Below are positions 1 through 32,000 of a stretch of 32,000 nt of DNA, piece by piece. The first letter of the stretch is position 1; each line of letters begins with the position of its first letter. Below the pieces are notes generated by a model. That model searched no databases and was not told the DNA's origin. It saw nothing but the letters and a program-made list of their open reading frames with translations. The stretch comes from Thiotrichales bacterium 19S9-11 (GTDB taxonomy: Bacteria; Pseudomonadota; Gammaproteobacteria; Francisellales; Francisellaceae), in NCBI GenBank assembly GCA_021713395.1, contig JAKJJT010000014.1, positions 2,628 through 34,627 on the forward strand, in the 5' to 3' direction. The position numbers and the translations under genes are program-made.

Positions 1-704
1 GCTTTTAAGCTATCAAAGTTTATGCCAAAAGTATTAAACTCAATTAAGCCAGGAAAATCTTTTTGTGTAAATTGATAGGCTCTATCATAATCCCTTATAA
101 GCCTTAATGTTTTTGTATCTTCTGGTAGTGGATTTACTCTTTTTAGTTGTTCACTATACCCAATAGTTATGATACTTCCTGCATAGTGATTAATCTTACT
201 ATATGTAGAAGCATGATCTATAGCGCTCTTATAATTTGATAAGAGGAATGCACTACAAAACCAAGGATCAGTTACCACCGCACTAGGATAATTTTTAGAT
301 AGCTCCTCTATGCTAGCAGCAACTTTCTGCCTATCTGTAATATTAGCCAAGTTTTTATCTTGATGAATCAAGCAAAAAACATGAGTTGGTGTATAGATAC
401 TTGTGATATATGCAGTCTCACCAATACTGACAGCCAATGAGCCTAAATACGTTGCAGTTGTAGAAACTTCATCACAGAGTCCTGTTTTATATTTTAATGC
501 AGCTTGCGCTCTAGCAGGTGAGTGAGATTGAGATTTTTTTGGTATACTATCTCTTAGTTTATCCAAATCATGGCTCAATACCTTACGAAAAGCAATTGAG
601 TCAGGATCATTATATAACATTGGAATATTTTGTGAATATTTTTCATTATTGCGAACAGCTAATGTTATTGCAATTGCGATGCGAAATAATTCTGATTGAT
701 TCAT
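1..704 (-). CDS. hypothetical protein (N-terminus complete, C-terminus beyond window edge); possible Cys-His-Asp hydrolase fold
   Basis: Own minus-strand translation: ATG at 702-704, MNQSELFRIAIAITLAVRNNEKYSQNIPMLYNDPDSIAFRKVL..., open to base 1 (at least 234 codons). It is absent from the ORF track only because it has no stop in the window. The ordered motifs KTGLCDEVS, PTHVFCLIH and VVTDPW resemble the Cys/His/Asp elements of transglutaminase/papain-like folds (motif level only). The + ORF 518..775 is its antisense shadow. Confidence 0.55.
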   Translation of the reverse strand, partial: MNQSELFRIAIAITLAVRNNEKYSQNIPMLYNDPDSIAFRKVLSHDLDKLRDSIPKKSQSHSPARAQAALKYKTGLCDEVSTTATYLGSLAVSIGETAYITSIYTPTHVFCLIHQDKNLANITDRQKVAASIEELSKNYPSAVVTDPWFCSAFLLSNYKSAIDHASTYSKINHYAGSIITIGYSEQLKRVNPLPEDTKTLRLIRDYDRAYQFTQKDFPGLIEFNTFGINFDSLK

Positions 705-951
705 TTTGTTATATCATAACATTTTATTACAATATTAAAATATATCATACATTCTTCATTACTAAAAGCATTTAAATAACTTATGAGATTTCTTTTTAAT
801 AAAGCACAAAAATTGAGTTAGCGTCCCTAACCAATCTCTGACTAACAAAGTACAGACCTTTTACCAACACTTCTCAAAGACCAAACACTCCGTAAATTGG
901 TTAATTTCTTGAAAGTTTTTCAAGAAAATTTTGGTTTAGTGTGAAATTTGC

Positions 952-974
952 GAAAATGGGCATTTCAAGCCCAT
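952..974 (-). terminator. weak candidate rho-independent terminator downstream of the GFA/Rpn genes
   Basis: Stem ATGGGC (956-961) / GCCCAT (969-974) with a 7-nt loop. On the minus strand the hairpin is followed by only a short U run (UUUCGCAAAUUU). Confidence 0.25.
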
Positions 975-1020
975 ATTAGGCACTTAACTTATTGATAAGC
1001 AATCGTATTAAGTCATTTGA

Positions 1021-1137
1021 GATCGTTTAATCTGGATTAATTATGAAGGTCATTTTTCATAATTAATCATGTCTAATTTTTTTGAAGTTTATTTTCTAAT
1101 CAAATATTCGAATTTTATTGATACAGATTAAACGATC
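1021..1137. repeat. MITE-like unit: 14-bp terminal inverted repeats enclosing a perfect 13-bp hairpin
   Basis: gatcgtttaatctg (1021-1034) is the exact reverse complement of cagattaaacgatc (1124-1137). Inner hairpin: gattaattatgaa (1035-1047) / ttcataattaatc (1056-1068). No ORF inside. Confidence 0.4.
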
Positions 1138-1169
1138 AAGCATTAGCGCATTGTTTTGGAATATATTTT

Positions 1170-1583
1170 CTATTTATTTGGATTTTCTTTGAATGATTGT
1201 AAGGAGCTATCAATACTAGAACAGTCCAATGCATCATCTAACCAGATATTAATCTGTGGTGCATACTCTTCTGGCTTTAATAAAGAGCCAGCATAGACGA
1301 TAAATAAATGAGGCCAGTGTTGTGGTTTTCCAAATAAAGTAGAGCCACACTCTGGGCAAAATCCATGCTTCTTAGGTGAACCGCTATCACCAATTGATTG
1401 ATACCACTTCACATTGCCACTGATAATAACAAAGTCAGCGTCACAAGCAAGGTACTCAATATGATCAGATCCTGACTTAACTTGGCAAGATCGACAGTAA
1501 CAGCGCCCAGTGCGTAAAGGTTCTTTTTCAATTTTATATTTGACACTGCCGCATAGGCATTGACCTTTTATGGGTAATTTCAT
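1170..1583 (-). CDS. GFA-family (glutathione-dependent formaldehyde-activating / CENP-V-like) zinc-binding protein
   Basis: 137 aa with the family's cysteine pattern: CLCGSVKY, CYCRSCQ, FCPECGSTLF. Confidence 0.8.
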   Translation of the reverse strand: MKLPIKGQCLCGSVKYKIEKEPLRTGRCYCRSCQVKSGSDHIEYLACDADFVIISGNVKWYQSIGDSGSPKKHGFCPECGSTLFGKPQHWPHLFIVYAGSLLKPEEYAPQINIWLDDALDCSSIDSSLQSFKENPNK

Positions 1584-1631
1584 TTGTATATTTTATTTCT
1601 GGTTTATATATAACTATTTATTTAAAACTGA

Positions 1632-2579
1632 TTAGCGTTTATTTTTATTATCTATATCTTTTTTCAGCTCATGAACTGTTTCTAATTCAAGTCCTGTACA
1701 TTCAGCGACCAGTTTTGGTGGCAGTTCTTTAGCTAACATATTACGAGCTGTCTCTTGCTTTTCATGAATGCGACCTTGTTCCATGCCTTTTTTTGTAGCT
1801 CGTAGCTCCATTTTTTCTAAATAATTCATAAAATCACCATCTGTATTTTGATTAATGACGTCTATTAATTTTTCAACTGACTTTTTATTCGTTTCTTTTC
1901 GACTGTCTATATAAGAGAATACCTGAAATAGTAGGTTTTTTCTAGCATTTAAGAAATATACGGATTGTTCTGGATGCTTTAAAAGCCACTTTGTTAAATG
2001 CTCAATTAGGTTATCTCGACTGTATTTTAACATGTATTCGAATAGCAAGTCAGGATCAAACTTTGCTAACTTGTCATCATCAAGAGTAGTTAAGTCAACG
2101 AGCTCAAACTCTTTAAAAGCATATTTCTTAGCTAGTAACGGATCATCAAAGCAGTCAAAAATGTTATTGGAAAAAGGACAAGGAGATTTTTCCCCATGGT
2201 AAATTACCCCAGGTATAATTAAAGGTAATTTACCATGTCCTTTATTTAAGTGGTTCTGCATAATTTGCACACTATATTGTAGTATTCTAAATGCCATTAG
2301 CATGTCTTCTGATGACTGATGTTCCCACAACAAATAAATATAAGCATCTTTATCATTTACTTTAACTGAATAAAGCACATCACTGACTAGAGTCTGAAGG
2401 TTCTTTTGAATAAAGTCTGTCGACTTTTTATCAAGCGTTGATAGATCCATTTGCTTGATGATGCTCTTTGGCAAATGGTTATGAATAATCTTAACCATTT
2501 TGCTTTTCTCAGAGAGATTTGCTTTAAAGAACGAATCATGCGGAGTCGTAATTGAGTTAGATTTTTTTGATTTTGCCAC
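1632..2579 (-). CDS. Rpn-family recombination-promoting nuclease / putative transposase (YhgA-like, PD-(D/E)XK)
   Basis: 315 aa. N-terminal TPHDSFFK signature, then ...DVLYSV...YIYLLWEHQS... (nuclease core) and the typical helical C-terminal tail. Confidence 0.8.
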   Translation of the reverse strand: MAKSKKSNSITTPHDSFFKANLSEKSKMVKIIHNHLPKSIIKQMDLSTLDKKSTDFIQKNLQTLVSDVLYSVKVNDKDAYIYLLWEHQSSEDMLMAFRILQYSVQIMQNHLNKGHGKLPLIIPGVIYHGEKSPCPFSNNIFDCFDDPLLAKKYAFKEFELVDLTTLDDDKLAKFDPDLLFEYMLKYSRDNLIEHLTKWLLKHPEQSVYFLNARKNLLFQVFSYIDSRKETNKKSVEKLIDVINQNTDGDFMNYLEKMELRATKKGMEQGRIHEKQETARNMLAKELPPKLVAECTGLELETVHELKKDIDNKNKR

Positions 2580-2671
2580 AGTATTTACAATCCATCGGAG
2601 TCGTTACAACCAATGAGTTATTGTATCATTTTTCCATAAGCTGATCATTAATATCTGATATCTAAAACAAC

Positions 2672-3240
2672 AAACTGCGTTCTTTTCGTGCCCTTAGGAG
2701 CGGTAGCGACAACAGGGTGCAAAAGTATAATCAACGCAGTTTAACCTTATTAATAGTACGAAGTACTCTCCTGGCGAAGCAGCGGCCGTCGAGCCAAGCT
2801 TTGACAGAAAAATGCAACGAACGCACGCGTTTAGTACCCTTAGCGGAGCGACAGGGTGCTGCGTGAGTAGCTTCTTTTTCGTCACAGCTGACAGGCTTGA
2901 CCAAGATGGTTACACTTATAAGCTTAGTGAATAATGACGCAGTCAATTATGAGCTTTAGCGTTAAGATGGAAGCATCTTGGTCAAGCGTGGAACACGCGT
3001 AGACGGCCGCTGAGCAATCCCCAAACAAGTTTGGGGAGCGGCGAGCGAAAAGTGAAAATCTGTGCCCTTAGGAGCAACGCGACGACAGGGTGCAGATTAG
3101 AGTCTTTGAGTAGCCTAAGGGGCTTTAAATCAAGGCATACAGCGAATTTTATGAGCTTCAAAATTAAAGAGCTTAGTGTTTTTTACATCACGCACGTTTA
3201 GCCCCCCTTAGCGGAGCGACAGGGGGTCGTGTATGTAAAA
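2672..3240 (+). repeat. ORF-free GC-rich island: four related imperfect hairpins (A1-A4) plus nested long-range inverted repeats; candidate structured RNA / ssDNA element
   Basis: A1 is 2672-2742 (outer stem aaactgcgtt/aacgcagttt, inner GTGCCCT/AGGGTGC). A2 is 2821-2866, A3 is 3057-3098 (12-bp stem) and A4 is 3181-3240. Shared apex: CCCT-TAG(C)GGAGC..GCGAC-AGGG. The A2 and A4 loops are identical (tagcggagcgac). Extra inverted repeats: 2780-2790/3002-3012, 2896-2908/2974-2986, 3019-3026/3029-3036. The G:T oppositions in the stems are wobble-compatible only on the + strand. Confidence 0.6.
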
Positions 3241-3251
3241 ATAAGCGAAAA

Positions 3252-3324
3252 GTTAGGAAACTAGTTAAGACACTTGTTAGGATATTCTTGTTTTCCTAAC
3301 CAATATCCTAACTTCTATCCTAAA
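3252..3324. promoter_or_regulatory. cluster of five TTAGGA(A/T)A sites in -> -> <- <- <- arrangement (candidate protein-binding array / oriT-like region)
   Basis: gttaggaaa 3252-3260, gttaggatatt 3276-3286, tttcctaac 3292-3300, aatatcctaac 3302-3312, tatcctaaa 3316-3324. The complementary pairs interleave, so they cannot all form simple hairpins at once. Confidence 0.4.
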
Positions 3325-3339
3325 AAGAAGTGATTTAGT

Positions 3340-4596
3340 CTAATCATCTATTTTTAGGATATTGCCTACTTCTTTATTATTCGTAAAGTTGCATATAGGA
3401 GTTATAGGCGAAGTGGATTTTACTGTATCTTGATTTTTGGGAACCTTGTTTTCTTCTTTTCTTAAATCACTATATAGATCTAATGAGCTAGTATCATATG
3501 ACAATGAAGTATTATAAATGGCAATTTGCTCCAGAATTAAATTAATATGTTTACCTAATATATCTGGAGCACTCCCATAATCTTTTTTATTTTCAAAAGA
3601 GATTACATATAAATTAACTAAAGCTTTGCTGATATAGTTTAAGCAAGTTTTTAATATATTTATTCCATTTTTTGTGTCACCATCTTCAAGATAGTTAGTC
3701 AAAGAGTTTAATAAATTTAACATGATTTTTTGTTTATCTTTATTCTTTGACTTAGGTATATATTTACTTATATCACTAATCGCGTTGTAAACAACTTTCA
3801 GAGCATTACCTTGTAGAGTGAATGAGTTGCTATATACCTCGTTTTCATCTCCTAAAATTCCGGTATAAAGCTTTCTAATTAGTTTTTGCTTCTCAATATT
3901 ATCTAGATTATCTTTCGCGTTTATTTGTAAAATGAACGTTTTCAATAAATCTATCTTTGACTCATCTAAATAAGCAATATCATACTCTGCAGTTAGTGAC
4001 GTAGGTAGTTTATTAAATAAAGAAATAACGTCATTACACCACTTTTCATTAAGTTCAGTAGATTTAAGATAATCTTGTCTTAGAGTATCTGCTGTGTCTT
4101 GATTTTCAGTAGTTGGTAACAGTTTTAATAGGCTACCAAGTTGATCTGATGGTTGTTTAATCCTAGCTAAAACTGTTGAGTAAACATATTCTCCACCACC
4201 TATTGCCATTAGCTTAAATGAGTCTGTCCATGTTAAGAAGCTTTTTAATTCTAAAAGATTATCTTTTACATTTTGGTTCTTTAAAGTTTCATAAACTATA
4301 TTTAAAATATTTAAATCACACAGATTAAACTTCACACCATCAACATTATCTTTATCATAGTCTCCTTCAATCATTCTAGTTTGTTCTAATATTCCTTTTA
4401 AGTTTTTTGTAAACTTCTCTAATGCACTAAAGCATTTTTGAATGTTATCCATAGAAGGGCTTTGGATAAGATCCTTTACCTGTTTTAATAAGTCATCAGC
4501 TGATTTGCTAAACTGATTTGAACCATTAACATTCAGTTGTTCACAGTATTTATCTATGGCTTGTATTGCCAATTGTTGTTTTTCTGTTAGCATCAT
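3340..4596 (-). CDS. hypothetical protein, 418 aa, predicted mostly helical, no recognisable motif
   Basis: Long ORF with a GGGGGA Shine-Dalgarno sequence just upstream of tandem ATG ATG. Last gene of the tra-side transcription unit. Confidence 0.7.
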   Translation of the reverse strand: MMLTEKQQLAIQAIDKYCEQLNVNGSNQFSKSADDLLKQVKDLIQSPSMDNIQKCFSALEKFTKNLKGILEQTRMIEGDYDKDNVDGVKFNLCDLNILNIVYETLKNQNVKDNLLELKSFLTWTDSFKLMAIGGGEYVYSTVLARIKQPSDQLGSLLKLLPTTENQDTADTLRQDYLKSTELNEKWCNDVISLFNKLPTSLTAEYDIAYLDESKIDLLKTFILQINAKDNLDNIEKQKLIRKLYTGILGDENEVYSNSFTLQGNALKVVYNAISDISKYIPKSKNKDKQKIMLNLLNSLTNYLEDGDTKNGINILKTCLNYISKALVNLYVISFENKKDYGSAPDILGKHINLILEQIAIYNTSLSYDTSSLDLYSDLRKEENKVPKNQDTVKSTSPITPICNFTNNKEVGNILKIDD

Positions 4597-4664
4597 TTCC
4601 CCCTAGTCAACATATTAATTAAATATATCATAAATAACATAATAACTGATAGTAATATATTTAA

Positions 4665-5354
4665 TTAGTGTGTAATCATTAATTTCCCTGAAATGTCTGT
4701 AAATTTAAATTTTTGTTTTAACTCACCTGTAAACTTGACTGACTGTTTATTAACTAATATTGACCCTGTTTTTTGAAAAACATTCATCAAATTTTTTGTC
4801 CTTTTGTTTGATAAAAAATACTGTACTGCTGTATACTTTCCGTCCCTAATATCTTTAATATAATCACCCCATAAAGCCCTATATCGTTGTTTAGATTTAA
4901 TTGTTCTTTCAAGCTCGACAGCAATTGTTTTATTATTTATATTGATTATCGCATCAGGTACCTTTCCAACTTTTCCTAGAGTGATTTTTTTAGTTGCTTT
5001 CATTTCTACGCCTTTTTCTAATAAAAGTAGCTTTAGTTCTTGAAGATTATAGTGATGTATTGCTGTTAGTTCGTTAAACTTAGATGGTTCAAATTTTTGG
5101 TTTTCATCTAATTTTTCGAGCTCACTAATTCCATTCCAAGTAATTCCCCATACGGTGTTTAATGGTTGATTTGGAATAAACCTTAATACCAAACCTTTTT
5201 CTTCTAGTTTTTTCAACGCTTTTATTACACCTGGTGTCTGCAAACCTGTATATTTGCGTAGAATGGCTACATTAGAAAACTTAAATTCGTATAACCAGTT
5301 AAGAATTTTATTTGTTGTTTCTTTTTGTTTCTTAATTAAGTTGGGGTTTGCCAT
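4665..5354 (-). CDS. winged-helix + PD-(D/E)XK 'replication-relaxation'-like protein; candidate MOBC-type (restriction-endonuclease-like) relaxase
   Basis: 229 aa. N-terminal wHTH-like segment (ILRKYTGLQTPGVIKALKKLEEKGLV), then HHYNLQEL..., then VPDAIININNKTIAVELERTIKSKQRY (a PD...E-x-E-x2-K nuclease motif). An AAGGA RBS overlaps the traD stop, which suggests translational coupling. Confidence 0.55.
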   Translation of the reverse strand: MANPNLIKKQKETTNKILNWLYEFKFSNVAILRKYTGLQTPGVIKALKKLEEKGLVLRFIPNQPLNTVWGITWNGISELEKLDENQKFEPSKFNELTAIHHYNLQELKLLLLEKGVEMKATKKITLGKVGKVPDAIININNKTIAVELERTIKSKQRYRALWGDYIKDIRDGKYTAVQYFLSNKRTKNLMNVFQKTGSILVNKQSVKFTGELKQKFKFTDISGKLMITH

Positions 5355-5364
5355 AGCACAGTCC

Positions 5365-7308
5365 TTATATATCTACAAAACCATTGAAATTGTCATCATC
5401 TTTATTCTTTTTTAAATCATCAGTTAGACGCTCGCCTTCTTTTGTTCTTAATGTTTCATTAGCTTTATCATTTGAGCTAGCCTTAGATGATTTAATGGCT
5501 ATTTCTTTTTTATCTACTAAAGCATACAGCTTTGATGCAGTATTTATTTTAAATTGATGATGGTCTGTTTTTAAAATGTCAGTATGAATACGTGCAAAAT
5601 CATTATCTGATAGCAATGAAGAAAGCAAAATAGCTGTTCTTTTGCCTCCTGAAGAAATTTCATTCTCAGTAAGTTTAAACTCATCGTGTGTTGTCCATCT
5701 TCTCTCATGAGATGTTTTACTTGAGCCTCCAGCATTACTAATATCGTCTTCATATGCTTTATGATAAGTTTTCTTGCCACATCGCTGTTGAATTAACTTA
5801 ATTAGTGCAATATCACTAGCATTATGTACCGCTATAAAATGAGAGTTTGATAGTAACTCTTGCGCATAATTTGGATTTTGTAGTGCTTCATTAGGAGATG
5901 TGGTGAAGTTGCTAATATCCTGAAAGTTAAAAACTAGAGAGCACTTTTGTGATCTAATTGTTGCCAAATTATCCATAATAGCCGTATTCATAATGAATTT
6001 AAACTCATCAATAACAACCATACATTGGGTTGAGTTTATATGGTCTCTTTGATTAATATGTTCAAAGATTGTTGTAAATAATATTTGAGCTTGTTGACGT
6101 GATACATCATTTGTTTTTGCTTTTGAGCAACGAATATAAAGAACATCCCCACTCTCAATTATCTCTTTTAAATTTAACCCTTCTTTAGTATTAAAGATCT
6201 GATAATCATCTAGGTATGTGAAAAGGTTAAGCGTATCTTCACTATCTTGTATAAGTTCAGGAAAATGAGCTAGTGCTCTTTTAATCTCATTTGGTGTGAT
6301 ATTTTCTTCATATATTTGCTGAGATATCTTATGTAATGCCATTTCCGTTCTTTGTGCCCATATACGAGCATTACTATTTTTTAACTTCTGAAGTTCTAAG
6401 GCAGAAGTTAAAATATCTCTAAATTGGTTACTTGTTAATCCCTTAAATATAGATATCTGAGGTACTAGTACATCAAGATCAACAACATGCATCTTCTTCT
6501 TGTTTTGATGTGCAAAATCAACACAAGCATTGTACATATATTCATCAGGCTTTGGATCAAAAACAATGTTTGTAACTTTCTCTTTACTTGTTTGATATAA
6601 GTACATTCGTGTTAAAACACCTTTACCCATACCACTACCACCAATTATGGTAAAATGACCATCTAAAGATTTAAGAAAATCAGTATAGATAGGTTGTCTA
6701 TACTCATTTAAACCATGAAACAATAAGCCTTTTTTTATGAACTTTATTACGTCATAATCAATCGTTTCTCTTTTCTTGCCATCTGGATTATAAATTACCC
6801 TGCTTGTATTATTCATTTGATAAGATGTTGAAATTCTGTTTAAACGACTCATCACTACTCTGTCAATAAAAGGCTTTATAACAGGCAGTCTATGAAACTT
6901 AACTTGTATCAATATATAAATAATTAAGGTTTCAGCAAATAATAATATATATTCATTAAGATACAGATCATAAGTAGAAAAATCATTTTCATATTCAGTT
7001 GCATAAAATAATAAACTATTAAATACCAACCAATAGATAAACAAACCTAAAATAAGGTATCTACAGACTGAAGCAGTATTAATTATTTGTCTATGAATAA
7101 AAGGTAATGGTCTAGTCTCAGCATCTGGTGAAAATTCTTTTAACTGATTTGTAAAGGATATTATGAGTATGGCAAACAGGCTTACCAATATCAGCAACCC
7201 TGAATCCATCATATTTAATACTAATGAGCTAAAAAGCTTTATATTTAGAAACCAATTCAAGCCATCAATTGTAAATATATATAATTGATTTAATAGGTTT
7301 TCATACAT
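5365..7308 (-). CDS. traD: type IV coupling protein TraD
   Basis: 647 aa. N-terminal TM segments, P-loop IIGGSGMGKGVLT, Walker B CMVVIDEFKF, acidic C-terminal tail. Sits after traT as in F. Confidence 0.9.
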   Translation of the reverse strand: MYENLLNQLYIFTIDGLNWFLNIKLFSSLVLNMMDSGLLILVSLFAILIISFTNQLKEFSPDAETRPLPFIHRQIINTASVCRYLILGLFIYWLVFNSLLFYATEYENDFSTYDLYLNEYILLFAETLIIYILIQVKFHRLPVIKPFIDRVVMSRLNRISTSYQMNNTSRVIYNPDGKKRETIDYDVIKFIKKGLLFHGLNEYRQPIYTDFLKSLDGHFTIIGGSGMGKGVLTRMYLYQTSKEKVTNIVFDPKPDEYMYNACVDFAHQNKKKMHVVDLDVLVPQISIFKGLTSNQFRDILTSALELQKLKNSNARIWAQRTEMALHKISQQIYEENITPNEIKRALAHFPELIQDSEDTLNLFTYLDDYQIFNTKEGLNLKEIIESGDVLYIRCSKAKTNDVSRQQAQILFTTIFEHINQRDHINSTQCMVVIDEFKFIMNTAIMDNLATIRSQKCSLVFNFQDISNFTTSPNEALQNPNYAQELLSNSHFIAVHNASDIALIKLIQQRCGKKTYHKAYEDDISNAGGSSKTSHERRWTTHDEFKLTENEISSGGKRTAILLSSLLSDNDFARIHTDILKTDHHQFKINTASKLYALVDKKEIAIKSSKASSNDKANETLRTKEGERLTDDLKKNKDDDNFNGFVDI

Positions 7309-8057
7309 TAAAAGATACCCGCAATCTCTTTTGATACTTCCCTAGCTAAAACTGGCTTAGCATCTTCAATATCAAGATTCATCTGATCAGCAATACTTGC
7401 TACACGAGTTCGATATCTTAACCAATCAGTTTTTTTATTTAGAGTTTGCTTTGTTGAAGCACTTGCTCCTTGAGATAGATTAGACTGAGTTACTTCAGTT
7501 ACCTCCCCATCTGTTCTGACTGACACTTGTACATCTGTAATCATTGAATAAGTAACATCTTTAACTAATGAATCAGTAATCCAACTGGCTGCTGCTGTTG
7601 CTCCACCAACGCTCAAACCAACACCAGTTGAGTGATAGGCCAACCCAGTAGAGACTCCTGCAAGACCACTCATTAGCGCATTACCAAAACCACTATTAAC
7701 AGAACTCCAAACAGTCTGAGGATTAGGAGCTTCGCCTAATTGAAGTAGATTAACTTGAACCATATCATGTGCTTGGTCAATATCGTCTGTAACTTCCCAT
7801 CCCCTGCTTTCTAATTCAGAAACTAATGATGTTTGTAAATCAATATCTTCTGCTGTTGTATTTTTTACTTGAACATATATTGTTTGCTCATTTTTACTGA
7901 CAGGGTCTAAAAAGATACTTTGACTCATCTTAGACTCAGTCTTTAAACTATGATGATTCATTGCTGTTGACATAGCAGCACATCCAGATAGCTGGACAAG
8001 TCCAATGGTTATTGCACTTGATGCTGCTAATAATTTAATGTTTTTCTTAAAAGTCAT
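7308..8057 (-). CDS. traT: TraT surface-exclusion / complement-resistance outer-membrane lipoprotein
   Basis: Lipobox LSGCAAMSTA. Collinear similarity to my recollection of F TraT (AMSTA..., ...YSMITDVQ..., ...YRTRV...EEAKPVL...). Confidence 0.92.
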   Translation of the reverse strand: MTFKKNIKLLAASSAITIGLVQLSGCAAMSTAMNHHSLKTESKMSQSIFLDPVSKNEQTIYVQVKNTTAEDIDLQTSLVSELESRGWEVTDDIDQAHDMVQVNLLQLGEAPNPQTVWSSVNSGFGNALMSGLAGVSTGLAYHSTGVGLSVGGATAAASWITDSLVKDVTYSMITDVQVSVRTDGEVTEVTQSNLSQGASASTKQTLNKKTDWLRYRTRVASIADQMNLDIEDAKPVLAREVSKEIAGIF

Positions 8058-8178
8058 AGTATTACACTCCTTGCTTTAGTGACTTAGTTAGAAATTTTTA
8101 ATACTTAGAGTTAGAATAAAAGATATTAATCTGGGATAAATCGCGACAGAAATCTCTATAACCGTAGGACTTAATTAA

Positions 8179-8523
8179 ATGACACCAGACAAAAAACGCT
8201 CTACAAAACAGAATGCTAAAGATGTAAAAATAAATCTCAGCCTGATGGTTATTCTTCTTTCTGGGTTTTTTACATTTTCCATAGGTTTGGAGTATTTTTC
8301 TTTTAAATATCTCTTGGCTATATATGTAATAGTTAATGCTGGTTTTGTTTACCTGATCTTTATAATAAGAAATAAGTGGCTGAAAAATTTTAAACCATAC
8401 CACACTGTTCAAACTCAAATATTTGAAAGTCATAGAACTAATAATACTAACGAAAAAATTGATGACTTGTATCATCCATGCAGTATAAATGTACAATCTC
8501 CATACTACCTTTTTAGGGATTAA
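8179..8523 (+). CDS. small two-TM membrane protein on the opposite strand between traG and traT; candidate entry-exclusion protein
   Basis: 114 aa: basic N-terminus, two clear TM helices, polar C-terminus. My approximate hand count of the + frame gives G+C at codon position 1 above position 3 (about 41 vs 29 of 115). That is the expected coding pattern, and it is inverted for the overlapping minus ORF 8098..8544, which also starts with GTG. Confidence 0.45.
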   Translation: MTPDKKRSTKQNAKDVKINLSLMVILLSGFFTFSIGLEYFSFKYLLAIYVIVNAGFVYLIFIIRNKWLKNFKPYHTVQTQIFESHRTNNTNEKIDDLYHPCSINVQSPYYLFRD

Positions 8524-8536
8524 TATAGAATAATAA

Positions 8537-11299
8537 CTACTCACTAATCATCCCCTTTGCTGATTCTTTTAATGCAGATAAATCACTAAGTGCAACTCCA
8601 TTCTTAAACTCTTCTTTAGACTTAAACTGGTTGTCTTGAAGACCATGATTAATCTTATCTTGGCCTGATTTGGTCTGATCTAAAACTTCTGCACTAATAA
8701 TATTATTTTGTTGCATTAAACTCTGTTGTTTTTCTCTTCTTTGTAAATTTTTAACCTCTTCAATTTCCCTTTTTGAGACATAATTCAACTTATTTTTTGT
8801 TTGCTCATCAAACAATTCTTTTGACTTTTGATAGCCTCCAATAATATCTGCATCACTACTTAACTGTTCTGAGTCCTTATGGTATCGATCTGAGTTAATA
8901 TCCATTTCAATATTACGCACTTGATTCTCGGCCTCTTTGCTTATTAGCTCTTTTCCTTGATCTGACGATAAGAACTCTTTCCCCCACGTCATCTGAGTCT
9001 TAAGCTTTTCTCCACTAGTTGCACTTAAAACATCTAACGCCTGCTCTCCCTTATTTGCCACTGCCCATTGAACGAAAGCACTATTAAAGTTAGTATTGAT
9101 TGTCTGGCTATTTGACTGAGTTAATGACGCTGCTTTAGCATAATTATCTGATTCTAAATACTCAGTTGATGCTTGATTACTTAAACTTTCTGCTTTGGTC
9201 AAATCAACTGCTATTTGTTCTGCTTTTGATAGGCCATGGTTATCCTCCCCATCAAGATGATTATTTTTAGCAGTCATTAATGCATGGCTATATGACTGAT
9301 TAAATGATTCTCCCTCTTGTGAATTAAGAAAGTCCCTTATGGCGCTTGCTTGTGAGTGATCATGCCCTGCATTTGCTCCAACACCAACATTAGCTCCTGT
9401 TCCAAATATTTTAAATCCACCACTTGCTTCTGCTTTTAATAACTCAGATAAATTTACTTGATTATTTGAATCATGACTTATATTCCAAGCATGTATTAAC
9501 TCCTTCATTTTTCTAAAGTCTTGATTAATCCCATAAGTATCTGAAACACTTAAGCTATTGCCTGAGCGATAATCATTACTGTCTGACAAATTGAAATTAT
9601 CTGCTGCTCTGAATGCAGATTGATAACTCTGATCTGCTGATGCTCTTAAAGCATCACCTCGATGTTTAGCTTGCCGTGCTGACTCTGTTAACATTTGACT
9701 TGTAGTCTGAGATCCTTGAACATCTACAGCTAAATTTGATAGTGCTGGTGTTGCATTAATAACATGACCTCCGTTAGAAGATGTTGTAATAATTGAGCCA
9801 TTGCTTTCTTGATGAGATGACATGCCACGATAGTCTGTCGAATTTAAATCATGCTTATGCGCATTGACATTGTCATAATTAGCATTCCAACCAGAAAACT
9901 GACCAACTGAAATATTGCCCGCTGCTGCCGCATTAGCTGCACCATGTACTGCGCTTTGTGTAACACTTCCTAGCAATTGAGAGGCACTTGCAAATGCATT
10001 AGCCATACCTGAAACTAATCCTTTTGATATAAACGGAATAGCCATTGCCAAAAAGCCAGCTGTAAAAGCCATATCAGAGTGAATCATTGCTGTTGGATGA
10101 AGGTTTGAGAGAGTAATCCCTCCTTCTTGCTGCCCAAAAATATTTGTCTTAACTGATGCATAGAATGAGACAAAAAAATGAATAATTGAAAACATGGGAG
10201 GCCATGACCATAACCAAATCATTGTTCCTATAAATGTCATATATGCCTTATAAAAAAATGGGAAAAAACTTAAAAGTATAATGATTGGAAATAGACACAT
10301 CATCAGTATCCAAAGGCAAGCATTTAACATTGGTAAGCGATAGCCTGCCATTAGAAAGGTGTTTACTTCTGCTATTCTGAGATTATTCATTGAAGATGTA
10401 TTAACAAAGTTAATTACATTAGCCGCATCTCCAGAAAATGCCATGGTATCTGATATAGAGTTACGAACCTTATTAATTAACATGTTTTGAGTTAATAAAC
10501 TAGTTCCAGACTGAGAGACACCCAGAAAATAATTCTGTGCATTAGAAAGATTACTCTCAAATCTTGCTTTATCACCAGAATCAAAACTATTTGAAAACTT
10601 CTGTGCTTCCTTTTCTGCTGCGTCATTAATTTGGTCTTTAAGATGAGTTGCAGCATCTTTACAACTAACATTCCCAACATCATGCAAAACAACATGATAA
10701 ACAACTGATGGGTCATTAAATAACTCTGTCATTAAATTAGGTGATTTAATTAAATCATCTGCTGATAATTGATGCGTTACTTTTAACTTCGCTACAATTA
10801 TACATTGACGAATATAGTTGCTTAAATCCGCATCTAAACTTGGCGTTGAACCAAAATCTGCGCTACTTGATGCCAATGCTATTCTTGATCCATAAAGCAT
10901 CCCTGTCTGGTTATAGCCCATATCATCAGGCATATGAAAAGTATCTTCAAATACTTGAGAAATCCCTCTACCTACTTGAGAGACAAAAGCGGCTGGCAAA
11001 GCTACCCCAATCGGTACATCACTAACAGAGTGAGTATCCATTGGTCTTTGCATATCAATAATAGCTACTGGTGTTTTTAGACCAATTAGGATAAATAATA
11101 TGCTAAAGCTCATGACAATATAACGAAGCATGCTCTCAATTTTTTTACCTGTAATAAATTGATAAGCTGCTCCGCCAACACCTAATGTCATTGCTATATT
11201 AATTGCAGAATGAAAAGTACTACTGCCAACTAATAAAACAAGTGAGTTAAGTGCTTCTTCTGCTAAATCTCCAGCCATTGGGGTATATATTTCAAGCAT
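8537..11299 (-). CDS. traG: TraG (F-type; VirB6-like N-domain, mating-pair stabilisation / exclusion-target C-domain)
   Basis: 920 aa. Polytopic N-terminal half and a long polar C-terminal half. Positioned after traH. Confidence 0.9.
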   Translation of the reverse strand: MLEIYTPMAGDLAEEALNSLVLLVGSSTFHSAINIAMTLGVGGAAYQFITGKKIESMLRYIVMSFSILFILIGLKTPVAIIDMQRPMDTHSVSDVPIGVALPAAFVSQVGRGISQVFEDTFHMPDDMGYNQTGMLYGSRIALASSSADFGSTPSLDADLSNYIRQCIIVAKLKVTHQLSADDLIKSPNLMTELFNDPSVVYHVVLHDVGNVSCKDAATHLKDQINDAAEKEAQKFSNSFDSGDKARFESNLSNAQNYFLGVSQSGTSLLTQNMLINKVRNSISDTMAFSGDAANVINFVNTSSMNNLRIAEVNTFLMAGYRLPMLNACLWILMMCLFPIIILLSFFPFFYKAYMTFIGTMIWLWSWPPMFSIIHFFVSFYASVKTNIFGQQEGGITLSNLHPTAMIHSDMAFTAGFLAMAIPFISKGLVSGMANAFASASQLLGSVTQSAVHGAANAAAAGNISVGQFSGWNANYDNVNAHKHDLNSTDYRGMSSHQESNGSIITTSSNGGHVINATPALSNLAVDVQGSQTTSQMLTESARQAKHRGDALRASADQSYQSAFRAADNFNLSDSNDYRSGNSLSVSDTYGINQDFRKMKELIHAWNISHDSNNQVNLSELLKAEASGGFKIFGTGANVGVGANAGHDHSQASAIRDFLNSQEGESFNQSYSHALMTAKNNHLDGEDNHGLSKAEQIAVDLTKAESLSNQASTEYLESDNYAKAASLTQSNSQTINTNFNSAFVQWAVANKGEQALDVLSATSGEKLKTQMTWGKEFLSSDQGKELISKEAENQVRNIEMDINSDRYHKDSEQLSSDADIIGGYQKSKELFDEQTKNKLNYVSKREIEEVKNLQRREKQQSLMQQNNIISAEVLDQTKSGQDKINHGLQDNQFKSKEEFKNGVALSDLSALKESAKGMISE

Positions 11300-12687
11300 T
11301 AGAGCTGCTCCTTAATCGCATCTTTAAAAGCGGGTGATAAATTTGATAATGATTGCTTAACCAACTGATTTACTGACATGCTCACATTTAAAACACTTTG
11401 ATACTGTAAGCGGGCTTGATTACTAAATGATTTAACATACTCTTTCGTTGATTGAATAGATTTCAATAGGTTCTGAATATTCCCTTGGTCTAATTGAAGT
11501 GTTGACATAGATGATTCGATAATATCAATTGCTTCACTTAAGTAGTCACTTAATAAGTCAGCAGCAACTAGCTCTGCAAATGCATCTAAGTTATCAGTGC
11601 CTAAATCTTCCTGGGCATTTGCTGATACCACTGAAAACACTGGAGATTGAGTGATAGCAATAAGCCCTATTTCTTCATCAGTTAAAGTTTGATTATTTTT
11701 TAATCGCGTATAAATATCATCTAATTGCTTTCTAACTTGGCTTACTAAGCTATTTTCAACAGTAATTGTTTGATAGGTATCACCAGAAAATTTAACGTTT
11801 AAACATTTATTAGAACTTGCATCTTCACACTGATAAGTTGGAACTTTTCCACCATAGAGCATTGCCTTAACAAAATCACTGTTACTGACTCTTGATGAAT
11901 ACGGCGTCACTGCTCCATCATCATCAAAAACAACAGTCCCTGACATACTCATATAAAGCTCACCTAGCTTTTGGTCAGAAGATAAGAACCCATTTTTTTT
12001 AATAACATTATCCCAGATGATATTAGTGTCTTTATAAACTCTATAACTGTACTTTGGATCATCTTTTGCTTTATCTAATTGGTTATCAATATCCCCTCCT
12101 GTTGCACAACTCTGACGGCTTTGCGCCCAATCAGAAAATACACTTGTGTGTGTACCAATATCTTCACAAACTTGTTGTTGAGATGCTCTTGATTGAGACC
12201 ATGCCCCACCGACTAAGTCTTCTGCCATCTCACATGAGTTATAGTTTTGTGAATTCACTTTATTTGCTAACTCCTGCATATATTGCATGGCATGTGCAAT
12301 TTCAGGTAATTCAACTTCAAGCGCTAGGTTAAATGCATAGCCTGCACCTGATGATAAAATTGATTGCATAAACTGAACGATTTGATCCGCTGTAATAAAA
12401 GAAAATCCACCAGCAAACAAATCAATACCACCACAACCTGAACGAAAGCCAGGTGCATCAAGATGCATAATTTGAATATTTCTAACACGATTTCTTGCAT
12501 AAATTGAACCAAATGTTGCGTACCCTGCCGCTTGAGATTTATATGTACTTGGAGAGCTTGCATGAGATTGGAAGCCCAAATTATTAAAGAAATTGTTTAA
12601 ATCACTGTTAGCATCAGCAAAAACTGAACTTATAAGGCTAAATATTAATAAAATACTCAAGCTTACTTTTTTAACCTTACTAACCAT
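11299..12687 (-). CDS. traH: TraH
   Basis: Signal peptide, then DLNNFFNNLGF...QAAGYATFGSIYAR...GCGGIDLFAGGFSFI, matching the conserved N-terminal blocks of F TraH. Confidence 0.92.
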   Translation of the reverse strand: MVSKVKKVSLSILLIFSLISSVFADANSDLNNFFNNLGFQSHASSPSTYKSQAAGYATFGSIYARNRVRNIQIMHLDAPGFRSGCGGIDLFAGGFSFITADQIVQFMQSILSSGAGYAFNLALEVELPEIAHAMQYMQELANKVNSQNYNSCEMAEDLVGGAWSQSRASQQQVCEDIGTHTSVFSDWAQSRQSCATGGDIDNQLDKAKDDPKYSYRVYKDTNIIWDNVIKKNGFLSSDQKLGELYMSMSGTVVFDDDGAVTPYSSRVSNSDFVKAMLYGGKVPTYQCEDASSNKCLNVKFSGDTYQTITVENSLVSQVRKQLDDIYTRLKNNQTLTDEEIGLIAITQSPVFSVVSANAQEDLGTDNLDAFAELVAADLLSDYLSEAIDIIESSMSTLQLDQGNIQNLLKSIQSTKEYVKSFSNQARLQYQSVLNVSMSVNQLVKQSLSNLSPAFKDAIKEQL

Positions 12688-13168
12688 TTTGACTTTCCTT
12701 AATATGCGATAGTAACTCAGCCATTCTTTGTGCTAATTGATAAGGCTCTGCCTCACCAAATAGAACTGGATACGCTTGATCAGTGTATTTATTCTGTAGA
12801 AATAATGCTGGCACTACTGCTTGAAAACCACCTGCCAAGAAATAGTCCTGATAGTTTTTAGATCTCATTTTCTTACCTTTAAAGCCATCTAATTCACCAC
12901 CATCTGTTGAATATGAAATAACCTTAACTTGGTAGTAATTAGCAAAATCCTTTAAAACAGGTGCTAATTGATGACAGTGCGGACAAGTACTTCGATAAAA
13001 GAAAATAAAAACATAATCATCAAGCTCATGGGTAGCGGAATGAGACTTTACTTGAGTAACTGAACTTTTATGGTGTTGACTCAATAAAGCACTAATCTGA
13101 TCTTCAGGCTTATTGGCAAAGGTATTTTGTGTTAAAACGATTAAAATAATGATGATTACTTTTTTCAT
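12680..13168 (-). CDS. trbB: TrbB, periplasmic thiol:disulfide isomerase (thioredoxin fold)
   Basis: 162 aa. Signal peptide and a CPHC active site (FFYRSTCPHCHQLAPV). Lies between traF and traH. Confidence 0.8.
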   Translation of the reverse strand: MKKVIIIILIVLTQNTFANKPEDQISALLSQHHKSSVTQVKSHSATHELDDYVFIFFYRSTCPHCHQLAPVLKDFANYYQVKVISYSTDGGELDGFKGKKMRSKNYQDYFLAGGFQAVVPALFLQNKYTDQAYPVLFGEAEPYQLAQRMAELLSHIKESQNG

Positions 13169-13992
13169 AACTGAGTCTCTCCTAAACCTTCATAACTAAA
13201 ACGTTTAAATTGATTAGCCACATCCAAAAATCGAAGTTTTAAATCATTGGTTGATATATACCCATAACTTAGTGTTTTCATTTCTTTGGTTTTTAAATTA
13301 ACTAAAAATAAAGCCGGTAAATATTTAGCTTTTAATGGAACTTTTAGATTTGCCTTTTCAATAGGAATACTCTTTGGGTTAGGTAGACCAATAATTGGTT
13401 TATCATCAACTGTGACTGATACCATTGAAAAACGGTATCCTTTCACTAAAGGCAATAAAACTTCACCAATAAATTTTTGGCAAATTGCAGAGTTTCCTTG
13501 ATAAAAAAGAATCAAACCATAATGATCTGACATCTCGCTAACAACACGTTCAACCAATACTTTTTGCTCATCATTTCGTACTGGAATCGCATTATTATCC
13601 GTTGGAAAATTAAGCTTATAATCAAGCTCTGGATGCTCTAATAAAGCTTCTTGCCAGGTTTTTACAAATGCTTGGTTTTGCTTTGCCCAGTATTGCTGTG
13701 CTTTCATATAGTTCGCAGTATGTTCTTTAGTAGGCTCTAAAAGAGCCGTTGCTAAAATATTTTTTGTTTGCATACTTAAATCTTGAAGTTTCTGATACGG
13801 TGTTACTGGACTTTTAGATACCGTTTCTATAACGCTTGGTTTTGGTGATTCTTCTTCAAAATTATTAGGTTTAACTTCTTGATCTAAGCGATACCAGTGA
13901 AACCCTTGAGGCTGATCATAATTAAAATTAGCCAGTAAGATAGCTGGTTGAAAACAGATAATAAGAAACAATAGATTTATAGTTAATCTCAT
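13165..13992 (-). CDS. traF: TraF (thioredoxin-like pilus assembly protein lacking CXXC)
   Basis: 275 aa. Signal peptide, GFHWY motif, and LILFYQGNSAICQKF in place of a CXXC site. Confidence 0.85.
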   Translation of the reverse strand: MRLTINLLFLIICFQPAILLANFNYDQPQGFHWYRLDQEVKPNNFEEESPKPSVIETVSKSPVTPYQKLQDLSMQTKNILATALLEPTKEHTANYMKAQQYWAKQNQAFVKTWQEALLEHPELDYKLNFPTDNNAIPVRNDEQKVLVERVVSEMSDHYGLILFYQGNSAICQKFIGEVLLPLVKGYRFSMVSVTVDDKPIIGLPNPKSIPIEKANLKVPLKAKYLPALFLVNLKTKEMKTLSYGYISTNDLKLRFLDVANQFKRFSYEGLGETQL

Positions 13993-16004
13993 TTCTTCAC
14001 CTTTAACTGATTTTGAATACTTAAAGCCATAGCTTCTGTATTTGGATTATCTGTTGGTGTAGATGGTGAGTTATTATTTAAATCTTCTTGAATCTGCTCA
14101 TTAATTGCATCTTGCATTTCTTCTGATGAAGGTGAATCAACTGACATATCCCCTGCTAAACCTGATGCCTCATTCGGTGAACCATTTGGGTAGATATAAA
14201 TCGGATCAATGTAGTTGATTTGATCAAAATCAAGCAGTTCGAACTCATCCATGGTAAAACCAGAACAATCAGGATGTTCTGCTGAACCATAACCTCTTGA
14301 AACCTGAGACCTACCATAATCTTCTGTGATACGTGCCATTTTAGAGTCCCAAACACAATAGACTTCATGCTCAGCTGTACAAACGCCTAAGACCTGGGTA
14401 TGACAATATTTCCCAACATAACTAACTAAATAATTCTTCTTATCTTCTGAAAGCTTTTTCTCCTCATCTGAGCAATTAGCTAAACCTAAATCACTACCCC
14501 ACCCATCATCAACACAACAATCTTGATAATTTGCTATATCGATAGAACATTCTTGAGAATGACCATTAAAGAAATTAACCTGGCTATTTGCATTTAGATC
14601 ATCAATTGCTCCAGAGACTGCTGCAACTTCTGATATATCTTGACCAAAGTTTTCATTAAACTCTGGATTTTGTTCAGCGCAATCTCCGTCAATACAAAAG
14701 ACATTATTCGCGCACGCTATATTATTTCCATCACAAACACGTGTTGGGCAACTGTACTCATATTCAGATCGAACACATTGACCCAATAAATCTTCAACAC
14801 AATTTGAATGGGTCATATCACAGGTATTTTGATAACTATTACAACTATTAATATCGATTGATGCACTACAGGTATAATTTTGTGTTTCCTGCCAACAGTC
14901 CTGATAAATTGGTTTTCCATTAATATTTCTTGTCTCAGCACCACTTGTACAGTAAGGCTCTCCATTTACACTACAATTAGCTGGTTGACTACCATCAGAC
15001 CAAGGACAACTACTCTTCCATCCTGTTACTCTATTTTCTGACTGGTCTAATGGATATTCGACAAACGTACCATAAATAAGCGTGTTAATTCCAACCCCAG
15101 TTGCAAACCATGCACCAACTGACACTGAATATGTATCAACTGTATCAGATGGCGCTATTTCAATTGAATTTTCATAGTAACCTGGTGAATATATGGTAGG
15201 TAAATAGACAGTTCCTACATTCGATACCGTTTCATGAACGCCTGCAGAAGTATTGCTAAATTGCTTAAGCAATGATGCAAAAACAACAACTCTAACATGC
15301 TCATAATTAGCTGGTGTTATAAGACTTGAAGGTGACGTTCTATTAAGTGAGGTATCATATCCTTTAAGCTTCCAACTCTTAATCCCTGTTTGACAAAAAC
15401 CTTGACTATTAGCTCCAGCAATAGTTTGTATATTCTCTCCTGTTATTAAATAATGTGTACAGTTAGGGGCTCCTACTTTAACTGTTTCTACAATAGGCTC
15501 ACTTGTGCAAGTTGTATCAAAACTATTACTTATTTGACAACTAGCAGGTTCATAAGCAATCCGACAGCTTTTCCCACTTTCACAGTCAATTTTGTCATCT
15601 GATATGCCATGTGTAATATTATAACTATGTTCTTGAATCATAATTGAGTCTTGATAAGTCGATGACTCTGGGTTGATAGTAATTCGATCTCTTGATGCAA
15701 AATTAAGATAAACTGTCGAACCAGCTTTATCTTCACTTAAATGAAAATTGCCTTCTGACTCAAGCTCTGAGCTGTACTGATCAACACCATGATAATAACT
15801 TGTTTGTGATGGGTTAGGATCATAATCAGTAAATGTTTCATCAGGATCAAATGAATTTGCTGCATCAACAACAGCACTCTGATTATCATTTATAACATCC
15901 TGATCATTGTAATAATCAATCTCTGTTTGATCTGAAAAGCTCAAACTTGTCGATACTAAAAATAATAAAATTGAAATGAAAGACTTACCCATGATACCCA
16001 CCAT
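13989..16004 (-). CDS. traN: TraN, cysteine-rich outer-membrane mating-pair stabilisation protein
   Basis: 671 aa. Signal peptide, many Cys in the central and C-terminal parts. Lies after trbC. The true start may be the second ATG, at 15992. Confidence 0.85.
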   Translation of the reverse strand: MVGIMGKSFISILLFLVSTSLSFSDQTEIDYYNDQDVINDNQSAVVDAANSFDPDETFTDYDPNPSQTSYYHGVDQYSSELESEGNFHLSEDKAGSTVYLNFASRDRITINPESSTYQDSIMIQEHSYNITHGISDDKIDCESGKSCRIAYEPASCQISNSFDTTCTSEPIVETVKVGAPNCTHYLITGENIQTIAGANSQGFCQTGIKSWKLKGYDTSLNRTSPSSLITPANYEHVRVVVFASLLKQFSNTSAGVHETVSNVGTVYLPTIYSPGYYENSIEIAPSDTVDTYSVSVGAWFATGVGINTLIYGTFVEYPLDQSENRVTGWKSSCPWSDGSQPANCSVNGEPYCTSGAETRNINGKPIYQDCWQETQNYTCSASIDINSCNSYQNTCDMTHSNCVEDLLGQCVRSEYEYSCPTRVCDGNNIACANNVFCIDGDCAEQNPEFNENFGQDISEVAAVSGAIDDLNANSQVNFFNGHSQECSIDIANYQDCCVDDGWGSDLGLANCSDEEKKLSEDKKNYLVSYVGKYCHTQVLGVCTAEHEVYCVWDSKMARITEDYGRSQVSRGYGSAEHPDCSGFTMDEFELLDFDQINYIDPIYIYPNGSPNEASGLAGDMSVDSPSSEEMQDAINEQIQEDLNNNSPSTPTDNPNTEAMALSIQNQLKVKK

Positions 16005-16659
16005 TTAACAAGGATTGAGCTACATCTTTAATTTCATTAGAGCCTGAAACTTGAATATCTATTAACGAATCTTTAATCGATTGATTGCCATAAACAACAT
16101 CGAATTTTTGATTTGGGCACAGCTTTTGTGCAATACAATCACTTGGCCTTTTTGTGACAACTAAAGCAGGTACAGCCTTGATGTCAAATTGCTTAAACCA
16201 AACTGGATCAATGCGAATGCCATCAAATTTTAAATGCTTATTAATTGCCTGATCTTTAATCTCTAATATAGTTTCGACTGTTTTTTTAAAGTCATTATCA
16301 ATCAAACCGCGAATAACAACAGGTATGTTGTAATCATGCGCTTGATCAATCATCTGAATAAGTAACGATTTTGGCATTGAAAACGAGACTAATAACATGC
16401 CGCCTGTATTATTTCGTCTAGGTGCTTTTGAATAAACAATTGATTGTAATTGCTTCTTACTCTGATCAATTAATTGATCGAATTGATGATAACTATTAAC
16501 CACTTGCTCATTAAAACGAATCTCGTTAATGGTATCTTTCTGACTATCTAAGATAACTTTTTCATCTTGTTTATAAGCATTAACCTGATCGTTAAAATTG
16601 CCATAACTTAATGAACTGAAGCTGACACTTAATATGAAAGTTAATATCCATCTTTTCAT
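15985..16659 (-). CDS. trbC: TrbC (F-type)
   Basis: LLVSFSMPKSLL...IPVVIRGL...IRIDPVWFKQFDIKAVPALVV blocks. Start moved to the MKRW ATG at 16659, which has a GGGAG RBS 8 nt upstream. Confidence 0.85.
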   Translation of the reverse strand: MKRWILTFILSVSFSSLSYGNFNDQVNAYKQDEKVILDSQKDTINEIRFNEQVVNSYHQFDQLIDQSKKQLQSIVYSKAPRRNNTGGMLLVSFSMPKSLLIQMIDQAHDYNIPVVIRGLIDNDFKKTVETILEIKDQAINKHLKFDGIRIDPVWFKQFDIKAVPALVVTKRPSDCIAQKLCPNQKFDVVYGNQSIKDSLIDIQVSGSNEIKDVAQSLLNGGYHG

Positions 16660-16670
16660 CAAAAAGCTCC

Positions 16671-17672
16671 CTATATATAACAACAATTACGTTTTTTAAA
16701 TATTAAAAAGCCATAATTATCACCCGCTGCTGGGTTAACATGACCTGTTTCAAATGTTGCAACTAGATGACCAAAAGGATGACACTGTGCTGCATCTGGA
16801 ATGGTATTTACCAACTGATAGCGATATCTTGACTTAGGCATAATAGGTGTTGGATATTGAAAACAAAGTGCACCATTAAAAGCACCTCTACCAATACTAT
16901 CCCAAACCAAACCCTCTCGGTGCATTTTAAAATCCATGCGTTCAGCCATTAAAACAGCTGCTTGCATTGGTGATGTTTGAAATGGTGTATTACCCGTTAA
17001 TGGATAAGTCGATCCTTGAGACCCCATGCACCAAAACAAAGCATCAATAGCTGTAAAATCATCTGTTGTGGTAATTAATGAATCAGCTGCACAAGCTTCT
17101 TGTGTTATAGGGTTTGAGAATAGTGTTGCTTCTGGGTTTAAGATAAAACCTAGTTCATCATCATTCCAAGTTGGATCAAGCTCTGTCATATAGGCTAAAT
17201 CAAAATCACCTATTTGAAGACATGCAATCGATGTAATAATCTCAAGCCAATAAACAACAGGATACTTATACCAATGAACATAATAAAATGCCCCTCTGCC
17301 ATCAGCTGCTGGCATTTCACTTCCACCAAGTCCTGCATCACTTATATCTAATTTAGTACCCATATTTACCATGCAATATGGATCTCTTGTAACATCAACT
17401 AAGGCATAAGGCTCCCAATACCCAAAACTCACACCTACCCTTTCATAAACAGGCGGTGGTGCTTCACAGGCACAAACGGGGCTTTTAGGATTTGCCGTAT
17501 CTGGGTACTCCCCTGCTGCAACAGGCACATTGCCAATTGTCATAGGAAACATACAGTCCCAACAAATATCAGTAATTGGATTAATAAAATGTCCTGCACA
17601 CGTAGATGCAAAGCTAGATGAGAAAAGTAAACTTAATAAACCAAATATAAATAATCTAAATTTGTTATCCAT
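16671..17672 (-). CDS. traU: TraU
   Basis: Signal peptide followed by CAGHFINPITDICWDCMFPMTIG, the hallmark TraU N-terminal block. Confidence 0.93.
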   Translation of the reverse strand: MDNKFRLFIFGLLSLLFSSSFASTCAGHFINPITDICWDCMFPMTIGNVPVAAGEYPDTANPKSPVCACEAPPPVYERVGVSFGYWEPYALVDVTRDPYCMVNMGTKLDISDAGLGGSEMPAADGRGAFYYVHWYKYPVVYWLEIITSIACLQIGDFDLAYMTELDPTWNDDELGFILNPEATLFSNPITQEACAADSLITTTDDFTAIDALFWCMGSQGSTYPLTGNTPFQTSPMQAAVLMAERMDFKMHREGLVWDSIGRGAFNGALCFQYPTPIMPKSRYRYQLVNTIPDAAQCHPFGHLVATFETGHVNPAAGDNYGFLIFKKRNCCYI

Positions 17673-17685
17673 CTTCTAAAGTTCC

Positions 17686-18312
17686 TTAAATAAATTCCTT
17701 TCGACCGATTACTGTTATTTTCCAATTCAAATGATCTTGTTCAGCAATCGCTGGGACGTGAGTAATATGAAGCTTTTGAGTAATTAGTCCTTTCTGATCG
17801 TAATAAATACGACCAAATATTTTCGAAAGTTTTTTTATCTCGCCACCTGTTAAAATGAACTTCACCCAATGATATTTTTGATAATTATTCTTTACCCATC
17901 GAACCTGATCTTTATCGTCACCATTAAAGAAAAATAAAACTTCTTTTAAATGAACCGTTCTAAATGGATTAACTGTTGTACCTGCTTTTACCAAAACACG
18001 TCCTGTATGATCTGTAATATTTTTATTTAACTGAATTGATGGATTGACTGTAAAAGTCTCTGTATCACTTTGAGTGCTTAACGGTAAAATTGGAGGATGA
18101 TTAACATTATGTGCCACACGTCTTTTGGCTTCTTCTTCATAATGAGCTAACTCCCCTGTCTCTTTCATGTGATTTAGACGATCATATATAAAATCTCTAA
18201 AGTCCTCTTCTTGAACTTCAAATGTCTGACCACCCTGCTCTAAAATTTTTGCATAAAGCATTTGATTAAAGAGGACTAAAAGAAGCATTAAAATAAAACG
18301 AACATAAATCAT
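17686..18312 (-). CDS. traW: TraW
   Basis: 208 aa secreted protein located between trbI and traU. Called on size and position, with weak recalled similarity. Confidence 0.75.
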   Translation of the reverse strand: MIYVRFILMLLLVLFNQMLYAKILEQGGQTFEVQEEDFRDFIYDRLNHMKETGELAHYEEEAKRRVAHNVNHPPILPLSTQSDTETFTVNPSIQLNKNITDHTGRVLVKAGTTVNPFRTVHLKEVLFFFNGDDKDQVRWVKNNYQKYHWVKFILTGGEIKKLSKIFGRIYYDQKGLITQKLHITHVPAIAEQDHLNWKITVIGRKEFI

Positions 18313-18653
18313 AACGCATGCTCCATTGTATTTAAGTTTTCTTGAATGATTTCATCTGTTAGATCAATACCTGATGCATCATAAAGTGTTGTTGCAGTAA
18401 TAAGATTGATATGATGAGCTTCTCCATAAGCTTTAATGGTGATAGCTAAATTAGCATTATAAAGCTTAATAAAGGCCTCTTGCTCAGGCGCTTTCATCTT
18501 TGATGCAATCAGCTTAATTGGTTTATTAATTACCTCTTTCATATTAATAAAACCAATTGTTTGATGGTTACTTTTAGCCAATAAAAAACCAACCCATAGA
18601 GCGAGCAATATGCCTGCTACAAGTAAAATTATTTTTGAAGATAGCTTAGACAT
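18309..18653 (-). CDS. trbI: TrbI (F-type)
   Basis: About 114 aa. Single N-terminal TM segment, located between traC and traW. Start placed at MSKLSS (ATG 18651-18653), overlapping the traC stop by 8 nt. Confidence 0.65.
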   Translation of the reverse strand: MSKLSSKIILLVAGILLALWVGFLLAKSNHQTIGFINMKEVINKPIKLIASKMKAPEQEAFIKLYNANLAITIKAYGEAHHINLITATTLYDASGIDLTDEIIQENLNTMEHAL

Positions 18654-21192
18654 ACATATCTCCATAATGTGCTTTTGCAACCTGATTAACTGCTTCTAAT
18701 AATGGCACTCCCTTCTTTTTAAGTGCTTCAACAGCTGAATAATCCTCACCTGCTGAAGACATCATCACTAAAGTAAATGGATCAACAAATAACCGCTGAA
18801 AAGTTTGTAAATTTTGGCCTTTGATTAAAACTTGAGAGTAACCTGCTTCTTTTGCTTGAGGAAACTTCTTTAAAATATTTAATTCATACTCATTAAACAT
18901 CTCATGTTCTTTATTAAACTGATCAAGTTTGCTTGAGTCTTGTAAAAGGATAAGTTTAAGTGCTGCGTTATCCCACAATGCCTTTGCTGCTGGGAAGTCT
19001 GTATAGTCACTGATACCTTGAGTAATCGTAACAAACGATGCATTATGACGCCTGCCTGTTCTAAAGCCTTCAATTAAAAACTCAATTGCGCGCGGACTAC
19101 CAGCAAAAAACTTCCAACCTTCATCCATTATGAATTGTTTTTTGATTGAGCGATCTAATAAATAAACTGTATTCTTAACTTGATTAAATGCTGACATTAA
19201 TACAGGTGAAACTAGACTTTTCTTATCCTTGATCTCTAAAAGATCAATCACAATAAAACGAGATTTAGGATCAAATTTAGATCGTTCATTAAAAACACGA
19301 CCATGCTCTGCTTTCGATGTAAATGGATCAATATTTTCTGCTAATGCCTTTGCACTAAAAAAGCGCCCTTGATCAAGATTTCTTAATGACTCTTGAACAT
19401 CATCAACTAAAGCAGCATTCCCTTTCCTCTGAAAAGCATCCAAAATAGCAGCTCTAAGAGCAGCAGTTTGATTATTAGATGCCTTTTCTTTAGAGCATGT
19501 TATTTCTTCAAATAGGTCAATTAAGTTATCAATTGAATCATAAATGTTTCTAACATATGTAAATGGGTTTAGAGCAAGATTACTGTATTCTAAATAAACA
19601 CCATTAACTGCCTCACAAAGTTTTCTATAAGACCCACCAATATCAATGATATAAACATACCCACCATCAAATAATGTTGATAATGCCATCATTTGCATTA
19701 AGAAACTTTTGCCAGCACCTGATGTGCCTGTTACCGCTGCATTAAAATTAGTACCCCAAAATCCAGAAAATGGGTCTACTAGCGAAAACTGTCCTCGCAT
19801 TGAAGGTAACAATATACCTTTATCTTGGCCATGCCAATCACTTAAAACAGGTAGGTACTGCGTTGCATTCCATGAGGATATATGATGCATCATCATCGGT
19901 AATGCAAAGTCATACTGCAAATGATTGGTAAACATAAAAGGCATAGATGCTAAAAAATAAGGCATTTGCATACGCTTACAAACTGATAACTTAATCCCAG
20001 GCAAGTTAAATGCATTTTTTGCTTTTTCTACATCTACTTCTCGTTTTGAAGGTTTAGAGAATAAAACTACGTTATATAACATTTTACAGGAACGTGTTTT
20101 TTGCTTCGTTAAGTCTTCACGAAAGCTCTTCCACTGTTGTGCCTGCTCTTCTGTTCCTGCAACTAAAGTTGCATAATCACTTCTAGATTTTTTAGTTAAA
20201 TCTCGAGTTTTTCTATTTGCTTTAGATAATGCTTTACCATGCTCATCTAATTTATAAATTGCAGTAATAATATGATTACAGTTAATGTGGTAAAGCGTAT
20301 CAAAGATATTGGAAGTATTATTAATATTCTCCCAAAGCCTAAAACTTGATGGTAGCTTATCAATTGTTAAGACACTAATATCTGTTTGATAGGATTTTCC
20401 ATTTCTATCATCACCTGACAAACGTAAATGATCTTTCTCTCTATCATCAACACTTAGTTCAAAGGAACGATCATTAACCTGGTATTTTAAGAGATTATCT
20501 TCTTGATGGCTTATTTTAGAAGGATAAATATCATCTGTGTTATGCGCTGTGTAAAACTGAATTAAATGTAAAAAATCGACAGAGTCACACAATTTAAAGC
20601 TAATACTTGATGCAGTTAATGCTGCCTCGAAAGATACTTTAAATCGATCAAAAGCTATGATTAAATCATTTTCAGATTGATTCTTTTTAGCAGTATCAAT
20701 AACTAAATAAATTTCTGTTTGAGTAAGTCTTGTTTCAGTCTCATTTCTAGTTTTAAACCCAGAAACACAGGCTTTTTTATAATAAGCTTCTAATGAATCA
20801 CCTAATGCAGATAGCTCTCCTAAGTTTTTATCTCTAAATTGACTAGCAAAGCGATCAATTTTATTACCCAATTGATTATGCTTAACATGAATGGCTGTAA
20901 TGATAAATTCATCACTTATTTTAGTCCGAATAATTCCATCTAACTGCTCAGCAATTGCCTCATTAGCTCCAGTTAATGGACTAATTTGATAGATAATCCC
21001 TGCATTATGTTTATTAAAAAATACATGCGATCGATCATCAAAATACTCATAAGGTAATTCATCAGAAAATGATGGGTATCGGTAATCTGAAATATCAGTT
21101 GTTGCTTTATGATAAGAAGCATCTTCAACTGAATCAATTAAACCAAAGTATTGACCAATTTTTGTCGTAATCTCTTTAACCTGACCTAACAT
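18646..21192 (-). CDS. traC: TraC, VirB4-family T4SS ATPase
   Basis: 848 aa. Walker A VTGTSGAGKSF, Walker B FIMDEGWKF. Typical size and position. Confidence 0.95.
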   Translation of the reverse strand: MLGQVKEITTKIGQYFGLIDSVEDASYHKATTDISDYRYPSFSDELPYEYFDDRSHVFFNKHNAGIIYQISPLTGANEAIAEQLDGIIRTKISDEFIITAIHVKHNQLGNKIDRFASQFRDKNLGELSALGDSLEAYYKKACVSGFKTRNETETRLTQTEIYLVIDTAKKNQSENDLIIAFDRFKVSFEAALTASSISFKLCDSVDFLHLIQFYTAHNTDDIYPSKISHQEDNLLKYQVNDRSFELSVDDREKDHLRLSGDDRNGKSYQTDISVLTIDKLPSSFRLWENINNTSNIFDTLYHINCNHIITAIYKLDEHGKALSKANRKTRDLTKKSRSDYATLVAGTEEQAQQWKSFREDLTKQKTRSCKMLYNVVLFSKPSKREVDVEKAKNAFNLPGIKLSVCKRMQMPYFLASMPFMFTNHLQYDFALPMMMHHISSWNATQYLPVLSDWHGQDKGILLPSMRGQFSLVDPFSGFWGTNFNAAVTGTSGAGKSFLMQMMALSTLFDGGYVYIIDIGGSYRKLCEAVNGVYLEYSNLALNPFTYVRNIYDSIDNLIDLFEEITCSKEKASNNQTAALRAAILDAFQRKGNAALVDDVQESLRNLDQGRFFSAKALAENIDPFTSKAEHGRVFNERSKFDPKSRFIVIDLLEIKDKKSLVSPVLMSAFNQVKNTVYLLDRSIKKQFIMDEGWKFFAGSPRAIEFLIEGFRTGRRHNASFVTITQGISDYTDFPAAKALWDNAALKLILLQDSSKLDQFNKEHEMFNEYELNILKKFPQAKEAGYSQVLIKGQNLQTFQRLFVDPFTLVMMSSAGEDYSAVEALKKKGVPLLEAVNQVAKAHYGDMYV

Positions 21193-21197
21193 CGCCT

Positions 21198-21662
21198 CTA
21201 CTCCACATCATCATAATCATTTTCAGTGATTTCTTTTTGTGGCAGAGATGACCAATGTGATTCTTCTACTACAAACGTAATGTAGCTTGATCCGTGATAG
21301 TTGTTATCTTCATCCTGCCAAGGCGCAACCCATAATCTTGCATCAATTTCTTCAGTTCGTAATGGCTGACCAGAATAAGGTGTTGGGCTATTAAATCCTG
21401 ACCAAGCAACATGATATGATTTTTGCTGTATGCTTCTGTTATCAGAATCGACATCTAATGGCTTTTTTTCATCTTCTACATACTCCCCATTAGCACTAAA
21501 TCGCCCTTCACTAATCATTTGATTAACCTGATCAACTGATTGACAGCCTCCCTGTTCAGTAAAAGGACAGCGTGCATCATCAGAAAACATACTTGCACAA
21601 CCAGATAAAGTGATTGCTAATGTAAAAAGAGCTAATAGTTTTATTCTTTTAAATTTAAACAT
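21198..21662 (-). CDS. traV: TraV outer-membrane lipoprotein
   Basis: Lipobox LSGCASM followed by the conserved paired cysteines (RCPFTEQGGCQS). Confidence 0.8.
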   Translation of the reverse strand: MFKFKRIKLLALFTLAITLSGCASMFSDDARCPFTEQGGCQSVDQVNQMISEGRFSANGEYVEDEKKPLDVDSDNRSIQQKSYHVAWSGFNSPTPYSGQPLRTEEIDARLWVAPWQDEDNNYHGSSYITFVVEESHWSSLPQKEITENDYDDVE

Positions 21663-23119
21663 TATAAGTTCACTCCTTGACTAACTGGACTAAATATTGA
21701 CTGATTAACTGCCTGTTGATTGGCATTAAACTCTGCATTTGCTTTAGACTGTGCTTCTCTTTGAACATTCTTTGAAGTATCAGAAATAGCATTTGCAAAC
21801 GGGTTATTGACAAACCCTGTTGAGACTTTTTCAACCAAATGATTTGATAGGTTTTTACTATCTGAGTCATTAACTGATTTCATAGACTCAAAATCTTGAT
21901 GTGCTTGATCAATCCAAAAGCCTGCTTGAAATAATACAGTTACCTTTCTTCCTGCTCTAACAACAACAATCGGGTGATAAATATTAGCAATAGACATTAG
22001 ATAATCTGTAATTTTGTCTGATGGTTGACTAATACCTTCTCCAATACCACTTTTTAACGCTGATGTTGGTGTAGTTACGACTCCTGATCCTGTAACAGTC
22101 GATGTTTGCCCAGAAGATGATAAACCATCACCAATTCCAGAAATTAAACCTGCAACTGCTGCGTATCCTAAAATTGGTTTTGCTTTTAATACTGGAACTC
22201 CTCGAATATCTTGCATGGCATCTAAATCAAAAACTGAGCCATAAACTTTCTTTTCAAATGAGTATTCCTTACCTGCACAAGATAATGTTTCAAGATGAAC
22301 AACATCACTATCAGATGATAAATCGCCATAGGTTGAACCTAATACAACACAGTTTTTTAAATGAGAGGTTTTACCATTAGGCATCGTCCCATTTGTTGTT
22401 AATCTTATCGCAACTGTACCTGTGTTTTTGGTTGAATTAGTTCCTGCATCACCAATAATACCTGTAATTAAATAACCATTAGCAAATGTCCCAGCCCAAA
22501 CATAATTTTTAGGCGTGCGCTTCATTTGTTCCTTTTTATCTTCTGGATATGAAATATTAACGTCTTCTATACCTAGACTACTTACAATCGGTGTTTGAGT
22601 TATAGCTTGATAAGGCATTGCTACAGATTTACTTGGTGCTACGCCTTCATGCTTTTCAGATACTGAGTTAATTGACTTTGGAGTAACCTTATTTTGTTTT
22701 GTAGTTTTAGCATGTTTTACTAAATACAGTTCTCTTTTAAGGTTTTTAAGCTCCTTCTGCATTGCTTCCATTTGCTTAAGCGTTTGCACGTTAAGCTTTT
22801 CTGAATGATTTGAGCTTTCTGCCTTTTTCTGTTTTTCTAACTCAGAAAGTTTACTATTAGTCCTATCTAGTTTTTCTGTAATTGCTTCTATTTTTGCATG
22901 ATCATAGGCAAGGCCAACGTTATCATCAAAAGCACCTGAAAAATGGATTGGTTTTGATGACTTATGTGGCTTATGTTTCTGTGTACTATAAAAGTAAAAT
23001 CCAATGCCAATTAAGATAAAAACAATAACAATAGAAAGTGTTTTTAATTGCTCTATACGTGCCTTTTTATTAGCGTTTCCAGAGCGTTCAAATAACTTTT
23101 TCAGTTCATTCTTAAACAT
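21662..23119 (-). CDS. traB: TraB (VirB10-like)
   Basis: 485 aa. N-terminal TM segment, coiled-coil region, C-terminal beta-rich domain. Lies between traK and traV. Confidence 0.85.
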   Translation of the reverse strand: MFKNELKKLFERSGNANKKARIEQLKTLSIVIVFILIGIGFYFYSTQKHKPHKSSKPIHFSGAFDDNVGLAYDHAKIEAITEKLDRTNSKLSELEKQKKAESSNHSEKLNVQTLKQMEAMQKELKNLKRELYLVKHAKTTKQNKVTPKSINSVSEKHEGVAPSKSVAMPYQAITQTPIVSSLGIEDVNISYPEDKKEQMKRTPKNYVWAGTFANGYLITGIIGDAGTNSTKNTGTVAIRLTTNGTMPNGKTSHLKNCVVLGSTYGDLSSDSDVVHLETLSCAGKEYSFEKKVYGSVFDLDAMQDIRGVPVLKAKPILGYAAVAGLISGIGDGLSSSGQTSTVTGSGVVTTPTSALKSGIGEGISQPSDKITDYLMSIANIYHPIVVVRAGRKVTVLFQAGFWIDQAHQDFESMKSVNDSDSKNLSNHLVEKVSTGFVNNPFANAISDTSKNVQREAQSKANAEFNANQQAVNQSIFSPVSQGVNL

Positions 23120-23124
23120 TACAT

Positions 23125-23829
23125 CTATCCCTTAGCAACGATTGTATAAACAAAGCCAACTTGATCTTTAAATAAGATTTGTTTACTTAAGCTAACGGCT
23201 CTAACACCCTCTCGCCAAAACTTACGCTCAGGTAAAGAAACATGATGTTCTGATTGATTTTTTATCTCATAAATAAAACCGCTAAGCTTTGCAGATTCAT
23301 AAACTTTTATAAGTTTCATTGATGTACCTGGATAACCTACAAATTCTTTTGAATCCGTAACCTCTTGGCTTCTTATTCCTTCTGATTGTTCACCTTTAAT
23401 CATTGATCGCACCATCTTTTGTAAGAGCTTTAAGTAACCTGTATTCTTTTCCCAGCGGGCATCTTTCTCTGTGATATTATTTGCAATCATTTGAATGGTT
23501 TGACCTATATCAGAAACAGGCATCACTAGTGCTGAAAAGTGGTGGCCTTTTTGAGTACTAAAAAATAAAGTAAACGGCTTTTGCGAGTAAACAGGTTTGA
23601 AGTAAAGCGAACCATCTTTACTTAATGCTTTATCAAAAATAAAAGTGCCTTCAGGCGCAACATGTTTAATAATCTTATCGTGTTTAACAAAAAGACGATT
23701 AATGTTGGTAATTGATGCTTTAAATGAAACTGTACTATTATCGTTAAAATGAATAATACTCGCCTCTTCTGATGCAAAAGCAATACTTGATAACAACAAG
23801 CAAGCACCAACAGTAATTTTCTTAAGCAT
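23125..23829 (-). CDS. traK: TraK (VirB9-like/secretin-like)
   Basis: 234 aa with a signal peptide, located between traE and traB. Confidence 0.75.
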   Translation of the reverse strand: MLKKITVGACLLLSSIAFASEEASIIHFNDNSTVSFKASITNINRLFVKHDKIIKHVAPEGTFIFDKALSKDGSLYFKPVYSQKPFTLFFSTQKGHHFSALVMPVSDIGQTIQMIANNITEKDARWEKNTGYLKLLQKMVRSMIKGEQSEGIRSQEVTDSKEFVGYPGTSMKLIKVYESAKLSGFIYEIKNQSEHHVSLPERKFWREGVRAVSLSKQILFKDQVGFVYTIVAKG

Positions 23830-24388
23830 GACCTTTTACCTCACTAATAGAAACAATGGTTAATAACCCTAAGTGATAGGAAAAATGAATTTGATAAGTC
23901 TTTTTAACAGGTTTTAAAATAATTCCATCATCAACCCGTTGTAACTGCCCTGTTACCTGTACAACAAGAGATTGACTGTCAACCAATGGCTTTTTATTTT
24001 GATAAAAGACACTACTCATCTTACGTCTTTTAACTGACTCTATTTCTTCATTAAGCGTCTTTTTTAAAGCTTCTTTCTGATCAACTGATACAAGATTGAG
24101 TAACTTCGTATATTGCTTTGAAATCGTATCTGATGACCAAGTAAGTCTTGACTGCATAATATCTGTTGCCATATCAGATAAATAAGACGGTGAAGCATTA
24201 AAACTACTTAAACTAAATGATTCACTCGTATGTGTTGGTATATAAATGCGCTCTTTAACAAAAAATGAATAAAAAGAAAGACCTGACAATACCAATACAA
24301 CAACAACGAGAGATAAACAGGTTGTTATTAATATTCGAATTAATTGCCTATTTTTAGTTAAGACATCATCCCGCAGTTGAGTTTTCAT
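23822..24388 (-). CDS. traE: TraE
   Basis: 188 aa with a single N-terminal TM segment, collinear with F TraE. Confidence 0.8.
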   Translation of the reverse strand: MKTQLRDDVLTKNRQLIRILITTCLSLVVVVLVLSGLSFYSFFVKERIYIPTHTSESFSLSSFNASPSYLSDMATDIMQSRLTWSSDTISKQYTKLLNLVSVDQKEALKKTLNEEIESVKRRKMSSVFYQNKKPLVDSQSLVVQVTGQLQRVDDGIILKPVKKTYQIHFSYHLGLLTIVSISEVKGHA

Positions 24389-24397
24389 ATTAAATCC

Positions 24398-24688
24398 TTA
24401 TCTTAAATAAACGCGATTGGCTGAGTTAGGTGATTTTCTTAAAATCAATTTGGTTATTTGATTGGGTAACATCCAATAGATAAAGGAATAGAAAAAACGT
24501 ATTCCTTCCCCTCCAAATTTCAGATGAAATATGAGACTAATAACAGCACCAAATAAAAATAAAGAAATGCCTAAACCCGTTAATAAGCCAATAACTGTTA
24601 AACCTATACAGGGAAGCCCCGTTACAATTGGAATTCCAAATAGCTTTGGTTCATCAGATAGCATAAAAGTATGATATTCTCTTTGCAT
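24398..24688 (-). CDS. traL: TraL
   Basis: 96 aa. Has LFGIPIVT (compare WFGLPLDE in F TraL) and a YWMLP motif. Confidence 0.8.
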   Translation of the reverse strand: MQREYHTFMLSDEPKLFGIPIVTGLPCIGLTVIGLLTGLGISLFLFGAVISLIFHLKFGGEGIRFFYSFIYWMLPNQITKLILRKSPNSANRVYLR

Positions 24689-24702
24689 TATTTGATTCCT
24701 AA

Positions 24703-25014
24703 CTAAAGAAGAAAGAAATTTACAAAAAGCATCAATACAACAATGCCTAATAACGCATATATTTTTTTTGTTGTGATATAAGTTACAATGGCGACTATGA
24801 CCTCACCAATATATACAATTTTTATAAAGTTAGAGTCTTTCCCAAATGTTGCTGACACTGCATCTGCAGCACCATCTAAATAATCCACTCCATCCTCAGC
24901 AAATAGATGGCTAGAAAACAAAAGAAATAAGAACAAAATCAAAATTGTTGCTGGTAAATATCCCATTCCTATACAGTAAGCTTTTAATAACCAATTATTC
25001 ATCTTACTTTTCAT
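24703..25014 (-). CDS. traA: F-type propilin TraA
   Basis: 103 aa. Long leader ending ...HLFA, then a mature part of about 64 aa. AVSATFGKDSNFIKIVYIGEVIVAIVTYITTKKIYALLGIVV parallels F pilin TVKATFGKDSSVVKWVVLAEVLVGAVMYMMTKNVKFLAGFAI. AGGAG RBS present. Confidence 0.85.
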   Translation of the reverse strand: MKSKMNNWLLKAYCIGMGYLPATILILFLFLLFSSHLFAEDGVDYLDGAADAVSATFGKDSNFIKIVYIGEVIVAIVTYITTKKIYALLGIVVLMLFVNFFLL

Positions 25015-25016
25015 AT

Positions 25017-25151
25017 TTAATCTCCTATGGTTTCATACTGATATTGCGAATTGATTTGAGTAACAATGACTGGTTTTACAGGCTTAGCTATCTTTTGATT
25101 TGTGCAGGCTACTAAAAAAATGATCATTGTAATCCCTAAAAATATTTTCAT
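25017..25151 (-). CDS. 44-aa putative lipoprotein (not in the ORF track)
   Basis: Own translation: MKIFLGITMIIFLVACTNQKIAKPVKPVIVTQINSQYQYETIGD with lipobox LVAC. Its ATG overlaps the TGA of the upstream ORF (ATGA coupling), and its stop lies 2 nt before the traA ATG. Confidence 0.5.
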   Translation of the reverse strand: MKIFLGITMIIFLVACTNQKIAKPVKPVIVTQINSQYQYETIGD

Positions 25152-25438
25152 TTACTAATGCCTTTGTTTCTTCTACTTATGACTTCATCAAAAAACTCAA
25201 CTAGTAAAACTCCAAAACCCAGACAAAGTGGTAATGAAATTAACGTTTGAATAAGTAAAATTACTGCCTGTAATAATGCATCTGCATGAATGACTTTTTC
25301 TTTAGATAAAATATTGACTAAGACTGCTGCATCATTTCCTAAAATAAATTTCATAATTAATGTTGCTAAAATAAATCCAATTGCAAACTTCACAGTTGAA
25401 CTTAAACGTTTTTTTGACTTGTTTTTTACTTCTATCAT
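25148..25438 (-). CDS. small inner-membrane protein (2 TM), first gene of the tra operon
   Basis: 96 aa with two hydrophobic helices, translationally coupled to the downstream lipoprotein ORF. Confidence 0.6.
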   Translation of the reverse strand: MIEVKNKSKKRLSSTVKFAIGFILATLIMKFILGNDAAVLVNILSKEKVIHADALLQAVILLIQTLISLPLCLGFGVLLVEFFDEVISRRNKGISK

Positions 25439-25591
25439 TATCTGATCTCCTTATTTTTAGACAAAAAGTCCCCTACCCATTACAAAATGGGCTTTTAAAA
25501 ATTCCATTGGTTTAAAATAAATGACTAAAAACTAACTTACGTTTTCCATGAATAGCTCCTTGAATTTTTTAATTTGATTCTTGGTTAACTT

Positions 25592-25906
25592 TTATTGCTT
25601 GTGCATTTCCACCCATTTCTCAATGTCTTCACGTGCCCAAAACACTCGGTTACCTATAGATTTATTTTCTGGAAATTTTCCCATTCTAATATGCCTATAA
25701 ATCCAATCTGATTTTCTTCCAATAATTGCTTCTACATCACGAGCAGAAAGCAGCTCTTTTTTAATCCCAGTTGTACCTTTTGCTGTTTCTAATTTTTTGA
25801 CCTTATCTGCTAAAAACTCAATCATTTGGGTTAGTCTCTCAATATTCCGACTAATTGGTTGAACTTCAGCTGAAACAACCCCCCTAAAAGTTTCTTCAAA
25901 ACTCAT
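25592..25906 (-). CDS. AlpA-family (MerR-like HTH) regulator / excisionase-type protein
   Basis: C-terminal half LLSARDVEAIIGRKSDWIYRHIRMGKFPENKSIGNRVFWAREDIEKWV matches the AlpA/Xis pattern. ATGA overlap with the upstream gene. Confidence 0.75.
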   Translation of the reverse strand: MSFEETFRGVVSAEVQPISRNIERLTQMIEFLADKVKKLETAKGTTGIKKELLSARDVEAIIGRKSDWIYRHIRMGKFPENKSIGNRVFWAREDIEKWVEMHKQ

Positions 25907-26658
25907 GCTACTACTCCTACCATTTGAACTTTCCTTTTATCATGCCCTGTAAATCTTAAGAATAAACCCGATTCTAGAATCCTTGACATTAACCTCTGCC
26001 CAATGAACTTCTCCAGTTCTTTCCTATCTAGATTAGAAATAATAATTGTTGGCAACATTGCTTCATATCTTTCGTTAATAACGTCAAACAGCTGCAAGTG
26101 ATCAGAACTTTTTCCTCTTATTAGGTCAATTTCATCAATAACTAACAAATCATAATCTGCTAATTCATTTTTAATTTGTTGTTCTGTTTTTTTACTAGCA
26201 GAAGTATATGTCTCATTAATGCTACTAATTAGATTATAAGCTGTTAGTATTTTGGCTTTTAATTTATGTTTTATAATAACTTCTCTAACGATACTAGAAG
26301 CAAGATATGTTTTACCACTACCTGTTGTCCCTATCATTACTATGCTTGAGCCTAGTTCTTTCATTTGTTGAAATGCACTAGAGAACTGAACAGCAGCTTT
26401 TAAATTGATAGTGTCTTCTTTATTCTGCGGCTTAAAGTTTTCAAAACTTGCTGATCTAAACCTCTTCTTTATGCCAGAGCGTGATAATAATCTTGAAACT
26501 TGGTATGCATTTTCTCTAGCATGCTTACTCTCAAGATCGCATTCAGAACAAGAATATAAGTATCCTATTTTATGCTTTTCGCAGTACTGCTTTTTGGAGT
26601 CTAATTTTGATTGTATCCTTTCAATCTGTTTCGAAATATTTTGAATATTAGTCATCAT
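25903..26658 (-). CDS. DnaC/IstB-like AAA+ helicase loader
   Basis: Walker A GTTGSGKTYLA and Walker B LLVIDEID. 251 aa, downstream of a replisome-organizer gene. Confidence 0.85.
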   Translation of the reverse strand: MMTNIQNISKQIERIQSKLDSKKQYCEKHKIGYLYSCSECDLESKHARENAYQVSRLLSRSGIKKRFRSASFENFKPQNKEDTINLKAAVQFSSAFQQMKELGSSIVMIGTTGSGKTYLASSIVREVIIKHKLKAKILTAYNLISSINETYTSASKKTEQQIKNELADYDLLVIDEIDLIRGKSSDHLQLFDVINERYEAMLPTIIISNLDRKELEKFIGQRLMSRILESGLFLRFTGHDKRKVQMVGVVA

Positions 26659-27511
26659 AACTCCTTCCTTGAGTATTAAATATTTCTCCCATTACTGCTT
26701 CATTGTGTTTTAAAAGCTCATCATCTGAATAACTCCATGCATCATCAAAAACTTTATTAACTGATGAGTTATATTTATTTTCCTGCTTTCCATGGTTCTT
26801 AATTGGGTAAACTGATTTCCAAGAATTAATAATTGAGTTTTCGAGCATCTGCTTTTGTTCATTCAATGGATGTTTGTTTAGCTCATTCACTATTAAGTTA
26901 ATTACTCTATCCGTATTGTTTGCTTTAAGTTGAGTTCTTACATTTAAAAATTCTTCAAAAAGTTTATGTAGTGATAAATCAATCAAATCAAAAATAGTTT
27001 TTTCTTTTTGTATATTTTTTCTTTTTTCTATCTCTTTACTCTTATCTATATCTATCTCTTTCTCTGGCGTTGCATTTTTGTTGCATTGGCGTTGCATCAG
27101 CGTTGCATCAGCGTTGCATTGCAACGCTTCTGGCTGACATTTGTTCAATTTCTTTGCTCTAAGGTTGCGTGCTCGTATTGTACTTTGTGTTTCACTACCA
27201 ATTAAATCTATTACATTAGTTACTAAATATTTGTTAGACTCCACCTCATCAAGAAGACCTGTACGTAGCATATATTCTAGTGTAACTTCAACATTATCAT
27301 CATCTTCATCAAGGATAAGAGAAAGTTCACTTGAAAAATCTTTTTCTAATCCTTCAAAATAAATAAAACCTTGATTTTTTATCGATAAAAGCATTATTTT
27401 TTGAAAAATAATTGTATAAGTATCCCCACCAGCAATTTTACGCAATTTTTTAATCTTTGGCTCAGAAAAAAAACCTTCCTTAAGTTTTAGCCAAAAGTAT
27501 CGTTTATTCAT
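26648..27511 (-). CDS. phage-type replisome organizer / replication initiator (DnaD-like)
   Basis: N-terminus YFWLKLKEGFFSEPKIKKLRKIAGGDTYTIIFQKIMLLS is the typical replisome-organizer N-domain pattern. An acidic linker contains the iterons. Confidence 0.8.
   Translation of the reverse strand: MNKRYFWLKLKEGFFSEPKIKKLRKIAGGDTYTIIFQKIMLLSIKNQGFIYFEGLEKDFSSELSLILDEDDDNVEVTLEYMLRTGLLDEVESNKYLVTNVIDLIGSETQSTIRARNLRAKKLNKCQPEALQCNADATLMQRQCNKNATPEKEIDIDKSKEIEKRKNIQKEKTIFDLIDLSLHKLFEEFLNVRTQLKANNTDRVINLIVNELNKHPLNEQKQMLENSIINSWKSVYPIKNHGKQENKYNSSVNKVFDDAWSYSDDELLKHNEAVMGEIFNTQGRSYDD
27067..27127. promoter_or_regulatory. iteron array (candidate replication origin) inside the initiator gene
   Basis: GCGTTGCAT at 27067, (GTTGCAT) at 27078-27086, then 27089, 27100 and 27111, giving an exact 11-bp period. 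An inverted copy TGCAACGC at 27120-27127 forms a palindrome. An AT-rich tract lies immediately adjacent (about 26990-27066). Confidence 0.7.
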
Positions 27512-27894
27512 AAATAGACTCCTTATTTATTTCAGCAATAGAAATTTTTAAAGGTGCTATAAGACAAACTGATCGAATCCTCTTGAATATGAATAAAGTC
27601 ATTTACTGAACAGCAAATATCTTTTATCATGGATGAACTGATCGTTGGTCAGTGCCCGGTGAGCTTTATAAATGTTTAGCGACCTGAATAAAGCTCATCA
27701 AAAATTTCACAATTTAAATTTAACTTCCTTGATTTCCTTTTGTATTTTACTCATTGAGCATCTAAAATCTTAATGCATAAGAATGGCATTTTCAACAAAT
27801 ATTATTCAATTTTATTTGTCAGTATTTTTACATTGTTATCCATAGAAAAATAGTATATATTTTACAAATTGTGGCAGAATTTAAGAGGAATAAA

Positions 27895-28338
27895 ATGCCA
27901 AATTTTTCTATTTATAAGGATAAAGTTCGTCCATTTGAAGTTGATTTTGAAAATATTGTACATCATGCAAACTACTTAATATGGTGTGAAAACTCTAGAT
28001 TTAATCTTTTTGAAACTATTATAGGAACACCAATTGAAAAATTTAAATCACAACAAAATACGGATATCATAATTCTTGAGGCTAACGTTAAATACTTAAA
28101 GTCTTTTAAACTAGGTGACCACTACTATGCTAAATCACGAATTGAAAAAGTAAGTAACTTAAAATTTAAATTCATTGATTACATATACAACAACTCTAAT
28201 GAGTTATGTATAAAAGGAGAATTTATTTCAGTTGGAATTGATTCAACTACTAAAAAACCTAATAGAGCTTTAATATCAAAACTAGAAAGCTATTTCTCAG
28301 CTAGCTTTTCTGATGAAAATTACGCGGTAAGTGCATAA
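27895..28338 (+). CDS. 4HBT/YbgC-like hotdog-fold acyl-CoA thioesterase
   Basis: VRPFEVDFENIVHHANYLIWCENSRFNLFE matches the YbgC-type N-terminal motif. I prefer the ATG at 27895 (AGAGGA RBS 5 nt upstream) over the GTG at 27871. Confidence 0.75.
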   Translation: MPNFSIYKDKVRPFEVDFENIVHHANYLIWCENSRFNLFETIIGTPIEKFKSQQNTDIIILEANVKYLKSFKLGDHYYAKSRIEKVSNLKFKFIDYIYNNSNELCIKGEFISVGIDSTTKKPNRALISKLESYFSASFSDENYAVSA

Positions 28339-28872
28339 AATTTCGCTAAAATTTATTATTTGTATTTTTTCAGACGTCGTATATCTAATAGATACATGCT
28401 TTTGAGTTAATCGTTGAGCGAAACTAATAATATTTTTGTTTTTTAATTTTATGATATATATTCCCTCTTCCTTCCAGCTCAGCCTTTCTTTCTTTCCCCC
28501 AATAAAGTCTCCTTTATTTAAAAGAGGTTTCATATAGTCATTATCCATGCTCAATACAAAAGATTCTTGATTATTGGACTTAAATGACTCTATATCTAAT
28601 AATGCATCATTTGGAGCACTTAAATTTAAGCAACTTATTGGCGACACTCCTGATCCATCAAAGAGCCAATCACTAGATACTTGCAATCCAAGCTCTAAAA
28701 ATATCTCACTTAATTTATCACATTTCTTTTTAGAAAGTTTCTCAGACTTTTCCCAATTTCTAAATGTCGTCTCTGGGATATTAAATTTAATAAATTCAGA
28801 TCTCGGAACTTTTAAAAGTGTTTTTCTTATAAAATTTACTCTATTTCCTGAATTATTCACATTACAGTCCAA
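28297..28872 (-). CDS. CI/LexA-like repressor: XRE-type HTH + S24-like domain with substituted catalytic residues
   Basis: N-terminal HTH ending ...SSDWLFDGSG. In the C-terminal domain SMDNDYMKP occupies the place of the GDSM-x-P block (Ser replaced by Tyr), and AQRL occupies the place of KRL (Lys replaced by Gln). Confidence 0.65.
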   Translation of the reverse strand: MDCNVNNSGNRVNFIRKTLLKVPRSEFIKFNIPETTFRNWEKSEKLSKKKCDKLSEIFLELGLQVSSDWLFDGSGVSPISCLNLSAPNDALLDIESFKSNNQESFVLSMDNDYMKPLLNKGDFIGGKKERLSWKEEGIYIIKLKNKNIISFAQRLTQKHVSIRYTTSEKIQIINFSEILCTYRVIFIRKAS

Positions 28873-29416
28873 TCATTAATTTTCTTGTTAAATCTATCAA
28901 TTTTTTTGTCTCTGAAACAGGCATTTTAGCACAAAAAAAATGATCATCAACTGCTCCACCAATCCCAGATATTTCAATATAATTAATTGATTTATAAGCC
29001 AAACCAAATCCATTTCCATATTTTCCATACATTTTACGTTCAACATCAACATCCTTAGATTCAGGCGTTATAATTGGGCATGAGTTCCAGTGTATTAGTT
29101 TGGGAACAATCATCTTATTATCTAATACTGAAAATGCATGTTGATATAAGTGATCATAATTAATCAATTCATGTTTTATATAATAGTCATTCCAATCTTT
29201 ATTACTTGAAAAATAATATTTTCTTTTCAAGTTATTATCTATTATGAATAATGAAAAAAAGTTTAACCTATACTTTGATTTCAATCGATAAAACTCATTA
29301 GTTACTTCACAGTTATCATTTAAAAAATGCCTAATAAAAAGATACTTATTTTTAGTAACTTCAATAGTATTATCGATAACCTTTTCTTCATTAGATAAAA
29401 ATATATGTCTAGACAT
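28862..29416 (-). CDS. LuxR-type autoinducer-binding domain protein without a DNA-binding domain
   Basis: 184 aa. DWNDYYIKHELINYDH reproduces the W-x3-Y-x8-D spacing of TraR/LasR. VERKMYGKYGNGFGLAY parallels the ER-x-FY...G...G block. No GerE HTH. Overlaps the downstream repressor gene by 11 nt. Confidence 0.5.
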   Translation of the reverse strand: MSRHIFLSNEEKVIDNTIEVTKNKYLFIRHFLNDNCEVTNEFYRLKSKYRLNFFSLFIIDNNLKRKYYFSSNKDWNDYYIKHELINYDHLYQHAFSVLDNKMIVPKLIHWNSCPIITPESKDVDVERKMYGKYGNGFGLAYKSINYIEISGIGGAVDDHFFCAKMPVSETKKLIDLTRKLMIGL

Positions 29417-29451
29417 ACTGTAAACTTCTATGTTTCACTCATCCATAAATA

Positions 29452-29465
29452 ATGATATCTATCAT
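29452..29465. promoter_or_regulatory. candidate operator palindrome upstream of the regulator pair
   Basis: ATGATA-tc-TATCAT, with perfect 6-bp arms, 36 nt upstream of the 29416 start. Confidence 0.3.
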
Positions 29466-29548
29466 ATACGACTCAATATCAAACTGGCAATTTTTTTGTA
29501 TAAATATTTTAATTTATGCCATTTTATATCAACAAAGAGTTTAGCTAA

Positions 29549-30751
29549 TTAGGAGCTTTTAATATCATCTAAGTAATTAGCCCAAACCTGCATCATCCTC
29601 ACTCGTTCATCTAAATATTCTGCGTGATTATAAGCTGCTCTAACTTTATTCCGTTCTTCATGTGCCATTTGTTTCTCAATAATATCCCCATTAATTACAA
29701 ACTTACTCTTATTATTGTTTAACAATGTTGTAGCTAAATGCCTAAAGCCATGAGCTGTCATCTTAACTTTGTTCACTCCATCATACCCTAAACGCTTTTG
29801 AATGACCTTCCGTAGAGTTTCTACATGAAGGTGTGATCCCCTTCTTTCAGAATAAAATACATATCGATTATGACCATTAATCTGTTTTAAGCTTTCTAGA
29901 ATATCCAGAGCTTGGTTAGACAAAGGTATAATATGTTTTCTTTTCATTTTCATTTTTTCAGCTGGAATAATCCAAAGTTTGTTATCAAAATTAATTTCAG
30001 ACCATTCTGCTTCTACAATATTACTTGGCCGTAAAAATACTAAAGGTTGTAGTTTCAAAGCTGCCCCTGAAATAGGATCACCTTGATAGCTATCAATAGA
30101 TCTTAATAGTTGACCAATACTTTCAATGTCATCAATAAAAGCAAAATGTTTAGATGCCGGTTTTTTAACATAACCTCTAAAGGCAACAGCAGGGTTGTTA
30201 TTACAAGCTTCTTCCAACATAGCAAAATTAAATACATTTTCAATAATACCTCTAATGCGCATTGCAGTCTCATAAACCCCTTTAGATGTGATTTTATCAA
30301 GGATGTTTTTTATATCTTTAACCGTAATTAAATGTATCTTTTTATGAGATAAAAAAGGCACAATGTGCCGATCAATCCGATTTTTAATATCTTTCTCAAC
30401 TTTCTTACTAGTATAGTTCGCCTTGTTTTTATCAAACCATCTCCACAGATAATAACCAAAAGTATCATAGCTATTCTGAGCCATTTTATTCTTCTTTTTT
30501 TCATTACAAGGATCTTTGCCATCATTAATCGCTATGCGGGCTAAGTCTCTTACTTTACGTGCGTCTTTAAGTGAAGTGTCAGGATAAGAACCTATAGACA
30601 TAGTCTTACGTTTACCATCAAACCTATAATCAAAGCGCCACAGTAGTCCTCCAGATGGCTTAACCAGAATATATAACCCTTTTTCATCTGAAATTTTATA
30701 TTGTTTTTCTTTTACTTGAATTGATCTTAAGTGTGCTATAGTTAATGGCAT
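29549..30751 (-). CDS. int: P4-type tyrosine integrase
   Basis: MPLTIAHLRSIQVKEKQYKISDEKGLYILVKPSGGLLWRFDYRFDGKRKTMSIGSYPDTSLKDAR is the typical N-terminal arm-binding domain. The C-terminus has HGFRH and a final Y. Start moved to ATG 30751, which has an AAGGTAAGGA RBS. Confidence 0.92.
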   Translation of the reverse strand: MPLTIAHLRSIQVKEKQYKISDEKGLYILVKPSGGLLWRFDYRFDGKRKTMSIGSYPDTSLKDARKVRDLARIAINDGKDPCNEKKKNKMAQNSYDTFGYYLWRWFDKNKANYTSKKVEKDIKNRIDRHIVPFLSHKKIHLITVKDIKNILDKITSKGVYETAMRIRGIIENVFNFAMLEEACNNNPAVAFRGYVKKPASKHFAFIDDIESIGQLLRSIDSYQGDPISGAALKLQPLVFLRPSNIVEAEWSEINFDNKLWIIPAEKMKMKRKHIIPLSNQALDILESLKQINGHNRYVFYSERRGSHLHVETLRKVIQKRLGYDGVNKVKMTAHGFRHLATTLLNNNKSKFVINGDIIEKQMAHEERNKVRAAYNHAEYLDERVRMMQVWANYLDDIKSS

Positions 30752-30786
30752 GTCCTTACCTTTAAAAAATTTATACAACTATGTTA

Positions 30787-30810
30787 AAAGTACCGTCAAA
30801 AGTACCGTCA
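30787..30810. repeat. exact 12-bp tandem repeat (AAAGTACCGTCA x2) between int and the att core; candidate arm-type Int site or int operator
   Basis: Copies at 30787-30798 and 30799-30810 are identical. Confidence 0.45.
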
Positions 30811-30929
30811 AATATTCAATGTTGTAATCATAGAGAAAATGATTAAGAAATACAATAAACCTTTTAGATTAAGGATCTTGTCATTTTTTTAAAGCTGAGA
30901 AAGATGGTTAAACTTCACTAGACCAATAC

Positions 30930-30974
30930 CTCCTAAGGAGTAGGTCAGAGGTTCGAATCCTCTTCGGGACACCA
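30930..30974 (+). other. 3' portion of a tRNA-Arg(CCU) gene (anticodon loop to CCA), i.e. an att core repeat (attR or attP)
   Basis: Loop CTCCTAA (U33, anticodon CCT, A37) at 30930-30936. Stem GGAGT, variable loop AGGTC, T-arm AGAGG-TTCGAAT-CCTCT, acceptor TCGGGAC, then A-CCA. No complementary 5' acceptor strand (GTCCCGA) or D-arm upstream, so this is not a complete gene. Confidence 0.7.
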
Positions 30975-31185
30975 TAAAAAACCCTTATTTTATATATATT
31001 TTATTTAATATAATTTATTATTAAAAATTTTCGATCAATTTATTTGGGTACCACAGGGGTACCAAGAAAATTTCAATTTTTCCAAATAATGCTAAAATTC
31101 TCATGCCATATTCAAATTTTTTAAGTGCAAATGCAAAAGGCAAAAAAACTCATCAATTAATTAACCTCAGCATCTGTTATAAAAG

Positions 31186-31597
31186 TCACGCATTAATCTG
31201 ATTTATTTTCATCCAAGGTGACCCTCTTTTTATTACAGAACTGATAATAGCAATCAACTTGTTCATAATAGCTACTAATGCAACTTTAGATGGCTTACCT
31301 TTAAGTTTTAAGCGTTGGTAAAACTCCTTCATTTCTGGTGAATGTTTCAAACTAGCTACGGCAGCCATATACAAAGCCTTTCTAACAATTTTCCTGCCGC
31401 CAAATATAAATCGTTTGCCTTAAAGGCCTTTCATAACCACCAGTTGGTTCAAATACAATAACATAATCTTTTTGTTCATCTAGGGAATTAAGAAATAAAT
31501 TAATCTCCCGTATTGAGTTTTTAATTACTATATCTTGACCATTAAAATGAATTTGTAATTCTATTTTTCCAATATCAATACCAATATACGTTATCAT
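31186..31597 (-). pseudogene. IS110-family (DEDD) transposase remnant with internal deletion
   Basis: N-terminal 71 aa MITYIGIDIGK...VFEPTGGYERPL, and C-terminal 62 aa ...YMAAVASLKHSPEMKEFYQRLKLKGKPSKVALVAIMNKL. The roughly 200 central residues are missing. Confidence 0.8.
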
Positions 31598-31829
31598 AAT
31601 GAGTCCTTATTCTATATACTGTTGAATGGTTAACATTATCCTTACTTGCGGTAAGATTCGAGGCTCGCCCTCATGTCATCTGTTCGGATATGGTTAACTT
31701 AATGAGTGGAGAACCTAGACTGAGGTTCGGTAATGAAATACCTTATTCGATTAACGGTTCCTCTACTCACCCCTTAAAAGTGGATCAGACTTTTAAGGTT
31801 TATTCAATTTCATAATACAAGTTCGATAA
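31598..31829 (-). ncRNA. 5' non-coding end of the IS110-family remnant; possible bridge-RNA-type ncRNA region
   Basis: About 230 bp, ORF-free, locally GC-richer, directly upstream of the transposase start. Contains the repeated tggttaac (once in aatggttaacatta, once in atatggttaactta). The call rests on position and family knowledge only. Confidence 0.25.
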
Positions 31830-32000
31830 TTAATTTTTCACATAAGTAATCTTCTTTTGGGCTGAAATTTTAATTGGGCTAATTACCCATGCAGCTAAAG
31901 CAGATAATAAATGAGTCATGGCATTTTTAACCGAACGATGTCTAGTATGCCAAAGCATTAATGAGTTTTTTAAATGATCAAATAGAGTTTCAATCATACT
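31830..32000 (-). CDS. C-terminal end of a DDE transposase (IS4/IS5/IS982-like), N-terminus beyond window
   Basis: Own translation: ...SMIETLFDHLKNSLMLWHTRHRSVKNAMTHLLSALAAWVISPIKISAQKKITYVKN with stop TAA at 31830-31832. IE..F..LK...H.RHRS is a typical C-terminal DDE-transposase block. Confidence 0.5.
   Translation of the reverse strand, partial: SMIETLFDHLKNSLMLWHTRHRSVKNAMTHLLSALAAWVISPIKISAQKKITYVKN

Follow-up and report, generated by a model that had tools for sequence, protein, structure and literature searches.

What does a GC-rich, gene-free island do near the mobilization genes of an integrative conjugative element (ICE)? The question is raised by positions 2672-3240 of the 32,000-nucleotide stretch of Thiotrichales bacterium 19S9-11 DNA analyzed here (hereafter the window). 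As described in a first-pass annotation of this DNA, the island is GC-rich and lacks a credible ORF: its GC content is 46% versus ~32% in its surroundings (by segment, 0.46 in 2801-3200 versus ~0.27-0.39 elsewhere in the window) and the ORFs overlapping it are short (40-71 aa).

The window represents an ICE with a complete F-type type IV secretion system encoded on the - strand (TraA, L, E, K, B, V, C, U, TrbC, TraN, F, H, G and T). The ICE also encodes a P4-type integrase, an AlpA-like regulator and a replisome-organizer/DnaC-like pair; att repeats bounding it were not found within the window. The operon ends with genes for a 647-aa coupling protein and then a 229-aa MobC-family protein:

4665-5354, - strand: mobC, encoding a 229-aa MOB_C relaxase (PD-(D/E)XK, 'replication-relaxation') of the CloDF13 type
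5365-7308, - strand: mobB-like gene, encoding a 647-aa type IV coupling protein (T4CP)

The MobC assignment is supported by a match to NCBIfam NF041423 (E 1e-39) and by tblastn matches to annotated mobC genes in 1131 plasmids, and residues D134, E147, E149 and K153 are invariant across the family alignment. An identical MobC protein is on record for Thiotrichales bacterium 19S9-12. In the window, mobC is separated from the island by a 418-aa ORF that has neither a homologue among 5.8 billion proteins searched nor a match in Pfam or NCBIfam; the other flank of the island is a Rpn/YhgA-like gene.

The island contains four related hairpins (A1-A4) together with nested long-range stems. From 5' to 3', A1 is followed by a mini-hairpin and a GCGAAGC heptamer, then by a clamp helix that encloses the A2 branch and a central hairpin, and finally by a small hairpin, the conserved AGCGGCGAGCGAAA, A3, a variable segment and A4. 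The hairpins and inverted repeats reported in the first-pass annotation were all recovered where it had placed them, and the complete set of features is as follows:

2672-2742, + strand: hairpin A1, with a perfect 10-bp outer stem (2672-2681/2733-2742)
2688-2694 and 2715-2721, + strand: A1 inner stem, GTGCCCT paired with AGGGTGC, containing tandem T·G/G·T pairs and closing the loop TAGGAGCGGTAGCGACAAC
2755-2767, + strand: mini-hairpin AGTAC-GAA-GTACT (helix 3), a GNA triloop with a C:G closing pair
2774-2780, + strand: GCGAAGC heptamer, the consensus DNA mini-hairpin sequence
2780-2790, + strand: 5' arm of the outer clamp helix (helix 5), CAGCGGCCGTC, forming a perfect 11-bp pair with 3002-3012
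2811-2885, + strand: A2 branch, closed by an A-run/T-run stem (~2814-2823/2873-2882)
2821-2866, + strand: hairpin A2, CCCT-TAGCGGAGCGAC-AGGG
2858-2871, + strand: small covarying hairpin GCTGC-GTGA-GTAGC, inside the A2 branch
2889-2993, + strand: central long hairpin (helix 10), the proposed oriT core
2980-2981, + strand: predicted nic, G^GTCAAGCGT, placed by alignment to the CloDF13-like GGGTG^GTCAGGCGT
3002-3012, + strand: 3' arm of the outer clamp helix, GACGGCCGCTG
3019-3036, + strand: helix 11, a covarying 8-bp hairpin, CCCCAAAC/GTTTGGGG
3037-3050, + strand: conserved single-stranded AGCGGCGAGCGAAA, directly 3' of helix 11
3057-3098, + strand: hairpin A3 (helix 12), GTGCCCT...AGGGTGC with the long loop TAGGAGCAACGCGACGAC
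3181-3240, + strand: hairpin A4, outer stem ACATCACGCACG/CGTGTATGT around CCCCCCT-TAGCGGAGCGAC-AGGGGG

The hairpins are related in pairs, as had been noted before. An exact 20-mer, CCCTTAGCGGAGCGACAGGG, is common to A2 and A4 (at 2837 and 3205), a type of match that did not occur in 100 shuffles of the window, and A1 and A3, 374 bp apart, share GTGCCCTTAGGAGC and GCGAC(A/G)ACAGGGTGCA. The tandem duplication proposed from these repeats is ancestral to the clade and not specific to the window, since two plasmid homologues, L133 and L125, have the same four-hairpin layout.

The island folds far beyond chance, and the + strand is favored under both RNA and DNA parameters. With RNA parameters the + strand reaches -222 kcal/mol (z -6.5 versus shuffles) and the - strand -183 (z -4.8 versus shuffles); with DNA parameters the respective values are -113.9 (z -6.1) and -96 (z -5.7). 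Five full-length islands were aligned and a consensus fold was derived with RNAalifold, yielding 100 pairs in 13 helices, 29 of which (29/100) have changed on both sides. Standard pairs occupy 90.7% of the cells, versus 36-50% when the partners are slid by 1-3 columns, and none of 500 column shuffles reached the observed values on any measure.

The stem mismatches, initially described as G:T on the + strand, retain this bias across the five homologues, with 41 G·T cells versus 6 A·C cells, and therefore one strand is under selection. Selection on one strand in turn means that the island is neither a purely double-stranded site nor a cruciform, and both are excluded. The G·T excess, the stability of the + strand and the covariation together identify orientation-specific intrastrand folding of one DNA strand, and ~100 base pairs are kept by compensatory change on that strand only. 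The strand-specific, structured single-strand element postulated in the first-pass annotation is borne out by these data.

Support extends to the individual helices. In A1, 98% of the cells of helix 2 are paired and the covariance model R1 scores 35 bits. Helix 3 covaries (GTAC/GTAC versus GTGC/GCAC) and the mini-hairpin that it forms is also found in Francisella-type islands, and (G/A)GCGAAGC occurs in 5/5 full-length homologues. The CCGTC/GACGG core of the clamp helix is conserved, with compensatory changes among homologues, and 8 pairs have changed on both sides in helices 7-9 of the A2 branch. In the central hairpin (helix 10), 96.7% of the cells are paired, with 8 invariant and 8 compensatory pairs; its base, GCTTGACC (2895-2902)/GGTCAAGCGT (2980-2989), is invariant and its upper stem covaries. 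The 13-bp inverted repeat in this hairpin (2896-2908/2974-2986) extends to 23 nt with 87% complementarity (2892-2914/2968-2990). An apparent internal terminator at 2858-2881 was rejected, its T-run being the 3' arm of the covarying stem formed with the A-run.

Homology searches with general collections did not assign the island to a known family. No Rfam match was obtained for the whole window at gathering thresholds, and for the island region at E values up to 10 only chance-level miRNA/sRNA matches were recovered, all of them outside the island. A tRNA/tmRNA scan was negative, and no match was obtained by blastn of the island against annotated plasmid and phage collections.

Metagenomes, viral sequences and a genome collection were scanned with sequence patterns. 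The three-block pattern used on metagenome and viral sequences gave 55 stretches, two of which are real: L154, which adds a partial homologue, and L168, which repeats the L125 type exactly, the others being GC-rich chance matches. A viral scan with the 20-mer gave no match, and a very degenerate pattern applied to the genome collection gave at least 119 single chance matches (L001-L119). The comparative sample comprises five homologues of full length and about seven that are partial or distant.

Small plasmids from marine metagenomes, at least five of them distinct, carry homologues of the island immediately 3' of mobC; their replication modules are of three types (Rep3, RepL or Replicase/PriCT) and their MobC relatives are 55-63% identical to that of the window. 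In these plasmids the coupling-protein gene and mobC are followed by a gene-free stretch that begins with the island homologue, always on the same strand as mobBC and starting 20-160 nt after mobC. By blastn, the marine plasmids and the whole window have only mobB, mobC and the island in common. A related island of ~500 nt lies 3' of mobC in Francisella frigiditurris plasmid pFCD_1 (PLSDB type MOBC), and further ones follow mobC in four other Francisella-type loci. This clade is more distant (MobC ~30% identity), and its islands combine blocks shared with the other islands: the hairpin CCCTTAGCGTAGCGACAGGG, the mini-hairpin GTACGAAGTAC and a long-range CCCGTC/GACGGG stem that covaries. Every island copy is recovered, with 28-50 bits, by a covariance model of the A hairpins. 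No other non-coding DNA travels together with mobB-mobC across unrelated replicons and the ICE; the island is co-inherited beside the cognate relaxase and T4CP genes, and MobC is its cognate protein.

Since the element requires an oriT that fits its relaxase and the island is the sole non-coding companion of mobBC, the island is probably the oriT region of the MobB/MobC module, acting as folded single-stranded DNA (ssDNA) with the + strand being transferred. The interpretation given in the first-pass annotation is thereby partly supported: the last of its alternatives, hairpins of a conjugative element of the oriT/ssi type, is now favored, while their attribution to a leading region was slightly inaccurate, the island probably corresponding to the transfer origin itself and not to a promoter upstream of leading genes.

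MOB_C oriTs are a known kind of site, of which the island would be a much enlarged, multi-hairpin and strongly covarying variant. In this relaxase family nic sites lie within large inverted repeats and the binding repeats some way off, as in pAD1, where TraX binds five repeats located 70-120 bp from nic (PMC12857230). Like the oriTs of CloDF13 and pAD1, the island is associated with adjacent genes for a T4CP and a MobC-family PD-(D/E)XK relaxase of ~230 aa, and contains nested inverted repeats, a CCGTC/GACGG clamp and TAGCG-N-AGCGAC-like motifs. It resembles pAD1 in having repeated presumed binding sites distant from nic, comparable to the five TraX repeats, and, by a short alignment, it carries GGTCA(A/G)GCGT at the candidate counterpart of the mapped CloDF13 nic.

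In contrast to the oriTs of enterobacterial MOB_C plasmids, the island is 4-5 times larger (~570 nt versus ~130 nt) and lies 3' of mobC, not 5' of mobB. It further differs from MOB_C oriTs in its four motif hairpins and several extra covarying helices, and in its occurrence in Thiotrichales and marine plasmids; the copy in the window is, in addition, inverted and split from mobC by the orphan ORF. The oriTs would thus lie on opposite sides of the mob genes in marine and enterobacterial plasmids. Under the proposed nic polarity, the mob genes would enter the recipient last in both.

Further parallels concern the central hairpin. GGTCA(A/G)GCGT is invariant in 8/8 aligned sequences, including those of Klebsiella plasmid pKSB2_6C_3 and a CloDF13-like plasmid. 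Upstream of its coupling-protein gene, pKSB2_6C_3 carries the GCTTGACC/GGTCAAGCGT repeat with CCGTC/GACGG flanks and an adjoining GGAGCGCGAGCGAC, with a GGAGCG-N-AGCGAC motif in the same region. In the CloDF13-like plasmid, the aligned GGGTG-GTCAGGCGT serves as one arm of an inner repeat that is enclosed by GGCCCCCGTCAG/CTGACGGGGGCC, so that the nested topology is the same, with diverged arms, and spans the GGGTG/GTC sequence that is quoted as containing nic.

For CloDF13, mapping placed the nic at GGGTG/GTCGGG (Nunez and de la Cruz 2001, quoted in PMC5935869). CloDF13 itself is represented here by this quoted 11-mer, and the alignment was made to the CloDF13-like plasmid. Based on it, a candidate nic is placed at G2980^G2981 of the + strand, halfway along the central-hairpin stem. 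The aligned sequences are CTTG^GTCAAGCGT in the window, CCGGG^GTCAAGCGT in pKSB2_6C_3 and GGGTG^GTCAGGCGT in the CloDF13-like plasmid; only the 3' half of the nic motif is shared, and the placement relies on a 10-12-nt alignment to plasmids whose MobC proteins are only ~28-30% identical to that of the window. Francisella-type islands are devoid of GGTCAAGCG, and L131, a short variant of the island, lacks the GGTCA(A/G)GCGT motif. Because Francisella-type islands and the short variant (L131/L132) lack the central motif or hairpin, nic may alternatively lie at AGGGTG^C of the A hairpins, or its position may depend on the clade.

For an oriT of this kind, the following mechanism can be envisaged. 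MobC, together with MobB, would bind the A-hairpin motifs and nick the + strand inside the central stem. Each of the four A hairpins (CCCT-TAGCG-N-AGCGAC-AGGG) would presumably be one of a set of repeated MobC binding sites, in the manner of the pAD1 TraX repeats. The + strand would then be transferred 5' to 3' and the T-strand would refold in the recipient, its fold being under selection, as the covariation shows. The 5' arm of the central hairpin, left uncut, could bring both strand ends together as a nicked duplex for re-sealing, a step that is attractive because a free 5' end, and not a covalent adduct, has been reported for CloDF13 (PMC6736028). The GCGNAGC mini-hairpins would exclude SSB and may help to prime the complementary strand, as in ICEBs1 sso1.

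More tentatively, and at low confidence, the ~570-nt fold as a whole could be an ssDNA device that offsets a MOB_C chemistry devoid of a stable covalent adduct. The nick would fall in mid-stem, the 5' arm would splint the ends of the T-strand for sealing by host ligase, and the GCGNAGC mini-hairpins, being repeated and SSB-resistant, would label the place where the relaxase binds again and where priming of the complementary strand begins. If true, this would constitute a new, structure-driven termination of conjugative transfer. MOB_C is the least understood relaxase family, with restriction-enzyme-like proteins for which strand recruitment, transfer and re-sealing are open questions (PMC12857230, PMC6736028). 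The covarying pairs and the in-stem candidate nic offer a mutable model in which to ask whether folding of the T-strand does part of the work. A limited literature search found no prior description of such an island, which supplies a predicted, previously unannotated oriT for mobilizable plasmids of Thiotrichales/Francisella and marine origin and for an F-type ICE, together with a sequence-and-structure signature for finding further oriTs.

The chemistry of the loops bears on the nature of the folded strand. Across ten islands GCGNAGC occurs 24 times on the + strand and 4 times on the - strand, versus 0.9 expected, an enrichment of about 25-fold on the + strand. The d(GCGNAGC) sequence forms an 'extraordinarily stable' DNA mini-hairpin to which SSB binds poorly and whose RNA counterpart is much weaker; it occurs at the complementary-strand origin of phage G4 and near ssiA of RSF1010 (PMC13037366). 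Loop chemistry thus points to DNA over RNA.

Such loops would also suit a dedicated sso/ssi site, in which SSB-resistant hairpins on the T-strand recruit primase, PriA or RNA polymerase to start the complementary strand in the recipient and nic lies elsewhere, an explanation we consider unlikely. The island is, like ssoA/ssoU of rolling-circle plasmids, ICEBs1 sso1 and the G4-type, phiX-type and Frpo sites, an orientation-specific folded ssDNA, its fold being strictly strand-specific. Its TAGCG(T/G/A) loops resemble the CS-6 loop motif of ssoA, and an invariant -35-like TTGACC sits in a stem, as in sites of this type. The GCGNAGC-type mini-hairpins are shared with G4 oric and RSF1010 ssiA, and the position beside the relaxase gene with ICEBs1 sso1, which lies directly 3' of nicK and is orientation-specific (PMC4595007). 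However, no -10 is conserved 15-18 nt after TTGACC, and the island is much larger than sso/ssi sites, multi-branched and provided with an oriT-like core, GGTCAAGCGT, which aligns with MOB_C oriT regions. The best match of the hairpin model outside the family falls in the ColE1 ssiA region of Klebsiella plasmid L194, on the displaced strand, but this match, to the only ssi compared, is insignificant (12 bits, E 0.56). Also, if nic lay outside the island, the inversion in the window would place the sso on the non-transferred strand. An sso/ssi function may coexist with an oriT without replacing it, and as a separate function it is computationally indistinguishable from the oriT.

Two more specific variants were considered and rejected. 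For an Frpo-like ssDNA promoter in helix 10, conservation is limited to an invariant -35-like hexamer and does not extend to a -10; for a PriA pas, short identities to the ColE1 ssiA region are suggestive but the model match is not significant.

An RNA reading, in which the island gives rise to a large structured + strand RNA, for instance a 3'-UTR product of mobBC that acts in or regulates mobilization, seems similarly improbable. Covariation fits an RNA equally well, and the A stems conserve tandem U·G/G·U pairs, which are commoner in RNA than in DNA. In the plasmids, the gap between mobC and the co-directional island contains no detectable terminator, the first strong one lying ~220 nt beyond the island (plasmid L122); given this orientation and terminator position, the plasmid islands are probably also transcribed, as a 3' extension of mobBC. 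There is, moreover, a precedent in Salmonella genomic island 1 (SGI1), where a non-coding RNA located between an atypical, relaxase-like gene and oriT, sgm-sRNA, is required for mobilization (PMC9299015). This sRNA, however, has been shown to be an RNA, for which promoters and processing are known, whereas the island has no promoter in the window and DNA-like loops.

Further evidence against an RNA comes from the absence of any Rfam family match even at E 10 and of conserved GNRA or UNCG tetraloops, the recurrent loops being C:G-closed GNA triloops (GCGNAGC), weak as RNA. The invariant base of the central helix, in turn, matches DNA oriT sequences. In the window, a scan found neither a sigma-70 promoter nor a terminator framing the island, which there alone is inverted relative to mobBC yet fully intact, suggesting an autonomous cis site, which tolerates inversion, and not a 3'-UTR RNA, which does not.

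The first-pass annotation had also raised two explanations that now appear very improbable. A CsrA/RsmA-titrating sRNA with GGA-loop hairpins was suggested by the GGA of the A2 and A4 loops and of nearby sequence in the window, but loop GGA is specific to the window, being replaced by GTA, GCA, GAA, AAA or ATA in the homologues, no csrA was found in the window (Pfam scans included), Rfam searches gave no CsrB/RsmY/RsmZ match, and a promoter and terminator are missing. A REP/BIME-like dispersed repeat cluster devoid of an element-specific role would account for short imperfect palindromes repeated in one orientation, but its long-range helices covary, it always adjoins mobBC across hosts and replicons, and the A-hairpin covariance model found no other copy in the 32-kb window nor, outside islands, in the 133 kb made up of the rest of the window and ~100 kb of related loci.

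Among the homologues of the proposed oriT, the short variant L131/L132 was assembled from two datasets. In it, A1 is joined to A3 within AGGGTGCAAA and the whole central hairpin is gone. A deletion from A1 to A3 is what would be expected if transfer started at one nic and ended at a second one, and is equally explained by simple recombination between the repeats.

Structured islands of a second family lie 3' of the MOB_C relaxase gene, mobC, in the Francisella-type loci:

L193, about 760-1300, minus strand
L195, 6679-7230
L198, 6161-6500
L199, 6697-7200
L200, 5100-5620

Each of these islands carries a covarying CCCGTC/GACGGG clamp and the mini-hairpin GTACGAAGTAC, and each terminates in a perfect palindrome (e.g. 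TTTCAAAGCATGCTTTGAAA) that shows compensatory changes between loci. The A hairpin, which recurs in the island proposed as the MOB_C oriT of the window's element, is also present in most of them. Outside the family, the top match of the covariance model of this hairpin was the ColE1-type ssiA/n'-pas region of a Klebsiella plasmid (L194 8789-8830, minus strand, GGAGCGTAGCGACCGAGTGAGCGAGG), a match that was not significant (E 0.56); the same region is identical over 13 nt to the A3 loop of L133, a plasmid homologue.

A short island variant, assembled from two datasets, occurs in identical form in two related loci (L131 1374-1700, and L132). Compared with L133 (3113-3983), it is missing 328 nt, including the entire central hairpin, and A1 is joined to A3 inside AGGGTGCAAA. 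Unless this variant is a defective derivative, it hints at the A hairpins being nic sites in their own right.

The following features lie around the island of the window:

1632-2579, minus strand, Rpn/YhgA-like gene (Transposase_31, recombination-promoting nuclease), directly flanking the island
3277, 3303 and 3354, exact copies of TTAGGATAT, with a near copy at 3315
3340-4596, minus strand, 418-aa ORF between mobC and the inverted island

Only in the window's element is the island inverted relative to mobBC. The Rpn/YhgA-like gene might be linked to this inversion. A comparison of the 418-aa ORF with 5.8 billion proteins found no homologue at E<=0.001, Pfam and NCBIfam gave no hit, and the assembly index contained no exact copy of it. 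Supposing that the island is nicked and that the plus strand is the one transferred, a recipient would receive this ORF before any other gene, and the T-strand would serve as the template for it. TTAGGA(T/A)A(T) motifs, oriented both ways, are clustered across the stop codon of the ORF (3250-3365) and form several alternative inverted repeats; the rest of the window has no exact copies of TTAGGATAT. This cluster may act as a bidirectional terminator or as an array of protein-binding sites.

Two further repeats are associated with replication and integration genes:

27089-27108, tandem 11-nt repeat (GCGTTGCATCA GCGTTGCATCA...) within a replisome-organiser-like gene (26648-27511)
30786-30812, two overlapping copies of the 15-mer AAAAGTACCGTCAAA (starts 30786 and 30798, 12 nt apart), directly upstream of the integrase gene start

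The former is possibly an iteron-type origin inside the gene, an arrangement known from lambdoid phages. The repeated 15-mer may be bound by the integrase or by Xis, or may be related to att. Neither a tRNA gene nor an att-like direct repeat pair was found within the window.

What the first reader, a model, noticed from the sequence alone, without database searches (positions are those of the whole stretch)
28297..29465. Translationally coupled pair: a LuxR-type ligand-binding domain without HTH, plus a CI-like repressor whose S24 domain has lost its catalytic Ser and Lys
The 184-aa ORF shows the hallmark spacing of acyl-HSL receptor domains: W-x3-Y-x8-D in DWNDYYIKHELINYDH, and an ER-x-MY...G-x-G block. 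It ends without a GerE HTH.

Its stop overlaps by 11 nt the start of a 191-aa XRE-HTH/S24-like protein. In that protein the GDSM-x-P block reads DNDYMKP and KRL reads QRL, so RecA-type self-cleavage looks impossible.

One hypothesis is that the ligand-binding protein is the sensor or anti-repressor that replaces SOS cleavage. That would couple the element's induction (int, replication, tra) to a small-molecule signal. No luxI-type synthase is visible, so the ligand would be exogenous or unconventional. A perfect palindrome ATGATAtcTATCAT (29452-29465) upstream is a candidate operator.
Basis: partly seen in the sequence, partly recalled or inferred. Interest (0 to 1): 0.7.

Follow-up and report, generated by a model that had tools for sequence, protein, structure and literature searches.

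The report
Split LuxR-type sensor, repressor, thioesterase module
Next to the integrase of a conjugative element sits a conserved three-gene cassette: a LuxR-type signal-binding domain with no DNA-binding part, a CI/LexA-like DNA-binding protein that cannot cut itself, and a small thioesterase. It looks like an undescribed small-molecule switch carried by plasmids and integrative elements.

Summary
The two ORFs are real, conserved genes of Thiotrichales bacterium 19S9-12.

**184-aa protein.** It is a remote homologue of the LuxR autoinducer-binding domain.
- It gets no Pfam hit itself, but 8 of 18 distant relatives hit PF03472, two above threshold.
- Profile-profile comparison with LasR, TraR, SdiA, RhlR, LuxR and QscR gives 90.7% probability.
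- W75, Y79, D88, W110 and G136 align with LasR W60, Y64, D73, W88 and G113.
- RefSeq names relatives "autoinducer binding domain-containing protein".
- It has no HTH.

**Partner protein.** It is an XRE-HTH plus S24-like protein, 93.6% probability against LexA/CI. The catalytic Ser is Tyr, there is no Lys and no Ala-Gly site.

- The partner most likely starts at GTG 28860, giving TAA-n-GTG rather than an 11-nt overlap.
- The "perfect palindrome" is a 6+2+6 inverted repeat. It is not above chance and not conserved.

**New finding.** The convergent hotdog thioesterase (27871-28338) is a third conserved component. All three genes co-occur in 12 lineages, in several gene orders. They sit on plasmids and ICEs of Thiotrichales, Legionellales, Enterobacterales and Aeromonadales, often beside tra or rep genes.

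The sensor/anti-repressor mechanism remains inference. I found no description of this module in the literature.

The parts
28862..29416 (-). HTH-less LuxR-type ligand-binding-domain protein (184 aa; NCBI L3V79_09245)
   Evidence: hhalign of family alignment A3 against LuxR receptors gives 90.7%, E 1.2e-6, over 115 columns. W75/Y79/D88/W110/G136 align with LasR W60/Y64/D73/W88/G113. 8 of 18 distant relatives hit PF03472, two above the gathering score. QscR is the only PDB sequence hit. The top Foldseek hits are RhlR, LasR and SdiA ligand-binding domains.
28297..28860 (-). Partner: XRE-type HTH + S24 (LexA/CI)-like C-terminal domain, catalytically dead (187 aa from GTG 28860; NCBI L3V79_09240)
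   Evidence: phrog_4 repressor E 6.6e-7. PF00717 E 0.005. hhalign against LexA/CI/UmuD/C2/434 cI gives 93.6%, E 2e-7. HTH_19/HTH_3 hit in 6 and 5 of 12 family members. Y109 occupies the LexA S119 column, and no Lys is present in any register. There is no AG/CG site. Foldseek top hits are 186 CI and LexA C-terminal domains.
27871..28338 (+). Hotdog-fold (4HBT_2, YbgC/FadM-like) thioesterase, convergent with the partner gene; third conserved member of the module
   Evidence: PF13279 E 9.7e-13. TIGR00051 E 3.9e-16, below cut-off. PDB relatives are 4-hydroxybenzoyl-CoA thioesterase and YbgC. It co-occurs with the LBD and partner genes in every lineage with enough sequence.
28858..28864 (-). Stop/start junction TAA-t-GTG (translational coupling of the LBD and partner genes)
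   Evidence: Junction sequences in the window and in L007, L005, L020 and L008.
28297..28338 (.). 42-nt convergent overlap of the 3' ends of the partner and thioesterase genes
   Evidence: Coordinates. The same 42-nt overlap occurs in L007 and in the ERZ4119665 contig; L008 has 7 nt.
29417..29548 (-). int-LBD spacer with the best promoter-like site (-35 at 29490-29485, -10 at 29466-29461) and the 6+2+6 inverted repeat at 29452-29465. Candidate promoter/operator only.
   Evidence: The repeat is not above chance and not conserved.
29549..30778 (-). Context: tyrosine integrase of the element
   Evidence: Arm-DNA-bind_3, Phage_int_M and Phage_integrase.
5365..27511 (-). Context: replisome organiser, DnaC-like ATPase, AlpA-like HTH, then F-type transfer genes (TraA, L, E, K, B, C, N, G, TraT, coupling protein)

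Best explanation
The locus is a three-gene, self-contained small-molecule switch carried by mobile elements.

**Proposed mechanism**
- The 184-aa protein is the sensor. It is a LuxR-type ligand-binding domain that has no DNA-binding domain of its own.
- The 187-aa protein supplies the DNA binding through an XRE helix-turn-helix. Its protease-dead S24-like domain serves only for oligomerisation and docking.
- The two are made in fixed proportion by coupled translation and act as a split receptor. Ligand occupancy of the sensor changes, through protein-protein contact, whether the partner occupies its operators.
- The hotdog thioesterase is the enzyme tied to the ligand. Most likely it releases an acyl-derived signal from an acyl-CoA or acyl-ACP. 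Relatives extend the pathway with a FabG-like reductase, a methyltransferase and an OYE-type reductase.
- The output is probably the module's own promoter(s) plus the neighbouring replication/transfer genes of the host element.

**Shown**
- Homology of all three proteins.
- Loss of the catalytic dyad and the cleavage site.
- Tight stop/start coupling.
- Co-occurrence of the three genes across deep divergence and changing gene order.

**Inferred**
- The physical interaction and its sign (anti-repressor or co-repressor).
- The nature and origin of the ligand.
- The target genes.
For: **LBD homology**
- Transitive Pfam hits and hhalign at 90.7% with five of the six LuxR hallmark residues aligned.
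- Negative-control comparisons give 0.1-0.2%.
- QscR is the only PDB sequence hit.
- Foldseek top hits are LuxR-type ligand-binding domains.
- RefSeq names for the relatives.

**Partner**
-.

**Module conservation**
- LBD, partner and thioesterase are found together in 12 lineages.
- These are the window, L007, the ERZ4119665 contig, L008, L010, P. salmonis p1PS1, Serratia PWN146p1, Aquicella plasmid 4, F. novicida pFNE_1, the Dongshaea plasmid, L015 and L023.
- LBD identity falls to about 20% and at least five gene orders occur.
- Partner and thioesterase co-diverge with the LBD: 31% and 33% against 26% for L008.

**Coupling**
- Stop/start junctions.

**Position**
- The module sits beside tra or rep genes in the window, Serratia (divergent from traY), Aquicella, P. 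salmonis and Dongshaea.

**Enzymes**
- FabG-like SDRs and a methyltransferase lie next to the module in relatives.

**Host taxa**
- Francisella and Legionella lack canonical LuxI/LuxR systems (bioRxiv 10.64898/2026.01.11.698852). No luxI is reported in P. salmonis (PMC8573184).
Against: - No experiment or complex model links the LBD protein to the partner.
- The window protein itself has no Pfam hit, and its AlphaFold model is of low confidence (pLDDT 57).
- No conserved operator was found.
- The cassette also occurs on small Rep3 plasmid contigs with no tra genes in view, so control of transfer cannot be its universal role.
- The window lacks the reductase and methyltransferase seen in relatives, so a thioesterase alone may not make a specific signal.
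- The conserved Asp is replaced by Cys in most distant relatives, so ligands may differ.
Confidence: 0.4

Rival explanations
1. The module is a cargo metabolic regulon. The LBD protein and HTH partner sense a fatty-acyl compound such as an acyl-CoA or a free fatty acid. They regulate only the thioesterase (and, in relatives, the reductase/methyltransferase) operon. They have no role in transfer, excision or replication of the element.
For: - The thioesterase is in the same operon as the regulators in Serratia, Aquicella, L010 and Dongshaea.
- The cassette occurs on Rep3 plasmid contigs with no tra genes in view.
- The upstream context of the LBD gene varies freely.
Against: - It is restricted to plasmids and ICEs.
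- It repeatedly sits at the head of tra or rep operons.
- A lone 155-aa thioesterase is an odd sole target for a two-protein sensor.
Confidence: 0.25
2. The LBD protein is an anti-repressor that binds an exogenous AHL. It inactivates the non-cleavable CI-like repressor and so induces int/rep/tra, replacing SOS cleavage. The thioesterase is irrelevant.
For: - The W75/Y79/D88 trio that contacts AHL in LasR and TraR is retained in the window clade.
- Non-cleavable CI-like repressors inactivated by anti-repressor proteins are established in phage 186 (CI/Tum) and the Gifsy prophages (own knowledge).
- 186 CI is the top structural match of the partner model.
Against: - It ignores the conserved thioesterase.
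- The LasR Y56 equivalent is deleted and Pro74 is His.
- The host lineages lack AHL systems.
- The palindrome operator is unsupported.
- No divergent lytic-type promoter architecture is present: the module and rep/tra genes lie on one strand behind int.
Confidence: 0.15
3. The LBD-only protein is a dominant-negative antagonist or signal sink for a full-length LuxR-type regulator encoded elsewhere in the host, as TrlR is for TraR and CerN for CerM. The adjacent HTH protein would be an unrelated regulator.
For: TrlR and CerN are the only characterised HTH-less LuxR homologues (PMC11655674; PMC13043044).
Against: - No full-length LuxR gene lies near any of the 12 module lineages.
- The partner is adjacent in every informative lineage despite rearranged gene order.
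- Several host genera lack LuxI/LuxR altogether.
Confidence: 0.1
4. The cassette is a toxin-antitoxin or anti-phage defence cassette with an XRE-type regulator, or the LuxR resemblance is spurious.
For: XRE-HTH genes paired with small unknown genes on plasmids are often toxin-antitoxin or defence modules (own knowledge).
Against: - No PADLOC model hits any of the three proteins.
- No phage relatives were found.
- The LuxR-LBD signal is reproducible by four independent routes, with clean negative controls.
Confidence: 0.04

Closest known systems
TrlR (Agrobacterium) and CerN (Cereibacter sphaeroides): LuxR homologues lacking the DNA-binding domain
   Same: A stand-alone autoinducer-binding domain that acts through protein-protein contact rather than by binding DNA (PMC11655674; PMC13043044).
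   Different: TrlR and CerN antagonise a full-length LuxR paralogue and sit in canonical LuxI/LuxR loci. Here the adjacent, co-translated partner is an XRE/S24-like protein. No LuxR or LuxI is nearby, sequence identity to canonical LuxR domains is very low, and a thioesterase is always attached.
TraR/TraI (with TraM) control of Ti-plasmid conjugation, and TraR-QseM/QseC control of ICEMlSym R7A
   Same: A LuxR-type ligand sensor carried by a conjugative element and placed to control transfer genes (own knowledge; PMC13043044 for TraR/TraM).
   Different: Those receptors carry their own GerE HTH, and the signal comes from a LuxI synthase.
Non-cleavable CI-like repressors controlled by anti-repressor proteins: phage 186 CI/Tum and the Gifsy prophage repressors
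   Same: HTH plus a LexA/CI-like C-terminal oligomerisation domain without self-cleavage; control is by a second protein (own knowledge). 186 CI is the top Foldseek hit of the partner model.
   Different: Those anti-repressors are small SOS-controlled proteins, not ligand-binding domains.
PqsE-RhlR of Pseudomonas aeruginosa
   Same: A thioesterase genetically and functionally tied to a LuxR-type receptor (PMC13043044).
   Different: PqsE has a metallo-beta-lactamase fold and binds a full-length RhlR. Here the enzyme is a 155-aa hotdog (YbgC/FadM-like) thioesterase, and no interaction is known.
Phage VP882 VqmA-Phi/Qtip/cI and phage-encoded LuxR receptors (ARM81ld)
   Same: A quorum-type small-molecule sensor on a mobile element that ends in inactivation of a CI-like repressor (own knowledge).
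   Different: Those sensors are complete transcription factors that switch on a separate small anti-repressor gene.

Membership tests
LuxR-type receptors, N-terminal autoinducer-binding domain (Pfam PF03472) | Significant match of the protein itself to PF03472 | tested here: not met
   No PF03472 hit even at E<=1 for the window protein.
LuxR-type receptors, N-terminal autoinducer-binding domain (Pfam PF03472) | Homology detectable through intermediates or profiles | tested here: met
   - 8 of 18 distant relatives hit PF03472. P0027 scores 24.9 and P0029 24.2 bits against a cut-off of 23.
- hhalign of A3 against six LuxR receptors gives 90.7%, E 1.2e-6.
- Negative controls give 0.1-0.2%.
- RefSeq names for the P. 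salmonis and Aquicella relatives.
LuxR-type receptors, N-terminal autoinducer-binding domain (Pfam PF03472) | Six hallmark residues (TraR W57, Y61, D70, P71, W85, G113; PMC11655674) | tested here: inconclusive
   - Five of six are present in the window protein: W75, Y79, D88, W110, G136. Pro is replaced by His89.
- W110 is His in two of the five close homologues.
- D88 is Cys in most distant relatives.
LuxR-type receptors, N-terminal autoinducer-binding domain (Pfam PF03472) | Alpha-beta-alpha sandwich fold of the ligand-binding domain | tested here: inconclusive
   The AF2 model has pLDDT 57 and pTM 0.61, with residues 86-135 unresolved. Foldseek top hits are RhlR, LasR, SdiA, CepR2 and TraR domains, but at E 0.06-0.8 and TM about 0.35.
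LuxR-family transcription factors (full receptor) | C-terminal GerE/LuxR-type HTH DNA-binding domain | tested here: not met
   The protein is 184 aa and ends with the last helix of the ligand-binding-type domain. No HTH model hits it. All 20 relatives found are 160-203 aa or shorter fragments.
LuxR-family transcription factors (full receptor) | Binding of an AHL or other small ligand | not testable with these tools
   Needs purified protein and ligand assays.
LexA/CI/UmuD (peptidase S24) self-cleaving repressors | HTH N-domain plus S24-fold C-domain | tested here: met
   - hhalign of A6 against LexA, lambda CI, UmuD, P22 C2 and 434 cI gives 93.6%, E 2e-7, over 144 columns.
- phrog_4 transcriptional repressor E 6.6e-7.
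- PF00717 E 0.005, below cut-off.
- HTH_19/HTH_3 hit in 6 and 5 of 12 members.
- Foldseek gives 186 CI and LexA C-terminal domains (low-confidence model).
LexA/CI/UmuD (peptidase S24) self-cleaving repressors | Ser nucleophile in G-D-S-M-x-P | tested here: not met
   Tyr109 (187-aa numbering) fills the LexA S119 column. Close homologues have Y, K, N or Y there. Only two distant partners (L022, L023) keep Ser.
LexA/CI/UmuD (peptidase S24) self-cleaving repressors | Lys general base (LexA K156) | tested here: not met
   The aligned residue is Ile145 (MAFFT), Ser146 (hhalign) or Gln149 (KRL/QRL register). It is never Lys in the window clade.
LexA/CI/UmuD (peptidase S24) self-cleaving repressors | Ala-Gly or Cys-Gly cleavage site in the linker | tested here: not met
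   No AG or CG dipeptide occurs anywhere in the window protein or in the linkers of its relatives.
YbgC/FadM / 4HBT class hotdog acyl-CoA thioesterases | Hotdog-fold profile match and the N-terminal catalytic Asp motif | tested here: met
   - PF13279 E 9.7e-13 and PF03061 E 9.8e-7.
- TIGR00051 E 3.9e-16, below its subfamily cut-off.
- PDB relatives are 4-hydroxybenzoyl-CoA thioesterase and YbgC.
- The motif VDFENIVHHANY contains Asp24. Its catalytic role is assigned from my own knowledge of YbgC.
YbgC/FadM / 4HBT class hotdog acyl-CoA thioesterases | Substrate and product | not testable with these tools
   Needs enzymology.

The most novel reading that the evidence does not exclude
This is a previously undescribed cell-cell or metabolite signalling system of mobile elements. 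A hotdog thioesterase (with FabG-like and methyltransferase helpers in some lineages) makes a non-AHL acyl signal. The receptor is split between an HTH-less LuxR-type ligand-binding protein and a protease-dead CI/LexA-like DNA binder. Together they gate transfer or maintenance of plasmids and ICEs in gammaproteobacteria, including Francisella, Piscirickettsia and Legionellales relatives that have no LuxI/LuxR quorum sensing.
Probability: 0.25. Interest if true: 0.85.

Novelty: new variant of a known kind. Interest (0 to 1): 0.68.

Why it matters
LuxR-type receptors are understood as one-polypeptide, ligand-gated transcription factors. The few HTH-less copies known (TrlR, CerN) act as antagonists of full-length paralogues.

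This is a conserved cassette in which the ligand-binding domain is paired with a different DNA-binding scaffold, a CI/LexA-like one that has lost self-cleavage, and with a thioesterase. If the proposed mechanism holds, it would be:
- a new receptor architecture;
- a possible new signal-synthesis route;
- a new way for plasmids and ICEs to time transfer or maintenance.

It occurs in pathogens and relatives that lack classical quorum sensing: Piscirickettsia salmonis, Francisella, and Serratia marcescens plasmids. The Serratia plasmids offer a genetically tractable test bed.

Tried and rejected
- **Direct searches with the 184-aa protein.** Pfam, PHROGs, NCBIfam and PDB sequence searches gave nothing. 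The word-indexed protein search found only 5 close relatives even with a profile.
- **The search for related loci.** A1 and P0016 found nothing in genome or metagenome contigs. A2 found one short contig.
- **AlphaFold models.** Both were of low confidence because the alignments were shallow. The fold matches are used only as supporting evidence.
- **Palindrome as operator.** Rejected as unsupported: chance level 46%, not conserved, no second copy.
- **Shared TGCCATTnTTAT motif.** It lies upstream of the thioesterase in the window and L007, but occurs at chance frequency.
- **Defence or toxin-antitoxin reading.** No PADLOC hits.
- **Prophage origin.** No phage relatives.
- **Legionella lvrR cassette.** The literature search found no linking papers and I did not pursue it.
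Full report
**What is at the coordinates**

The window matches Thiotrichales bacterium 19S9-12. The two ORFs are its L3V79_09245 and L3V79_09240.
- ORF 28862-29416(-) encodes 184 aa.
- The next ORF can be read as 191 aa from TTG 28872, or as 187 aa from GTG 28860.

Both have a handful of homologues at 56-63% identity, with many invariant columns, so they are real, constrained genes.

The N-termini of all close homologues (MNTSG, MKTAG, MQSAG) and the NCBI model fit the GTG start. The junction is then TAA-t-GTG. The homologues show TAATG, TAA|ATG and TAA-t-ATG. The genes are therefore tightly coupled, but the 11-nt overlap is probably an ORF-calling artefact.

**Surroundings**

All of these lie on the minus strand:
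- a tyrosine integrase (29549-30778), immediately upstream of the pair;
- downstream of the pair, a phage-type replisome organiser, a DnaC/IstB-like ATPase and an AlpA-like HTH;
- then an F-type transfer set: TraA, L, E, K, B, C, N, G, TraT and a coupling protein.

This is an integrative conjugative element. A 155-aa hotdog thioesterase (27871-28338, + strand) converges on the partner gene and overlaps it by 42 nt. No luxI, luxR, SDR or methyltransferase gene turned up among the 27 window ORFs scanned; about a dozen tra-region ORFs were not scanned.

**The 184-aa protein**

On its own it matches nothing in Pfam, PHROGs, NCBIfam or the PDB. An exhaustive profile search of 1.84 billion representatives found 21 proteins. 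The full-length ones are all 160-203 aa.

Four routes point to the LuxR autoinducer-binding domain:
- **Transitive Pfam hits.** Of 18 distant relatives, 8 hit PF03472 (Autoind_bind), two of them above the gathering score.
- **PDB sequence search.** A profile of 22 family members finds exactly one PDB sequence, the LuxR-type receptor QscR. The alignment runs across the W...Y...D segment.
- **Profile-profile comparison.** The reference set was LasR, TraR, SdiA, RhlR, LuxR and QscR. The result is 90.7% probability, E 1.2e-6, over 115 columns. W75, Y79, D88, W110 and G136 align with LasR W60, Y64, D73, W88 and G113. Pro74 is His89, and the Tyr56 position is deleted.
- **Fold search.** A low-confidence AlphaFold model (pLDDT 57) has RhlR, LasR, SdiA, CepR2 and TraR ligand-binding domains as its best PDB matches, at weak scores.

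Cross-controls between unrelated profiles give 0.1-0.2%. RefSeq independently names the Piscirickettsia and Aquicella relatives "autoinducer binding domain-containing protein".

The protein has no room for, and no trace of, a GerE HTH. I conclude that it is a divergent, HTH-less LuxR-type ligand-binding domain.

**The partner**

- PHROGs places it with transcriptional repressors (E 6.6e-7), and Pfam gives a sub-threshold S24 hit.
- A 12-member family alignment matches LexA, lambda CI, UmuD, P22 C2 and 434 cI at 93.6% probability over both domains.
- Six and five of the 12 members hit HTH_19 and HTH_3.
- The model's best structural matches are phage 186 CI and LexA C-terminal domains.
- Tyr109 fills the column of LexA Ser119. 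Close homologues have Y, K, N or Y there.
- Ile, Ser or Gln, depending on register, fills the column of Lys156.
- No Ala-Gly or Cys-Gly site exists.

Two distant family members keep the Ser, so the ancestor was probably a true S24 protein. RecA-type self-cleavage is not expected for the window protein.

**The new point: a three-gene module**

In every lineage where the contig is long enough, the LBD-only gene lies next to a homologue of the partner and a 4HBT_2 hotdog thioesterase.

| Lineage | Arrangement or context |
|---|---|
| Window | ICE, between int and rep |
| L007 | Rep3 plasmid |
| ERZ4119665 contig | same three genes |
| L008 | 26% LBD identity; partner 31% (E 1e-25); thioesterase 33% |
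| L010 | TE > LBD > partner |
| P. salmonis p1PS1 | partner > LBD < SDR < TE < OYE < MTase |
| Serratia marcescens PWN146p1 | partner > LBD > SDR > TE, divergent from traY |
| Aquicella lusitana plasmid 4 | partner > TE > LBD, beside RepA and tra |
| F. novicida pFNE_1 | LBD decayed |
| Dongshaea marina plasmid | LBD > partner > TE, upstream of virB genes |
| L015 | thioesterase remnant |
| L023 | partner > LBD > SDR < TE-like |

HMM scans confirm all assignments. Three further relatives that I picked without knowing their context all carried the module.

Conservation through about 20% identity and at least five gene orders argues for a functional unit. The SDRs are FabG-like, and the P. salmonis methyltransferase weakly resembles BioC. 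This suggests an acyl-derived small molecule.

The family was not found in phages or in defence models.

**Promoter and operator**

The best promoter-like site in the int-LBD spacer places its -10 over the inverted repeat at 29452-29465. Against the operator reading:
- the repeat has 6-nt arms;
- 46% of shuffles contain an equivalent one;
- it is absent from the homologous loci;
- it has no second copy in the element.

A second candidate motif was at chance frequency. No operator can be named.

**Mechanism**

The best-supported reading is a split receptor.
- The LuxR-type domain senses a small, probably acyl-derived, ligand connected to the thioesterase.
- Through protein contact it sets the DNA-binding state of the CI/LexA-like partner.
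- The partner's dead S24 domain serves for oligomerisation and docking.
- The output is the module itself and probably the adjoining replication/transfer genes.

Homology, loss of the dyad, coupling and co-occurrence are shown. Interaction, ligand, sign and targets are inferred.

The cassette also occurs on Rep3 plasmid contigs with no visible tra genes. That keeps a "cargo regulon" reading alive (0.25).

**Comparison with what is known**

- HTH-less LuxR homologues are known only as antagonists of full-length paralogues: TrlR and CerN (PMC11655674; PMC13043044).
- A thioesterase partner of a LuxR-type receptor is known only for PqsE-RhlR, which has a different fold (PMC13043044).
- Non-cleavable CI-like repressors controlled by a second protein are known from phage 186 and the Gifsy prophages (own knowledge).
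- Full-text searches found no description of an LBD-only + XRE/S24-like + hotdog-thioesterase module.
- Francisella and Legionella are listed among genera lacking LuxI/LuxR, and P. salmonis has no luxI.

**Verdict**

The fold assignments are supported. The mechanism is plausible but untested, and the locus is more interesting than described because of the conserved third gene and its wide distribution on mobile elements. I rate it a new variant of known kinds, with interest 0.68.

Noticed in passing
window 28297-28338; L007 2572-2613: The 3' ends of the partner gene and the thioesterase gene overlap convergently by exactly 42 nt in the window, in L007 and in the ERZ4119665 contig (7 nt in L008). 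This suggests constrained antisense overlap or transcriptional interference.
   Followed up: partly
L016 (P. salmonis p1PS1) 6567-9774: Convergent on the LBD gene lies an operon of a FabG-like SDR, a hotdog thioesterase, an OYE-family flavin reductase and a BioC-like SAM methyltransferase. It looks like a small fatty-acid-type biosynthetic cluster and is a candidate signal pathway.
   Followed up: partly
L001 8001-9139 (Francisella sp. XLW-1) and L019 4998-5506 (F. novicida pFNE_1): These are decayed copies of the module. In XLW-1 the LBD gene has a replaced C-terminus and is followed by an aminoglycoside phosphotransferase gene instead of the partner. In pFNE_1 the LBD gene is split into two ORFs.
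   Followed up: partly
L008 3021-3449 and 6043-6624: This Rep3 plasmid contig carries a second, acyl-ACP-thioesterase-like hotdog gene upstream of the LBD gene. It also carries a further 193-aa weak-HTH_3 protein downstream of the module.
   Followed up: no
alignment A3, column of window D88: The Asp that contacts the AHL amide in LasR and TraR is kept only in the window clade plus P0012 and P0013. Most distant relatives have Cys there (LINxCPIY), which hints at a different ligand chemistry.
   Followed up: no
window 31186-31597 (-) and 1632-2579 (-): Two short adjacent ORFs (62 and 71 aa) lie beyond the integrase. They have no Pfam hit and look like fragments of a disrupted gene. At the other end of the window there is a YhgA-like transposase (PF04754) and a GFA-family gene (1170-1583). 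No tRNA gene is in the window, so the element's attachment site was not identified.
   Followed up: no
window 28574-28879 (+): A 101-aa ORF lies antisense to the partner gene. It is most likely spurious, because the minus-strand frame is the conserved one.
   Followed up: no
window 27660-27697: A perfect 10-nt inverted repeat, TGAGCTTTAT/ATAAAGCTCA with an 18-nt spacer, lies in the divergent thioesterase/replication-gene spacer. It is the strongest inverted repeat near the module.
   Followed up: no
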